Source of the DNA: an uncultured cyanobacterium
GTDB taxonomy: Bacteria; Cyanobacteriota; Cyanobacteriia; PCC-9006; JAAUQQ01
Reading direction: 5' to 3'
Assembly: GCA_963718615.1 (NCBI GenBank)
Contig: OY970368.1
Coordinates: 2,560,001 to 2,624,000, forward strand
Length of the DNA stretch: 64,000 nucleotides
The notes under the pieces: generated by a model
Told to the model about the DNA's origin: nothing
The model's input: only the letters and a program-made list of their open reading frames with translations
Databases searched by the model: none
Shown: one piece after another, positions 1 to 64,000 of the stretch
How positions within the stretch are numbered: position 1 is the stretch's first letter
How the letters are laid out: each line of letters begins with the position of its first letter
Program-made: the position numbers and the translations under genes

Positions 1-1
1 G

Positions 2-1261
2 ACCATTGCAGTCCACTCTACGGTTGATCGACGGGCCCTGCATGTCCAATTGGCCGATGAAGCAGTCTGTATCGGCGAGGCTCCCTCCAGCAAAAGTTAT
101 CTCAACATTCCTAATATTATTGCGGCGGCGCTGACCAGAGGCGCGAGTGCAATCCATCCCGGTTATGGGTTTTTGGCAGAGAATGCCAAGTTTGCGGAAA
201 TTTGTGCCGATCACCAACTCACGTTTATTGGTCCCCGTCCAGAGTCAATTCGGGACATGGGCGACAAGTCTACGGCCAAGCGAACGGTGACCCAGGTTGG
301 GGTGCCGACGGTGCCCGGTAGTGAAGGATTGGTGGAGGATGAGAAGGAAGCATTGGCGATCGCCAAACAAATGGGCTTCCCCGTCATCGTCAAGGCAACC
401 GCTGGCGGCGGTGGGCGTGGCATGCGTCTGGTGCGCCAAGAAGATGAAATGACGAAGCTGTTCCTGGCTGCACGGGGCGAAGCGGATGCCGCCTTTGGCA
501 ATCCTGGACTCTACGTCGAGAAATTTATTGAACGACCCCGCCACGTCGAAATTCAGATCATGGCGGATAGCTATGGCAATGTGGTTCATCTGGGTGAGCG
601 GGATTGCTCCATCCAGCGGCGTCACCAGAAGCTGTTAGAAGAATCTCCGAGTCCAGCGGTTAGCCCAGAGATGCGCCAACAAATGGGGGATGCAGCGATT
701 CGGGTTGCAAAGGCGATTAACTATGTGGGTGCCGGAACAATTGAGTTTCTGGTGGACAATCAGGGCAATTTCTACTTCATGGAGATGAACACTCGCGTCC
801 AAGTAGAACACCCCGTCACGGAAATGGTAACAGGCATCGATATCATTGCCGAGCAAATTCGCGTTGCCCAAGGGGAGCGCCTGCGGATGACTCAGGACGA
901 AGTGCATATTCGTGGCCATGCGATCGAGTGCCGCATCAATGCCGAGGATCCCAAATACAACTTTCGGCCTGCCCCTGGACGCATTAGCGCCTATCTGCCC
1001 CCCGGTGGCCCCGGTGTGCGGATCGACTCCCATGTGTATACGGACTACGATATTCCCCCCTACTACGATTCGCTGATTGGCAAGCTGATTGTTTGGGGAC
1101 CCGATCGCAACACGGCGATTATTCGGATGCGCCGAGCCCTGCGGGAGTTTGCCATTACTGGATTACCGACGACGATCGGGTTTCATCAAAAAATCCTGGA
1201 AAATCCTGACTTCCTCCGGGGAGATGTCTATACCAACTTTATCGAAACAATGATGGGTTGA
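2..1261 (+). CDS. accC: Acetyl-CoA carboxylase biotin carboxylase subunit (5' truncated by window)
   Basis: [45 protein letters not shown] and [11 protein letters not shown] motifs; frame open from position 2 (TIAVHSTVD...). Confidence 0.97.
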
Positions 1262-1275
1262 TAATGGGTTAAGGG

Positions 1276-3882
1276 TTAAGGAATACAGGCGTCATTGACA
1301 TCAATAAAGGCGCTAGGTTCTGGACTACCGCTCACCGAGTTCAGCAACTGGACTGGAGCGTTGTTGTTGAGCGAAGATAGGAGATCCCGAGACCGCACAA
1401 AGAACGTGGCTTGGGTGTTTGGATCCAAGCTCAAGGTCGTGAGCGCAATCCCGCTAGGCGCAACGTTGCCAGCGGTAATCACACAGGCGGTCACGCTCGG
1501 ACTCACCGCTGCGACATCAATATCAAGCATACCGCTGCTCTGACCCTGAAGCCGGTTGTTGAGGATATTCAATACCGCAATCGTTGCGGCATCACGGGCT
1601 TCGATCTTAATCGCTTGTCCTCCATTGCCGGTGATTTCGTTGTTGCTGATCCCCGCCCCCTCAATCGAGGTATTGGTCGGCCATTCCTGGAGACCGGCCA
1701 CAGCCGCTACGGAGCGAATCCCATCACCGCTGTTGTCTGTGATCCTGTTGTTGTCGAGGGTGAGTTCCTGGGAACCGGCTGAGTTGAGGCCAATATCAAG
1801 ACCAGACGCACCGTTGTTGTTAATCTGGTTGCCCCGCACAAAGATTTCCTGAGAATAGGCTGTTGTTCCAGGATCGTCCGTACCGTTCAGAACTGAGATC
1901 CCCGCACCTCCATTGTTGCTGACCGTACTGTTGGTGATGCTCACTTCCTGGGAGCCTCCGCCCTGATTGGCCTGCACCTGCATGCCGACCGTCCCATTAC
2001 TGGAGATCGTGCCTTGATCCAAGCGTACTTCTTGGGAACTTGCAGTCGCTAGTATTGAACCCTCAGCCCGAATCAGGAGACCGGTTTGGCTACTATTGAG
2101 AATCGAGTTGTTGAGTAAACCACCGTTCACGAGACCTACGCTAGTATTGGTGGTGCTGCTGGGGGCGATTGAAATAATCTGACTCGGCGTGTTGCCAGGA
2201 CTCGCCAGGGCGGCAAATTCCATGCCAATGCCGTTGTCACTGAGCTGATAGCCTGCGATCGCCAGATCAACCGCTTGCAACGTGCTGCGGTTTTCGGCAT
2301 AGATCCCCCGACCCACAGCCCCAGAAATTTCATTGTCAAACAGTGTCACATTACCACCTACATCATCTAGAAAAATGCCATTGGCCCCAGCTCCAGTGAT
2401 GCGGTTGTTGCGCAGTTCTACGTTGGTAATGCCCCTTGCGACAAAGGCATTTTGACCGGCATTTTGCAATTGAAAACCCGCGAGAACCGTGCGATCGCCC
2501 CCGGCAGTCACCAAATTCTCGCCACCGCTAACGATTGGAAAAACCCCATCTCCGGAAAGGGGCAATTTCACCCGAATACCGTCGATATAGTTGTTGGTTT
2601 GGGAGAAGGGCAATCGAACTGGCTCAGCGAGAAAACCGGGGAACGGTAAGCCTGCAAGATACTGCTCAGGGCCCTGGGACAGAACCTGGCTACGGGGAGG
2701 AATGATAAAGCTTTGAATCGGGGTGACACTCCCTTCGCCATCGACGTAGATAACCGTGTTGCCATCGCTGTAGGTGGCGGGATCGCTGGTGACTAGGGCG
2801 ATCGCCTCTTCTACTGATCCAAAGGGACGTTCAATCGTGCCCGTTCCACCCGCACCTTGGCCGAGGGTCACATGGATAAAGCGATAATCTTGTTCTTCTT
2901 CGGGGTTTTGGAGAACTTGGGTGTTGTTTTCAGAGAAGACTTCGGCTTTAGATTGGGTTGCGATCGCAACGTTAGGATTCCGGACAAGCGACTCTCGCAG
3001 GCGATAGGGGACTTCTTCGGGGAATTCGGTTCTTTGCGCCGAACGTAAACCAGGGAGACTAGCACCAATGGAGAAAGCAAGATTCGTGCCAAATTCACCA
3101 TCGTGTTGCAGGGCTAAACCCGCATTGAAATTAGGCGTAAAATTGGCCGCAAGACGCAGTTTGCCGCCGATAAATCCATCGGTTTTGTCACCATCCATAA
3201 TATAGACACCCCCATAGCCGCGCAGGTCACCTCCTTGCCAGTGGGCTAACCTCCCGCCAACTTCCGCATCAGCACCGCGCAGGGCATCTTCGATCTGCAA
3301 GACCCGCTGGCGTTGGCGTTGGCTGTTGAGGACAAGCTGGTTGCCCTGAAAACCGCTGGTGGTGAGCAGGCCTGTGTCGATATCAATCTCTTTAATCTTG
3401 TTGCTGGTGTCACCCAGGGGCAAATAACCATTAATCCGAAAATCCCAGTTGCCCAGACTTTCAAATCCCGCCCCCAGTTGATAGAAGGTGCTTTCGCGGG
3501 TGGAGCGACTGTCAACGCCGATGTAGCCGCCTGTGATGCGATGGCGATCGCCATCAAAATCCCGATACCCCAAGGCCAAATTGCCCCCCCAATGCCCCCC
3601 ATTGTCCAGCAATAGACGGAGATCGAGGAACGTGAGAGTCTCACCGGGATTTTGGCCCATGGGGACAAAGCCTTGGATACCGGTGATGCCGTCAAAGCCA
3701 GCGCTGGAGCTGTTGTGGCCAATCCCTAAGCGGGCGGGGACTCTAAGGCTTTTGGCGTCACTCAATTCCGCCGGAATGGTCTCGGTCGGCGTCGATTCGG
3801 GGGATTGGGCGATCGCCACAAAACCGCCAATACGGTTAACCAGTAGAAATAGTGAGGCCGTCAGCAGGAGAGAATTACGCAT
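1276..3882 (-). CDS. Inverse-autotransporter-like outer membrane protein with right-handed beta-helix passenger
   Basis: Likely start MRNSLLL (signal peptide). N-terminal barrel-like strands (GGNLALGYR, YQLGAGFESLG, WDFRINGYLP, RLRESLVRN) resemble intimin/invasin beta domains. GTGTIERPFGSVEEA and many NN.I..N.G.GI repeats follow. Confidence 0.7.
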   Translation of the reverse strand: MRNSLLLTASLFLLVNRIGGFVAIAQSPESTPTETIPAELSDAKSLRVPARLGIGHNSSSAGFDGITGIQGFVPMGQNPGETLTFLDLRLLLDNGGHWGGNLALGYRDFDGDRHRITGGYIGVDSRSTRESTFYQLGAGFESLGNWDFRINGYLPLGDTSNKIKEIDIDTGLLTTSGFQGNQLVLNSQRQRQRVLQIEDALRGADAEVGGRLAHWQGGDLRGYGGVYIMDGDKTDGFIGGKLRLAANFTPNFNAGLALQHDGEFGTNLAFSIGASLPGLRSAQRTEFPEEVPYRLRESLVRNPNVAIATQSKAEVFSENNTQVLQNPEEEQDYRFIHVTLGQGAGGTGTIERPFGSVEEAIALVTSDPATYSDGNTVIYVDGEGSVTPIQSFIIPPRSQVLSQGPEQYLAGLPFPGFLAEPVRLPFSQTNNYIDGIRVKLPLSGDGVFPIVSGGENLVTAGGDRTVLAGFQLQNAGQNAFVARGITNVELRNNRITGAGANGIFLDDVGGNVTLFDNEISGAVGRGIYAENRSTLQAVDLAIAGYQLSDNGIGMEFAALASPGNTPSQIISIAPSSTTNTSVGLVNGGLLNNSILNSSQTGLLIRAEGSILATASSQEVRLDQGTISSNGTVGMQVQANQGGGSQEVSITNSTVSNNGGAGISVLNGTDDPGTTAYSQEIFVRGNQINNNGASGLDIGLNSAGSQELTLDNNRITDNSGDGIRSVAAVAGLQEWPTNTSIEGAGISNNEITGNGGQAIKIEARDAATIAVLNILNNRLQGQSSGMLDIDVAAVSPSVTACVITAGNVAPSGIALTTLSLDPNTQATFFVRSRDLLSSLNNNAPVQLLNSVSGSPEPSAFIDVNDACIP

Positions 3883-3988
3883 GGGGTTAGGCAGATGCTC
3901 AGTAGGATGACTCAAAAGCGGTAGAACCGGAATATCCCTAAAGTTCCCTGATTTATTTGTTGAGAAACGAATTAGGTCGCGCAGGACA

Positions 3989-4052
3989 GCAGAGGCGGCC
4001 ATAAAAGCAGCCATAGAGGCGACTACAGAGGTGAGTAACCATAGAGGCAGCT
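3989..4052. repeat. Degenerate 12-bp tandem repeat (~5 units, consensus ATAGAGGCAGCC)
   Basis: gcagaggcggcc ataaaagcagcc atagaggcgact acagaggtgagt (aacc) atagaggcagct. Confidence 0.5.
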
Positions 4053-4633
4053 ACAATTCCTAGCGAAGTTTCTTTCTTCCAGAAATCTTGCTGATTAATG
4101 AAACTCTGTGGTTCTACCTAAGAAGAATTGCCGACGAGACCGTAGTCCTCTCAGAATAAAATTTCCTAGATTTTACGGATGAAGAAATCTTGCTCAAGTG
4201 AACACCTAAAAAGCTTTAAATTGCCGTTGATTAGGTATTCAAAGCGCCAGAGCCCTGTCTGGAAAAGATTTTTTTGCTTTTGTAACATATTTTGGCTTCA
4301 ACGCTTTGGGGCTCAAGTCTTACAGATACGTATGGTTATTTTTAGGCTCTCTTTTGTATCTGAAATTTTTAAGCTTGTGAAGAATCCGGAAGAATCATCT
4401 CAGCCAAATGTTTGATTTTTTTAATTAAGCCTTTGATGAAATCGGTCGTTCTTCGCGGGACATCTCTCTAAATTACGCAAAGAGAAAATAGAAACATCTA
4501 CGGAATCCCTTTGGGAGATCTTGGTATTCAATAGACTTCAGCAATCTGTATGGATAGGGCTCAACAGGCTTAAATATTCAGTACTGCCATTGTGCATCTA
4601 CATCAAGCTGTTTCCATTTGATCTAACAACAAG

Positions 4634-7117
4634 ATGATGAAACGCCCCCATTGGCCGTTGCGCCAGGGGCTGATTGCGCTGCTGATTTCTAGCGGTTCGG
4701 CGGCTTTGGTCGCTCCGCTGTTGGCGCAAACGGCACCTGGAACAATCATTCGCAATACATTTACAGGCACCTACGACGGGATGCAGGCCCCGGCGGTTTC
4801 CAACGAAGTGACATTAGTGATTTCTGAGGTCGCGGGGATTACGGTCCAAGCCCAGTCTCCGAGCAATCCTGGTCCTGACCCCGATGACAATCTATTTGTG
4901 GATTTTGTCATCACGAATACGGGGAACGATCCCACGACGTTTTTCCTGCCGGATACCGTTACGCTGGGCGGTGCTGGGGCAGCTTCGTTCACGGCTGGAA
5001 CCCTTGTCGTCACGAAGTTCAACGGTACTGCGCTGCCAACGCCTGTGCCTATCCCCAATGGGGGGGCCGAGACTGGAGCGTTTCCCAATGGGGGGTTGCC
5101 CGATGGGGGCTCGATTAATCCTGGTGCAACTGTTGTGGTGCGGGTACCGATTACGGTCAAAGGAACCGCGCAGAAGGGCGATCGCCTCAATGTCTCCCTG
5201 GGGAACACCACCCCTGCCGATGCCCAAAATCAGCCCTATACAGCGAATGGCGGCAGTGTTTATACGGTGGATAATGCCGGGACCGACAATGGGGATAGTA
5301 ATGGGGCTCCGGTGAATGGCGATCGCGAAGCCATGGACACTGCCTCACCCATTGTCGTTGGCGCAACTTTTCAAGCCTTTACCAAAATCCTCTTGGCCCA
5401 GACCTACAGCAATAACCAGACGCCAGGCGTAATCACCGATGACCGGCTTGATTATTGTCTAGCGCTGAACGTAGCGGATACGGTTCCCGAAGAATTAGTT
5501 GATGTGTTGCCGAGCGATCTGAATCCAACGGAGATTTCCCTCGATGGGGTGTTGGATAGCCGCGTTTTGATCGCCGATGCGATCCCAGCGAATATGCAAC
5601 TGACGGCAGCCGCACCCACAGCACCCACGAGCGTTCCGGGCTGGCAGGTCGTGTACACAACCAGCGCGCTTACCACTCCAGCCCATCAAGCGCAATGGAC
5701 CACTACCCGACCTACCACTGGGATTACCCGTGTGGGGTTCGTGATTGATCAGTCCGTTCAGCAGGGCAGCACCATCGGCGGCGGTAGCGATTGCTTTAAG
5801 TTCTCGGTGGAAGCCCAGCCCAGCTTTCCCGGTGGTCGAATTGAAAATATTGCCCAGGTATTTGGCCAATCCCAGCCGGGGCCAGTCCTGGCCAATACAC
5901 CAACCCAATTGGTTTATGACGAATCCGGGGACCAAACCCTCAACAACGGTTTGCTGCGCGACAACCCCGACCCCGAGAGCGGCGGCATTGCAGCGGCCAA
6001 TGGTGGAATCACCAACGGAGTGGCCACGCTAGAGGTGGATGGCGCGGATCCTGGTCGTGGTGCAGATCCAACGGCAAGCGATACGAATCAAGGCTTAGAC
6101 AGCGGTGATAATGCTGGAACCAAGGCCAAGGGCGGTGAAACGCTAATTTTTAATTTGGTGCCTGCGCCGATTAACGGGCCGGACCAGAAACCGGGGGCGA
6201 TCGGACCTAACAACGACAACGACGATTTCACCAGCAAACTGCTGATGCCGCCCGCTGCGCTCGACCCGGCCCTACCACTTAACGATGAGCAAACACCGCC
6301 GGTTACATTTACCAACACCGTCCGCAACAGCAGTATTACCCCCCAAGTAATTTCTTTGTTGCCGACACGACCGATCCAGCCAGACGCATTGCCTGATGGC
6401 ACGGTTGTAACGCTGACCAATCCGGTCAATGGCCAAACCGCCACCTATCGCTATACCGCAGCCGGTGGGTTTGAGTTTGTCTCCGGTGCAGGGGGTCCTA
6501 GCGCAACCCAGCCGGTTCAGCTTCAGGTCGGCACAGGCGAGGCCAGTCAGGCCAGCTATACAGTCGTTGTCAACCTGCCCAGCGCCAAACAGCTACAGGA
6601 ATATCCGATTCCCATTACAGCGTTTGTGGACCAGGGCACACCGGGGTTGGACCCTGATGATCCTGCGAATGTCACAATCAATCGCCTCTACACCGGCTTT
6701 ATTAAGGTTACCAAGGAAGCCCGAATTCTAGATGAAGAGGGTACAACCGAGCTAGTTGGTTTTACCACCGATCAGTCGAAGTTAGCCCCTGAGGTCAAAA
6801 ACGATCGCTTCATCGAATACCGGCTGATCTACAGCAACCTTGCCCAAGCGCAAGGCAGTGGTGCCGACAACATCATCTTACCGGCCACTAACTTTGTCTT
6901 AACCGAAGACGGTAAAGCCAACGGCAACACCTGGTTTGAACTCACCGACGATCCCAACGCTGCCAGTCGTCCGAGCAGCGGATCGGCGACTGCGACCCTC
7001 GGGACGATCGCCACCGTCACCACCGAAGGAGACATTCAAACCTACACCGTTACCGTGCCCGACTTCCAGCCCGGTGAGAGCGGCACGCTGATCTTCCGTC
7101 GTCAAATTCAGAAATAG
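4634..7117 (+). CDS. Secreted DUF11/Ig-fold protein; candidate major fibre subunit
   Basis: Signal peptide; N-terminal TAPGTIIRNT...SNEVTLVI; Ig-like FVITNTGND; C-terminal DUF11-type domain IKVTK..IEYRLIYSN..QPGESGTLIFRRQI. Confidence 0.75.
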   Translation: MMKRPHWPLRQGLIALLISSGSAALVAPLLAQTAPGTIIRNTFTGTYDGMQAPAVSNEVTLVISEVAGITVQAQSPSNPGPDPDDNLFVDFVITNTGNDPTTFFLPDTVTLGGAGAASFTAGTLVVTKFNGTALPTPVPIPNGGAETGAFPNGGLPDGGSINPGATVVVRVPITVKGTAQKGDRLNVSLGNTTPADAQNQPYTANGGSVYTVDNAGTDNGDSNGAPVNGDREAMDTASPIVVGATFQAFTKILLAQTYSNNQTPGVITDDRLDYCLALNVADTVPEELVDVLPSDLNPTEISLDGVLDSRVLIADAIPANMQLTAAAPTAPTSVPGWQVVYTTSALTTPAHQAQWTTTRPTTGITRVGFVIDQSVQQGSTIGGGSDCFKFSVEAQPSFPGGRIENIAQVFGQSQPGPVLANTPTQLVYDESGDQTLNNGLLRDNPDPESGGIAAANGGITNGVATLEVDGADPGRGADPTASDTNQGLDSGDNAGTKAKGGETLIFNLVPAPINGPDQKPGAIGPNNDNDDFTSKLLMPPAALDPALPLNDEQTPPVTFTNTVRNSSITPQVISLLPTRPIQPDALPDGTVVTLTNPVNGQTATYRYTAAGGFEFVSGAGGPSATQPVQLQVGTGEASQASYTVVVNLPSAKQLQEYPIPITAFVDQGTPGLDPDDPANVTINRLYTGFIKVTKEARILDEEGTTELVGFTTDQSKLAPEVKNDRFIEYRLIYSNLAQAQGSGADNIILPATNFVLTEDGKANGNTWFELTDDPNAASRPSSGSATATLGTIATVTTEGDIQTYTVTVPDFQPGESGTLIFRRQIQK

Positions 7118-7126
7118 GAGACCCCC

Positions 7127-7699
7127 ATGAAACCCATTCAGTTTGCGATGAGTGCGGGGTTAGCGGCGATCGCCTCAGTCTTAGCCCTCAACAGTGCCCC
7201 TCTCTTAGCAGAAGTCCAAGCCGGAGAGAGAGGTCCGTTTCTAGCCCAGGCCCAATCCCAGGCAGAGGTTAAGCTCCAGCTCATTGCGGCCAAGCGAGTG
7301 ACCACGACCGATCCCCAAGGACAGCCCCAGATGCGCTGGCAACCCCTAGAGGGCAATGCCGCCGTTCAACCAGGCGACGTGATTCGCTTTACGCTGCGCG
7401 GTAATAACGCAGGAAAAGGCCCAGCTCAGAAGTTAGTCCTGCAACAGCCAATTCCAGCGGGAACTCAGTTTGTGCTGCAATCCGCCCGGATGGTCAAGGG
7501 CTCCTCGGAGATTCTCTACAGCATCGACCAGGGCAAAACCTTTAGCCGCACCCCCGTCGTTACCGTCACCGAAAACGGTCGTGTGGTCGAACGCGCGGCT
7601 CCCCCCGAAGCCTACACCCACATTCAGCTTCGTCTGAGCCAGTCCCTCGCGCCCCAGGCTCAGATTGAAGGGGAATACCAGGTTCGGGTCGGTTCCTAG
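7127..7699 (+). CDS. Small secreted single DUF11 (conserved repeat domain) protein
   Basis: Signal peptide; VQPGDVIRFTLRGNNAG...PIPAGTQFV...SLAPQAQIEGEYQVRV; AGGAG RBS upstream. Confidence 0.75.
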   Translation: MKPIQFAMSAGLAAIASVLALNSAPLLAEVQAGERGPFLAQAQSQAEVKLQLIAAKRVTTTDPQGQPQMRWQPLEGNAAVQPGDVIRFTLRGNNAGKGPAQKLVLQQPIPAGTQFVLQSARMVKGSSEILYSIDQGKTFSRTPVVTVTENGRVVERAAPPEAYTHIQLRLSQSLAPQAQIEGEYQVRVGS

Positions 7700-7771
7700 A
7701 CCGCTGGTGGGCGTATATCTCTTGTCCCTACGCCTTGTTTTTGACCGCACAGCTTTTTCCTAGCAATCATC

Positions 7772-9277
7772 ATGTCAACCCAACGATCCGTGCCTTTGTG
7801 GCTGCGTCGCCTTGCGGTGATGGCGATCGCCAGCGGCCTCGGGATTGTTCCGACTCCTTTGGTCGGCCTCACCCAAATCTCTGAGAGCCCTAAGGCCATC
7901 CTCAATACCGCTGCTTACACCTACCAAACCCCGGACGGCGAGACTGTTCAAGCGATTACGAATCAACTCGAACAACCCCTGATCGATCCCTTCGGGGTCC
8001 TAACCGGCTGTAACGGCGAACTGTTGCCGAGCTATCAAGGCTTTAGCGTCGGCGTCTACGATCCAGATTCCTCCGGCTTAGACCTCGGTCGCCTGACCGA
8101 TTTGACCCGCACGGAACTGCCCGACATTCCCGGTAACGGCATTTCCCGTGGCATTGCCCCCAATGGCCAAAATGCCAATCCCTTCTTTATTGGCGATGAT
8201 GGCCGCTATAGTTTCCTCCTGGATGAGAGCAAAGGTCAGCTTAATGTGGGTCGGTCCTACATCTTGGCGATTAATGCTCCGGATGGTTCGGTCTATGCCG
8301 ATCGCCGCATTCTGTTGACCATCACAGGACTTTCGGGTCGTATCCTCTCCTACCGAGCCACCGCCATTGACGGTCGGCCCCTCAGTACCCTCGACGGTCA
8401 AGATTCCGTCACGGGTGAGCTGGATCTGGAAAACGCAGAAACCCAGGGATTGGCGCTAGCGGTGCTGAATTTCTCTGCTAGTACCTGTGATGCCAGCGAG
8501 GTGCAAATTATTAAGGCGAGCGATCGCGCCGCCGCTGAACCGGGCGATACAGTTATCTATCGTCTCTCGATTCGCAATCTTTCCAGTACAACCCTCACCA
8601 GCCTAGTTACCACAGACATTCTGCCCCCTGGGTTTAAGTTTCTGGAGCGCTCGGCACGGGCCGAAGCGGGTGGCGTAGATGTACCGCTAACCGTCAGCCA
8701 AAACGGTCGCACGGTGACGTTTAATGCAGCGGCTCTCAATCTGCCCACTGCCCAAAATGGTGGAACGGCAGGGGTGCTGAATATTGCCTATGCCGCTCAG
8801 CTTACCCCGGATTCGATTCGGGGGAATGGGGAAAATCTGGCCTCGGTGCAAGGATTACGGGTGGATAATAACTTGGCCGTAAAAGATGGTCCGGCGCGGC
8901 ATAAATTGCGGGTGCGATCGGGCATTCTCTCGGACTGCGGCACAATTTTAGGCCGCGTCTTTGAGGACAAGAACTTTGACGGCGAACAGCAGCCCGGAGA
9001 ACCTGGCATTGCCAACGCCGTGATTATTCTCGACGACGGCAATCGCATCACCACGGACAAAGACGGGTTGTATTCCGTCGCTGGCGTGTTGGCAGGCCAA
9101 CGCACAGGCGTCCTGGATGCCACCTCCGTGACCGGCTACACCCTAGCCCCCAACCAAAAATTTGAAGAGCGCAACAGTCAATCTCGCCTGGTGAATCTTT
9201 CGCCTGGTGGTCTGGCGCGGATGAATTTTGCCGTCACCCCCGCTGTGAAGGAGGCTGAGCCATGCAATTGCAACTAA
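7772..9277 (+). CDS. DUF11 domain + SdrD-B-like domain secreted protein
   Basis: VQIIKASDRAAAEPGDTVIYRLSIRN..TDILPPGF (DUF11); GRVFEDKNFDGEQQPGEPGI...TTDKDGLYS (SdrD B-like). Confidence 0.8.
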   Translation: MSTQRSVPLWLRRLAVMAIASGLGIVPTPLVGLTQISESPKAILNTAAYTYQTPDGETVQAITNQLEQPLIDPFGVLTGCNGELLPSYQGFSVGVYDPDSSGLDLGRLTDLTRTELPDIPGNGISRGIAPNGQNANPFFIGDDGRYSFLLDESKGQLNVGRSYILAINAPDGSVYADRRILLTITGLSGRILSYRATAIDGRPLSTLDGQDSVTGELDLENAETQGLALAVLNFSASTCDASEVQIIKASDRAAAEPGDTVIYRLSIRNLSSTTLTSLVTTDILPPGFKFLERSARAEAGGVDVPLTVSQNGRTVTFNAAALNLPTAQNGGTAGVLNIAYAAQLTPDSIRGNGENLASVQGLRVDNNLAVKDGPARHKLRVRSGILSDCGTILGRVFEDKNFDGEQQPGEPGIANAVIILDDGNRITTDKDGLYSVAGVLAGQRTGVLDATSVTGYTLAPNQKFEERNSQSRLVNLSPGGLARMNFAVTPAVKEAEPCNCN

Positions 9278-12200
9278 AATCAATTCCCCATTTCCTGATT
9301 CGTCTTGGTTTTCAGCTTCTGACCAGTGGCTCAGTCCTCTGTTTGATAGCGCTACCGACCTTGGCTGAAGTTCAGTCCCAGTCCTCAGCCCCTCCCAATC
9401 CAGACGTTGCTCAATCCGCTGGAATCGAGGCAACCGACGCAACCGCGTTCTGCCCCTGCGAACTCGAACTCAAAATCCTCAATCTCAATGAAGATGATGT
9501 TCTAGACGCCCCCTCCGGCATCATCGTCCTCAGCCACGACGCCCGCAAAACTGTCGAGCTGCGGGTCAATGGCGAAGTGGTGGAAGAAACCCTAATCGGT
9601 CGCCGGGAAAACGACGATGGCAAGGGCATCAGTCGCTCCACCTGGTACGGCGTACCGCTGCAATCGGGCAAAAATACTGTTACCGCCACCACCAACGATG
9701 GCGAAACCAAAATCGTCACCGTGATGGTTCGGGGCAAACCCCAACGCCTCACCGTCAGCACCGTCGAGACCCGGATCCCTGCTGATGGTCGCTCAGTTAT
9801 GACGGTCACCGGCCAGTTGCTGGACGAAGCAGGCAATCTGACCAATCGCAATACCCTGGTGACGGTCTCGGCGAATGGAGGGGAATTTGTTGGGGAAGAT
9901 GGCGATCGCCTACAAGACGGATTCCAAGTCGAAGCCCAAGATGGCAAATTTACCGCACAACTGCGATCGGGTCTTAAAGCCCAGCGGGTTCAAATCCGTG
10001 CCGCCGTAGGCAGCGGCCCCATCGGCAGCACCCCCCTTGAAGCCTTTACCCAAGCCGAGTTTGAAACCAGTCTGCGTCCCTCCATCGCCACGGGGGTCAT
10101 TAGCCTGCGTCTCGGTGGCGAAGGTAACGATTTCTACGGCAAGCTGCGGGACTTCTTGCCCTTGGACGGTGACAATGATTTTACCGCCGACCTCAAGGGC
10201 CAAGCCTTTGCCATGGGGGCGGTGGGGGATTGGTTATTGACGGGAGCTTACAATAGCGATCGCAACCTCAACGAAAGCTGCGACGAAACCAACCGCCTCT
10301 TCCGTGCCTCGGATCCCTGCGACAACGACTATCCCACCTACGGCGACGGTTCCCGATCGGAGATCCTGACCCCTTCCCTTGATAGCCTCTACCTGAAGTT
10401 CGAACGAACCTCTCCCGTGGCTCGGGCTGGAACCGATTCGTTCCTTTGGGGCGATTATAAGACTGACCAGTTTGCGCGGCGATCGCAACAGTTTACGGCC
10501 CTCACCCGCGAACTCCACGGTTTTTCCGGCAACTACAACTGGGATAACTTACAAATCTCTGGTTTCTTCGGCAACAACGTTCAAGGCTTCCAGCGGGACA
10601 CCATTAGCCCCGATGGCACCAGTGGATATTACTTCCTTTCCCGACGGCTGTTGCTCGAAGGCAGCGAAGATGTTTTTGTCGAACTAGAAGAACTCGATCG
10701 CCCCGGCACGGTGCTTCAGCGCATTCCCCTGCTTCGGGGTCAGGATTACACGATTGATTACGATCGCGGCACATTGCTGTTTACCGACCCAGTTCTACGC
10801 ACGGACATCAGTGCCGAAGGATTCACGCTGGTTCGTCGCATTGTCGCCACCTACCAGTACGACGATGGGGGTTCCGACAACAAGATCTACGGCGGTCGCT
10901 TACAGTACAACTTCTCGCGGGATAAGGGCCGTGAAACCTGGTTGGCGGGAACCTATCTGAGAGAAGACAAAGGCTCAAGGGATTACAGTCTCTTCGGTTT
11001 GGATACCTTAATCAGCCTAGGCGACAGGGGCACGCTGGTGGGCGAGTATGCGCGTTCGGACAACGACTCAGAAATTCTGGGCAATGTCGAGGGCAGCGCC
11101 TATCGCTTTGAGTTGGATGGCGAACTCACCGACAGCCTCTTGGGCCGCGCCTACTATCGCCATGCGGATACTGGCTTTAGCAACAACGCCACGGTCAGCT
11201 TTGTTCCTGGCCAAACGCGCTACGGTGCTCAGCTCAATGCAAGCATCGCCGATCGCACGCAGTTGCGATTCCAATACGATCATGAAAAGAACGAAGGCAA
11301 TGTTCCTCAGCCTCGGCTTACCTTCGGGGATCTGTTCGATGCCCAGGAAGAGGCCACACCGGGGGTCGAAGTCGATAATTCCCTGACCACGATTTCCGCC
11401 GGAGTTTTGCAGAAAATTGGTCCTGCCGATGTCAGTGTGGACTGGGTTTATCGCGATCGCAATGACAACAAGTCCCCTGGTATCTTCGACGAAAACTCCC
11501 AGCAGTTGCGATCGCGACTTCTCGTTCCCTTAAATGATCGCCTGAGTTTCCTGGCTCAAAACGAGACGACGCTTTCGGCGGATGTGGACCCGGTGTTTAG
11601 CGATCGCACTCTCCTCGGCCTCAATTGGAAAGTCTGGGATGGGGTCAACGCCCAGTTAGCCCAGCAATTTTTCCATCGGGGTCAGTACGCAGGCAAACAA
11701 ATCACCAGTTTGAATGTCACAGGTGACTATAATCTCAGCCGCGATACGCTCCTGCGGGGACGCTATACGGTTCTGAATGGGGCAGAAGACCTGCAAATGC
11801 AGGGAGCCGTGGGGATTCAGCACAATATCCCGATCAATCCTCACCTCAAGGCAGACCTAACCTTCGAGCGAGTATTCGGCAATCTTCTTGGGGACAATGC
11901 CGCCGCCGATGTCTTTGCTCAGCCCTTTGCCTTTGGCCAAAGTGCAGCGGCCCTCGGCATTCCCGACGGCACAAGCTACAGCGGTGGACTAACCTATGCC
12001 ACCGATCGCGTCCAAGCCAAAATCCGCTACGAACGCCGCAATTCCCCCCAGGGCAATAACCAGGTTCTTACCGCTGCCGCCGGAGGTAAAATCAACGATT
12101 CACTCACGGGACTTTTCAATTACAAACAGGCCCGAGCCGCAAATCAAACCCTAGAGAATTTGGGCACCACAGCCTATCTTAAAGCCGGTCTCGCCTACCG

Positions 12201-12978
12201 CAATCCCCAAAGCGATAAATTCAACGCGCTCCTACGCTACGAATATCGCAAAAATCCCTCGACGATTCCCGATAGCATTCTGTTTGGCAGCGGCACGGGC
12301 TACCATGAACATCTGTTTGGCGTCGAAGCGCTTTATACCCCCAATTGGCAATGGGAATTCTTTGGTAAATTGGCCCTACGAAATAGCGTTTCGTTCCTGG
12401 CAGATGATCTCGTCGGCAGCAGTACCGTGACCCTAGCGCAAGGTCGGGTGAGCTATAAATTTGCCCAGCGCTGGGATGCCACAGGGGAGTTCCGCTGGCT
12501 CAATCAAGGCAGTGCCAACTACGGTGAAACGGGCTTCCTGGGTGAATTAGGCTACTACGTGAATCCCAATCTGCGCCTTGCGGGGGGGTATTCCTTGGGG
12601 CGGGCGAGCGATCGCGACTTCGATGGCAGCCGTACCGTTGGCGGTCCCTACTTCGGGGTTTCGCTCAAACTTGACAACCTCTTCCAAGGCTTCGGCTTAC
12701 AGAATTGGCCGGAACCAGCATTCAACCAACCCGCTAGCGTTGAACCGAACATCAACCCAACGCCTGAATCAACGCCTGAATCAACGTCTGAATCAACCCC
12801 TGAATCCCCTGACCCTTTCATCGAAAACCTCACACCGGAAACTCCCGATGAACGTCCCCCTGTTCCTCAATTGGAACCCCAACTCGAACCTTTCACTCCT
12901 GAAGAATCTGCTAGCCCCACTGGAGAGAACTCCGGTCATTCTGCTCCCGTATCTGCCCCTGTACCTGCCCTGTGGTGA
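9262..12978 (+). CDS. Large outer-membrane beta-barrel protein with N-terminal Ig domains and Pro/Glu-rich tail
   Basis: Signal peptide; Big-1-like IPADGRS..VTGQLLDEAGN; YPTYGDGS and GQDYTIDYDRGTLLF motifs; several hundred residues of amphipathic beta-strands ending GGPYFGVSLKL; overlaps upstream gene. Confidence 0.7.
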   Translation: MQLQLKSIPHFLIRLGFQLLTSGSVLCLIALPTLAEVQSQSSAPPNPDVAQSAGIEATDATAFCPCELELKILNLNEDDVLDAPSGIIVLSHDARKTVELRVNGEVVEETLIGRRENDDGKGISRSTWYGVPLQSGKNTVTATTNDGETKIVTVMVRGKPQRLTVSTVETRIPADGRSVMTVTGQLLDEAGNLTNRNTLVTVSANGGEFVGEDGDRLQDGFQVEAQDGKFTAQLRSGLKAQRVQIRAAVGSGPIGSTPLEAFTQAEFETSLRPSIATGVISLRLGGEGNDFYGKLRDFLPLDGDNDFTADLKGQAFAMGAVGDWLLTGAYNSDRNLNESCDETNRLFRASDPCDNDYPTYGDGSRSEILTPSLDSLYLKFERTSPVARAGTDSFLWGDYKTDQFARRSQQFTALTRELHGFSGNYNWDNLQISGFFGNNVQGFQRDTISPDGTSGYYFLSRRLLLEGSEDVFVELEELDRPGTVLQRIPLLRGQDYTIDYDRGTLLFTDPVLRTDISAEGFTLVRRIVATYQYDDGGSDNKIYGGRLQYNFSRDKGRETWLAGTYLREDKGSRDYSLFGLDTLISLGDRGTLVGEYARSDNDSEILGNVEGSAYRFELDGELTDSLLGRAYYRHADTGFSNNATVSFVPGQTRYGAQLNASIADRTQLRFQYDHEKNEGNVPQPRLTFGDLFDAQEEATPGVEVDNSLTTISAGVLQKIGPADVSVDWVYRDRNDNKSPGIFDENSQQLRSRLLVPLNDRLSFLAQNETTLSADVDPVFSDRTLLGLNWKVWDGVNAQLAQQFFHRGQYAGKQITSLNVTGDYNLSRDTLLRGRYTVLNGAEDLQMQGAVGIQHNIPINPHLKADLTFERVFGNLLGDNAAADVFAQPFAFGQSAAALGIPDGTSYSGGLTYATDRVQAKIRYERRNSPQGNNQVLTAAAGGKINDSLTGLFNYKQARAANQTLENLGTTAYLKAGLAYRNPQSDKFNALLRYEYRKNPSTIPDSILFGSGTGYHEHLFGVEALYTPNWQWEFFGKLALRNSVSFLADDLVGSSTVTLAQGRVSYKFAQRWDATGEFRWLNQGSANYGETGFLGELGYYVNPNLRLAGGYSLGRASDRDFDGSRTVGGPYFGVSLKLDNLFQGFGLQNWPEPAFNQPASVEPNINPTPESTPESTSESTPESPDPFIENLTPETPDERPPVPQLEPQLEPFTPEESASPTGENSGHSAPVSAPVPALW
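12759..12806 (+). repeat. 4 x 12-bp coding tandem repeat (TPES)
   Basis: aacgcctgaatc aacgcctgaatc aacgtctgaatc aacccctgaatc. Confidence 0.85.
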
Positions 12979-12989
12979 TGAGGTGAATT

Positions 12990-15900
12990 GTGATGAATAA
13001 ACTCATGAATCGATCGCAGCGCAAACGTCTGCACAACCTATTTCAGAAGCTGCCTTGGCTTGCAGGCTGGGTCACGGGAGCTGCACTGCTGGCTCAGACG
13101 CCTTTAGTCCTAGCGGCTGGCGAAATTCAGGTCAAAGTCGAATTTAACCCGATTACGATCACCCAAGGAGATTCTTCGAGTCTGACCTTGACAATTCGCA
13201 ATAACGAACCCAGCCCGTTAAATAATGTCAACTTAAATAAGGCTTTACCAGCAGGATTAGCCATTGATACCTCCAAGGCCATTACACAAAATAGCTGTAA
13301 CTTTACCTTGGCCAATACGACGGCTAACCTCAATATTACTGACGGTACCTTACCGGCCTTTGATACGGGATCTGGCACGCCGGGACTCTGTATTTTGGAA
13401 CTGCCCGTAATTGGTAAAAAAGCACCGGGTTCGTCCGTAACACTGCAAATTGGCGTGGGTGAATTCAGTGCCGGAGGTTTTAGCAATTCTGCTGCGGCCC
13501 AAAACACCATTACGGTAAATCAGTTAGGCAATTTAGGTTCCACAATGGCCTTTATTCCGACTGAACTTCCCGCTGGTGGTGCTACTAAATTCCGTTTAAC
13601 ACTTCCTAATAGCACGGGTAAAGTCCTCAATAATGCGACATTTACGAATGGCTTTACCATGCCTGCTGGGTTCACCTTACGGGCGGGAAGTTTAAACAAT
13701 ACCTGTGGCGGCAGTGTGAGCATTACAGGAACTCCACCTACCATTAAGCTCATCAGCGGCACAATTCCTACCAGTGGTTGTGTGATCGAATTTGAGATGG
13801 ATGGGCCTTTCACAGAACAAACCTTTGGCCCAGTGAGTTGGGCTGCAGGAGATTTGGTTACTGATTTAGAGGTCAGCAATAATGCGGCTAGCTCAAATAC
13901 GGGTAGCATTGTTGCGGGCATGAAAATTAGCCAAAGCTTCAATCGCAACAATGTCTTTATTAACGAAGCATCTACCCTCACGATCCGGATTCGCAATGCC
14001 AACGATACTGCTGTCAACAATGCGAATTTGCAAAGCCTGATTAGTGCGAGCAATGGCGGTGTTCTGAGCGAATTGCAACTGGTTAATGGCACAGGCAATA
14101 TCAATAGCAACTGTCCGACCACACCCAGTGCAACCTACAACGGTACCAATGGCCAGTTAAATTTCACCAATGTTTCTATTCCAGCCGCAACTCTTGGCCC
14201 AAACCCAGCAGCGAAGGTCGCGGAATGTCAAATTACAATCCAGGTCATCACCGACAAAGATGGTATTGGGACTTATACGAGTGCGATCGCAGCCAATCAA
14301 CTCGCGACCAACCAAACCGCTGCGACCAATACTTCGCTCATCGTTACTGATCTCGTCGGAGATGGGGGCAATGGTGTTAGCTTTGGCTTTGGTTTCGGTC
14401 CTGTGGGGGGAGGATTTGCCTCCTACGAAGTTGCCGCCAGCAATCGCGGTCGCCTCAGAATTACGTTGAATAACGTCGCCGGTGAGACCTTGACTGGGGT
14501 CGGGATTGGCGGTACGGGAATTGCGCTGGAAACTGGACTGCGGATTGCGGATGCAGGCGTTTTTAACAATACCTGTACAGCGAATGATGCTGATATCATT
14601 GCCGCATTGAATGCCACCTCCATTACGCTCACTAGCGCTACGATTAACCGTCGCGGTAGCTGTTCCTTTGAGATCAATGTGGTCAGCGATCAGTTTAAGC
14701 TAGGACCCGGTTATGCCGCGAGCGTGGCGGCGGGCGTCGTAACAACCGCTCCCGTTACGGGGCAAGCAGGACGAACCTATAGCAATGCCGCTGGGAGTTC
14801 TGGGCCTAACTTTTTGGAAGTGACCGACTATCTCAACATTATCCCCAGTATGGCCACGAGCACCGTGGCTCCCAATGCCGATGCCCGGATTAAACTGCGG
14901 TTGACCAACTCCGAGGATCAGGCCAAAAGCCAACTGCGGTTGCGCTATAGACTGCCCTTTGCGATCGCCCTCACCCCCGACTTCTTCGCTGGACCCGGCT
15001 GCGGCATCGATGCGAGTGCCTTCCAAGTGGTTGAAGTCAGTCCCGGCGTGTTTGAACTGCAAGCGGATAACATCCAGATTCCTGCAAGAGGCACCACTGG
15101 ACCGACGGACACCGGCAATGCCCAGGATGGCGTTTGCGATGTCGCCTTTGATGTTCAGGCACCGGGCACCCCTGGAGGACAAACAGTCACCGTTCCCCCG
15201 AATGTTCTGCAAAACACAGATGGTACCCAGCAAAACCGCACCTCCCGTTCGACCAGCTTTACCGTACAACCGCTCAATCTCAATCTGAGCCAAAGCATCA
15301 TCAACGAAGAGATTGGGGCCGGTGAGGCCGTGGATTTGGTCAAGGGTGGGCAGCCTGCGATGCTTATCATTACGTTGAACAATCCAGGCAATCCCGTTCC
15401 ACTGACCAATATTGTCCTGAACGACACCTTAGAGGATCCCAAAGGGCTGATTTATCCGGGGGGGCAACCCACCACCACCTGTACCGGCGCAGGGGGTCCG
15501 GCAACGGCCACCGTGGATGAGGCAACCAAATCCTTTCGCCTAGAGGGAGCCGATTTAGCCTCGGGCCAGTCCTGTATTCTGCGAGTTCCGGTCACGACCT
15601 TAGCGGTTGATCAGCTCCAGAATATTGTTCCGGCAGGAGCGGCAGTTTCTGCCGAAGGCGCGAAAACCAACCAGGATGATGACCAAATTCAGGTCAGTTC
15701 CAACCTCGGTTTGGTCAAAGCCTTCTCGCCCACAACGATCCAAACCGGCGAAACCGCACGCCTGACCCTAACGGTTTTGAATGCAACCACAGCGGGTTAC
15801 AACGATGTACGGCTGACCGATAACCTGCCTGAGGGGCTAACGCTTGCCAGTAATCCCAATGTGACCAGCACCTGCGGTGCAACTTCTGCTCCTGGCGATG

Positions 15901-16670
15901 GTGCTGTGATTCAAGTCAACAATGGCGCTGTTAATGCCAATGCGGTCTGTTGGGTAGAAGCGGACGTCACATCCCTCATTGCCAATCCAGGGGGCTACGT
16001 CAACGCGATTCCAGTGGGGGGTCTCAAGGCAGGTAGCTTCCAAAATACTGAACCCGCCGAAGCTACGCTGTTCGTCAATGGCACCACCATCGAGCAACCC
16101 AATCTGCGTCTTGTTAAACGCATCACTGAACTGAAAACACCCGTCCGACCGGGTTACGCTGAACAAACGACAGCTATTACCAGCGTCAACAACTTTACGC
16201 CGGCGGCTGGTCCTGATGCGGACAATGCACCGGGCTGGCCTAATCCGTTGGATGCTAGCGGTATTAGTAGCTATATCAAAGGAGCCTTTAATACTAGCCA
16301 AGTTCCGGGAGGACAATCAGCGTTTCTTGTTTCCGGTATGGAAATTGAATACACCGGTTATTACCTCTCCAACGGCACCGTCAGTGCAGGCAACACCAGC
16401 GTTTGCGACTTTGTCCCGGCGAATACAACCTATGTTCCAGGCTCGTTGGTTTGGGAAAAAGGTGATGGTACAGAAACGCCCCTGAGTGACGCAGTGGGTG
16501 CAGCCGGTGGCTTCTATGCCAATGGCGAAAGCCTCCCCGGCTCCTGTGTTGGCACGAATAATAACAAAGGTGCAGTCGTGGTGAACTTGGGTAATTTACC
16601 TCAATCCACTGGCCCAGGCGCTCCGGCAGCGTCCTATGGCAAGATTCGCTTCCGGGTAAAAGTAGACTAG
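12990..16670 (+). CDS. Multi-Ig (DUF11-like repeat) secreted adhesin; candidate tip subunit
   Basis: Signal peptide; ~7 tandem Cys-pair Ig repeats (F.P..I..G..S.LTLTI.N...LP.GL...NTC...C); C-terminal LRLVKRIT..IEYT..CDFVP..YGKIRFRVKVD; GAGGTGA RBS. Confidence 0.75.
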   Translation: MMNKLMNRSQRKRLHNLFQKLPWLAGWVTGAALLAQTPLVLAAGEIQVKVEFNPITITQGDSSSLTLTIRNNEPSPLNNVNLNKALPAGLAIDTSKAITQNSCNFTLANTTANLNITDGTLPAFDTGSGTPGLCILELPVIGKKAPGSSVTLQIGVGEFSAGGFSNSAAAQNTITVNQLGNLGSTMAFIPTELPAGGATKFRLTLPNSTGKVLNNATFTNGFTMPAGFTLRAGSLNNTCGGSVSITGTPPTIKLISGTIPTSGCVIEFEMDGPFTEQTFGPVSWAAGDLVTDLEVSNNAASSNTGSIVAGMKISQSFNRNNVFINEASTLTIRIRNANDTAVNNANLQSLISASNGGVLSELQLVNGTGNINSNCPTTPSATYNGTNGQLNFTNVSIPAATLGPNPAAKVAECQITIQVITDKDGIGTYTSAIAANQLATNQTAATNTSLIVTDLVGDGGNGVSFGFGFGPVGGGFASYEVAASNRGRLRITLNNVAGETLTGVGIGGTGIALETGLRIADAGVFNNTCTANDADIIAALNATSITLTSATINRRGSCSFEINVVSDQFKLGPGYAASVAAGVVTTAPVTGQAGRTYSNAAGSSGPNFLEVTDYLNIIPSMATSTVAPNADARIKLRLTNSEDQAKSQLRLRYRLPFAIALTPDFFAGPGCGIDASAFQVVEVSPGVFELQADNIQIPARGTTGPTDTGNAQDGVCDVAFDVQAPGTPGGQTVTVPPNVLQNTDGTQQNRTSRSTSFTVQPLNLNLSQSIINEEIGAGEAVDLVKGGQPAMLIITLNNPGNPVPLTNIVLNDTLEDPKGLIYPGGQPTTTCTGAGGPATATVDEATKSFRLEGADLASGQSCILRVPVTTLAVDQLQNIVPAGAAVSAEGAKTNQDDDQIQVSSNLGLVKAFSPTTIQTGETARLTLTVLNATTAGYNDVRLTDNLPEGLTLASNPNVTSTCGATSAPGDGAVIQVNNGAVNANAVCWVEADVTSLIANPGGYVNAIPVGGLKAGSFQNTEPAEATLFVNGTTIEQPNLRLVKRITELKTPVRPGYAEQTTAITSVNNFTPAAGPDADNAPGWPNPLDASGISSYIKGAFNTSQVPGGQSAFLVSGMEIEYTGYYLSNGTVSAGNTSVCDFVPANTTYVPGSLVWEKGDGTETPLSDAVGAAGGFYANGESLPGSCVGTNNNKGAVVVNLGNLPQSTGPGAPAASYGKIRFRVKVD

Positions 16671-16720
16671 TCCAAGCTTATCCCTCAATGGGGGGATGCC
16701 TCAAATTGTCATAAAGCCTC

Positions 16721-16758
16721 CAAAAGGGATCAGGATAAAAACGTCCTGATCCCTTTTG
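16721..16758. terminator. Rho-independent terminator ending the DUF11 operon
   Basis: Perfect 15-bp inverted repeat caaaagggatcagga / tcctgatcccttttg. Confidence 0.85.
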
Positions 16759-16918
16759 TATCAAAGCTCTGTCGCAGGATAGACCCCGCCTATTTCGCTG
16801 GGATGAAGATGAAATAAATGCGGAACATTTGGATCTGACCCTGGTCACTAGAAAGAATCCAGACTGGCAATTTTTCCGGTCTATCCTTTGCAATGTTGCA
16901 ATTTTTGATGAGGCTGAT

Positions 16919-18181
16919 ATGACTTCTTTCTCTAGTTCTGTAATGAATCAGACGGCGCGATCGCTCGCCCTCGGACTAGGCGTACTCACTGGCGCATTGC
17001 CCCTGGCGATCGCAACCGCATTACCGAGCCAAGCCCAAACTACCTTTGCCGATGTCAGCAGCACCTACTGGGCTGAAACCTACATCACAACGCTCGCCCA
17101 ACGGGGGATCATCAGCGGTTTCCCCGATGGCAGCTTTGGTCCCGACCAACCGGTGACTCGGGCTCAGTTCGCTGCCTTGGTCCAAAAGGCCTTCCCCCAA
17201 GCTGCCGCCACCCGCAGCGTAATGAATTTTGGGGATGTTCCCGGCAATTATTGGGCTACGCCTGCGATTCAAACGGCCTATACCACTGGCTTTCTCAGCG
17301 GTTACCCCGACAATAGCTTCCAGCCCAACCAGAATATTCCTCGGGTGCAAGCGTTGGTTTCCTTGGCCAATGGACTGAACTATGCTCCTTCCACTTCGGT
17401 CAATACCATTCTGGGAATCTATCAAGATGCTGCGGCAATTCCTGACTATGCCCAAAACAGCGTTGCTGCCGCAACGGAACAGCGGATGGTCGTGAATTAC
17501 CCTAATGTGGCTTTCCTCAATCCCAATCGTCCTGCGACTCGGGCCGAGGTTGCTGCTTTCATCTACCAAGCCCTGACGCAACAGGGAACCGTTGCTAGCA
17601 TTGACTCGCCCTATGTAGCAGGTGTCTCTACAACGCCCGTTGCCCAGGTACCCCAAAGCGTGACGGTTCCCGCTGGGACCGTGATTCCCCTGCGGTATGA
17701 TGCGGCAGACAAAATCTACGTTGCGCCGGATGAGCCTAACCCGGTTCCCGTCACGCTCTTGACCGATCGCAGCGTGCAGACCCAAAATGGGCAGGTTTTA
17801 ATCCCAGCCAATAGTAAAGTTGTCGGTGAACTGCGATCGACCAATGGAGGTAGCCAGTTCTATGCACAACGAATTGAGTTAGCAGATGGCCGCCAGTATG
17901 CCGTTAACGCCAGTTCTAATGTGATCACCGAGACCGAAACCATTCGGAAGGGTATCAATGCTGGTCGAGTGGTGCGAGATGCAGCCATTGGCGCTGGAGC
18001 TGCTGCGGCCATTGCCGGTGTGACGGGCGATCGCACCATCGAAGCCAAGGAGGTTCTAGGAGGTGCGGGGATTGGGGCGATCGCCGGAGTCTTCCTAGAG
18101 AAAAACAGCGTTGACCTGATTGTGATCAAACCGGAAACCGCCTTAAATCTCACGATTGATAGTGCCTTTGACGTGCAATAG
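16919..18181 (+). CDS. S-layer homology (SLH) domain protein
   Basis: Three SLH repeats (FADV..YWA..I..L..RGIISGFPDGSF.PD.PVTRAQFA); C-terminal beta domain with glycine-zipper segment. Confidence 0.9.
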   Translation: MTSFSSSVMNQTARSLALGLGVLTGALPLAIATALPSQAQTTFADVSSTYWAETYITTLAQRGIISGFPDGSFGPDQPVTRAQFAALVQKAFPQAAATRSVMNFGDVPGNYWATPAIQTAYTTGFLSGYPDNSFQPNQNIPRVQALVSLANGLNYAPSTSVNTILGIYQDAAAIPDYAQNSVAAATEQRMVVNYPNVAFLNPNRPATRAEVAAFIYQALTQQGTVASIDSPYVAGVSTTPVAQVPQSVTVPAGTVIPLRYDAADKIYVAPDEPNPVPVTLLTDRSVQTQNGQVLIPANSKVVGELRSTNGGSQFYAQRIELADGRQYAVNASSNVITETETIRKGINAGRVVRDAAIGAGAAAAIAGVTGDRTIEAKEVLGGAGIGAIAGVFLEKNSVDLIVIKPETALNLTIDSAFDVQ

Positions 18182-18379
18182 CGCTTTGCAGAGTTCTTTG
18201 CATAGCGCTTTGTACTGATCGCATCGCCATCAGGGTGTCTACCACATTTTTAGGGGATGGCAATCCCCCTTGTTGCCCCTAACGCCTGCGCGCCATTGTC
18301 CGCACCTATCTCGCCATTCGCCCCTATCTCCCGCCTGGTACAATCAGGCCATAGCGTTCACAGACTTTCCCAGCTCCGC

Positions 18380-19132
18380 ATGGCCAGCGACAACCAAATC
18401 GACCTCTTCAATCTTGCCGACGTTGTCAGCAGCCCCCCAGCGGATTTTGACCCCGGCGAGATTCCCACACGTGCCGACGTGCCGATTCCCCCCGGAACCT
18501 ATAGCACCATGGCGGATCTCAAAGGGCCTTGTAATCAGTGTCAGCGGTGCGAACTGGGCGCAACCCGAACCAATGCAGTTATCGGACGGGGCAATCCCCA
18601 AGCCAAAATCCTCGTCATCGGCGAAGGACCGGGCCAAAACGAAGATGAAACGGGCTTGCCGTTTGTGGGCCGAGCGGGTCAACTGCTTGACAAGATTTTG
18701 GCCTCCGTCGAGCTAGATTCTGAACAGGATGTCTACATCGCCAACATCGTCAAATGCCGTCCTCCCGGCAACCGCAAGCCCACCGACACCGAGATGGCAG
18801 CCTGTATGCCCTATTTGCGGGAACAGCTTCGCCTCATGGACCCCTTCATTCTTCTGCTAATGGGAGCAACAGCGGTCCAAGGCTTGCTGGGAGACAAGCG
18901 CGGCATCACCAAAATTCGCGGTCAGTGGTTGGAATGGGAAGGTCGCCTCTGCATGCCCATGCTCCACCCTGCCTATCTCCTGCGCAATCCGTCTCGCAAG
19001 GAAGGCAGTCCTAAATGGCACACCTGGCAGGATATTCAGGCGGTGAAGGCAAAAGTTGAGGAGATCGCCCAGCCAACCCCTCCCCAGCCAACCCTCTCCG
19101 CCCAAATCGACGAAGATGACATCGAATTTTAA
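18380..19132 (+). CDS. Uracil-DNA glycosylase family 4
   Basis: C..C.L Fe-S motif, [34 protein letters not shown]. Confidence 0.93.
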
Positions 19133-19136
19133 TCCT

Positions 19137-19655
19137 ATGCCCTCCGATCTCTATATCAACTGGACCGACTACCACGAAAAAATTGAGCAACTGGCGGTTC
19201 AGATTTATCAATCCGATTGGAGTTTTAATCAAATTGTTTGCCTCGCCAAGGGGGGCCTGCGGGCCGGGGATATTTTGTCTCGCCTATTTCGTCAACCCCT
19301 GGCAATTTTGTCTGCATCGTCCTACAGCGGGTCTAACAATCAGGTCCGAGGCTCAATTACCTTTTCCCATGATCTGACCATGACCACAGCCAATCTAGGC
19401 AGTCATATTCTGATCGTAGATGACCTGGTGGATTCTGGCGTGACGCTGCAAAAGAGCTTGGTTTGGCTCGACCGCAAATACGGGTTCTATATCGAAGAAA
19501 TGCGAACCGCCGTTCTCTGGTATAAGGACTGCTCCGTCATCAAACCGGATTATTACGTCGATTATTTGCCTGATAATCCCTGGATTCATCAGCCCTTTGA
19601 GCATTATGAGCGGATGACCCCAGGGGCGATCGCTGAGCGGTTGGGAGAGAAATAG
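19137..19655 (+). CDS. Purine phosphoribosyltransferase family protein
   Basis: LAKGGL and ILIVDDLVDSGVT PRPP-binding loop; WIHQPFE. Confidence 0.88.
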   Translation: MPSDLYINWTDYHEKIEQLAVQIYQSDWSFNQIVCLAKGGLRAGDILSRLFRQPLAILSASSYSGSNNQVRGSITFSHDLTMTTANLGSHILIVDDLVDSGVTLQKSLVWLDRKYGFYIEEMRTAVLWYKDCSVIKPDYYVDYLPDNPWIHQPFEHYERMTPGAIAERLGEK

Positions 19656-19840
19656 GGGATGGGGAGGTGATGGGGTGATATCTGTTTCGCTTTCTACGAA
19701 AAGTATTGATGATAGATTTGCATGCACCGTCTGTATTTTGTGTTTTTTGTAAACCTGCGGTATAAATTCGAACTTTCCTCGCGCCCTTTGTAGGACCTCC
19801 CAGAAGGACTACATCCGAGTTCGGGAGATGCAACGCAACG

Positions 19841-20419
19841 ATGTCTGACACTAGCCACATCATTCCCCAAGAGAAGTTATTTAATCCCTACGCCCCTACG
19901 GTTCAGTCTGGCCCGACGATGACGCTGATGAAGGAGGGGTCGCATCCCGCTAGCTATGCTTTTGAGGCGTTGCCGCCCAGTCAGGAGTCAGATCCCAAAA
20001 ATGTCATGGAAGTCCTGGTGACGATGGAAATTGTCCATCAGCTGCAACAATTGCCCAAAAAACAGCAGGAATTTATCAAGGTCGCCCAGGTTAAGGCCTA
20101 CGCGCTGAATAGTTTGCCCTCCCTGTATGTCACGAGCGAGAGTGGCTGGGAAAAACAGTGGCAGCGGGGACAGACGGAATTGCGATCGCCCATCCGTCAA
20201 GCGGTCCGCCAAGGGTTTGCGGCGGTTCAGCGGGATCCCCTGCGGGGTACTTCTCCCTTGCCCTACGAGAGCATTCCCATCGCCGAAACGGTTTTGGCCC
20301 AAATGCGGCGTCTCCTCGGGAAAGAAGACCTGACTTGGTACACCGTTCTGCCTACGCTCAAACAGGCTCTGGGTCAGAAAAACTATCAGAAACCTGTGGC
20401 TCGGGCTTTGACACGCTAG
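19841..20419 (+). CDS. ComFB family (late competence development / cyclic dinucleotide-binding) protein
   Basis: NVME.LV..EI...AYALNSLPSLYVTSE.G...V..DPLR is the ComFB signature. Confidence 0.75.
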   Translation: MSDTSHIIPQEKLFNPYAPTVQSGPTMTLMKEGSHPASYAFEALPPSQESDPKNVMEVLVTMEIVHQLQQLPKKQQEFIKVAQVKAYALNSLPSLYVTSESGWEKQWQRGQTELRSPIRQAVRQGFAAVQRDPLRGTSPLPYESIPIAETVLAQMRRLLGKEDLTWYTVLPTLKQALGQKNYQKPVARALTR

Positions 20420-20576
20420 GGTCTCAATTGCTCTCAGGGTTGTGATCGAAAGAGTGTGGCGGCAGTTACATTTCAGCGCTCAATGTTATGGGTTATTGAT
20501 TGTTGATGGGTTAGTGGTCTTAAAAACTGGCCCTTCATCCCTCAATTTTAGGGCCTGCCCGGCTGCGTTTTAAGCC

Positions 20577-22850
20577 ATGCTCCAACGGTTCGTGCCGCTT
20601 CCTCATCTCTCTTTTGTCTTAGAACAACTGCGAACAAATTTTCAACCTAAGGTCCTGGTTTCAAGCGCATCCGCTGGGCTAATTAGCGGCATCATCGGCG
20701 TTATTCGGGCGATTTCCTATGCCAGCCTGATCTTCTCCGGGGCCTTAGCGGTTCACCTGCCCACTGGGCTGGGGGCCACCGTGTTTAGCACAGCCATGAC
20801 CCTGGCGGTGGTGGCCCTGACCAGCTCCATGGCAGGCATGATTGCCACGCCCCTGGCACCCACAACAGCGGTTTTGGCGATCATCGCCGCCAGCATTGCC
20901 GATGAGCTGGCGGGAGCCCCCGCCGATGAGGTCCTGGCGACGGTGCTGGTGATGATTGCCCTGGGCTCTCTGCTGACGGGGGGGCTGCTGCTGGGGCTAG
21001 GACTGTTGAAGCAGGGGGAGCGGATTCGGGTGATTCCCTACCCGGTGATCGGTGGGTTCATGGCGGGCACAGGCTGGCTGCTCACCCGAGGGTTTGTGCA
21101 AATCACGGCGGATATGCCCCTGACCTGGTCTAGCCTCAATCGTCTCCTGGAACCGGCGGTGCTGGGGGCTTGGCTGCCGGGGGTGGGGTTTGCGATCGCC
21201 CTCCTCACCGCCACCCACCGCTGGAAGCAATTTTGGGTCATGCCCGCCACCCTGGCGGCCTGTGCCGGTACGTTTTATCTAATGCTCTGGGGCAGCGGCA
21301 TCTCCCTAGAGAGCGCCCGCGCGGCGGGTTGGCTCCTGGGACCCTTTCCCCAGGGGGATCAGCTCTGGCATCCCCTCCAGATCCAGCTCTTTCCCCAGGT
21401 CCATTGGCTGGCGATTTTTCACCAGGGCGGCGGCCTTCTCACCGTCATGCTGATTAGCCTACTCTCCTTGATGCTGAGCAATAGCAGCATCGAGCTGGTG
21501 ATTGGCCAGGACCTCAACTTGAGCGATGAGCTGAAGTCGATTGGGCTAGCCAATCTCTGCTCTGGTCTGGGGGGCGGCATGATGGGGAACCAAGCCTTGC
21601 CGAGCACGTTACTGGTCCAGGACATGGGCGCAAAGTATCGGCTGACGGGACTCTTTGCGGTGGTTCCATCCCTGGCGGTTTTGGCCCTGGGCGCGAGTTT
21701 TCTCTCCTATTTGCCCAAGGCCGTCCTCGGCAGCGTGATTTTATATCTGGGGCTGTCGCTGCTGTGGAAATGGCTCTATCAGTCCTACTTCAAGCTGCCC
21801 CTGGGGGACTATGGGACGGTCTGGGTGACGCTGATTGTGATCGATGTCTTTGGCTTTTTGCAGGGCGTCATCACGGGCTTTGTGATGACGGTGATTTTGT
21901 TTATGGTGCATTACAGCCGGGTAGACGTGGCCAGTCAGGTGTTTTCCGGTGCGACCACCCGCAGTAATGTCGATCGCGACCCCGAGGCCCATCGGATTCT
22001 GTCCCAGCAAGGGGAACAAATTTATGTGCTGGAGTTGCAGGGCTTTTTGTTCTTTGGCACAGCGAATTATTTGTTGCGTCAGGTGCGCGATCGCATTGCG
22101 ATCGCCAACTCCCTTCAGCAGACTACTCCGTCTCAACCCTTACGCTATGTCCTCATCGACTTTCGCCAGGTCAGCGGCCTAGATTCCTCCGCTGTTTTGA
22201 CCTTTGACAAAATTGTCAAACTCTCCCGGCGGCACAATTTTTCCTTAATTCTGACCAACCTTTTACCCGAGCTAGCCTTCGAACTCAAGCGGGGCCTGGG
22301 CTTAAATCTCGATTCGGAGCATTGCCAGGTCTTTGCCGATATTGATCGCGGCCTGGATTGGTGTGAGCAACAGATTTTGGCCGCAGCCACTCCCCTCGCC
22401 ATCCCCCCAGAGCCCGTTCGCCTCGTAGACCAGCTCACCCAGCTGTTCCTCACGGCAGATCAGGCCCATCGGTTTGTTGCCTATCTCACAGCCCAGACGG
22501 TTCCAGCCGACCATTACATCTTTCGCCCCGGCGAAATCGATGGGGGCCTGTACTTCATCGAGTCGGGCCAGGTCACGGTCCGCCTAGAGCAGGCCAATGG
22601 CCGCAGCAAGCGCTTACAAACCTGCACCAGTGGTCATCTCCTGGGAGAAATGCGGTTTTACGGCAAAGCGCCCCTGTCCACCGCCGTGGTCACCGATGTC
22701 CCCAGTCGGCTCTATTCCCTGTCAAAAGAAAGCTTTAGCCACATGCAACAGGAGGCCCCCGACCTCGCCCAGGCCCTGCAAGCCCACATTGTCACGATTC
22801 TCTGCGACAGCCTCCTGCGCCGAGAGCAACAGCTTAAGGTCATGCAATAA
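20577..22850 (+). CDS. SulP/SLC26 anion transporter with STAS and cNMP-binding domains
   Basis: IPYPVIGGFMAGTG, ELKSIGLAN, ELQGFLFFGTA, DFRQVSGLDSSA (STAS); LYFIESGQV...LGEM.FY (cNMP). Confidence 0.92.
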   Translation: MLQRFVPLPHLSFVLEQLRTNFQPKVLVSSASAGLISGIIGVIRAISYASLIFSGALAVHLPTGLGATVFSTAMTLAVVALTSSMAGMIATPLAPTTAVLAIIAASIADELAGAPADEVLATVLVMIALGSLLTGGLLLGLGLLKQGERIRVIPYPVIGGFMAGTGWLLTRGFVQITADMPLTWSSLNRLLEPAVLGAWLPGVGFAIALLTATHRWKQFWVMPATLAACAGTFYLMLWGSGISLESARAAGWLLGPFPQGDQLWHPLQIQLFPQVHWLAIFHQGGGLLTVMLISLLSLMLSNSSIELVIGQDLNLSDELKSIGLANLCSGLGGGMMGNQALPSTLLVQDMGAKYRLTGLFAVVPSLAVLALGASFLSYLPKAVLGSVILYLGLSLLWKWLYQSYFKLPLGDYGTVWVTLIVIDVFGFLQGVITGFVMTVILFMVHYSRVDVASQVFSGATTRSNVDRDPEAHRILSQQGEQIYVLELQGFLFFGTANYLLRQVRDRIAIANSLQQTTPSQPLRYVLIDFRQVSGLDSSAVLTFDKIVKLSRRHNFSLILTNLLPELAFELKRGLGLNLDSEHCQVFADIDRGLDWCEQQILAAATPLAIPPEPVRLVDQLTQLFLTADQAHRFVAYLTAQTVPADHYIFRPGEIDGGLYFIESGQVTVRLEQANGRSKRLQTCTSGHLLGEMRFYGKAPLSTAVVTDVPSRLYSLSKESFSHMQQEAPDLAQALQAHIVTILCDSLLRREQQLKVMQ

Positions 22851-22964
22851 AGCCAGCCCTGCCATAAAACCAGCCCTGCCATCCAGACTGCCCGATCGCC
22901 CATCCCTGCTGGTTTATCTCTCGTTCTTCCCGCCCCTTGTTTTGTTTCCATCCTTGCCAGCATC

Positions 22965-24767
22965 ATGAGCTTCCTCTTTGCCAAAAACCTCACCGGGTCT
23001 GAGCGCCTTGCAACCTTCTTAGCAGAGCTACAGCCAGAGACCCTCTTCTCTAGCTTTGTCGCGGGCAGCATTACCGGCTTGATTGGTGTGATTCGGGCCA
23101 TATCCTATGCCGCCCTGATTTTCTCTGGGAGCCTGGCCGCCCATCTCAATGTCGGCGTGGGCATTGCCATCTTTAGCTCAGCGGCCATCAGCATTGTGGT
23201 GGCCCTGATGAGTTCCCTGCCCGGCATGATTGCGACCCCCTTAGCCGCTCCCACCGCCGTGCTGGCGATTCTGGCCGCCCAAATTGCCGAGACCCTGGCG
23301 ACGGCGGATACCCCCGATCGCCTGATGACGGTTGTGGCCGCCATTGCCCTGGGCTCTCTGGTCACGGGGGCCAGCCTTTGGCTGTTGGGCAGCATCAAAG
23401 GCGGCAATGCCCTGCAATTTATGCCCTATCCGGTGGTGGGCGGGTTTATGGCGGCTACGGGCTGGCTGCTGGTGCGGGGAGCGGTCCAGGTGATGACCGA
23501 GGTGCCCTTGACCTTTTCCCATTTGGCCGGGTTGCTGGAACTCGATCCAGCCTTGCATTGGGGGGCGGGGCTGGCGATCGCCCTGGTGCTCTTGGCGGTG
23601 ACCCAGCGATGCCACCATGCCCTGATCATGCCAGGGATTTTATGTGCCGCTACGGTGATTTTCTATGGCGCGGTGTGGCAGTCCCATCTTCCACTGAGCC
23701 AGATTCGCGAGCGGGGATGGTTGATGGGGCCATTTCCGGATGGCAATCTCTGGCAGCCGTTAACCCGCGAGGGGCTAGGGTTGGTCCATTGGGATGCGAT
23801 CGCAATGCACAGTGGAACCCTGGGGCTCCTGGTTTTTGTCAGCCTGTTGTCCCTGGTGCTGACCAATGGGGGCATAGAGCTAGCCCTCGGTCGGGATTTA
23901 GACCTTAACCGAGAGCTGCGGGCGATTGGCATGGCTAATGTTGTCGCGGGGTTGGGCAGTACCATGGCGGGCAACCAGGCGCTGCCCAGCACGCTGCTGG
24001 TGCATAAAATGGGCGCGGCCAGCCGCTTGACTGGCCTGTTTAAGGCGGTGCCCTGCATCACGGTATTGTTCCTGGGGCCTGCATTTTTGGCCTATTTCCC
24101 CAAGCCGATTTTGGGGAGTCTGCTGTTGTATTTGGGGTTAGATCTGCTCTGGCAATGGCTCTATCAGATCTGGTTTCGGCTGGCCTGGGATGATTATGGG
24201 ATCATTGTTGTGACCCTGGTGGTGATTAATCGGGTCGGATTTATGGTCGGTATTGCGGTGGGGCTAGGGATGACGGTGCTCCAGTTTCTCTATGGCTGTA
24301 TCCAGACCAGCCCAATTGAATCGGTGGGCTGGGGGCAGCGTTTTCAGCCCCAGCCGGGAGCAGCGTCCGATGCAGTGAGTTCCCCGGTCTGGCTCCCGTA
24401 CCCCCAGGGCAAGGTTGACTGGATTGAGTTGCAAGGGTTTTTATTTTTTGGCAATGCAGCGGCGCTGTTTCGCCAAATTCGCACCCGCATTTTGCATCCT
24501 GACTCGGGGCAAGCGCCTGATTATTTGGTCTTAAATTTCCAGTCGGTTCTGGGTTTAGATGCCTCAGCGGTGCTGAGCTTGAGCAAGCTGATGACACTGG
24601 CGCAGGCTCAGCAGATCACCCTCGTGTTTAGTCAGGTCTCTGAGCCCTTGCAACGGCAGTTGAGCCGAGGGCAGGCCATGGATTTAGACAGTGACTACTG
24701 CCTGTTGTACGAAACCCAGGCGCAGACTAGCCACAAGCTAGGGGCTATGGGGTCAGAGACGGCATAA
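22965..24767 (+). CDS. SulP/SLC26 anion transporter paralogue with STAS, lacking cNMP domain
   Basis: Same motifs as upstream gene (IGVIRAISYA, NQALPSTLLV, LQGFLFFG, GLDASA); ends after STAS. Confidence 0.9.
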   Translation: MSFLFAKNLTGSERLATFLAELQPETLFSSFVAGSITGLIGVIRAISYAALIFSGSLAAHLNVGVGIAIFSSAAISIVVALMSSLPGMIATPLAAPTAVLAILAAQIAETLATADTPDRLMTVVAAIALGSLVTGASLWLLGSIKGGNALQFMPYPVVGGFMAATGWLLVRGAVQVMTEVPLTFSHLAGLLELDPALHWGAGLAIALVLLAVTQRCHHALIMPGILCAATVIFYGAVWQSHLPLSQIRERGWLMGPFPDGNLWQPLTREGLGLVHWDAIAMHSGTLGLLVFVSLLSLVLTNGGIELALGRDLDLNRELRAIGMANVVAGLGSTMAGNQALPSTLLVHKMGAASRLTGLFKAVPCITVLFLGPAFLAYFPKPILGSLLLYLGLDLLWQWLYQIWFRLAWDDYGIIVVTLVVINRVGFMVGIAVGLGMTVLQFLYGCIQTSPIESVGWGQRFQPQPGAASDAVSSPVWLPYPQGKVDWIELQGFLFFGNAAALFRQIRTRILHPDSGQAPDYLVLNFQSVLGLDASAVLSLSKLMTLAQAQQITLVFSQVSEPLQRQLSRGQAMDLDSDYCLLYETQAQTSHKLGAMGSETA

Positions 24768-24845
24768 TCCCTGGGCACAACGCCATGGTCAGGCGTCGTC
24801 GGTTAGTATTACCATTAGCCAAAACCACAGCTTTGCCCTTTTCCC

Positions 24846-25658
24846 ATGGACGATTTCGACGATATTCCCGTCGCCGTTAGAGACACCCCCAGTCTCCAAG
24901 CACCAGTCCTGCAAAAGCGATTGTTTTGGATCGCTGGAATTTCCGCAGGGGTGGTTGGTCTATTGGCCGGGGCGATCGCCGCCACCCTGCCGGCTCCAAA
25001 GCTGAGTGGCAAACCGACCCTTGTTACACCATCGACCCTGAAATCAACGACGCTGACACCGCCAAACCTGGCACCGCCGACCCTCGACCCCTCTGCCACA
25101 CCGAGCGGCAACCCCAGCAGTGATGCGGCCTCCCCAGTTTCCCCCAAAGACATTATTCTCGGTCACTATGCCTACGCCGAGGCAGATCCGGCTTCCCTCG
25201 TGGAAATTGCCCCCGGCATTCAGCTCAGCAAAGCCGCTGCCACAGCCTATGAGGAGATGGTGGAGGCAGCGCGTAACGATGGTGTGAGCTTGGTGCCTCT
25301 CTCTGGGTTCCGGAGCAAACAGGACCAAGAGCATCTGTTTTTTGAGGTCAAACAGGCGCGGGGCCAGACCGCGACGGAACGGGCCAAGGTCAGTGCGCCT
25401 CCGGGTCATAGCGAACACCACACCGGCTATGCCATCGACCTTGGCGACGCTAACGCAGCGGGCACCAACCTCAGCCAAAGCTTTGAAACCACCCAGGCGT
25501 TTCAGTGGCTGCAAGACAACGCGGCTTTTTATAGCTTTGAACTGTCGTTCCCCAAGGATAATGCCCAGGGGGTGAGCTATGAACCCTGGCACTGGCGCTT
25601 TGTGGGTAATCAAGACAGTTTGGAGTTATTTCATCGGGGCACGAAGGGCAAGGGCTGA
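24846..25658 (+). CDS. D-Ala-D-Ala carboxypeptidase (VanY/M15B)
   Basis: SGFRS..Q, SAPPGHSEHHTGYAID, YEPWHWRF; N-terminal TM anchor. Confidence 0.93.
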   Translation: MDDFDDIPVAVRDTPSLQAPVLQKRLFWIAGISAGVVGLLAGAIAATLPAPKLSGKPTLVTPSTLKSTTLTPPNLAPPTLDPSATPSGNPSSDAASPVSPKDIILGHYAYAEADPASLVEIAPGIQLSKAAATAYEEMVEAARNDGVSLVPLSGFRSKQDQEHLFFEVKQARGQTATERAKVSAPPGHSEHHTGYAIDLGDANAAGTNLSQSFETTQAFQWLQDNAAFYSFELSFPKDNAQGVSYEPWHWRFVGNQDSLELFHRGTKGKG

Positions 25659-26344
25659 TGAGTCAAACCAGTTTGAATTTAGTGGCGATCGCCATCTTCA
25701 CCCTCACAGTAGGCACCCTAGGCAGTCCCATGCTGCACCTTTCCCCCTTTGTGCCTGCGGCGGTGATCGTCGGGTTGTTGGGGATGGCGACAGTTGATCG
25801 CTTCGCTTGGGGAGGGCAAGGCGGTAGTCTTTTGGTGGATTGGGTTGCCCAGAGGTCCGGTGAACATCGCGATCGCGTTCTCCATCACGAAGTTGCCCAC
25901 TTTCTCGTCGCCTATCTCTTGGGAATTCCGGTCACCGGCTATGCATTAACTGCCTGGGAAGCCCGCCAGCAGGGTAATCAAGCCCAAGGTGGGGTGCGGT
26001 TTGATGATCAGCGCATCCAGGCCCAATTGGAAGAGGGGCAGATCTCTAATGACTTGATCGAGCGCTACTGTCAGGTTTGGATGGCGGGGGGTGCAGCGGA
26101 ACAGCTTGCCTTTGGCCAGGTGGAAGGCGGGGTTGATGATGTGTTTAAGCTGCGCGGAGTGCTTAAGCAGCTCCAGTTCTCACCCCAAATGCTAGAGCAA
26201 AAAGAGCGTTGGGCTGCCTTTCAGGCCAAGCAAATGCTCGAACGCCATCGCGATGCTTACCAAGCCCTGATGCAAGCCATGGCGGAACGAAAACCCGTGG
26301 CCGATTGCATTGCCGCAATTCAGACAGCCGGATCAGATCTATGA
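25658..26344 (+). CDS. Conserved cyanobacterial M41-like Zn peptidase domain membrane protein
   Basis: Two TM helices, HHEVAHFLVAYLLG (HExxH), MAG.AAE, G..DD. Confidence 0.8.
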   Translation: MSQTSLNLVAIAIFTLTVGTLGSPMLHLSPFVPAAVIVGLLGMATVDRFAWGGQGGSLLVDWVAQRSGEHRDRVLHHEVAHFLVAYLLGIPVTGYALTAWEARQQGNQAQGGVRFDDQRIQAQLEEGQISNDLIERYCQVWMAGGAAEQLAFGQVEGGVDDVFKLRGVLKQLQFSPQMLEQKERWAAFQAKQMLERHRDAYQALMQAMAERKPVADCIAAIQTAGSDL

Positions 26345-26353
26345 AATCTCACT

Positions 26354-26371
26354 AGACTCTTGAGAGAGTCT
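26354..26371. terminator. Small hairpin, possible terminator
   Basis: AGACTCT-TGAG-AGAGTCT just after the 26344 stop; weak U-tract. Confidence 0.35.
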
Positions 26372-26373
26372 TT

Positions 26374-26461
26374 GTGAAATTCCAGTAAAATTTCAGTAAA
26401 GTCCCAGTGAAATCTCAGTAAAATTTCAGTGAAAGCCCAGGGAAACCTCGGTGAAATTCTA
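26374..26461. repeat. 8 x 11-bp degenerate tandem repeat (consensus GTGAAAtytCA)
   Basis: gtgaaattcca gtaaaatttca gtaaagtccca gtgaaatctca gtaaaatttca gtgaaagccca gggaaacctcg gtgaaattcta. Confidence 0.85.
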
Positions 26462-26531
26462 GTCAAAGCTGAATAAAAATCATTCCTTAGACCGATAGTC
26501 TTTCAAGCCATTAGCAAAAAGACGGTCATCC

Positions 26532-27350
26532 ATGGTGGGTTCTCGGATCGCTTCCTCATCCTTAAACGCTTCAACCTCCCCCCAATCTTCAAGCCAGGTC
26601 ATGCTCCAGTCCGATCCCGACTTGGATGAGAAAGACCTAACGGAATTGACTGAATCTGGAAGCATTCTGCTTCAGACCTTACTGGCGGATCTTGTGATTC
26701 AGGCCGTTCGGTTTCCCTTAGGCAGTCAAGAGCGGCAAAAACTCCTGACCCAAATGACGCTGAAGATGCAGCAGTCCGGCAAAATCTGGCGAGGCGGCGG
26801 CACCATCGACCCTGAAGGCTATAGCGAAGCCTTACAGCGCACCTGGCTGTGGTTCTGCCGGAGCCTAGAACAATACGATGCCCAAAAGGCAAGTGTGCTC
26901 GTTTGGTTCAATAGCTATCTGCGCTATCGGATTCTCGATGTTCACGAAACCCGTCGGCAGCAGGTACAAAGGTTCACGACACTCCCGGATTGCGGTGAAG
27001 ATGGAGAGACACCCAGTAGAAACCGTATCGATCAGTTACCCGCTCCAGACGATATCCCACCGATCCTCGAACGAGTTCAGGACTGGCTGGAGCAGCAGCG
27101 GCAGGTGTTGATGACGGTTCATTTGCGCGATCGCCCCGACGTCAACGCTTGGATTCTCCTGAGGCACCGCCTCCCCTCCGAAAACCTCAGCTGGCAGGAG
27201 ATGTCCCAGTCCTTCGGGGTACCGATCCCCACCCTCAGCAATTTTTATCAAAACAAATGTTTACCTAGACTCATTACCTTCGGACAAGCGGAAGGCTGGT
27301 TAGAGGAAGATCCAAAACGTCAGAAAAAAGCTAAAAAAAGAAAGAAATAA
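26532..27350 (+). CDS. Divergent sigma-70-like protein (start may be 26601)
   Basis: Region-2-like YSEALQRTWLWFCRSLEQYD...WFNSYLRYR; region-4-like HTH SWQEMSQSFGVPIPTLSNFYQ. Confidence 0.7.
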   Translation: MVGSRIASSSLNASTSPQSSSQVMLQSDPDLDEKDLTELTESGSILLQTLLADLVIQAVRFPLGSQERQKLLTQMTLKMQQSGKIWRGGGTIDPEGYSEALQRTWLWFCRSLEQYDAQKASVLVWFNSYLRYRILDVHETRRQQVQRFTTLPDCGEDGETPSRNRIDQLPAPDDIPPILERVQDWLEQQRQVLMTVHLRDRPDVNAWILLRHRLPSENLSWQEMSQSFGVPIPTLSNFYQNKCLPRLITFGQAEGWLEEDPKRQKKAKKRKK

Positions 27351-27481
27351 AGCGATAATTGCTCAAATCTTTTGCCGATAAGCTGCTGTTGATTTGAAGA
27401 CCTAGCGTCCAGGCTACCTTGACCGTTTCCTCCCATCTTTCCTCTCCGGTTGCCCAACCGTCTTACCGCAAGAATGGCACT

Positions 27482-28651
27482 ATGAGCTATCTTCCTGACT
27501 CAATTCTCCACAATGCACTGTCAATTCCCATTACGGCAGCCATGCGTCAACAGGCCCAGCACATCGCCCAAAAACAGCCCACTGCTGAAAAAGTGGAGCA
27601 GAGCGTACGCAATCTCCTGGCAGTCCAGGTCGTAGATTTCTATTTACAGATGATGGGGACTGAGACGGACCTCCAGGCCAGTCAGGCTTGGAACCCGGTC
27701 AGTCAACTGGGAGCCGATCTGGCAGACTTGCCCTTAAAAGGAGGGCAGCGGATAGAGTGTCGAGCGTTGCGACCTGGGGAGCGGATGCTGCATGTACCGC
27801 CGGAGGTCTGGAGCTATGGTCCCTTGGTACCGGGGCGCGATCGCCTCGGCTATGTATTTGTGGATCTGACCCCCCACGAAGGCAAAATTCTAGGGTTCTT
27901 GCCCAGTATCAAAACTGAGTTTATTGGCCTCGCTCAATTGCAGCCCCTCGAAGCCCTACTCACACGACTGCATCGCACCCCGATTACGACCCTCGGTAAT
28001 TGGCTGGAGAAACAATTTAGCGAAAGCATCTCCCAGGGCTGGATCACCGTCAAAGAGTTTGTGCAACAACAGCAACAGCAAGAGTCATTTATGGTGTTTC
28101 GGGGGGAAGAGCCCGTCATGGCCTTTCGAGCCAAAAGCATCCGTGGCCTGCGGCCTGAAGATCCGGAAGAACTACAAACCCGTGTGCAGCAGCTTTATGC
28201 AGCGGATGGACGAGCCCCCTCAGACCCCAACGCCAAAACAGCGCTCATGCATTTGATTCAATCGATCACCGAGAACGAAGAACTGCGTTGGCAAGCGGCG
28301 GATGTGCTCTGGAGCTTGGACCCCGACCATCGAGAAGTGGGCATTCGACGGCTACTCGATACGGGAATGCAGTTTGCAGGCAAAGCCGTGGCCTTGATGG
28401 TGGGCATTTTACCCCGTCCGGATGGCAATCATGCAGTCTTGCTCCGCCTTTACCCCATGGGCGAGACGCGCTACCTCCCTGAAGGTTTGCAATTGGTGGG
28501 CAGTGATGCAGAGGGTCGTGTGTTTCTGACGGCCCAAGCTCGCCAAGTTGACGATTATATTCAACTCAAATTTGCAGCGCATCCCGGTGAGTCCTTTAGT
28601 GTTCAGGTGCTTCTGGATGGCGTGGGTGTTACAGAATTCTTCTCTGCCTAG
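27482..28651 (+). CDS. DUF1822 family protein
   Basis: NLLAV..V..YL...ADL....RIECR...VPPEVW..RLGYVFV; C-terminal YLPEGLQL...DDYIQL.F...GESFSVQV. Confidence 0.8.
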   Translation: MSYLPDSILHNALSIPITAAMRQQAQHIAQKQPTAEKVEQSVRNLLAVQVVDFYLQMMGTETDLQASQAWNPVSQLGADLADLPLKGGQRIECRALRPGERMLHVPPEVWSYGPLVPGRDRLGYVFVDLTPHEGKILGFLPSIKTEFIGLAQLQPLEALLTRLHRTPITTLGNWLEKQFSESISQGWITVKEFVQQQQQQESFMVFRGEEPVMAFRAKSIRGLRPEDPEELQTRVQQLYAADGRAPSDPNAKTALMHLIQSITENEELRWQAADVLWSLDPDHREVGIRRLLDTGMQFAGKAVALMVGILPRPDGNHAVLLRLYPMGETRYLPEGLQLVGSDAEGRVFLTAQARQVDDYIQLKFAAHPGESFSVQVLLDGVGVTEFFSA

Positions 28652-28666
28652 TCTACGAGATTGCCC

Positions 28667-30718
28667 ATGAAACCCCTGTCATCCTCCAAAACGACCAAGC
28701 GTATTGTGCTAGCAGTTGATTCTGGCAGTTTTGCCACTGGGTTTTTAGTCACGATGGAAATCAGTGATGCGGGGAAAGCGCCTCATCAGATTATTCAAGG
28801 ACGGCTGCCCTCTGGCCCAAGGCTGCCCCAATTGTATGATGATTGGCGATCGCTCTATCTTCAGCTCGAACAACAGCGGATCATTGTCCCCCCTGCACAA
28901 ATTACTAATGAATCTGCCTGGGAGAGCTGTCGGGGGAAAGCCACAGAATTTACTCAGGCCATGGAGCGATGGCTCAATCGACCGGAAATTTTGAAATTAC
29001 AGATGCAGTTTCAGGCGGCAGTTTCTCCCCACGAGTCGGCTCAATTAATCTTAAAAACCGAGGATCCGCTGCTTTTGCGCTTGCCTTGGCATCGGTGGGA
29101 TTTGTTTAGTCATTATCCTCAATTGGGCTTGGCGCTCAACAGTTTCTATGTGCCAGCGGTGTCGGCACCGATGGGATCACCTGTGCAGATTTTGGCTGTG
29201 TTTGGTCATGATCATGGGTTAGAAATTGAGGGCGATCGCCAGCTTTTACAACAGCTTGTGGGGGCCAAGATTACGTTTCTCGATCAGCCCAATCGCAAAC
29301 AGCTCAATGAAATGCTCTGGAAGCAACCCTGGGACATTCTGTTTTTTGCAGGACATAGCCGCAGTGAAGCGGACTGTCAAAATGGTCAAATTCAAATCAA
29401 TGATGAAGATTCGCTATTTTTATCGGATTTAGACAAGGGATTGCAGACAGCGGTGCAACGGGGATTAAAACTCGCCATTTTTAACTCCTGCGATGGACTG
29501 GGATTGGCCCAGGGATTAGTGAAATTTAAGATTCCCTACACGGTCGTGATGCGCGAACCCGTCCCCGATCTGGTCGCCCAAACCTTTTTACGTTACTTTC
29601 TCGAAACCTTTGTCAAGGGAGAACCGCTGCATCTGGCGTTGCGGACTGCACGGGAAAAGTTAGAGGGGTGCGAGGACAAGTATCCCTGCGCCTCCTGGTT
29701 ACCCGTGATTTGTCAAAATCCTTCGGCTCCGGTGCTGCATTGGCCCCAATCCTTTCCGGTCCGAAAAGTGGGTATTGGCGTAGGGGTCGTCGCGTTAACG
29801 GTTTTGGCTGTGGGTTTCTTGAGCGTTTGGCCTCGATCGGGGCCACAGATCAAGCGTGATGTCCTAACACCTTCTGTCTCGGCTCAGCATTTGACTGATG
29901 CTCCAGCAACAAGTCTAGCGAATTCAGCCATCCCAATGGATGAACGCTTTAGTTTAGGGGAACGGGTGCTGATTACGGCAACAGAAAATCCAAGCACCAA
30001 GCAAGAGGCCACTCAAGCTTTTTTGCGGGGGGATTATGAGGGGGCGATCGCCCAATTCAAAAGCACCCTAGAATACGCTCCTAACGATCCCGAAACCCGC
30101 ATCTATCTCAACAATGCCAAAGCTGCTCAATCCGGTCATTGGATACGCATTGCTGCCAGCGTTCCCATTAGTGGTAATCTCAATATTGCCCAGGAAAGGC
30201 TGCGGGGAATTGCCCAAGCCCAAGACGATTACAATCGTACGGCTCAGACCCAGGGGACACCGTTGCTGCAAATTCAAATTGCCAATGATGACAACAGCGC
30301 AGAGGTCGGTGAACGCATTGCCGAGCGACTGGTACAAGACCACAAAATCCTAGCCGTCATTGGCCATAGTGCCAGCACGGTTTCCCTCGCCGCTGGCAAA
30401 ATTTATCAAAAAGAAGGGTTGGTGATGATCAGTCCAACCAGCGGGGCTACGGAGCTTTCTAATCTCGGCAATTACATTTTTCCCCTGAAAGCCCGTCAGC
30501 TTGGGGGCGACGAGAGTAACTGGCGTACAGCGCTTTCCGATGATGCCATCCAAGCATATGATGCCACCCAAGCGATTATCAAAGGTTTACAAGGTTTACA
30601 AGGCGATCATCTAACCATGCGTACAGGCTTGCAACAGGCCCTTTCAAAGCTTTTAGGGCAAATTCAACCCGACCCCCAAAGCGGTTTTGGCTATCGGTTT
30701 ATGCCAGTGCCTAAGTGA
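28667..30718 (+). CDS. CHAT (caspase-like) protease + TM + TPR + truncated LivJ-type periplasmic binding domain
   Basis: LPW..W, FFAGHS (His 29354), IFNSCDG (Cys 29489), VMREPVPD, WLPVI; TM helix; PNDPETRIYLNN; LRGIAQAQ, AVIGH, ISPTS. Confidence 0.85.
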   Translation: MKPLSSSKTTKRIVLAVDSGSFATGFLVTMEISDAGKAPHQIIQGRLPSGPRLPQLYDDWRSLYLQLEQQRIIVPPAQITNESAWESCRGKATEFTQAMERWLNRPEILKLQMQFQAAVSPHESAQLILKTEDPLLLRLPWHRWDLFSHYPQLGLALNSFYVPAVSAPMGSPVQILAVFGHDHGLEIEGDRQLLQQLVGAKITFLDQPNRKQLNEMLWKQPWDILFFAGHSRSEADCQNGQIQINDEDSLFLSDLDKGLQTAVQRGLKLAIFNSCDGLGLAQGLVKFKIPYTVVMREPVPDLVAQTFLRYFLETFVKGEPLHLALRTAREKLEGCEDKYPCASWLPVICQNPSAPVLHWPQSFPVRKVGIGVGVVALTVLAVGFLSVWPRSGPQIKRDVLTPSVSAQHLTDAPATSLANSAIPMDERFSLGERVLITATENPSTKQEATQAFLRGDYEGAIAQFKSTLEYAPNDPETRIYLNNAKAAQSGHWIRIAASVPISGNLNIAQERLRGIAQAQDDYNRTAQTQGTPLLQIQIANDDNSAEVGERIAERLVQDHKILAVIGHSASTVSLAAGKIYQKEGLVMISPTSGATELSNLGNYIFPLKARQLGGDESNWRTALSDDAIQAYDATQAIIKGLQGLQGDHLTMRTGLQQALSKLLGQIQPDPQSGFGYRFMPVPK

Positions 30719-30751
30719 GTCTTTCTAAGTGAGTCTTGCGAAGTTTGTATC

Positions 30752-31399
30752 TCAATGCCAAAACTTAGCCGCGAGTAGCGCCGCTTGGGTGCGATCGCGC
30801 ACGCCCAACTGTCCCAAAATCCGATTCACGTGGTTTTTGACGGTCCGCTCCGCAATGACAAGAGCTTGGGCAATTTCACGATTGCTATAGCCCTGGGCAA
30901 TCAAGCCTAAAACTTCCTGTTCTCGGGGGGTCAGTTGATCCAGGGCCGGCGGCGTTGTTTCGGCTTCGGTTCCAGGCATTTCCGTTGCTGGGGCTGCCAT
31001 GAGTTTCTCCAGCAACCCCGGTCCCATTTGGGTATAGCCCTTTTGAACGGCTCGAATGGCCACGGCAATTTCCTGGGAAGGCGTATCCTTGAGCAAATAG
31101 CCCTTGGCTCCCTGCTGCATGGCCTGGGCAATGTACTCGTCGTCGTCAAAGGTGGTGAGGATTAACACCTTGCTATCGGGCACCTGAGCCGTGATCGACG
31201 CCGTGGCTGCAACCCCATCCATCACGGGCATACGCACATCCATCAAGACCACATCCGGCTTGAGCCGACAGGCCAGTTCGACCGCCATCTGGCCATTTTC
31301 TGCTTCACCCACCACCGTCAGATCCGGTTGAGCTTCCAGTAAGTTGCGTAGACCTTCTCGGATAATATTTTGGTCATCGACCAGGAGCAATTGAATCAT
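30752..31399 (-). CDS. NarL/LuxR-family response regulator
   Basis: LLVDDQ, DVVLMDVRMP, LTTFDDD; LTPREQEVL...TVKNHV HTH. Confidence 0.95.
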   Translation of the reverse strand: MIQLLLVDDQNIIREGLRNLLEAQPDLTVVGEAENGQMAVELACRLKPDVVLMDVRMPVMDGVAATASITAQVPDSKVLILTTFDDDEYIAQAMQQGAKGYLLKDTPSQEIAVAIRAVQKGYTQMGPGLLEKLMAAPATEMPGTEAETTPPALDQLTPREQEVLGLIAQGYSNREIAQALVIAERTVKNHVNRILGQLGVRDRTQAALLAAKFWH

Positions 31400-31402
31400 G
31401 GG

Positions 31403-32854
31403 TCAACCTGAAACGGCTTTGAAATCTGTAGGAATAACTGGAATAAAAAGGGTTATCGTACTGCCTTTCCCAGACTCACTCTCAATCTGAAACGTTCCGC
31501 CTACGGCCAAAATCCGCTCTTGCATGCCCTGGAGCCCAAACCCCGTTGTATTTTGGCTGGGATCAAATCCCTTGCCATTGTCACTGAGCTGTAGGTGGAG
31601 CCCGACGCCGTGTTGATGTAGCCGGAGGGCGATCGCCCCCGCCTGACTATGTTTCGTAATATTCGTCAACGCCTCTTGAATCACCCGATAGATCGCAATA
31701 TTGACCTCCGGGGCGGGCTGTCTCGCGAGCTGCATGCTGACCTCGGTTTTGATTTGGGTATGGCGTTGAAATTCCTGAAGGAGTTCCTCAATGGCAGCTT
31801 CGAGGCTTTTGCCCTGGAGGGGATGGGACCGCAATGTCGCCACCGACTGTCGAACATTTTGCAGCGCTTCCCTGCCGAGCCGCCGAGCCTGCAAGAGTCG
31901 GGCTTCCGCTTGATCGAGATCCCGGTGAAGCAACATCGCCACATTTTCTAACTGAATACTCTGGGCGGTGAGGCAATGCCCCACTGAATCATGGATTTCG
32001 CGGGCAATGCGGTTGCGCTCCTGGAGGGTGGCCTGATCCTCGGCGAGAAGGGCATAACGGCGTAGTTGCTGGTTAACCTGGGTAAGGCGATCGCGACTTT
32101 CCTGCTCCGCCAGCAAGGCTCCAACTAACAGCAACACAAATGCCAAGACCAAGCCAAACAACAGCGAGGTGTTGAGGGCAGCATTGAGCACCACCCCCTC
32201 TAACCATTCCTGGGGAGGAAGTTGACGAGCAGAACCGTGGCGACCGGGCTGCATCGGTAAGCGATTGAGCGGGACCCCTAGGGGTTTGAGCTGCATCAGG
32301 GATAGACCCTGCATCAGTACAAAGGAGCCAAAGGCGGTGAGGGCCACCAGCAAGCGATCGCGCCAGGGAAAGAACAAACAGCTGCGCATGACCACAATCA
32401 ACAGCAGCGGCGGAAAAACACTGCTGCCTTTGCCCCCGAGCAAAATTGCCAGCCAACTCAGGCCAAACCCGGCGGCGGTGTGGAGCACATAGGGAAGGAA
32501 AGGGGCCGCAGAACGACCTGTGGAGGTTGGAGAATAAACCTTAGATCGAGAAATCCTAGAAACGGCGGGAAAGAGGCGGTAGGGTCGGAGTAAACCCAGG
32601 GCAAGGATACAGAGGAGGGCTCCGAGGGAAATCACGATGGGAAAGTCTAAGACCTCAAGGCGGATAAAACCCGGCGGCAAAGCGCGCAGGCGACCGGCGC
32701 GCAGGGTGATCGGAAAAGGGGAGAGGGAGGCGATCGCCGCAATGCCCAGGAGAATCCATTCCAGATAGACCAAAATCCGGAGGGCGTTGTGGGGAGGGGA
32801 AGCAGAGGCAGACATGGGCGGAAGGACGGGGTGGACGGGTGGGGTGGGCGTCAT
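31403..32854 (-). CDS. Membrane sensor histidine kinase (HisKA_3)
   Basis: ERNRIAREIHDSVGH, QEALTNITKHS, DNGKGF, GFGLQGMQER; multiple TM helices. Confidence 0.93.
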   Translation of the reverse strand: MTPTPPVHPVLPPMSASASPPHNALRILVYLEWILLGIAAIASLSPFPITLRAGRLRALPPGFIRLEVLDFPIVISLGALLCILALGLLRPYRLFPAVSRISRSKVYSPTSTGRSAAPFLPYVLHTAAGFGLSWLAILLGGKGSSVFPPLLLIVVMRSCLFFPWRDRLLVALTAFGSFVLMQGLSLMQLKPLGVPLNRLPMQPGRHGSARQLPPQEWLEGVVLNAALNTSLLFGLVLAFVLLLVGALLAEQESRDRLTQVNQQLRRYALLAEDQATLQERNRIAREIHDSVGHCLTAQSIQLENVAMLLHRDLDQAEARLLQARRLGREALQNVRQSVATLRSHPLQGKSLEAAIEELLQEFQRHTQIKTEVSMQLARQPAPEVNIAIYRVIQEALTNITKHSQAGAIALRLHQHGVGLHLQLSDNGKGFDPSQNTTGFGLQGMQERILAVGGTFQIESESGKGSTITLFIPVIPTDFKAVSG

Positions 32855-33468
32855 TGCTGCCGAGTAATTTTTTCCTGGGCGATCGCCTTCCCGTTTTCTT
32901 CAAGGCGAAACCCGCTGGATCCGACCTGATAGGTTCGAGTTCCGTCCTTCGCTTGGTAAAGGGGGGGAGTTTGGGCGATCGCCTGTGCAGGTAAGAAGAC
33001 CGAGTTGGCTTGGCCTTTTTTGGGGGTGCCGACGTAGGTTAGCGCGGCGTTTTCGGTGCGGCAGATATAAATTTTCTGTTTGGGGGTTTCAAAGTAGGCC
33101 GCCTGTCCCCCTTGACCACAAACGGTTTGGTCAATTTTTAAGTCCGGTTTTAAGTCCGGTGAAGCGGTAGGACTGGCAGCGACAGCGGTAGGAGAAGCGG
33201 CAGTGGCGGTCGTTTGGGCAGGTTTGGGCGAGTCTGGTTTTGCCGGAGCGGATTTTTCTGGAGTAGATTGCACCGCAGGTGTTGGGGAAGATGCGGTCGA
33301 GGGTGGTGTAGCCCTAGGTGTCACCGCCACATCCGAGGGATTAGGCTGGGTTGGGGTTGAACAACTGGCGATCGCCAGCAGTCCCAAACCGATCCCGAGG
33401 CGTTTTGCGAGCGAGAGGCTCAGGCGGTGAATTATTGGGCGATCGCTCAGCGTCAGTTGCCGTCCCAT
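32851..33468 (-). CDS. Putative lipoprotein with Pro/Thr/Ala linker
   Basis: Lipobox-like LAIASC; low-complexity linker; small C-terminal domain with Cys pair; overlaps kinase start. Confidence 0.65.
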   Translation of the reverse strand: MGRQLTLSDRPIIHRLSLSLAKRLGIGLGLLAIASCSTPTQPNPSDVAVTPRATPPSTASSPTPAVQSTPEKSAPAKPDSPKPAQTTATAASPTAVAASPTASPDLKPDLKIDQTVCGQGGQAAYFETPKQKIYICRTENAALTYVGTPKKGQANSVFLPAQAIAQTPPLYQAKDGTRTYQVGSSGFRLEENGKAIAQEKITRQQ

Positions 33469-33534
33469 CTAGCTCCCTCCCAAAATAGCGTTGGTGGCCA
33501 TCTTAGCGAGTTTTGGCAACGAATGAAGCAAGCT

Positions 33535-35748
33535 TCAGGAGGCCGTCGGTAAAGCCTGGCAGTCCAACTGCCAGTCCAACTGCCAGTCCAACGGTCGGTC
33601 TAAGAGCGCTGCGGCTTTTTCGCTATCCACCGGTTTTGAGAAATAGAACCCTTGACCTAGTTCGCACCCGAGCGATCGCAGCTGCAAAATCTCCTGGACC
33701 GACTCAATGCCCTCGGCCACGACTTTCATCCCTAAACTATGGGCCAGGGTGCAAATCGCCCGCACAATTTCAAAATTCTCTGAGTCTTGGGCCATGCGGC
33801 TGACAAACGCCCGATCGATTTTGAGCGTACTCACCGGGAAACGGTGGAGATAGCTGAGGGACGAATAGCCAGTACCAAAGTCATCGATGCTGAGCTGAAT
33901 GTGACGCGCCCGTAGGTAGGTCATGGTTTTGATCATGGCCTCGACATTTTCAACCAACATGCTCTCGGTCAGTTCGAGCTTGAGACAGCGACTATCGAGA
34001 CCGGTTTCCAGCAAAATGCGATCGATCACTTCAATCAAATCCGGCTCCTTAAGCTGATGCACGGCCAAGTTAACGCTGATGATCAGCGGCTTCTCCAGGG
34101 GGCGCTCCAAATTCCAGCAGCTGAGCTGACGACAGGATTCCCGCAACACCCATTCACCCAGGGGCACAATCAACCCTGTATCCTCCGCCACCGGGATAAA
34201 TTCATCGGGGGACACCAGGCCCCGTTGGGGATGCTGCCAGCGCACCAGCGCCTCAAAACCTGCCAAGTTCCCAGTTTGTAGACAGACAATGGGCTGATAG
34301 TGAAGCAAAAACTCTTCCCGACGCAGCGCCTGCCGCAAATCGTTTTCGACCTGCAACAGCTTCATGGTTTCCGCGTGCATATTCTGGTCAAAAATTGCGT
34401 AGCGGCTGCGACCTGCGCCCTTGGCGCGATACATGGCAATATCCGCATCCCGCAGTAGTTCTGTGCCGCTGGGATATTGGGGGGTGCCCAGGACGATGCC
34501 GATGCTGGCGCTGGTGAATAGATGACGATCGCCCAACCGCAGCGGACGGGTCAACCGGGCCAAGACCCGCTCGGCAATATGGATCGCATCTTCAATCCCC
34601 TGAATACCATCCAGCAAAATCGTAAATTCATCACCCCCAAGCCGTGCCACCGTATCTGTGCCCCGCAGACAATGCTGGATTTCTGAGGCGATCGCCACCA
34701 AAAACTGATCGCCACTGGCATGGCCCAAACTATCATTCACCAGCTTAAATCGGTCCAAATCAATAAACAGCACCGCAAACTGATAATTCGGCTCCTGGCT
34801 GGCGCGCTTCAGCAAGCGCTCAATCCGCTGCATCAACCGAGTCCGATTGGGCAACCCCGTCAGCCCATCATGGAGGGCATCATAGGCCAGTTGTTCCTCC
34901 GCCCGCCGTCGCTCGGTAATGTCATAGATGATGCCATCGAGGCGGCAAACTTGCCCCTGCTCATCCTTAATGACTCGGGCGCGATCGCTCAACCAACGAA
35001 CTTCCCCATCCGGTCGCAGAATCCGATATTCGGCGCTCAGATGTCCCTGGGCCAGCAGCATGGGAAAAAATTGCGATCGCTGGGGCCGGTCCTCAGGATG
35101 AATCACCCCGGTCAGCCACAGCTCCGGATTTTCCCAGAACGCCTGAATAGACCGGCCATAAACCTGTTCTGCCGCAGGGTTGAGATAGGACAGTTCTAGC
35201 GTTTCAGGGGAAGCGGACCAAATTACATCCTCCAGGGAATTGAGAATACTTTCGAGTTTGGCCTCACTTTCGCGTAGCTTGGTCTCCGCTTGCCGTCGTT
35301 CTCCAATTTCTCGTTGTAGAGCCGCATTTTGCTCACGCAATAAGCAATCACGCTCATAGCTGCGCAAGGCTTCCCGCACCGTCAGTTCCAAGTCCGCCTG
35401 GTCCCAAGGCTTCGCAATATATCGATACAAATTAGCGCTGTTGACCGCTCGTACAACGTCATCTAACGCCGCAATTCCAGTCAGCAAAATCTTTAGGGTT
35501 TGGGGATATTGTTGATGGATTTGGGTGAGGAGCTCAACCCCCCGAATGTCGGGCATCATCTGATCACAAATAATCAGCGGCACACAAACCCCTTCAGCAG
35601 CTAATTCTTCTAGCAGCAATAGTGCCTCTTCACCGCTTTCAGCCAGTTCAATGCCGTAATCGCTCTCTAAACTCCAGCCTAACTGATCTCGTAGACTCAG
35701 CAATACTGTCCGTTCATCATCAATACAGACAATTGCACCTTTTCGCAT
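33535..35748 (-). CDS. REC-PAS-GGDEF-EAL c-di-GMP signalling protein
   Basis: IVCIDDE..CDQMMP; IHPEDR..YRILRPDGEVRW; ARLGGDEF; FEALVRW, DDFGTGYSS. Confidence 0.95.
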   Translation of the reverse strand: MRKGAIVCIDDERTVLLSLRDQLGWSLESDYGIELAESGEEALLLLEELAAEGVCVPLIICDQMMPDIRGVELLTQIHQQYPQTLKILLTGIAALDDVVRAVNSANLYRYIAKPWDQADLELTVREALRSYERDCLLREQNAALQREIGERRQAETKLRESEAKLESILNSLEDVIWSASPETLELSYLNPAAEQVYGRSIQAFWENPELWLTGVIHPEDRPQRSQFFPMLLAQGHLSAEYRILRPDGEVRWLSDRARVIKDEQGQVCRLDGIIYDITERRRAEEQLAYDALHDGLTGLPNRTRLMQRIERLLKRASQEPNYQFAVLFIDLDRFKLVNDSLGHASGDQFLVAIASEIQHCLRGTDTVARLGGDEFTILLDGIQGIEDAIHIAERVLARLTRPLRLGDRHLFTSASIGIVLGTPQYPSGTELLRDADIAMYRAKGAGRSRYAIFDQNMHAETMKLLQVENDLRQALRREEFLLHYQPIVCLQTGNLAGFEALVRWQHPQRGLVSPDEFIPVAEDTGLIVPLGEWVLRESCRQLSCWNLERPLEKPLIISVNLAVHQLKEPDLIEVIDRILLETGLDSRCLKLELTESMLVENVEAMIKTMTYLRARHIQLSIDDFGTGYSSLSYLHRFPVSTLKIDRAFVSRMAQDSENFEIVRAICTLAHSLGMKVVAEGIESVQEILQLRSLGCELGQGFYFSKPVDSEKAAALLDRPLDWQLDWQLDCQALPTAS

Positions 35749-35825
35749 GGGGTCTCTCCAGCCCTATTTTAGAAAGAATAAGCGGACTCGAAGTATTTTC
35801 GTCATGATTGCGCCATCATGCGTTG

Positions 35826-36947
35826 CTAACACGTCGTCCAGGGTAGAAAGACTCTAAACTGAGTTTGCCCTGGCTGACTCTCAACATTGATCATGCCATC
35901 ATGTTTGGCAATAATTTTAGCGACAATCGCTAGCCCCAATCCGCAGCCTTCTCCCATAGGTTTGGTCGTAAAAAAAGGTTCAAAGATTTTCTTTTGATTT
36001 TCGATAGAAATCCCCGTTCCAGAATCGGAAATGGTGATCCTTAAACCTTCTGGTTGATTTTCGATTTTCAGTGCAAGCTGTCCTTGACCATTCATGGCAT
36101 AAATCGCATTTCCGATCAAATTAGACCAGACCTGGAGTAATTCTTCGGGGTAGCACCAGAGGGATGGAACCGTTTCATAGTCTCGTTTAACCTCAATTCC
36201 ATGCTTAATGTGGTTGTGATAAAGCACCAAGACTGTCTCTAAGCCCTCGGCAATTTGGGTCTCAATTTTCTCGGTCGAATTGCCCTGACGACTGTAGTGC
36301 TTTAGGGCCGCAACAATGCTACCGGCCCGTTTAGCGGCAATTTGAATATTGCGACTATTGCTGCGTAATGCGGCCAAGTTATAGACCATTTCTAACGCAT
36401 CTTTGGCATGGGGACTCCGCAACAGCAACAATACAGAGGCCATCTCAGGATGGTCCAAATCCAACCGAATACCCATTTGACTCAGGAGAGAGGCAAAATC
36501 TTCCGTCGTCTCAATCCCCGCCACCGTGAGCTGTTGTTGAATGTGCCGCCGGAGCGATCGCTCCTCCCGCGAAGAGGCCGGTTCCTCCACCGCTTGGCTC
36601 CAAGCCAGCAGCGTCTGAAAGGCTTGGCGCTGGGCCGGTGGAAGCTGGAGCAAAATCTCAGGGAGTTGTACGAGCGATTTCTGTAGAGACTGATGCACAT
36701 TCCAAATCGCGGCCTGGATCGCGCCGAGGGGCGTGTTGATCTCGTGGGCAACGCCTGCTAGTAATTCTCCCAAAGAGGCCATTTTTTCGAGCTGAAGCAA
36801 GCGCTCCTGGATGGTTGCTAGTTCGGCCTTGAGCGTGACCCCCTCAGCGGCTAAGGCATGGTTTTGAGCCAAAAGCTGCTGCTCTCGCTCGGTCGCACCG
36901 ACCCAGCCCGGCTCTGCATTAAGGAGTGAGAATGACGGAGTGGTCAT
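35826..36947 (-). CDS. Cytoplasmic histidine kinase (NtrB-like) without an obvious sensor domain
   Basis: EKMASLGELLAGVAHEINTPL, QVWSNLIGNA, DSGTGI, FFTTK..GEG.GLGL. Confidence 0.9.
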   Translation of the reverse strand: MTTPSFSLLNAEPGWVGATEREQQLLAQNHALAAEGVTLKAELATIQERLLQLEKMASLGELLAGVAHEINTPLGAIQAAIWNVHQSLQKSLVQLPEILLQLPPAQRQAFQTLLAWSQAVEEPASSREERSLRRHIQQQLTVAGIETTEDFASLLSQMGIRLDLDHPEMASVLLLLRSPHAKDALEMVYNLAALRSNSRNIQIAAKRAGSIVAALKHYSRQGNSTEKIETQIAEGLETVLVLYHNHIKHGIEVKRDYETVPSLWCYPEELLQVWSNLIGNAIYAMNGQGQLALKIENQPEGLRITISDSGTGISIENQKKIFEPFFTTKPMGEGCGLGLAIVAKIIAKHDGMINVESQPGQTQFRVFLPWTTC

Positions 36948-37150
36948 GGCGTTTGTAATGACTGCATGTCCCAAGGGCGCTATTGTTATGGTTCCCAGAA
37001 CTAGGCTTGGATCTAGGAAGATGCTATGGGATTTCCCCCGCTCCCATACTCACCCGGCCCTTCCAGACTCACACCCTCAGTAGGGGGACTAACCTTGTAC
37101 AAAAGCAAAGTCTACAAGCTATAAAGGTTGAGTCATTTCCCAGATTGGCC

Positions 37151-38899
37151 ATGAACCTGCCCCTTGCGATCGACATTGCCATTGGTTTGATCTTTATCTA
37201 TCTGACGTTTAGCTTGATGGCGTCGGAAATTCAGGAGTTGATTTCAACCCTCCTCCAATGGCGAGCGGTCCATCTCAAGGAATCCATTGAGGGATTTTTA
37301 AGCGGAAACCGCACGAAGCAACTGCCGGAAGCGCATCTCATTGCCAACCTGCTCTACGAGCATCCGGCGATTCAAGTCCTCAACCATGAGGCCAAGGGGA
37401 TATTGGCCCGCTTGCCGCGCTTGCTCACCCGATTTATTCCCACGACGGTCTTTGGCAACCGCACGACTGGACCGTCCTATATTGCCTCTGAAACCTTTGC
37501 CCAGAGCCTGATTGAAACCCTGGGCCTCGACGATCTGGTGCAAAAGATCACGGCCCATCGACTCAATGCCCAGTTTCAACAGCTGCTGAATCCGCTGGAG
37601 TATGCCCAAGTCGAGGGAAAACTCAAATCCAGCCTACGGGCCTACCAAGCGGGACGTATGACGCTGGATGCGGTCATTCAACAGGTAGGCGAGGAATTTC
37701 AAAATCGCAACACAGAGCTGTTTCAAACCTATTTTGCGGATTTTACCCAGCGTCAATATTTAGCGAACCAGATTAGTCTATTTTTTTCCGATATTTTAGA
37801 AGCTAGCTATTTGTATGCGACCCTGAGCTGGCGGGCAAAACTCTGTCGGCGCACGCTCAAACTCGTCGAACGAAGCAAAACCCCCAGCGCAGAAACCCTG
37901 GCCCAAATCGAGACCTGGAAAGATATTCCAGAATCTCTGCGACGGACGCTGCGAGTAGTGGCAACGGCTTGGATGCAGAAGCAACAGGAGGTGAATATTC
38001 AGGCGATCGCCCAGCTACCTCCCGCCACCCGCAGTAAACTCGGGTTGACGGAACGGGACCTGGAAACCATTCCCCAGGCGGAGTTATTTTACAAAAGCTT
38101 TTTTGTCTATGAACAGGCGAAGAATGCGATCGAAGGCCGCAAAAGCCTAGCGGAGGTGGAGCAGGAACTTCAGCAGTTGCGAGACCATCATGAGCTACCA
38201 GGATTTTTCGACAATACGCTGGATCAAACCCTAGGCATCCTAGCAGTTATTCTCAACAATCCAGAGATCAAGGCACTCGTGGACCAAATTCCCCTAAGTA
38301 CGCTCGAAAGTCTCCAGACCCCGGCTCGTCAACTTCAGCTCAAAATTGATAATGTCGGTGAGGGGTTGCATCAGTTTCAGTTGGAAGTAGCCAATGGATT
38401 TGATCGCTCCATGGAACGGGCGGCGGGGGTGTATAAACGTAATGCCCGTGGTGTAGCGTTTTGCATTGGCTTTTGCATTGCAATGGTGGTCAATGCCGAT
38501 ACATTTTATATGGTGAATCAGCTTTCCCAGGAAGAGGCGCTGCGGGCTAGTGTCGTAGGTATTGTGGAGCGGCTACCGTCGGAGCGGCTGTTTGACGCCA
38601 GTGGAGATGCTAACCCAGAGACATTTTCGCGGTTGAGCAAAGATATTTATCCAACGCTGCCGATTGGTTGGGGCGATCGCAATCTCAAGCAACAATCCCG
38701 CGCCGACGGCAGCCGTGCCCCCTTCAACGCCATTCCAAGCATTACACCGCTGTTTATTTTGCGACGACTGGCGGGTTGGCTAATCACGGGTCTCGCGATT
38801 TCCATGGGGGCTGCGTTTTGGTATGACCTGCTCAGTAAGTTTATGAATATTCGCAATATTGGGAAGAAACCACCAGAGGGATCCTCGCGGCGGGTGTGA
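37151..38899 (+). CDS. Conserved hypothetical membrane protein
   Basis: Long ORF; N-terminal TM (IAIGLIFIYLTFSL), GPSYI, FDRSMERA.GVYKRN, LPIGW, GWLITGLAISMGAAFWYDLL. Confidence 0.75.
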   Translation: MNLPLAIDIAIGLIFIYLTFSLMASEIQELISTLLQWRAVHLKESIEGFLSGNRTKQLPEAHLIANLLYEHPAIQVLNHEAKGILARLPRLLTRFIPTTVFGNRTTGPSYIASETFAQSLIETLGLDDLVQKITAHRLNAQFQQLLNPLEYAQVEGKLKSSLRAYQAGRMTLDAVIQQVGEEFQNRNTELFQTYFADFTQRQYLANQISLFFSDILEASYLYATLSWRAKLCRRTLKLVERSKTPSAETLAQIETWKDIPESLRRTLRVVATAWMQKQQEVNIQAIAQLPPATRSKLGLTERDLETIPQAELFYKSFFVYEQAKNAIEGRKSLAEVEQELQQLRDHHELPGFFDNTLDQTLGILAVILNNPEIKALVDQIPLSTLESLQTPARQLQLKIDNVGEGLHQFQLEVANGFDRSMERAAGVYKRNARGVAFCIGFCIAMVVNADTFYMVNQLSQEEALRASVVGIVERLPSERLFDASGDANPETFSRLSKDIYPTLPIGWGDRNLKQQSRADGSRAPFNAIPSITPLFILRRLAGWLITGLAISMGAAFWYDLLSKFMNIRNIGKKPPEGSSRRV

Positions 38900-38970
38900 T
38901 CAAGGCGGCGGGTGTTCGCCATGGCCCACTAAAATGCATGAATAGACCCGCCGACCCGGCCCCCTAAACT

Positions 38971-39657
38971 ATGCCTCGCAACGTTGCCGATATTGATCTC
39001 CCTAGCTACATCGACCACGCCCTCCTCGACCCCGCTGCCACCGAAGACCAAGTGGTCCAAGCCTGCGGGGAAGCCGATCGCTATCGCTTTGCAGCGGTTT
39101 GTGTTTACCCCGTGCATGTGCGCCAAGCCGCCAATCTTCTCCACGGAAAATCTCCCAAGGTCGCCACCGTCATTGGCTTTCCCACAGGGGCAACCACCTC
39201 CGCCGTCAAACTCTACGAAGCCCAGGAAGCCGTCGAAAATGGGGCACAGGAATTGGATGTGGTGATTAATCTGGGCTGGCTGAAGCAGGGGAAGAGTGAT
39301 GCGGTGCATCGGGAGATCGCGGAAATTTGTGAAATGTGCGATCGCCCCGTCAAAGCCATCCTCGAAATGACCCGCCTCACCCCCGACGAAAAAAAATTAG
39401 CAGTTGATCTTTGTCTCGACGCTGGAGTGGCCTTTCTCAAAACCAGCACCGGCTGGGCCGGGGGGGCAACCGTCGCCGATGTTCGGTTCCTCCAGGAGAT
39501 GACGCGCGGTAACATTGGAATCAAGGCCTCCGGCGGCATCCGCACCGTCGACCAGGCAATCGAGCTGATCCTGGCAGGAGCCACCCGGATCGGCACCTCC
39601 CGAGGGCCAGCGTTGATTCAGCAATTGCACGAGCCTTCGAGCAACAGCCCCTCCTAA
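38971..39657 (+). CDS. deoC: Deoxyribose-phosphate aldolase
   Basis: [40 protein letters not shown]. Confidence 0.96.
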
Positions 39658-39706
39658 AAGATTTACCTAGGATCTACATTTAGGATCTACTTAAAGGTCG
39701 ATTTCC

Positions 39707-40567
39707 TTGAGTCAAACCTATACCGTTAAAGGGATTAACCTCAAAGCCGTTCCCCTGGGAGAGACCGATCGCCTGCTGACGATTTTGACCCCCGAGGCTG
39801 GGATCATTCGGGCGATCGCCCCCGGAGCCCGCAAACACAACTCTCGCCTCGCAGGACGCAGCAGCCTCTTCGTCATTAACGAACTCCTGGTATCATCAGG
39901 AAAAAGTCTCGATCGCATCGTCCAAGCTGATACCCTCTATTCCTTTCCGGGTCTATCCAAAGATCTGGGCAAGCTGACTGCCGGACAATACCTTGCAGAA
40001 ATCGTTCTCTACCAAGCCGTTAGTCACCAGTCCCAGGACTCCCTCTTTCGTCTTTTGCAAGAACATCTAGAACGGATTGAAGCCACCGAGCCAGACCAAG
40101 TTTTAGCACGACTCGTCCAAGCGACCTTCCATTTACTCGCCCTGGCAGGTCTAGCGCCCCAGGTTTATCGTTGTTGTCGTACCCAAATCGACATCCAGCC
40201 CCCCTTAGTTAACCCCCGATGGAGAATCGGTTTTAGTGCTGCTTTTGGCGGATTGCTGTTCCCTGGGGAAGAACATCGTAAAACCCTCGTGCGGTTAAAC
40301 AGCTTGGAAGTCGCCGTATTACAACGACTCGCCGAAGCTGAACTCCCAGATCTCGGCAATCTCCTAGAAAAGGCTACGCTTTTCCCCCAATGTCCCCCTA
40401 CCCCCCCGATAGAATCAGACACCCCGCTCTCCTATCCACCCCCTTGGTTGGCTCTAGAACGCGCCCTCAGGGGCTATGTCGAGTATCATTTCGATCGGAC
40501 GATTCGCTCAGCCACGCTCATTGATAGCTATTTTTCCTCGCAGACGCCCGCTGTATCCTTTCCATGA
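39707..40567 (+). CDS. recO: DNA repair protein RecO
   Basis: GETDRLLTILT...G.IRAIAPGARK OB-fold; TTG start; deoC-recO context. Confidence 0.92.
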   Translation: MSQTYTVKGINLKAVPLGETDRLLTILTPEAGIIRAIAPGARKHNSRLAGRSSLFVINELLVSSGKSLDRIVQADTLYSFPGLSKDLGKLTAGQYLAEIVLYQAVSHQSQDSLFRLLQEHLERIEATEPDQVLARLVQATFHLLALAGLAPQVYRCCRTQIDIQPPLVNPRWRIGFSAAFGGLLFPGEEHRKTLVRLNSLEVAVLQRLAEAELPDLGNLLEKATLFPQCPPTPPIESDTPLSYPPPWLALERALRGYVEYHFDRTIRSATLIDSYFSSQTPAVSFP

Positions 40568-42045
40568 CCGAACAGTTCGATTCACAACTGGATGGCGCTG
40601 AGTTGAATAGCGCTAAATCTTCCCGCCCTCCGCAAGAAACATGGGAGCAGCAGGCGGGCGACTTTCGCATCTCTCCTCAAGGCAGCCATCCACTCGGTAG
40701 CGGTGAGGTCATGCCAACAGGAGCTCATTCTCCCGAGGAAACAGCCAACGCGCCAAAGGTCGACTCAGGCTTTTTGCCGGTTCTCAAGAATTTTAATTTT
40801 TTGACCCTATGGAGTGGCCAAGTCTTCTCCCAATTGGCCGACAAGGTGTATCTGGTCCTGATGATTGCGTTGATTAGCAGTCGCTTTCAAGCAGAAGGAC
40901 AAAGCATCAGCGGCTGGGTCTCGGCCATTATGATCGCCTTTACCTTGCCTGCCATTTTCTTTGGCTCTGTGGCGGGCATTCTGGTGGGTCGCACGGCAAA
41001 GCAGCCGGTGCTCGTGCTGACCAATATTCTGCGGGGAGCCCTGGTTCTGAGTATTCCGTTTCTGCTGGGCTGGGTGGGCAATGCCCCAGGCTGGGGCGGT
41101 TTGCCCTTGGGATTTGACCTGCTCTTGGGGGTCACTTTTTTGGTTTCCACGCTGACGCAGTTTTTTGCTCCCGCCGAACAGGCGATTTTGCCCCTTGTGG
41201 TCGAAAAACGTGATTTGTTGTCCGCCAATTCCCTGTATACCACCACCATGATGGCGGCAAGCGTCGTGGGGTTTGCCATTGGGGAACGTGTACTGGACTG
41301 GGCTGACCATTGGGTGCAGTCACTGCTGGGCCTTGCCAGCGGTAAGCCCCTGGCGGTGGGCGTCAGTTATCTCCTAGCAGCGGGGCTAATTTTACTGATG
41401 CGTGTCCATGAGCCCGATCACATGACCGCCTCGGAAACCCATATTTGGCAAGATATCCAAGACGGGTTGGATTTTCTCAAAAAACATCGACAGGTGCGGG
41501 GGGCCTTGATTCGCCTAGTCGTGCTCTTTTCTGTGTTTGCGGCCTTGGCGGTGTTGGCTGTGCGGCTTGCCCAGGTAATCCCTGCCCTTGAAACGGATCA
41601 ATTTGGCTGGCTGTTGTCAGTGGGGAGCTTGGGTCTTGGCGTTGGGGCCATTGTGGTTGGACAGTTTGGTGAACGTCAGTCGCGGGCCAAACTGGGCATC
41701 GTAGGCACCCTAGGCATGGCTGCTTGTTTGGTGGTGTTGGCTTTGTTTGAGACTCATTTGGGTTGGGCGATCGCCAGCATCACCCTCTTCGGCTTTTTTG
41801 CTGCACTGCTTGGAATCCCAGCTCAAACGACCATTCAAGAAAAGACCCCACCTCAAATGCGGGGCAAGATCTTTGGGCTGCAAAATAATGCCGTTAATAT
41901 CGCCTTGAGCCTCCCCCTAGCCCTAGCAGGAATCGCAGAACAGTTCCTGGGTTTACGAATTACGTTTCTTGCCCTGGCCGTGTTTATCGTCATCGGCAAT
42001 CTTTCCACCTGGTACTTCAATTTCCCCCGGCGATCCCCATCCTAA
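40564..42045 (+). CDS. MFS transporter
   Basis: NFLTLWSGQVFSQLAD, QFFAPAEQA, MRGKIFG; ~12 TM helices. Confidence 0.9.
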   Translation: MTEQFDSQLDGAELNSAKSSRPPQETWEQQAGDFRISPQGSHPLGSGEVMPTGAHSPEETANAPKVDSGFLPVLKNFNFLTLWSGQVFSQLADKVYLVLMIALISSRFQAEGQSISGWVSAIMIAFTLPAIFFGSVAGILVGRTAKQPVLVLTNILRGALVLSIPFLLGWVGNAPGWGGLPLGFDLLLGVTFLVSTLTQFFAPAEQAILPLVVEKRDLLSANSLYTTTMMAASVVGFAIGERVLDWADHWVQSLLGLASGKPLAVGVSYLLAAGLILLMRVHEPDHMTASETHIWQDIQDGLDFLKKHRQVRGALIRLVVLFSVFAALAVLAVRLAQVIPALETDQFGWLLSVGSLGLGVGAIVVGQFGERQSRAKLGIVGTLGMAACLVVLALFETHLGWAIASITLFGFFAALLGIPAQTTIQEKTPPQMRGKIFGLQNNAVNIALSLPLALAGIAEQFLGLRITFLALAVFIVIGNLSTWYFNFPRRSPS

Positions 42046-42152
42046 AACGTCCTCAATCTTTAGGGAGAAACTGGGATCCGAAAGCAGACAGGGGGAAAGA
42101 GAACGCGGTATATTGCAGAGGTTTAAGGCTTATCAAGACGCCGTTACAAAAC

Positions 42153-43322
42153 ATGCATATCGCTTGGCTCGGGAAGAAGTCACCGTTTTGCGGCAATGTA
42201 ACCTATGGTCGAGAGGTGACCAATGCGCTGCTAGAGCGAGATTATCAGGTTAGTTTTCTACATTTTGCCCAGCAAAGGCAGCCTGGGGATCCACAACCTG
42301 ACTATCAGGAGGTGTCGATTCCCTGTCTCTATAAGTCCCAGATTTATACCATTCCTTCACCTCGGGCCAGTAAGGTTCTGGTTCAAGCCCTTAAGACGCT
42401 CAAACCCGATATTGTGCATGCTTCGCTGACGCTGTCGCCCCTGGATTTTCGTCTCCCCGAGGTCTGTGAAGCCTTAGGGATCCCACTTGTTGCCACATTC
42501 CACCCGCCCTTTGACCACAAGTTGCGCAATCTCACGTCGGGCACCCAGCATCTGACCTATCAGCTCTATGCGCCTTCCCTGGCCAAATACGATTGTGTCA
42601 TTGTGTTTTCTAATCTACAGCGGGATTTGCTGATGCGGTTGGGGGTACCGGGCGATCGCATCGCCGTCATTCCCAATGGGGTTGATCCCGATCGCTATTG
42701 TCCTCCGACCTATCCAACCCCTCGCACCTTGGCCCAGGAGCTGGGAGCGGAGCGTTTGTTTATCTATCAAGGCCGAATTTCCAACGAGAAAAACGTCGAA
42801 GCCTTGCTCAAAGCCTGGAAACTGGCAGACATGGGACCCCGTTGTCGGCTGCTGATCGTGGGCGATGGCCCCTTAAAGCCAACCCTGGAGAGCTTTTATG
42901 GTGAGGAACTTGGGGTGATTTGGTGGGGCTTTGAGGCCAACGAAGCGCGACGGATTCAATTGCTTCAGAGCAGCGATGTCTTTATTCTGCCGTCCCTGGT
43001 GGAAGGACTGTCGCTTTCCCTGCTGGAGGCCATGGGCTGTGGTTTGGCCTGTCTGGCCACCGATGCTGGAGCCGATGGTGAAGTCCTAGAGAATGGTGCA
43101 GGGGTAGTCCTGAGTACTCAGCGTGTTACCACCCAACTCCAGACGCTCTTGCCCATTTTCCGCGACCATCCTGAAATCACAGCTCTGTTAGGGCAAAAAG
43201 CGCGACAGCGCGTTCTTGAACGCTACACCCTGCGGCAAAACCTGATTGAAGTGGAAGGGATCTACCGTCGGCTGCTGCATCCTGCACCTCAACCCCTTTC
43301 CCTCGGCAAGTATGCGTCCTAG
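42153..43322 (+). CDS. dgdA: GT4 glycosyltransferase, probable digalactosyldiacylglycerol synthase
   Basis: MHIAWLGKKSPFCGNVTY N-terminus recalled from cyanobacterial DgdA; PSLVEGLSLSLLEAM GT4 motif. Confidence 0.72.
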   Translation: MHIAWLGKKSPFCGNVTYGREVTNALLERDYQVSFLHFAQQRQPGDPQPDYQEVSIPCLYKSQIYTIPSPRASKVLVQALKTLKPDIVHASLTLSPLDFRLPEVCEALGIPLVATFHPPFDHKLRNLTSGTQHLTYQLYAPSLAKYDCVIVFSNLQRDLLMRLGVPGDRIAVIPNGVDPDRYCPPTYPTPRTLAQELGAERLFIYQGRISNEKNVEALLKAWKLADMGPRCRLLIVGDGPLKPTLESFYGEELGVIWWGFEANEARRIQLLQSSDVFILPSLVEGLSLSLLEAMGCGLACLATDAGADGEVLENGAGVVLSTQRVTTQLQTLLPIFRDHPEITALLGQKARQRVLERYTLRQNLIEVEGIYRRLLHPAPQPLSLGKYAS

Positions 43323-43343
43323 CCAAGTGCTTTAACCAGTACT

Positions 43344-43730
43344 TTAAAAGGAGGAATGACTGGTCCGGCGTCCAAGCTCAACCATCGAACCGGCGAGGCA
43401 GGCTAGCATTCCGCCGCTGACCGAACCTCCCCGACCTAGGGTGAGGGCAATCAGCAAATAGCAACCGATTCCGAGGGCAATAAACGGAATAATGCTCATC
43501 AAAGATGCGTAGAAGCCGTTAATTGCTTCCCGCACGGGTCTTGTGGTCTCAAATTCTACTTGGCTAAAGTAGAGCGATCGCTCCGCATTATTAAACCAGC
43601 GCGTAAGTTGTTCCGTAATCCAGTCTGCCAGCGGCGAAAGCATAATGTAGAGCGCTAGCGCCCAGAGGCTCATGCCGATAAGGGCAAAGCGACTGATCGA
43701 AAACTGAAACGCAAACAGGTCGATTACCAT
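43344..43730 (-). CDS. Conserved hypothetical membrane protein
   Basis: Hydrophobic ORF with GGAG RBS; AERSLY...F...R..RE..N.FYAS. Confidence 0.7.
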   Translation of the reverse strand: MVIDLFAFQFSISRFALIGMSLWALALYIMLSPLADWITEQLTRWFNNAERSLYFSQVEFETTRPVREAINGFYASLMSIIPFIALGIGCYLLIALTLGRGGSVSGGMLACLAGSMVELGRRTSHSSF

Positions 43731-43847
43731 GGCCCTCCTTCAAGTGCGGGTGGCACGATTGCAGCTGGATTTTGGTCGTCGATTTACAATTGGCCATATC
43801 CAGTAAAGCAGAACTTTGCTCAAACTCAACAATTTGAAATCTTTTCT

Positions 43848-44771
43848 ATGACAGTTGCTTCGTCATCATTTGTGGCTCAGACTTGGAATTGGCGTCATTA
43901 CCAGGAAACCTATCGCATTCATGCCGTGAAGGCAGGCGATCGCCGCTCCGATCGTCCTCCCATTCTCTTCATCCATGGCTTTGGTGCTTCAACGGTTCAT
44001 TGGAAAAAGAATATGGTGTCGCTCCAGGCGGAAACGGAGGTCTGGGCGATGGATTTGTTGGGGTTTGGGCGATCGGAAAAGGCGATCGCCCCCTACAGTG
44101 GCCAGTTTTGGAGTCAGCAAATCCATGGGTTTATCCAAGACGTGATTGGAGCGCCTGTGGTGCTTGTGGGCAATTCTATCGGAGGCTATGCAACGCTTTG
44201 TACGGCGGCAGATTATCCTGAGTCGGTTCACAGTGCCGTTTTGCTCAATAGTGCTGGGCCGTTTAGTGGGGAGCGATCGCAATCCTCGCTTTCGATCAAT
44301 CCGCTCATGCGAACGTTGCAACATCTTCGCCAAGACACGTTTCGGCAGGCATGGGTTCATTTGCTGGTTTTCTTGAGTATGCGACGGCGATCGACGATCC
44401 GAAAAACCCTTTCTAAGGTTTATTTCGATGCTTCGACGATTACGGATGAACTGGTTGAAGCCATTTATCAACCCGCTTGGGAAAGGGGGGCCTTCGGCGC
44501 GTTTTCTGCAATGTTTTCATCACCGTCTGGAGAGCCCATTGATACGTTACTCAATCGTATGCATTGCCCTTTGCTGTTGCTTTGGGGGGCTAAGGATCCT
44601 TGGTCTCGTACAGAAGCTCGCAGCCTCTTGTTCCGAAGATTTTATCCTGAGCTCACGGAGTATTTTTTAGAGGCGGGTCACTGTCCCCACGATGAAGTGC
44701 CGGAGCAGGTGAATCGCCTGTTGAAAGAGTGGTTGACAGAAGATTGGTTGACAGCGGTGCCTCAAGCATAA
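43848..44771 (+). CDS. Alpha/beta fold hydrolase
   Basis: HGFGAS, DLLGFGRS, GNSIGG, WG.KDPW, AGHCPHDE. Confidence 0.92.
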   Translation: MTVASSSFVAQTWNWRHYQETYRIHAVKAGDRRSDRPPILFIHGFGASTVHWKKNMVSLQAETEVWAMDLLGFGRSEKAIAPYSGQFWSQQIHGFIQDVIGAPVVLVGNSIGGYATLCTAADYPESVHSAVLLNSAGPFSGERSQSSLSINPLMRTLQHLRQDTFRQAWVHLLVFLSMRRRSTIRKTLSKVYFDASTITDELVEAIYQPAWERGAFGAFSAMFSSPSGEPIDTLLNRMHCPLLLLWGAKDPWSRTEARSLLFRRFYPELTEYFLEAGHCPHDEVPEQVNRLLKEWLTEDWLTAVPQA

Positions 44772-44776
44772 TCTCT

Positions 44777-45473
44777 ATGATCGATCACGACCGTCTCTTC
44801 AAAGAACTGCTCACAACCGCAGGTTGAGCGTTTGCGGGTAAAAGTTGAGTGCTTGCGCCTACTGGCAACGCTTAAGCTCAATCCGGCCAAAATGCGCTTG
44901 ATCTCAGGATTTGTCGATACCTATCTCAAGCTCAATCCCCAGGAAACACAACAGTTTCAAACCGAGATTGATAGCATGGAACCAAGACAACGGGAGGTTG
45001 TTATGCAGATTGTTACCAGTTGGCTAGAAGAAGGGCTCCAGCAAGGGCTCCAGCAAGGGCTCCAGCAAGGGCTCCAGCAAGGGCTCCAGCAAGGGCTCCA
45101 GCAAGCATTACAACAAGAGCAGAGTATGGTTTTGCGCTTGTTGCGGCGGCGACTGAGTCAGCCAGTTCCTCAGGCGGAAGCAGAACAGGTGCGGAGCCTA
45201 TCCCATTGGCAGTTGGAAGAATTGGGGGAAGCGTTGTTAGATTTTACTGATCTGGAGGAGTTGAGAGCTTGGCTGACTGATTTGCAGGAAGAGCAGGATT
45301 CGCTCCAGTTGCTGCTTGGGGAAAGGTTTGGGGAACTGGAGTCGGAGATGAAAAAACGTATGTTAGGCGTAGGACGCCTGCATCTCGCTCAACTCCAGCA
45401 AGACTTGCCCTCTCTGTCAGACATCAATGCATTGCGCCAGTGGCTTGACAACATCTCAGTCGAAACCCGCTGA
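44777..45473 (+). pseudogene. Rpn-like / DUF4351 gene with internal deletion and frameshift
   Basis: ATG 44777 reads MIDHDRLFKELLTT then stops at 44825-44827. A different frame continues ...ERLRVKVECLRLL..ISGFVDTYL..IVTSW.EEG(LQQG)n..QLEELGEALLDF. Confidence 0.75.
45031..45102 (+). repeat. 6 x 12-bp perfect tandem repeat (AAGGGCTCCAGC; GLQQ)
   Basis: Directly visible; typical of Rpn/DUF4351 linkers. Confidence 0.95.
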
Positions 45474-45499
45474 AGCTAATGCTGCGTTTTTAGAAAAGC

Positions 45500-45526
45500 A
45501 AAAGCCCCGCTCATGGCGGGGCTTTT
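45500..45526. terminator. Bidirectional intrinsic terminator
   Basis: aaaagccccgc-tcatg-gcggggctttt between convergent genes. Confidence 0.9.
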
Positions 45527-45560
45527 ATTTCAACTCAACCAGAGGGATTTAACCAAAGGT

Positions 45561-47099
45561 TTAGAAGCTGAACTTGGTGCGGAGAGAACCAATCCAGATG
45601 CTGTCATTATTATCGTTACCGCCAGGATTGGAAATATAAAATACACCAGGCTGAACGCTGATGTTGTCGCTCACTTTAAAGCGGTAGAACGCTTGAGCCA
45701 GCAGCGGCGCATTAGGGGTCTCAGTAAAGGCAGTACCAGTTTCATCAGTTACGTAGGTGTAGTTGCCAACGGACAAACCACCATAATTGCCCTGACGGAA
45801 GAGGTCGGGGAAACCAAGCTGAGCAGCCCAGTTAAAGAGGGTTGCATCAGAGTTGCTGTCCTTGGAATCAGCCCAGCCCCAGCCAGCCCAGCCAGAGAGG
45901 TTGAGCTTAGAGCTAAGCGCATAACCAGCGTTTAAGCCAACCGCATCAATAGTGGAAGACTCTACGCCTGCACCACCGGAAGAAAAGTAAGCATGGTTGT
46001 AGGTTGCAGCCACGACCAGCTTGTCACCGGGAGTAAAAGTCAACTGAGCGAATGCGGTATTGTCGCCACCAGTCAAGCCGTTGTCGGTTCCAGCGATATT
46101 CGCTTCACCACCCAAATAGGCGGCAGCAACGTTAATAGAATCCGTGAGCTGATAGTTGAAACCAGCACCAGCACCAGAAACCAAGCTGTAGGACAGCGGG
46201 TTACCATTGCCGAAATAGTCGCTGACGGTGTCATCCATCAAGCTGGCAGTAGTCGGAGCGATTTCGTCAGCTTCGAGGTCAACAACCCCTACATAAACTT
46301 GAGCCTTACCAATGGGGAAGCTGTAGTACAGGTTATCTAACGTGAAGTTTAGACTCCCATCACCACCGGTTTCATAATCTACAGCAGCTTCATCAAAGCC
46401 TGTACGTCCTCGTACTAAACCGTTGTCATCGACATCAGCTCCATAGCTTTGGATGTTTCCAGCCGTTAAGTCCATGGTCAACAAGTCCCGACCCGTGAAG
46501 CTGGTATTGAGCGTCAAGGTTACATCACCACCCAAGGTGACTTCATCTTGAACACTAGCAGGACCATCAAAGGCAGAGCCTAGATCAAAGACAGCCTCAC
46601 CCACGAGCTTGGTAGTAGTGGAGAACTGGTTGGCTTCGAGCTCAGCGGTGCGAGCTTCGAGTGCGTCCACACGACCGCGCAGCGTAGCCAGTTCAGCTTG
46701 GAACTCTTCTTGTAGGCGTTGCAGCACAGCCAGATCTTCAGCGGTGACCAAGTCAGCTGTTGCAGACGCGATCAGTTCGTTGACGCGATCCAAACAGGCG
46801 TTCAAACCCGCAGCAAACTCATAACGGGTCATGGCCCGGTTGCCGCGATAGGTGCCGTCGGGATAGCCCGCGATACAGCCGTAGCGCTCAACCAAAGATT
46901 GGAGCGCTTGGAACGCCCAGTCGGTGGGTTGCACATCGCGGAGCTGGGACACGGAGGTCACCTGGCCCATGGACTGGCCTTCAGCCGCATATTGGCTGAT
47001 TTGAGCCAGATTGGCTTCTTGAGCTTGAACGCTGGTGGCGATCGCCATACCCAAAAAAGCAGGAGCAGCCAGGAGGGCCTTCCAAGAAATCTTAGTCAT
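45561..47099 (-). CDS. Cyanobacterial porin (SLH + OprB-type barrel), copy 1
   Basis: QVTSVSQLRDVQPTDWAFQALQSLVERYGC, NQFSTTTKL, C-terminal RTKFSF. Confidence 0.95.
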   Translation of the reverse strand: MTKISWKALLAAPAFLGMAIATSVQAQEANLAQISQYAAEGQSMGQVTSVSQLRDVQPTDWAFQALQSLVERYGCIAGYPDGTYRGNRAMTRYEFAAGLNACLDRVNELIASATADLVTAEDLAVLQRLQEEFQAELATLRGRVDALEARTAELEANQFSTTTKLVGEAVFDLGSAFDGPASVQDEVTLGGDVTLTLNTSFTGRDLLTMDLTAGNIQSYGADVDDNGLVRGRTGFDEAAVDYETGGDGSLNFTLDNLYYSFPIGKAQVYVGVVDLEADEIAPTTASLMDDTVSDYFGNGNPLSYSLVSGAGAGFNYQLTDSINVAAAYLGGEANIAGTDNGLTGGDNTAFAQLTFTPGDKLVVAATYNHAYFSSGGAGVESSTIDAVGLNAGYALSSKLNLSGWAGWGWADSKDSNSDATLFNWAAQLGFPDLFRQGNYGGLSVGNYTYVTDETGTAFTETPNAPLLAQAFYRFKVSDNISVQPGVFYISNPGGNDNNDSIWIGSLRTKFSF

Positions 47100-47470
47100 A
47101 CTCTTTCCTCACACCTTAAAAAAGGATTATGGAAGCAATGCTTCCCACACAACAAAAAGTTAGCACAGACTTAACCATGAGATCACCTTCGGTTAAGGAT
47201 TCTCGATAGTCGTTTCTGCCACTCCCTCAAGATTCCCTCCGCTCTGGCTAAAGATCTCACCTTTTTTTAAGAGCTTAGGAGGGGTCTCGACCCTCATAAT
47301 TTTTCGGAGACGCTTTCTGAAATCTATCTGGAGAAAGAAATCTAGAAAGCCGGGAGAAGAAGAACGTCAGGGAACTTGCCCACAGGTCATCCTCAAAGGG
47401 TTGACGGATGTTTCTTCTTAGATGTTCCTTCCAAAAAGCAAAATTATTCAACAGTGCTTTGAACATGCTT

Positions 47471-49162
47471 CTAAAACTTGAATACAGTCAGCAGGGATCC
47501 CACCCAGGCATTGTTGTTTTGACTGCTGCCGTTAGGATTCGCTAGGTAGAGAACCTGCGGCTTGACCGTGATGCTGTCACTAACCTTAAAACCGTAGGCC
47601 GCTTGAAGCATGAAGGGTGTGCTATTGTCCTGCCGGGTCTTGACATCGCTGCTAGAGACATAGGGAGGAGCCCCAAAGGCTAGGGTCCCAAAATTTCCTT
47701 CCCTAAACAGATCAGGGAATCCTAGGGTGACAGCCCAGGTCATGATGTCAGCCTCATTACTAGTATCGAGCTGATTCACGTTTGACCAGCCATACCAGCC
47801 CGAGAGGTTGAATTTGGAGCTGAGTTTGTAGGATGCATTAATCCCGAAATTGTCAGCAGTGGTTGCTCCGGTTCTGCCAGGAGACTTGATAAAGGGTTGG
47901 CGTGCATTGAGCGTACCGCGATCGACCCCCGTCACAAACGCTCCATCTGGCGCATAGTTATGGGTATAGGTTCCTGCTAACGTCAAGCGGTTAGTGGGTG
48001 TAAAGGTGAGCTGTGTAAAGACCGTATTCGATCCCCCTGTCAAGCCATTATCATCACCGGCCCGACTGGCATCATCTCCAATCAACTGCCCCGCATTATT
48101 AGTCCGATTGTCAAAGGAGTTGGCCAGGTAGGCTGCCGCAACGTTGATGGAATTGGTGAGTTGAAAATTAAAACCTGCCCCTGCCCCTGTGCCGAACGGA
48201 CGCTTATAGGAAATGGGGTTGAACTTGTAAAAATCAGCAAATGTGTAGTTTTCGCTGAGGTTTGCCCTGGTCGGTACGATCACATCAGGTTCTAATCCCC
48301 GAGTTCCCACATAAACGCTGGCCTTGCCAATGGGAAACTTATACCAAAGCTCGTTGAGCTCAACATTGTTGCTGTTTCCGGGATAGCCTTCAAACAGGGC
48401 GGGCACAGCACCACTATCGAAACGCAATGCATAGGCTTCTTTATCACCAAATTGCAGACGAGTTCGGAGCAAATCTTTCCCCGTAAAGCTGGTGTTGAGC
48501 GCGAGGCGAACCCGAGCCCCCAGCGTAACTTCGTCTTGGGCATCATCATTCAACCCAGCGCCCGATTCTCCTGCAAAAGTACTACCCAGATCAAACCAAG
48601 CCAGACCCGATAGTTTGGTAGTGGTGGAAAATTGATTGGCTTCCAACTCAGCGGTGCGGGCTTCGAGCGCATCAACACGCCCCCGCAATGTTGCTAGCTC
48701 AACCTGAAATTCTTCTTGTAAGCGCTGTAGTACCGCAAGATCTTCAGCACTCACCAAGTCAGCAGTGGCAGAGGCAATCAGTTCGTTGACGCGATCCAAA
48801 CAGGCGTTCAAACCCGCAGCAAACTCATAACGGGTCATGGCCCGGTTGCCGCGATAGGTGCCGTCGGGATAGCCCGCGATACAGCCGTAGCGCTCAACCA
48901 AAGATTGGAGCGCTTGGAACGCCCAGTCGGTGGGTTGCACATCGCGAAGTTGGGAGACAGACGTGACTTGACTCAGCGACTCTTCAGCCGTTGCGGCGGT
49001 CATTTGGGTTTCGGCAGCATAGGCTCCAGATTGCGCTAGGGTGTCAGCAATCGACGGTGAATCGCTGATTGCTTGGGCAGAAGCCAAACCATTAGCGATC
49101 AACAAACCACTCAAAAAGGCTGGGGTTGCCAGGAGTGATCCCCAAAGTTTGCTTGTGCTCAT
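47471..49162 (-). CDS. Cyanobacterial porin (SLH + OprB-type barrel), copy 2
   Basis: Same SLH/coiled-coil motifs; TSFTGKD.L.TRL; terminal Phe. Confidence 0.95.
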   Translation of the reverse strand: MSTSKLWGSLLATPAFLSGLLIANGLASAQAISDSPSIADTLAQSGAYAAETQMTAATAEESLSQVTSVSQLRDVQPTDWAFQALQSLVERYGCIAGYPDGTYRGNRAMTRYEFAAGLNACLDRVNELIASATADLVSAEDLAVLQRLQEEFQVELATLRGRVDALEARTAELEANQFSTTTKLSGLAWFDLGSTFAGESGAGLNDDAQDEVTLGARVRLALNTSFTGKDLLRTRLQFGDKEAYALRFDSGAVPALFEGYPGNSNNVELNELWYKFPIGKASVYVGTRGLEPDVIVPTRANLSENYTFADFYKFNPISYKRPFGTGAGAGFNFQLTNSINVAAAYLANSFDNRTNNAGQLIGDDASRAGDDNGLTGGSNTVFTQLTFTPTNRLTLAGTYTHNYAPDGAFVTGVDRGTLNARQPFIKSPGRTGATTADNFGINASYKLSSKFNLSGWYGWSNVNQLDTSNEADIMTWAVTLGFPDLFREGNFGTLAFGAPPYVSSSDVKTRQDNSTPFMLQAAYGFKVSDSITVKPQVLYLANPNGSSQNNNAWVGSLLTVFKF

Positions 49163-49327
49163 GAATCTCCTCACACATGAATATCGGCGACAAAGGCATG
49201 GATGCTGGGCAACGCAAGTCTTTTGTCAGATCTTGATTGTTCTGAACTCTCAAAGATTAAGTGATGTTTAAGTGAGGGTTAAGAGAGCATTTGCGATCGC
49301 CGCATGTCCACGATGCACTCTATCCAT

Positions 49328-49357
49328 AAAAAAGAGGGAACTGCGGACAGTTCCCTC
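49328..49357 (-). terminator. Intrinsic terminator after porin copy 3
   Basis: gagggaactg-cgga-cagttccctc stem; T6 follows on the minus strand. Confidence 0.85.
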
Positions 49358-49390
49358 CAAGATCGTGTGAGTTAGAGCATCAAGACGCTT

Positions 49391-51043
49391 CTAGAAACTA
49401 AAGGTCGTCTTCACAGAACCAGCCCAGATACTGTCATTTCGGTCATCGCCATTGGGATTAGAGATATAAAACAATTGGGGCTGGATGGCAATATTATCGC
49501 TAACCGCAAAGCTGTAGAAAGCTTGGGCGGCAAGGGGCATATCGTCACTGCGACCTCTAAAGCTATTAAGATTACGTCCGCTAGTTACGTAGGGTGTCGC
49601 GCCAATCGCAAGTCCACCGTAGTTGCCTTCACGGAACAGATCAGGAAAACCAAGGGTTACTGCCCAGTTGAAGATATCGGCTTCGCCGGATCCCTCTTTC
49701 TCCTCAATCTGGGAATATCCAACCCAACCAGAAAGATTTAGCTTAGAGCTCAGCTTGAAGCCTAGAGATGCTCCGAAGTGATCGCCAGACGTTGCGTTGC
49801 GCTTCCCATCCAGGGGATCGTTACCGAAAGGACGACGCGCTAAATCAGTTCCTTTACGAACACCGGGGTTGCTTGCTGCCTCGGGGTCATAAGTTCGAGC
49901 ATAGGATAACGCGGCGACTAGTCTGTCAGTCGGTGTAAAAGTGAGTTGCACCGCAGCCGTATTGGATCCTCCTGTCAAACCATTGGTTTCACCAGCACTA
50001 CCTGCATCAATGGAGTCAGACATGTAAGCCGCAGCAATATTCAATTTCTCACCGATGGGAAGGCTGTAGCCAAAGCCAGCCCCTTGGTCGTGCTCATAAA
50101 TTGCAGGGTTGTGCTGAAACTCTTCAAGAAAGGCGTAGTTTGTCGTATAACTAACCGTCGTGGGGACAACGTTGTCAAAATCAACACCTAAAACACCTGC
50201 AAAGGCTCGACCAGAGCCTAGAGGAAAACGATAGTAGAGTTCGTCAAGCTGAAAATTCGTACCACCGCCACCGTCAACTGTGTTGCTGTCGTAGGTAATA
50301 TCAGCACCATCTAAACTACGGCCATTCTGAAAACGACCTGCATAACCCCCAAAATTTGCAGCAACTAAGCGAGTACGCAATTCATCCTTCCCAGTGAAGC
50401 TGGTTCTTAAGCGTAAGCGAACCCGGCCTGCTAGCGTAACCTCATCTTCAGCTTGGCTTCTGGTCACTGTTGCAGGATTTGCGGTTCTAGCAGCCGTTTC
50501 GCCTGCAAAAACGCTACCGACATCGAAGATCACTTGGCCTTGCAGCTTGGTAGTAGTGGAGAACTGGTTGGCTTCGAGCTCAGCGGTGCGAGCTTCGAGT
50601 GCGTCCACACGACCGCGCAGCGTAGCCAGTTCAGATTGGAACTCTTCTTGTAGGCGTTGCAGCACAGCCAGGTCTTCGGCGGTGACCAAGTCAGCCGTTG
50701 CAGACGCGATCAGTTCGTTGACGCGATCCAAACAGGCGTTCAAACCCGCAGCAAACTCATAACGGGTCATGGCCCGGTTGCCGCGATAGGTGCCGTCAGG
50801 ATAGCCCGCGATACAGCCGTAGCGCTCAACCAAAGATTGGAGCGCTTGGAACGCCCAGTCGGTGGGTTGCACATCGCGGAGCTGGGACACGGAGGTCACC
50901 TGGCCCATGGACTGACCCTCAGCGGCGTACTGATTGGCTTGGGCCAATGTGCTAGCATCTTGGGCCAGAACTGCATTCGTGACAAAGACAGACAGTAGTG
51001 CAGCAGGGGCTGCCGACAGAATTCTAACGGTCTTGAATTTCAT
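49391..51043 (-). CDS. Cyanobacterial porin (SLH + OprB-type barrel), copy 3
   Basis: Same motifs; terminal TTFSF. Confidence 0.95.
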   Translation of the reverse strand: MKFKTVRILSAAPAALLSVFVTNAVLAQDASTLAQANQYAAEGQSMGQVTSVSQLRDVQPTDWAFQALQSLVERYGCIAGYPDGTYRGNRAMTRYEFAAGLNACLDRVNELIASATADLVTAEDLAVLQRLQEEFQSELATLRGRVDALEARTAELEANQFSTTTKLQGQVIFDVGSVFAGETAARTANPATVTRSQAEDEVTLAGRVRLRLRTSFTGKDELRTRLVAANFGGYAGRFQNGRSLDGADITYDSNTVDGGGGTNFQLDELYYRFPLGSGRAFAGVLGVDFDNVVPTTVSYTTNYAFLEEFQHNPAIYEHDQGAGFGYSLPIGEKLNIAAAYMSDSIDAGSAGETNGLTGGSNTAAVQLTFTPTDRLVAALSYARTYDPEAASNPGVRKGTDLARRPFGNDPLDGKRNATSGDHFGASLGFKLSSKLNLSGWVGYSQIEEKEGSGEADIFNWAVTLGFPDLFREGNYGGLAIGATPYVTSGRNLNSFRGRSDDMPLAAQAFYSFAVSDNIAIQPQLFYISNPNGDDRNDSIWAGSVKTTFSF

Positions 51044-51304
51044 ATCGAATCGATTTCCTCACACCAAATCACCAAAGTTGTGTTCCGTCGCTGACCAACT
51101 CTTTAAGAGTCATAGCAGGTTCACCGCAGTCAGTGTATCTTGCTTGATCAGGAGCGAACGCACTACCTTAAAGCTAAGTCAGGGGTTTGGAGAATGCATG
51201 TTATCTAGAACACATGCATTTTGAATCAGAGGAAAGCGATCGCATAATCCCATACCACAGCCATCTCTAAGGCTTTTCCCCTTTAAAAAGCTATCCGCTC
51301 TTGT

Positions 51305-51478
51305 CGGATGTTTCTGCAACAGTGCAGCAAACGAAGACAAGAGCGGTCTAGTCGGGTCAGCTCAGGCTACGCCTGACTGCCGGGAGGAACTCCTAGAGTA
51401 CGGCCCCGGCGCACAGCCGGCCTTGGGCAACCTGAAGACCCGTGGTTGTACTACTCTCACTCATGGGCAACACCTCCG
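51305..51478 (+). ncRNA. ssrS: Probable 6S RNA (ends approximate)
   Basis: ~175-nt non-coding rod: cgga-tgtt pairs with aaca-cc-tccg; cgggtc pairs with gacccg; tcagg pairs with cctga. Resembles cyanobacterial 6S RNAs from memory; not confirmed with a covariance model. Confidence 0.65.
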
Positions 51479-51622
51479 CTTATGACTAAAGTTTTCAGTT
51501 TCAAGGGTGGACTACGTTCAATCTAGCATGGAATTTTTGAATGGGGGTCAGGGTTATAGTGTCATAGACTCCAAATCCTACCCCCACTTCAGCCTTGAGC
51601 TAGAGCAACCGTTGATTTGTAC

Positions 51623-52682
51623 TTACAACGCGTTACCACGGGGTAAGACTTCTTCAGGGAAGACAAATTTTTCGTGGGGCTGGTCTTGGGACGCCATCCA
51701 AGCGCGCATGCCCTCGTTCAACAAGATGTTCTTGGTGTAGAACGTCTCAAACTCAGGGTCCTCAGCAGCACGCAACTCCTGGGACACAAAGTCATAGGCC
51801 CGCAGGTTCAGCGCAATACCCACAATGCCAATGGAGGCCATCCAAAGACCTGTCACCGGCACAAACAGCATGAAAAAGTGCAGCCAACGCTTGTTACTGA
51901 AGGCGATTCCAAAAATCTGCGACCAGAATCGGTTCGCCGTCACCATCGAGTAGGTCTCTTCTGCCTGGGTCGGCTCGAAAGCCCGGAAGGTGTTCGCCTG
52001 CTCCGAATCTTCGAAGAGGGTGTTTTCCACCGTCGCCCCGTGAATCGCACAGAGCAGCGCGCCCCCCAACACCCCGGCCACGCCCATCATGTGGAACGGG
52101 TTCAAGGTGAAGTTGTGGAAGCCCTGCACAAACAGGATGAAGCGGAAAATACCCGCCACCCCGAAGCTCGGTGCGAAGAACCAGGAGGACTGGCCCAGGG
52201 GATACATGAAGAAAACGCTGACAAACACCGCAATCGGTGCGGAGAACGCGAGGGCGTTGTAGGGACGGACGCCCACCAGACGGGCGATTTCGAACTGACG
52301 CAGCATGAAACCGATCAGACCGAAGGCACCGTGGAGGGCGACGAAGGGCCAGAGTCCTCCGAGTTGAACCCAGCGAACGAAGTCGCCTTGGGCTTCGGGA
52401 CCCCAGAAGGAGCAGCAGGGAGTGACCCAGGGCATCGGCAGGGGTGGAAACCGCAACGGTGAGGAAGTTACAGCCTTCCAGGTAGGAAGACGCCAAGCCG
52501 TGGGTGTACCAGGAGGTGGCGAAGGTGGTGCCGGTGAGCCAGCCGCCCAGTGCCATGTAGGCACAGGGGAACAGCAGCAGACCTGACCACCCGATGAAGA
52601 CAAAGCGATCGCGCTTGAGCCAGTCGTCGAGGACGTCGAACCATCCCCGCTGCTCGCCCATGCGCCCTAATGCAATAGTCAT
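51623..52682 (-). pseudogene. psbD: Photosystem II D2 protein, monocistronic (psbD2-type) copy with +1 frameshift near 52406-52410 (possibly a sequencing error)
   Basis: [22 protein letters not shown] in one frame and WGPEAQGDF...EVLPRGNAL in another; span 1060 nt = 353 codons + 1; no psbC downstream. Confidence 0.9.
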
Positions 52683-52823
52683 TGCAGAGCTCTCCCGAGA
52701 GTGAATTATCAACAAATAAATAACGTGCCAAGGACAAAACGTCGCTTTTGGACTCCCCCGTAAAAATGATGAGGGGATGTCCATTATGAGAAAAAAGTAA
52801 CGTTTCTTTACCCTGGTGCTTTC

Positions 52824-52872
52824 ATTATAGAAACAACCCTCTGAATATTAAAGGAATTTAACGGATTGTTAA
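52824..52872 (-). promoter_or_regulatory. psbD promoter: TATAAT -10 box and HLR1-like (RpaB) direct repeat
   Basis: Minus strand TATAAT at 52829-52824; TTAACAAT-CC-GTTAAATT at 52872-52855, one mismatch per half-site to KTTACAWW-N2-KTTACAWW. Confidence 0.5.
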
Positions 52873-52990
52873 GATTTGCAAATATCTGTCTTGAGAGAGT
52901 GGTCAATCCTGTTTCGGCAGAGCCAATGCCAGAATGGCCCTGGAGTTGTTATGCTCATGAACTGGGAACCCCAACATAACGAGCCGTTTC

Positions 52991-53260
52991 ATGAACATTA
53001 TCGAAATTTCCTTGAAGTTCACGCCGATGCCCATGTCGGTCCAGCGGAAAGAGGTGGAAGATGCCCAGGCCATTTATCAGCAAGTGATCGACGCCATGAC
53101 GTCTGGTTCGCCTACCGTCCTAGAGCTGACCTGTGAGCATCAGCCAGAAAAGAAATTGGCTCTCGTGACCCGTGAAATCGCCGCTATCCAAATCTATGAA
53201 AAATCCGGGACGAGCATTGGTGGAAAGCGCCCTGGCTTTGCCTTTGATGTCGCTGGATAA
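52991..53260 (+). CDS. Conserved small hypothetical protein
   Basis: P.SVQRKE..DA...YQ...AM..G....LELTC...RPGF; first gene of an apparent operon. Confidence 0.75.
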   Translation: MNIIEISLKFTPMPMSVQRKEVEDAQAIYQQVIDAMTSGSPTVLELTCEHQPEKKLALVTREIAAIQIYEKSGTSIGGKRPGFAFDVAG

Positions 53261-53373
53261 AACAGGTTTGGTAGCAGATTGGGTCTAAAGACCAGATTGC
53301 GTCTGAAGCGCTAAACGTATCAAAGTGTCGATTCGAGCAGGTTCGAGCAGATTTACGTGGGTTTAAGGCAGCC

Positions 53374-54060
53374 ATGGTCGAAGACGTTGGTGTTCAGGTC
53401 CAGGATTTGAGCTTTCGCTGGGGAAACGGGCAACAGGTGCTGGATGCCTGTACATTAGCGGTTCCCCAGGGAGAGTTCTGGATGCTCTTGGGCACCAATG
53501 GCAGCGGCAAATCGACTTTGCTGCGCTTAGTGGCAGGTTTGCTGGCAGCGGAGGGGGGCAACATTCATGCTCGTGAACCGGTGGGATTTGTGTTCCAAAA
53601 TCCGGATCATCAGTTGGTGATGCCGACGGTGGGAGCAGACGTGGCCTTTGGCTTAGTTTCAGAAGGCTTGTCGCGTGCGGGGATACGCGATCGCGTTGCA
53701 GAAGCACTCGACGCCGTTAACCTGCTGAGCTTTCAACGACGGCCCATCTATGCCCTCAGCGGTGGCCAAAAGCAACGGGTGGCGATCGCCGGGGCGATCG
53801 CCCGTCATTGTGAGGTGCTCCTGCTCGATGAGCCCACAGCCTTGTTGGATCCCGATAGCCAGCAAGAGTTAGTGCAGCGGGTTCAGCAATTGGTCAAGCA
53901 GCGTGGTCTGACAGCCCTGTGGGTAACCCATCGTCTCGATGAACTGGACTATTGTGATGGCGCTTTTCTACTAGAAAAGGGCAAGGTCGTTGCCCAGGGT
54001 AATCCTGCTCCCCTCAAACAACGTCTTATGCAGTCTCAATACGATTCATCGGGAGTTTAG
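53374..54060 (+). CDS. ABC transporter ATP-binding protein (EcfA/CbiO-like)
   Basis: GTNGSGKST, VFQNPDHQ, LSGGQKQR, LLLDEPT. Confidence 0.92.
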   Translation: MVEDVGVQVQDLSFRWGNGQQVLDACTLAVPQGEFWMLLGTNGSGKSTLLRLVAGLLAAEGGNIHAREPVGFVFQNPDHQLVMPTVGADVAFGLVSEGLSRAGIRDRVAEALDAVNLLSFQRRPIYALSGGQKQRVAIAGAIARHCEVLLLDEPTALLDPDSQQELVQRVQQLVKQRGLTALWVTHRLDELDYCDGAFLLEKGKVVAQGNPAPLKQRLMQSQYDSSGV

Positions 54061-54195
54061 CGAGAGTTTCGCGGGAATCCAGAGGAAGTCTAGCGGGTAC
54101 TGAAACCCGTGGGTTCTCGGTACCATTCATGCTGAATTTGCCCAAAAATAACGCTAGACTACTGCTAAAGTCTTTGCGCGATCGCGTTTGCCACC

Positions 54196-54771
54196 ATGAC
54201 TGCCCCATCTAAACCTGCGGTGATGCTGGTCGATGGCTATAACGTCATTGGAGCCCATCCCCAGCTTAAATTCCTGCGCGATGCCGAGGGGCTAGCGGAA
54301 GCGAGGCGATCGCTGGTGGAGATCTTGGCAAACTACAGCGCCCTCCATAGCTATGAGACAGATCTAGTCTTTGATGCGCATTTTCAAGAGCAGCCCGGTC
54401 ATCGCAATCCGGTGACCCAGCATTTGGCTGTCGCCTATACCCAATTTAATCAGACAGCAGATAGTTACATTGAGCGGGCTTGTGCCCGCTTTTTTCGTGA
54501 AGATATACGCCGCTTTGAAAAACGTCTCATTGTCGCAACCTCCGATCGCGCCCAGTGGCTAACTGCAGTGGGCTATGGCGCAGAATGGATGTCCGCAGAA
54601 AAATTGATTCGAGACGCCTTCGTTTCCCAAGTGGCGGCCCAGCGTCAGATTCAGGGACAAAAAAAGCAACGACAGCGATCGAACAAACGTTTTCTGTCTA
54701 GTAGCTTGGACGAAACTGTACAGGACAAGCTAGCCCGGCTACGGCAGGACCTGTTGCGGCGAGGCAATTAG
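54196..54771 (+). CDS. NYN-domain (YacP/Rae1-like) ribonuclease
   Basis: LVDGYNVI, LVFDA, TADSYIE, VATSD. Confidence 0.88.
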   Translation: MTAPSKPAVMLVDGYNVIGAHPQLKFLRDAEGLAEARRSLVEILANYSALHSYETDLVFDAHFQEQPGHRNPVTQHLAVAYTQFNQTADSYIERACARFFREDIRRFEKRLIVATSDRAQWLTAVGYGAEWMSAEKLIRDAFVSQVAAQRQIQGQKKQRQRSNKRFLSSSLDETVQDKLARLRQDLLRRGN

Positions 54772-54842
54772 GCTAATTCTGGCCATAAACAGCCGAGAAA
54801 ACCACGAGCCTGGTTTTTTTCTGAAAAAATTGACCGGAAGGG

Positions 54843-54871
54843 TTGCCAAAAAAAGCAGTCGCTCCTATATT
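54843..54871 (+). promoter_or_regulatory. Sigma70-type promoter of tRNA-Asn
   Basis: TTGCCA-17 nt-TATATT upstream of the tRNA. Confidence 0.65.
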
Positions 54872-54884
54872 GATAAAGGCACAT

Positions 54885-54956
54885 TCCTCAGTAGCTCAGT
54901 GGTAGAGCGGTCGGCTGTTAACCGATTGGTCGTAGGTTCGAATCCTACCTGGGGAG
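54885..54956 (+). tRNA. trnN: tRNA-Asn (GTT)
   Basis: TCCTCAG/CTGGGGA acceptor stem, AGCTCAGTGGTAGAGC D arm, ctGTTaa anticodon loop, GGTTCGAATCC T arm. Confidence 0.97.
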
Positions 54957-54961
54957 TTTAG

Positions 54962-56014
54962 TTAAATCTGTTCATTCATCCAATCTAGGGTGCGGTTCCA
55001 AGCCCACCAACAGTCTGGGTCGTTCAGCTCGATCTGGTTTGCTCGGCTGCTGATATAGCCCACATGTCCACCCTGGGCCGTGAGTGCCAGCCGTAGCTGC
55101 GAATTGTGTTGGCTAACCCGTTGTAAATCTGGCACGATGCTGGGGTCAAAGAGCGGATCGTCTGCGGCATAGAGAATTAGAGCGGGTTTCTGGAGATGCC
55201 GGAGAAACTGGAAGGGGCTGCTGGCTTCGTAATAGTCTTTGACCGTAGAAAATCCCAGGCGTTCAATCACCAACTCCCGATCAAAGGCCAAGATAGAGTC
55301 CGCTCGGTCAATGGCAGCCAAATCAAACTGCTCAGGATGGGCGGCATGGAGTTGGTAGGCCAATTGCTTGAGGGATTGGGCAATGCGGCGCTCTAGATGA
55401 CGACCGAGGGGATGAGCCATCAAATAATGAAGCGATCGCCAAGCATCCAGATTGGGACAAACCACGGCCCCACCCCGAATCATTTCTGGCGTTAAGGCCA
55501 ATTTTGCAAGCAATTCAGCATCCGTCGCCGCTTTCAACCCCCAAAGGGCTAACTGTCCGCCGAGGGAATAACCCGCGAACCAGATGAGGGCAGGGCAACC
55601 TAGGGCGATCGCCTGGGCTGCAATATGAACAAAATCAGCGCCCTCATACAGGCCATCCGAGGTCAGCGTTGGCGATAGCTGGGCCGACCGTCCATGGGCG
55701 CGCCAGTCAAACAAAACTACTGCATAGCCTTGATGGTAAGCCTTAGTCCCGAGGGAGCGCAACATCCCCTGGTTCGACAATTCCCCAGTAATGCCATAGG
55801 TCGCAATCAGAGTGCCTTTGGGGTTTGGCGGAATAGCAATCCAGCCATGGAGGGGCACCGCATCCGCACCCAGCAGTTGGACAGAGCGATAGCTTGGCTC
55901 AGGAATCTGAAGGGTTTTCTGCCAACGGCTATTGGTGACTAGGGCTGCGTATACCGTCATGGTCAGACCATAACCTAATCCTCTCGGCGGCTGATAGAGC
56001 CAGTCTGAACCCAT
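54962..56014 (-). CDS. YheT-family alpha/beta hydrolase
   Basis: DWRAHG, GYSLGG, DYYEASS, AADDP, GGHVGY. Confidence 0.88.
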   Translation of the reverse strand: MGSDWLYQPPRGLGYGLTMTVYAALVTNSRWQKTLQIPEPSYRSVQLLGADAVPLHGWIAIPPNPKGTLIATYGITGELSNQGMLRSLGTKAYHQGYAVVLFDWRAHGRSAQLSPTLTSDGLYEGADFVHIAAQAIALGCPALIWFAGYSLGGQLALWGLKAATDAELLAKLALTPEMIRGGAVVCPNLDAWRSLHYLMAHPLGRHLERRIAQSLKQLAYQLHAAHPEQFDLAAIDRADSILAFDRELVIERLGFSTVKDYYEASSPFQFLRHLQKPALILYAADDPLFDPSIVPDLQRVSQHNSQLRLALTAQGGHVGYISSRANQIELNDPDCWWAWNRTLDWMNEQI

Positions 56015-56307
56015 GGGGAATAATTTTTAGAATTGTTAGCGTTAAATTTAGCGTTAAGTGGGGAAAAAGAATTTCACAAAATGACAGCTATGTTACATTT
56101 ACCTTCGCCTTCTTAAAAAGAGTAATATAAGTTGTTAAAATTAAACACGCTTACAAAACCTCACAAATCTATCGAAAGCGTTAAAGTCTGGAGAGAGTTC
56201 AGATCCTGATCGATGGCCAAGTTTTAACATCGTCTACAGAAGAGTTTTGTTGAAATAGTTTGGATTTTAAGCGCGCGCGATCCGTCTGTTCCTCACCAGG
56301 GAGTCCC

Positions 56308-57063
56308 ATGAAGCCTCGTATTCTTGTCATTGACGACGATCCTAATATTTCAGAGCTGTTGGCTCTAAATTTGGAGATGGCAGGTTATGACGTTAGCCGC
56401 ACGGATGATGGACTGAAGGGACAAGCTTTGGCGGTCCAGTTGGTACCCGACCTAATTTTGCTTGATCTGATGCTTCCCCGCGTCGATGGCTTCACGGTTT
56501 GTCAGCGACTCAGACGAGATAAGCGAACTGCCGATGTGCCGATTCTGATGCTGACGGCCCTGAGCCAAACCCAAGACAAGGTTGAAGGGTTTAATGCCGG
56601 GGCAGATGATTATCTGACGAAACCCTTCGAGCTAGAGGAAATGCTGGCTCGGGTCCGCGCCTTGCTGCGACGCACTGATCGCATTCCCCAGGCTGCGAAG
56701 CATAGCGAAATTTTGAACTATGGCCCCTTAACCCTGATTCCAGAGCGGTTTGAGGCGATTTGGTTTAATCAAACGGTTAAGCTCACCCATCTAGAATTTG
56801 ATTTGCTCCATTGTTTGCTCCAGCGCCACGGTCAAACCGTTTCTCCGCAGGAAATCCTCAAGGAAGTCTGGGGGTATGACCCCAACGACGACATCGAGAC
56901 GATTCGGGTGCATGTCCGCCACCTGCGCACCAAATTAGAACCCGATCCGCGCCATCCCCGATTTATCAAAACGGTTTATGGAGCGGGTTATTGCCTAGAG
57001 CTGCCTTCGGAAGAGCGGGTCCACTCGGAAGAAGAAGAACCGGTGCTAGACCAAATCCGCTAG
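56308..57063 (+). CDS. rpaA: Circadian output response regulator RpaA (OmpR family)
   Basis: [65 protein letters not shown]. Confidence 0.93.
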
Positions 57064-58031
57064 ACCCAGTTCGCGAGTTTGAGTAACGTTACTTCCCAGA
57101 CTAAGAGGGGCTGCACATGGCGCAGTAGCTGTTGCTGGGCCGTTTCGAGTAGTTGTAATTGCCTATAGCTGTCGGGCTCTCGGGGCTGCCAGCGCTGATA
57201 CTGAAGATAGTTGAGTAGCCAAATTTGAATCTCTAGACTCTGGTTTTTGGCGATTTCGGCGGCGAGTTCAAGGAGGGCTTTGGGCGATCGCGGCAAGCTT
57301 TCCAACCGGCTCAGTAAGTCGGGTGGAATTTCATTGAGGGTTTGGAAGAGCGCGATCGCCCGTCCTGGACTCCCTTGGGCCAAGGTCACTAGGGCCGGAT
57401 GCTGCAAGATTTCGGCCTGACCCGCCGCTTGGAGAACTTGGGCAAAATCTTCCGGCTGCAGGGGCGCAAGCGGAATACGTTGACAGCGAGAAACCAGGGT
57501 GGACAAAATCCCATCGGGACTAGGCGCGATCAAAATGAGGGTTGCTTTTCCGGGTTCTTCCAGGGTCTTAAGCAAGGCATTGGCTGCGGCTTCTGCCATC
57601 CGTTCTGCCTGTTCAATCACGATCAGACTGCGTTTGGCTTCCAGGGGAGGGCGGCTGACAAAGCGGGCGATCGCGCGAATTTGTTCCAACCGAATTTGGG
57701 GCGGCGTCTTGCGCTTGAGACCAGCAGCTTCAGCCTCCGCAGCGGTCAATAGCTGATTTTGCTGGAGATAGGTGGGTTCGATCCAAAGGAGGTCCGGGTG
57801 ATTGCCTTGGGCTAGCCGCGCCTGTAAACGCTGCTGAGCTGGAGCATCGAGCTCGCCTTCCATGGCGAAGAGATATTCCACAAAACAGCGGGCCGTTAGG
57901 CGACGACCAATTCCCGGTGCGCCGGTTAACAAATAGGCCGGAGCAATGCGCTGTTGCTGAACCGCTTGGGTCAGCAGGGTAACGGCCTTCGATTGGCCCC
58001 GCAGAGGAGCAAAGGCAGGGGGAACAGCCAT
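57060..58031 (-). CDS. holB: DNA polymerase III delta' subunit
   Basis: [36 protein letters not shown]; downstream of tmk. Confidence 0.93.
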
Positions 58032-58062
58032 AGGTTGGGATTGTAGGGCTGGGATGATTAGG

Positions 58063-58761
58063 TTAGAGATTGTGGGGTAGGGATGATGTCGTGGGGCGAG
58101 TTGAAGCAACGAGGTCGGGGAGACGCTCCCTGGCGATCGCCTGAATCCGTGCCGCAACCTCCCACTCACTCCCCCTGGCATCAACCCGCATGATCCGCTC
58201 GGGATACTGTTGGGCCAACCACTCAAACCCCTCTCGAACCCGCCGGTGAAAGGCCCCATCGGTTTGCTCCATGCGATCGGCTTGGCCGCGCTGGGCCAAC
58301 CGCGCCAAACTTAGCTCCACCGGCAAATCCAGCCACAGGGTGAGATCACTTCGCAGCCCGACGGTGGCAATTTGATTGATCTGCTGAATCAGCCCCAGAT
58401 CTAACCCCCGCCCAAACCCTTGGTAGGCGACGGTGGAATCTTGGTGGCGATCGCACAAAATCCAGCACCCCTCAGCGAGCCTAGGCTTGAGCCAATGTTG
58501 CACATGCTGAGCCCGATCTGCCCCATAGAGCAGTAACTCGGCAATATTTTCCAAGGGCTCCGTCACCGCATCGGGATTGAGCAAAATTTGGCGAAGGGTC
58601 TGTCCCAAGGCGGTTGCCCCTGGCTCCTTGGTACAGAGAATTTTCGGAGCAAACTGAGTCGGGGGCTGATTTTGCGCCTGGAGCCAAGTGGAGAAATGCC
58701 GCAACTGTGTGGTTTTGCCACAGCCGTCCGCCCCTTCAAAAACGATAAATTTCCCCACCAT
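58063..58761 (-). CDS. tmk: Thymidylate kinase
   Basis: FIVFEGADGCGKTTQ, KEPG, ADRAQH, CDR..DSTVAYQG. Confidence 0.96.
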   Translation of the reverse strand: MVGKFIVFEGADGCGKTTQLRHFSTWLQAQNQPPTQFAPKILCTKEPGATALGQTLRQILLNPDAVTEPLENIAELLLYGADRAQHVQHWLKPRLAEGCWILCDRHQDSTVAYQGFGRGLDLGLIQQINQIATVGLRSDLTLWLDLPVELSLARLAQRGQADRMEQTDGAFHRRVREGFEWLAQQYPERIMRVDARGSEWEVAARIQAIARERLPDLVASTRPTTSSLPHNL

Positions 58762-58832
58762 GCTCTTTTTTCCGGATTTAGTATTGCTATTCTATGTAGT
58801 AACGAACTGTAGAAGAGCAGTAGGAACATTGC

Positions 58833-59168
58833 ATGGCTCGCTACCCACTTCTCGCAACGGCTACTCCCAATGATGATCTCCATCAGTCTTTGCTGCGGAT
58901 TCTTGAATCCTGCAAGCTAGACATCATTCACGATACCGGAGACTACGTCATGGCTCGGGAGACGCCAAACGGTACGCCATATCCAAAGCTCGTCACCGTT
59001 GAAGGCTTAATTGACAAAACCGGCGCAACTAAGGAGCAAATTCGCATCGAGGTCGTTGTCAAAAACGAAGAACTGCCGATTCATAGCGACAATCACTGTA
59101 GTCGGATGCGCGACACTGTCATTGGGGCCTTAGAGGAAAGTGGTCTTTGGACCATTGTGGTTGCCTAA
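58833..59168 (+). CDS. Conserved hypothetical protein
   Basis: MARY..., DYVMARE, KLVTVE.LID, KNEELP...NHC. Confidence 0.75.
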   Translation: MARYPLLATATPNDDLHQSLLRILESCKLDIIHDTGDYVMARETPNGTPYPKLVTVEGLIDKTGATKEQIRIEVVVKNEELPIHSDNHCSRMRDTVIGALEESGLWTIVVA

Positions 59169-59210
59169 CGCAAAATCGAAAGCTGGACCTCAGTAGCCCT
59201 AAGCCCCCAC

Positions 59211-59636
59211 CTATTGGGGGCCTGATTCGTCCACCATGTTGGGGCTAATAAGCGTGATATCAAACTCATCGGGGGGGATAGTTGCGATCGCATCCCGTTG
59301 TAGACAGTAGTAAATCGCCCGCACCCGAGGCCCAAAAACAATTTCGTCTTCGTTTTTGAGATCGTGAGCTTGGGCCTTGTCGCCATTGACAATAATGCCA
59401 TTGGCACTAGGCTTACCCTTCAGATTGCCATCAATAATGCGGTAGTGACAGCCACCCGATTCGTCCGGAAGCTGAACAATCGTGGCGTGACGCCGGGAAA
59501 CAAATTGGGAAATGAGTCGAACATCGCACTGGGGATCACGACCAATCGTATACATGGAGCGATCCAGGACGAACTCTCGACGACCTTTATCATCTTCGAT
59601 AATTAAAAGATGTCCATAGTGTGGCTCTACAGGCAT
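59211..59636 (-). CDS. FHA domain protein
   Basis: IGRD..CD....SQFVSRRHA, SANG..VNG. Confidence 0.9.
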   Translation of the reverse strand: MPVEPHYGHLLIIEDDKGRREFVLDRSMYTIGRDPQCDVRLISQFVSRRHATIVQLPDESGGCHYRIIDGNLKGKPSANGIIVNGDKAQAHDLKNEDEIVFGPRVRAIYYCLQRDAIATIPPDEFDITLISPNMVDESGPQ

Positions 59637-59749
59637 CGGAATGTCCAAGTTTAAAAGGTAAGTCACGGTTGAGATCGGCCTAGGAAGTGCTATCTAAAGG
59701 GTTAGATGCTGGGTTTATGATTCCCTGAGCCCCCCATAGTGTAGCAAGT

Positions 59750-62203
59750 TTAGGTCCGCTCAGGGTGCTGGGTACTCCACCGCAGTAATAGAGAATTGGT
59801 TACGACCAAAACAGAGCTGAGCGCCATACAGGCTCCAGCCACAGCGGGGCTGACAGCGATGCCTTGGCTCGGCAACAGTAGACCCGCCGCCAGGGGAATC
59901 GCAATGAGATTGTAGCCGAAGGCCCAACCCAAATTTTGCTTGATTTTACGCAGGGTTGCTTCGCTCAGATCAAGGGCTGCGATCACATCCGTAAGGCGAT
60001 CGCCCAGGAGCACAATCTGAGCGGTTTCGATGGCAACTTCCGTTCCCGACCCCAGGGCAATCCCAACATCTGCTTGGGCTAGGGCTGGACCATCGTTGAT
60101 GCCGTCTCCAACCATGGCAACTTGGTGTCCTGCGGCTTGTAGTTGGGCGATCGCCTTGACTTTTCCTTCCGGCTGAACGTTGGCCCAAACCTGATCGGGC
60201 GTGAGGGACAAGGCTGGGGCGAGGGCGAGAGCTGTGGTGGGGCGATCGCCGGTCAACAATCGTAGGGAGAGACCCCGAGCCCGCAGTTGGTCTAGGGCGA
60301 GGGCGGCTTCGGGGCGAAGGGTATCGCTCAAGGCAATGAATCCCAGCACTCGTCCAACAGGGCCAGAAACAGGGCCAGAAGCCGATGAAGAGGCGTCCAG
60401 TTGAGCCAGATAGACCACGGTTTTGCCCGTAGCTGCGAGGGTGTCGGCTTGAGTGTCTAGCTCAGGGGTCAGAGAAATTCCTTGGGCCAGCAGACAGGCC
60501 CGATTGCCTAAAACCAGCCTCTGTCCTTGCACTTGTCCCACGACCCCCAATCCCGCTTGGGTTTGGTTCTGGTCAACGGGCAGGAGTGACAGCCCCTCGG
60601 ATTGAGCAGCCTCTAGGATAGCCAAGGCGATGGGGTGACGGGTCCCCGCCTCTAGGCTGGCAGCCCACTGCAAGATCTGAGTCGAGGGCACCGGTGTCCA
60701 GGCTCTGATCTCGCTGACCGTGGGTTTTCCCGTTGTCAACGTTCCAGTTTTATCGAAGACCACCGTATCAATGCGATGCACCTGCTCTAGAACATCCCCT
60801 CCCCGAATAAGCAACCCGCGTTCTGCCCCCAGACTGGACCCGACCAACATGGCTGTAGGAGTCGCTAAGCCAAGAGAACAGGGACAGGCCACGACTAGGA
60901 CGGCGATCGCCAATTTCAAACTCAACAGCAGCGGTGTCGTCGCCCCTACCGCCATGCCATGCATGGCCCCATGCCCCATACCCATCATCCAGCCCGATCC
61001 TTGGGCTAAAACCTGCGGCCAAAGGTGCACACCCAGGAAATACCAAAATCCAAACGTCAATACGGCCATGGTGATCACGCCATAGGCAAAATACCCCGCC
61101 ACCTGATCCACTAATTTCTGAATCGGAGCCTTGCGGGCCTGGGCCATTTCCACCAAATCGATCATCCGGGCCAGGGTCGTCTCGGAACCGGATTGGGTGA
61201 CGGCCAGCACCAAGGGAGCCGAAAGATTCAAACTGCCCGCACTGACGGTTTCTCCCTGGGTTTTCGCCACGGGTTCAAATTCTCCCGTAAGCATTGACTC
61301 ATCCACGCTGCTTTGGCCTGCAATCACCTGGCCATCCGCCGGAATTCGTTCACCGGGCAAAACCCGCACCCGTTCACCGACTTTTAAGCGACCAGCGGCG
61401 ATCGCCACCACTGGCTGATGTAGCGGAGCCAGGGCATCCTCTCCCACAACCAAAACCTGGGCCTGTTCCGGCTGTAGGGACAGCAAACCGCGTAGCGCCT
61501 GACCCGCCCGATGTCGAGCCTGGGCCTCTAGGGTTCGGCCCAAAAGGATAAACCCCAGCAACATCACCGGTTCATCAAAAAAACACTCCCAACCCAACCC
61601 CGGCACCAGTAGCGCCACTAAGCTCGCGCCGTAGGCACTAAGGGCACCAATGCCAACCAGCGTATTCATGTTGGGCATGCCGTGGCGCAGTCCCTGCCAA
61701 CCATTCTGAAAAATGGCTCGACAGAGAATGAGCGTACCTGTGGCCAGTGCCCAGTGCAGCCAAATGGGGTCAAGGAACGGAATTTCGACCCCGAGCCAGG
61801 GTTGTAGGTGGCCCAGGCTAGAGAGCAGAATGAGGAGGGCGGCGATCGCCAAGGAACGCCATCGATCCGCCAGGGGAGAATTTTGCTGACCAGGGGAGCG
61901 ACTCGACGCTTCATCCCCTTGGGGGGTATCCCGCCGTTGAGCCGAAAAGCCCACTTCGCTAAGGCTAGCCGCCAATTGGTCGGGATTGGTTTGCGCTGGC
62001 CAATATTCCACCAGCGCCACCGTCGTCACCAGATTGACCGTCGCCCGTTCCACCCCCGATTGCTGCAACAGCCGCTTTTCCACCGCACTGACACAACCGG
62101 CACATTTCATGCCTGAGATTTCCAGCGTCAGCAGGGTCGGACGAAGGGGAGAGGCTAAGGCTATCGACACAGGCACATCAGCGAGGGAAGAATCAAAAGG
62201 CAT
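59750..62203 (-). CDS. ctaA: Cu(I)-transporting P1B-type ATPase (CtaA-like)
   Basis: GMKCAGC, CFFDEPVMLLG, ACPCSLGLATP, DKTGTLT, GDGIND, YN and MALSS. Confidence 0.85.
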   Translation of the reverse strand: MPFDSSLADVPVSIALASPLRPTLLTLEISGMKCAGCVSAVEKRLLQQSGVERATVNLVTTVALVEYWPAQTNPDQLAASLSEVGFSAQRRDTPQGDEASSRSPGQQNSPLADRWRSLAIAALLILLSSLGHLQPWLGVEIPFLDPIWLHWALATGTLILCRAIFQNGWQGLRHGMPNMNTLVGIGALSAYGASLVALLVPGLGWECFFDEPVMLLGFILLGRTLEAQARHRAGQALRGLLSLQPEQAQVLVVGEDALAPLHQPVVAIAAGRLKVGERVRVLPGERIPADGQVIAGQSSVDESMLTGEFEPVAKTQGETVSAGSLNLSAPLVLAVTQSGSETTLARMIDLVEMAQARKAPIQKLVDQVAGYFAYGVITMAVLTFGFWYFLGVHLWPQVLAQGSGWMMGMGHGAMHGMAVGATTPLLLSLKLAIAVLVVACPCSLGLATPTAMLVGSSLGAERGLLIRGGDVLEQVHRIDTVVFDKTGTLTTGKPTVSEIRAWTPVPSTQILQWAASLEAGTRHPIALAILEAAQSEGLSLLPVDQNQTQAGLGVVGQVQGQRLVLGNRACLLAQGISLTPELDTQADTLAATGKTVVYLAQLDASSSASGPVSGPVGRVLGFIALSDTLRPEAALALDQLRARGLSLRLLTGDRPTTALALAPALSLTPDQVWANVQPEGKVKAIAQLQAAGHQVAMVGDGINDGPALAQADVGIALGSGTEVAIETAQIVLLGDRLTDVIAALDLSEATLRKIKQNLGWAFGYNLIAIPLAAGLLLPSQGIAVSPAVAGACMALSSVLVVTNSLLLRWSTQHPERT

Positions 62204-62270
62204 GGGCACCGGGAGAGCAAGTCATTACTCCCAGTTTAAGATGAGAAAAGTTTTTGTTCGTGACTGAGCC

Positions 62271-62567
62271 ATGGCCGCCAACAATTCCAGTGACACGAAT
62301 CAAAGCCATCCCCTTTGGCATAAGGATCGGGCGACACTGAATCAAATTTTGCAGGGTGAGCCAACGGACTTGCATTTGGTAGAAGCCGCTCGGCTGCGGA
62401 TTCGCTACCAAGGGTTTCCGGGGGCGCAGGATATCAAGACCGATCTGGACAAGGTGCTGCAGCTCTGGGGGTTGACGGAAGAGCAGCTATTTGAAAAAAC
62501 CCGAGCCATTCATGCCATCGGTCAAGTGTATCGAGGGGTCGGGGACGACCAGGAAGACTGGAGCTAA
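62271..62567 (+). CDS. DUF3288-like conserved cyanobacterial protein
   Basis: Q.HP....DR, ARLRIRYQGFPGA.DI, W.LTEEQLF.KTR.IH, EDWS. Confidence 0.75.
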   Translation: MAANNSSDTNQSHPLWHKDRATLNQILQGEPTDLHLVEAARLRIRYQGFPGAQDIKTDLDKVLQLWGLTEEQLFEKTRAIHAIGQVYRGVGDDQEDWS

Positions 62568-63664
62568 GACGCAGCCGATAGCAAGGCCCAAAGGCCATTG
62601 ACCACTTGCTGGGTTACCCCCACAAAAAATTCGCGATTCACCTGCTCCAACGTATCCGTGGGCTGATGGTAATGGGGATTGCGCAAATTGCCCGTATCGG
62701 AAACGAGCACAGCACCCAATCCCCCTAACCAAAAGGGTGCATGATCGCTGCGCAGGACATCGGGTGTTAGTAAGCCTTTGAAGGGAACCGGCAACGTGTA
62801 GACCGGGGGCGATTGTGGGTCAGCGGCTTGTTCAAAGGCTTTCAGCAAGGCGGGATGCTCAGCATCTCCGACGATGGCAATAAAATCACCGCGATCGCTC
62901 GGAGCCTGGTCCTTCAGCAGCTCCGGATACTGCTGACAGCCCGGTGTATCACAGGTGGCTCCCAACATATCTAGAATCACGGCCCCCTGTAACCTCGCCA
63001 GCCGCTCCGGCGTCGCAAAGGCAAAACTGCCCAAAAGTCCCTGCTCCTCCCGGTCAAACAGGACTAACATCAGGCTATTCAGCCCAGCTCCCTCGGCAGC
63101 CCCCCGTTCGCCAGCCCCCCGCTCGGCAGTCCCATAGAGCCGCCCGATTTCCAGAACAGCTGCGACTCCCGTACCATTGTCATTCGTACCGGGTGACTGC
63201 GGCACCGTATCGTAGTGGGCACCCACCAGCCAAGTCTTTTGGACCGACTGAGCCGATGGAGGCCAAGTCGCCACCACATTGATGCCCCCCTCAAACGCCG
63301 CTTCATCGACTTGCCAGCCCCAATCCTCTAGGGAGCGCTTGATGAACGCCCGAGCTTGCGATCGCGCCCCTGCCCCAAACCGTTCCTGGGAGAATGGCTC
63401 CAGATCAGCCCAGAGGCGATCGCCCTCCACCCGAGGCGCTGAGGCCGGACGGGGGCTGGGAGATTCCAACCCTGCTGGCGGGGAAGATGGAGCCGGTTGA
63501 ACCGTGGGAATTGCGACGACAGCATCCCGGTGAACCCCGGCCTGAAGAGAACGCCAGCTTGTGCAGGCGATTAAGCACAAACCACAGATGAGGGCGATCG
63601 CCCCGATCTGTCCCAAGCGTTTTAACCGACTCCCTCGACGCCGATGTAATCGAGATTGGCCCAT
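62564..63664 (-). CDS. M28 family metallopeptidase (possible lipoprotein)
   Basis: VGAHYDTV..SPG.NDNGTG, FDREE.GL.GS, RSDHAPFW, YHQPTD. Confidence 0.88.
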   Translation of the reverse strand: MGQSRLHRRRGSRLKRLGQIGAIALICGLCLIACTSWRSLQAGVHRDAVVAIPTVQPAPSSPPAGLESPSPRPASAPRVEGDRLWADLEPFSQERFGAGARSQARAFIKRSLEDWGWQVDEAAFEGGINVVATWPPSAQSVQKTWLVGAHYDTVPQSPGTNDNGTGVAAVLEIGRLYGTAERGAGERGAAEGAGLNSLMLVLFDREEQGLLGSFAFATPERLARLQGAVILDMLGATCDTPGCQQYPELLKDQAPSDRGDFIAIVGDAEHPALLKAFEQAADPQSPPVYTLPVPFKGLLTPDVLRSDHAPFWLGGLGAVLVSDTGNLRNPHYHQPTDTLEQVNREFFVGVTQQVVNGLWALLSAAS

Positions 63665-63726
63665 AGGGTCGCTCCTCGGAAAGGTTAAGATAGAAAGCAG
63701 ATTCCAAACGCTAGCTAGGGCGCGGT

Positions 63727-64000
63727 ATGCCAAGAACACAGCGAAACGACAACTTCATCGATAAGTCTTTCACCGTCATGGCAGACATCATCCTCAAGGT
63801 GCTGCCGACCAGCAAAAAGGCCAAAGAAGCCTTTGCCTATTATCGTGACGGCATGTCCGCCCAAGCGGATGGGGAATATGCTGAAGCCCTTGAAAATTAC
63901 CAAGAAGCCCTGCGCCTAGAGGAAGACCCCTACGATCGTAGCTATATTCTCTATAACGTGGGTTTAGTTCACACCAGTAACGGCGACCACGAGCGTGCCA
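63727..64000 (+). CDS. ycf3: Photosystem I assembly protein Ycf3 (3' truncated by window)
   Basis: [24 protein letters not shown]...[21 protein letters not shown]. Confidence 0.96.

Follow-up and report, generated by a model that had tools for sequence, protein, structure and literature searches.

A conserved five-gene cyanobacterial operon that looks like an undescribed way to build an outer-membrane-anchored protein stalk or fibre

Five consecutive genes on the forward strand of the window (the whole 64,000-nucleotide stretch analysed here) make up a conserved cyanobacterial operon that looks like an undescribed way to build a protein stalk or fibre anchored in the outer membrane. In it, a short hairpin at the N-terminus of one protein probably fills out the unfinished C-terminal domain of the next and becomes chemically locked there, and donor-strand-and-lock assembly of this form is probably both real and new; we found no published description of such an operon. 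The full reading, which we favour with slightly better than even confidence, is of a self-contained envelope module that joins secreted proteins end to end by completing an Ig domain of CnaA-like (DUF11/CLIPPER) type that is split between them. An acceptor would carry the Lys and a catalytic Glu or Asp in a C-terminal domain that stops short of the last two strands, and the mature N-terminus of a donor would provide these as an Asn-bearing hairpin. Once inserted, the hairpin would make the fold whole and permit an autocatalytic, intermolecular Lys-Asn isopeptide bond, a natural lock of the SpyTag/SpyCatcher kind.

Operon layout and the split domains

P0001 (4634..7117, 827 aa), the proposed donor and acceptor 'extender' or 'shaft' subunit, consists of a signal peptide, an Asn hairpin (residues 36-63, 4739..4822, Asn41 codon 4754-4756), three Ig-like domains of which the second is DUF7925 (172 bits, cut-off 26.5), and a truncated DUF11-like C-terminal domain (residues 689-827, 6698..7114, with Lys694 at 6713-6715 and Glu758 at 6905-6907) that stops directly after a '..pGesGt..F....' strand. 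It is followed by P0002 (7127..7699, 190 aa), a small secreted protein with a single DUF11 domain (DUF11 25.2 bits, TIGR01451 35.9 bits), and by the proposed donor-only 'base' P0003 (7772..9277, 501 aa), which runs from a signal peptide through an Asn hairpin (residues 42-70, 7895-7981, Asn45 codon 7904-7906) and a CnaB-like region to a complete DUF11 (8501-8929) and an SdrD_B domain (8954-9184). The P0003 gene overlaps by 16 nt that of P0004 (9262..12978, 1238 aa), a predicted outer-membrane protein with two Big_1/intimin-like Ig domains (9469-10071), a barrel of ~40 strands (10072-12681) and a Pro/Glu/Ser-rich tail. Last comes the proposed acceptor-only 'tip' P0005 (12990..16670, 1226 aa), with a signal peptide, five DUF7933/DUF11 repeats and a truncated C-terminal domain (16077-16667; Lys1043 codon 16116-16118, Asp1140 codon 16407-16409).

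The translations agree with the termini quoted in the earlier note. P0001, P0002 and P0005 end in FQPGESGTLIFRRQIQK, LAPQAQIEGEYQVRVGS and SYGKIRFRVKVD respectively, all at the same strand, where a DUF11/CLIPPER Ig domain would begin its last two strands, and P0001 and P0003 each begin with an Asn-bearing hairpin (GTIIRN41 and AILN45) a few residues past a signal-peptide-like segment. These features are kept across the families and are thus not chance. Among 187 distinct P0001 family sequences N41, S56, N57 and K694 are each present in all 187, and position 758 is always an acid (187/187; E in 171, D in 16). N45 of the P0003 hairpin is kept in 71/71 sequences; in the P0005 C-terminal domain (n=45), K1043 is found in all 45 and D1140 in 44, the remaining sequence having a gap there. 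The counts bear out family-wide the acceptor residues (Lys694, and Lys1043 with Asp1140) that had been picked from single proteins, and the acceptors have no Asn-bearing final strands. The ends themselves are similarly constant: P0002 orthologues share the C-terminus YQV.V[RKQ](S) in 74/74 cases, and P0005 orthologues end in the pattern RF+.V. in 40/44, the exceptions being two open reading frames that reach the end of their locus (L075, L037) and two with unrelated C-termini (L028, L052).

A complete copy of the presumed fold lies within P0003, whose internal DUF11 keeps K248/D282/N355 in 71/71 sequences, matching the triad K715/D748/N806 given for the solved CLIPPER domain 9IFR (PMC12617251). 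The three truncated C-terminal domains align to the B-C core of complete DUF11 with hhalign probabilities of 96%, 83% and, for P0001, 78%. Pfam gave no match, DUF11 included, for the isolated hairpins or for the isolated C-terminal domains of P0001 and P0005. Hairpin profiles matched each other with a score of only 2.2 (iE 2) between P0001 and P0003, and matched complete DUF11 domains without significance, so that labelling the hairpin as putative DUF11 strands F-G rests on pattern and spacing.

P0002 stands apart among the proteins that end at this strand. The catalytic Asp position is occupied by Q107 in 75/75 sequences and the Lys (K56) is poorly conserved (47/75); lacking a catalytic acid and a well-kept Lys, P0002 is not a covalent acceptor in cyanobacteria. 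The missing acid had been overlooked in the earlier note. On these residues, P0002 of cyanobacteria is more likely a non-covalent cap or chaperone, an acceptor-like domain that lost its acid and would most likely hold or cap the hairpin reversibly. This reading is not general, since Asp is kept in some non-cyanobacterial P0002-like proteins (11 of 22 match the regular expression, with D in 5, N in 5 and K in 1).

Synteny, minimal and fused versions

A tblastn survey of 80 cyanobacterial loci around P0001 relatives, of the kind that the earlier note had called for, found the five genes to be syntenic. P0002 and P0003 are each present in 74 loci, P0004 in 68 and the C-terminal domain of P0005 in 44, in every case downstream of the P0001 relative and on its strand, and most of the missing genes fall at contig or locus ends. 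The genes that flank the operon in the window, by comparison, occur beside only 0-1 of the 80 loci.

Elsewhere in this genome, locus L089 holds a version with only three genes. One codes for a 361-aa base with hairpin, DUF11 and SdrD_B, which shares 44% identity with P0003 (E 2e-63), another for a barrel that scores 1150 bits against profile A3, and the third for an acceptor-only tip of 1303 aa, which amounts to one donor and one acceptor on separate proteins. In distant relatives the module of hairpin, DUF11 and SdrD_B is fused to the N-terminus of the Big_1 and barrel protein, and a regular expression for the hairpin matched the first 110 residues in 34/92 long representatives, against 0-8/92 in eight control windows. 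The barrel is itself the C-terminus of these fusions, which therefore have no acceptor in cis. Judged from this gene content, complementation must be in trans: in the three-gene system, donor and acceptor are on different proteins, and the barrel fusions lack a cis acceptor. These comparisons strongly back the roles proposed in the earlier note: complementation in trans gains from the three-gene system, and the placing of P0003 as a barrel-associated base gains from the overlap of its gene with that of the barrel and from the fusions.

All four roles are repeated independently in a distant lineage, at a metagenomic locus (L083) that encodes an acceptor-only protein of 584 aa, a P0002 homologue (36% identity, E 2e-19), a donor and acceptor protein of 603 aa, and a 2041-aa fusion in the order hairpin-DUF11-SdrD_B-SPOR-Big_1-barrel.

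Export, partner choice and competing readings

P0003 would be the base, bound to the giant barrel, P0005 a distal adhesin, and P0001 an extender between them in one or many copies. Hairpin insertion, the covalent bond and how many P0001 copies a stalk contains are inferred, as are a long homopolymeric shaft, its exposure at the surface, its route through the barrel and the part played by P0002; the partner of P0001 may be P0001 itself or only P0005. The tip assignment made earlier agrees with P0005 orthologues of 656-1217 aa, in which conservation is limited to the C-terminal ~190 residues and the N-terminal part varies.

The AF2 model of P0004 (pLDDT 71, pTM 0.57) has 40 long strands by count, Ig domains that resemble intimin/invasin (Z about 12) and, after strand 7-8 of the barrel, a small beta-sandwich insert (10585-10863) that may be plug-like. 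No Pfam barrel family was found in P0004 and no sequence relation to solved barrels is detectable; the barrel family comprises 3027 representative clusters. Structurally the barrel matches FimD (Z 11.9, 355 residues aligned), PapC (11.0), SlpA (11.0) and SprA (Z 9.6, 474 residues aligned), and its best Foldseek match is SlpA of Deinococcus (1.8e-8).

SlpA connects the outer membrane to peptidoglycan, and peptidoglycan-binding domains lie between stalk and barrel in fused relatives (by Pfam scans, SLH in P0181 and SPOR in L083), with OmpA also listed, position not given, in the Pfam annotation precomputed for P0228; the stalk may therefore never leave the periplasm. The joining would be the same, the chain would remain between peptidoglycan and outer membrane as a tether or fibre, and P0004 would be an anchor or porin and not a translocon. 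That secretion is a step we infer also leaves room for this arrangement, which we nonetheless regard as unlikely: the tip, with variable repeats and only its C-terminal domain conserved, looks like an exposed adhesin, a mere anchor would not need a ~40-strand barrel with a plug-like insert, and an N-terminal passenger and periplasmic domain ahead of the first barrel strand would fit an autotransporter-like exit.

Type IX secretion substrates carry C-terminal Ig-like domains as signals. The truncated C-terminal domains could similarly signal to the barrel for export or recognition, with the N-terminal motif acting in docking or quality control and complementation being non-covalent or absent; the three putative substrates, neighbours of a giant barrel, do share a conserved C-terminal beta domain, the structural matches (those by Foldseek also) include the type IX protein SprA, and Pfam does not call DUF11 in the isolated P0001 and P0005 domains. 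We give this little credence, because the NCBIfam type IX C-terminal domain family is absent from all five proteins, the base bears a hairpin without a C-terminal signal, and the absolute conservation of a Lys, an acid and an Asn, whose placing matches the CLIPPER triad, would go unexplained.

DUF11 proteins are described as common stalks of fibrillar adhesins (PMC12617251), and the five could simply be neighbouring surface proteins with complete domains, their shared termini being family quirks of no meaning for assembly. The Pfam blank for isolated domains and the hairpin score of 2.2 are compatible with this, as is the mutual information between hairpin and acceptor domain, which shows no enrichment (13 pairs in the top 50, where 9.4 would be expected). 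It is nevertheless very improbable given a strictly syntenic gene order across cyanobacteria, the recurrence of four roles in a distant lineage, the fusion of base and barrel elsewhere, and the one-donor, one-acceptor arithmetic of the minimal system.

Modelling of the split domain speaks on both sides. The AF2 monomer of P0001 (pLDDT 85.2) is confident except in the hairpin, which has short strands at 38-41 and 59-62 and pLDDT <50 for 41-59 and so is not docked in cis; the fold-back considered in the earlier note is thus not what the model gives. The C-terminal domain reaches pLDDT ~90 without the hairpin and may be complete on its own, an outcome that the earlier note had set against its proposal. 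Co-folding of residues 668-827 with 33-70 gave an ipSAE of 0.58 (runs 0.23, 0.58 and 0.63; best of three controls 0.01), with at least 81% of contacts agreeing between runs and partner pLDDT of at least 55, which lends weak support to binding of the P0001 hairpin by the P0001 C-terminal domain and does not distinguish cis from trans. The mark was reached by 58/80 solved complexes and 2/110 mismatched pairs, counts that are only rough here as the alignment was self-made; at values of 0.60 or below it was reached by only 7/80 solved complexes and by both of the mismatches that passed. Passes of this grade err more often than not where the pairing was not already likely.

The tip pilins RrgA and GBS104 have a circularly permuted or nested domain. 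Closure of the P0001 hairpin onto its own C-terminal domain, locking a monomer and forming no chain, would accord with donor and acceptor co-varying in presence on one chain, with the discontinuous, isopeptide-bearing Pfam domain GBS104-like_Ig (137-211 plus 587-717; PMC12617251) and with a co-fold blind to cis and trans, but is very improbable beside the undocked hairpin, the conserved donor-only and acceptor-only partners, and a three-gene system and barrel fusions that have no cis option.

Comparison with known systems

In chaperone-usher pili an N-terminal segment from the following subunit fills in the incomplete Ig fold; the tip subunit only accepts, shaft subunits both donate and accept, and a last subunit terminates the chain (PMC9715654). 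The operon shares, as predicted from its genes, the incomplete fold, its N-terminal completion and the set of roles, together with a dedicated outer-membrane barrel that has an internal beta-domain insert and resembles FimD and PapC. The earlier description 'usher-like' holds as analogy only: no Usher or PapD-type chaperone family was detected in the operon, the barrel has ~40 predicted strands where an usher has 24, the donor is a two-strand hairpin instead of a single strand, and the subunits contain several domains of CnaA/DUF11 type and are predicted to lock covalently. P0004 falls in the size class of giant single-chain barrels, namely SprA with 36 strands, SlpA and families for which 38 and 40 strands are predicted (PMC8346858), although it is likened to them by strand count and is without detectable sequence relation to the solved ones.

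An N-terminal donor strand followed by an intermolecular isopeptide bond, as predicted here, is known from the TasA/BsaA family and from archaeal threads. BsaA combines donor-strand exchange with a bond involving N35/E56/K74, and alanine mutants lose oligomers (10.1101/2024.11.04.621531). Subunits of the threads join head-to-tail through donor-strand complementation and isopeptide bonds, and no usher takes part (PMC9715654). The present system differs in its DUF11/CLIPPER fold (no TasA-like family was found in the five proteins), in its diderm host with a dedicated giant barrel, and in its multi-domain subunits of 500-1200 aa, with donor-only, acceptor-only and donor and acceptor functions on separate proteins.

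Sortase-assembled Gram-positive pili (SpaA, RrgB, BcpA, PitA) have CnaA/CnaB Ig domains with isopeptide bonds and, as predicted here, a covalent subunit link through Lys. The middle of P0001 matches them at Z 8-9.8; residues 245-510 resemble pilin CnaA domains and CLIPPER 9IFR at Z 9.1-9.8 (PitA and BcpA 9.8, SpaD 9.2, 9IFR 9.1 with 122/123 residues aligned). However, none of the five proteins has an LPXTG-type C-terminus, the operon is without a sortase, and the bond proposed would be an autocatalytic Lys-Asn bond inside a split domain, not the product of transpeptidation. Its Lys/Asp/Asn chemistry and fold class are those of the CLIPPER (DUF11) domains, for which the survey, in the portion of its text available, covers intramolecular isopeptide bonds only (PMC12617251). 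In engineered split domains a peptide and a truncated domain reconstitute and ligate (PMC6539128, PMC5333627); unlike SpyTag/SpyCatcher and the RrgA-derived split pairs, the split proposed here would be natural, would lie across gene products and would serve assembly.

Operon and surroundings

Five genes on one strand occupy positions 4634-16670 of the window, and each encodes a protein with a signal-peptide-like segment at its N-terminus. P0001 (4634-7117, plus strand, 827 aa; DUF7925 by Pfam/NCBIfam, as for the families that follow) is the putative shaft subunit, with both a putative donor, an N-terminal Asn hairpin, and a putative acceptor, a C-terminal DUF11-like domain that would end before its last two strands and bears a Lys and an acid. 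P0002 (7127-7699, plus, 190 aa; DUF11/TIGR01451) is a small DUF11 protein, P0003 (7772-9277, plus, 501 aa; DUF11 and SdrD_B) the donor-only putative base, P0004 (9262-12978, plus, 1238 aa; weak Big_1/Invasin_D3 matches only) an outer-membrane barrel protein whose gene shares a 16 nt overlap with that of P0003, and P0005 (12990-16670, plus, 1226 aa; DUF7933 in five stretches and DUF11) the acceptor-only putative tip. DUF11 (PF01345, Pfam, cut-off 24.6 bits) is matched by P0002 at 25.2 bits, P0003 at 35.1 and P0005 at 37.9, and TIGR01451 (NCBIfam, cut-off 24) by the same proteins at 35.9, 43.4 and 44.3. DUF7925 (PF25546) covers P0001 residues 255-438 at 172.2 bits against a Pfam cut-off of 26.5, and occurs as a single copy in the host genome. 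Across the phylum, 40 of the 401 genomes sampled encode it, spread over 23 of 151 genera, and in one family 28 of 46 have it.

The surrounding genes (biotin carboxylase, beta-helix protein, SLH protein, UDG and others) are unrelated to the operon, and window neighbours recur near it in just 0-1 of the 80 relatives' loci. The names of homologues mark the host as a cyanobacterium. Its flanks are a 912-aa right-handed beta-helix/NosD-like protein (1276-4014, minus) and a 450-aa SLH-domain protein (16829-18181, plus), envelope-type genes that are not kept beside the operon in other genomes. The 620-nt intergenic region upstream (4015-4633) has a G+C of 0.45 in the 4001-5000 bin, lower than the roughly 0.55 of its surroundings; no promoter-like site was detected there beyond shuffle expectation, and sites in the promoter/terminator scan were rarer than in shuffled sequence.

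Putative donor hairpins and acceptor domains

The earlier note read from single sequences that some of these proteins stop short of a complete DUF11 domain while others begin with the missing hairpin. The termini and residue numbers that it quoted agree with the translations, and the features hold family-wide. Among 187 distinct P0001 sequences N41, S56, N57 and K694 never vary, and residue 758 is an acid throughout (E in 171, D in 16); N45 is invariant in the P0003 family (n=71). The internal, complete DUF11 domain of P0003 carries a K248/D282/N355 triad in 71/71, that is, Lys, Asp and Asn within one domain; in P0001 and P0005 the terminal domain has the Lys and the acid only, the Asn strand being absent. 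For P0005 (n=45 C-terminal domains) K1043 is present in 45/45 and D1140 in 44/45. P0002 orthologues stop at the common strand in 74/74 cases and P0005 orthologues in 40/44, the exceptions being two whose reading frames continue up to the edge of the retrieved locus (L075, L037) and two with unrelated C-termini (L028, L052). Six P0003 orthologues (in loci L033, L047, L051, L056, L058 and L078) are 800-900 aa long, with about 400 additional residues after the hairpin, and their Asn motif still directly follows the signal peptide.

In the published CLIPPER (DUF11) structure 9IFR (PMC12617251), Lys715, Asp748 and Asn806 lie in domain 708-828, and the hairpin spacing from N41 to I63, read from the sequence, matches the 9IFR tail from Asn806 to 828. 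In hhalign the three C-terminal domains each align with the B-C core of complete DUF11, with probabilities of 96%, 83% and 78%, the 78% being that of P0001 against the P0003 DUF11 over 23 columns; P0002 aligns to positions 10-94 of the 114 in the Pfam DUF11 profile. Pfam scans of the isolated C-terminal domains of P0001 (689-827) and P0005 and of the isolated hairpins returned no match, nor did hhalign of the hairpins against complete DUF11, and the sole match of the hairpin HMMs was from P0001 to the P0003 hairpin (score 2.2, iE 2). Since the hairpins are too short for a significant profile match, their strand labels are a reasoned reading and no statistical result. With APC-corrected mutual information (187 P0001 sequences, Meff 89), 13 of the 50 top hairpin pairs lay in the acceptor domain versus 9.4 expected, with phylogenetic signal dominant.

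An AF2 model of P0001 (alignment A1 of the family, 50 sequences; pLDDT 85.2, pTM 0.65) has a confident C-terminal domain and pLDDT below 50 at residues 41-59. VIA-align pairs residues 245-510 with CnaA-type domains of Gram-positive pilins (PitA and BcpA, Z 9.8; SpaD, 9.2) and with 9IFR (Z 9.1, rmsd 2.6 over 122 residues), and residues 509-688 with Fn3/WxLIP-like sandwiches (Z ~8), so that the acceptor domain is left as residues 689-827; Foldseek and VIA ran on the whole model and barely covered that domain. PDB sequence searches with the C-terminal domain or profile A1 gave no meaningful match. An intramolecular isopeptide has been predicted for DUF7925, with Q8YS00 K264 as its Lys (PMC12617251). 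The corresponding column in P0001 (residues 245-260, window ~5366-5413) is not invariant in the 50-sequence alignment, unlike N41 and K694, and the internal bond may therefore not be universal in the family.

P0001 668-827 was co-folded with P0001 33-70, giving an ipSAE of 0.58 (runs 0.23, 0.58 and 0.63) against 0.01 for the best of three controls, contacts agreeing by at least 81% between runs and a partner pLDDT of at least 55. The mark used was reached by 58/80 solved complexes and 2/110 mismatched pairs, rough counts in that we used our own alignment; at or below 0.60 it was reached by only 7/80 solved complexes, plus both of the passing mismatches. The result was classed as "weak support" for pairing of the P0001 hairpin with the P0001 C-terminal domain, and cis and trans pairing look alike in this test.

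P0002 may have a different role. Its cyanobacterial members have Gln107 at the position of the catalytic Asp in 75/75 and keep the strand-A Lys in 47/75, and it is present in both systems that have a donor-and-acceptor subunit (the window operon and L083, the locus around one barrel fusion) and absent from L089, a minimal paralogous system, these being three systems only. On these grounds we favour P0002 as a reversible cap or chaperone for the hairpin of the self-reactive subunit. Non-cyanobacterial relatives end at the common strand in 22/22; in the 11 of these 22 that fit the regex the catalytic position is Asp in five, Asn in five and Lys in one, and the presence of Asp in some of them weakens the cap or chaperone reading.

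Relatives, a minimal system and the barrel family

The synteny survey bears out the operon as a unit: in 80 loci retained from 575 P0001 relatives, P0002 and P0003 each turn up 74 times, P0004 68 times and the C-terminal domain of P0005 44 times. Partner genes are missing mostly at contig or locus ends, except in four Nostoc MAG loci with full flanks (L042, L067, L071 and L073, at ~9950-12380), which carry only an orphan 799-aa P0001 paralogue with Asn hairpin, Lys and acid intact and no partner gene within 10 kb downstream. These orphans may be additional shaft subunits that use an operon elsewhere.

The host genome also contains, outside the window, the minimal system L089 (G000:C1:1399000-1418900; genes at 1406861-1415720, L089:7862-16721). 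Its 361-aa base, in which the Asn hairpin is followed at once by a complete DUF11 and SdrD_B, is 44% identical to P0003 (E 2e-63); its 1237-aa barrel scores 1150 bits to A3, the P0004 alignment cut to the barrel; and its 1303-aa tip has a C-terminal domain with an LFKRIT Lys and a CDPLP Asp, ending ...GFVRFNTQIP. L089 has neither a P0001-like nor a P0002-like gene, so that it contains a single donor and a single acceptor, each on its own protein. A third match to the barrel profile in this genome, L088 (G000:C1:3630130-3630795, minus, outside the window; E 4.4e-22), covers positions 627-868, the C-terminal third, in a 438-aa frame with one internal TAA, and may be a barrel fragment or pseudogene.

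Searching representatives with A3 recovered 3027 clusters at E <= 0.001, of which 1067 pass E <= 1e-30. In many members, 1500-3300 aa in length, the barrel is C-terminal; ahead of it, those scanned carry DUF11/DUF7507/DUF7927 repeats, CarboxypepD_reg, SdrD_B, sometimes SLH, and Big_1/Invasin_D3, a P0003-like module fused to a P0004-like protein. After the signal peptide the fusions open with the hairpin motif ..PPGT.I.N.A.A.Y.D..G...S..V..V; a regex for it, which passed over several obvious cases, found the hairpin in the first 110 residues of 34/92 long representatives versus 0-8/92 in eight control windows. Those relatives that have names are annotated as "DUF11 domain-containing" or hypothetical proteins and come from Desulfobacterales, Thermodesulfobacteriota and "Deltaproteobacteria" MAGs. 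Locus L083 reproduces all the roles of the operon: a 2041-aa fusion (hairpin-DUF11x4-CarboxypepD_reg-SdrD_B-SPOR-Big_1-barrel), a 603-aa donor-and-acceptor protein with N-terminal Asn hairpin and C-terminal Lys/Asp domain (ending ...WVLRFKVTID), a 584-aa acceptor-only protein (ending ...GKVYFKVKID) and a 167-aa P0002 homologue (36% identity, E 2e-19).

AF2 modelled residues 36-1150 of P0004 (alignment A2, 45 sequences; pLDDT 71, pTM 0.57) as two Ig domains and then 40 long strands, counted from the DSSP list, with a cluster of short strands at model residues 421-481 after strand 7-8. The Ig domains resemble intimin/invasin (Z ~12), a likeness limited to those domains (Invasin_D3 scores 25 bits, under its cut-off of 33). 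The barrel matches FimD at Z 11.9, PapC and SlpA at 11.0 and SprA at 9.6, and, as many porins have a similar Z, these matches say only that the barrel is very large. PDB sequence searches with P0004 or profile A3 gave no meaningful match. PMC8346858 predicts families of barrels with 38 and with 40 strands, and the modelled count of about 40 is compatible with families 002 or 003 there. Beyond the last predicted strand lies a Pro/Glu/Ser/Thr-rich, repeat-like tail (residues ~1141-1238, window 12682-12978) with TPES-type units, ending ...PALW; the L089 barrel finishes with a comparable acidic tail (...PRALF) and the L089 base with a PEPEPEP tail (...VPALF). A disulphide link between P0003 and P0004 was dropped because the Cys motifs at the C-terminus of the former and the N-terminus of the latter are not conserved.

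Proposed assembly and known systems

We propose that all five components would cross the inner membrane via Sec, after which the hairpin of the base (P0003) would enter the C-terminal domain left open in P0001 or P0005, and the hairpin of P0001 that of P0005 or of another P0001. Each junction would be locked by a Lys-Asn isopeptide bond with the neighbouring acid as catalyst. The polarity would be like that of chaperone-usher pili, with the acceptor-only adhesin distal and the donor-only base proximal; the barrel would hold the base, some lineages adding a peptidoglycan-binding domain, and the stalk would exit the cell through the barrel lumen. Head-to-tail complementation with such bonds was the interpretation in the earlier note; it is supported in part and considerably strengthened by the comparative data (synteny, L089, barrel fusions and L083), and we lean slightly towards ligation in trans of a split domain.

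A broader reading, which we regard as rather doubtful, is that these proteins belong to a widespread, unrecognised class of sortase-free covalent pili or stalks in diderms (cyanobacteria, Desulfobacterota-type lineages and others), in which natural split-CLIPPER tag/catcher pairs would drive assembly, single-chain barrels of ~40 strands, the largest known, would provide anchoring and export, and shaft subunits joined head to tail would form a polymeric fibre that withstands SDS and heat; each system would supply orthogonal, genetically encoded pairs for protein ligation. If true, the proposed assembly would add another surface-fibre route in outer-membrane bacteria beside chaperone-usher, type IV, type V and curli, explain how Gram-negative fibrillar adhesins might become covalently continuous without sortase, and give a function to the large giant-barrel family (3027 representative clusters); natural donor/acceptor pairs of differing specificity would also be potential protein-ligation tools. 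The hosts, filamentous cyanobacteria (with homologues in Nostoc, Calothrix, Leptolyngbya and Phormidesmis) and sulfate-reducer-type MAGs, are ecologically important, and their adhesion, mat formation, gliding and symbiosis rest on poorly known surface structures. A link between the operon and the fibril arrays in the periplasm of gliding Oscillatoria is conceivable but improbable.

The system had been called usher-like, which stands for the logic of donor-strand complementation but not for its components: no Usher family or PapD-like chaperone is present in the Pfam matches of the five operon proteins (E up to 0.1), and the fold match of P0004 to FimD/PapC (Z 11-12) is no better than to porins. 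Its description as sortase-free is upheld for the operon itself, as the translated C-termini (...RRQIQK, ...VRVGS, ...PCNCN, ...RVKVD) have no LPXTG-type signal and Pfam finds no sortase domain in the operon proteins. No type A or B C-terminal domain of type IX secretion was matched in P0001, P0002 or P0005 (NCBIfam/Pfam), and the P0004 barrel matched no family, neither the 12-strand autotransporter barrel nor the inverse-autotransporter barrel. TasA/BsaA splits an N-E-K triad between donor strand and body, to which N41, E758 and K694 are analogous; with no TasA-type family in Pfam/NCBIfam scans of the operon proteins, this likeness is functional and not one of membership. We found no published description of the operon or of a split CLIPPER domain, and nothing on DUF7925/DUF7933 beyond the isopeptide survey (in a search of the main texts of open literature); mentions of DUF11/DUF1194 in PMC13297417 and PMC10272220 concern unrelated items.

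The operon system has in common with chaperone-usher and type V the logic of donor-strand complementation, its predicted lock is of the same type as in BsaA/TasA-type fibres and archaeal threads, and it shares its building blocks with sortase pili and CLIPPER adhesins. None of the components that define these systems is present among the operon proteins. What we rate as new here is the combination of a proposed donor-strand-and-lock assembly with another fold, a diderm host and a giant barrel of its own.
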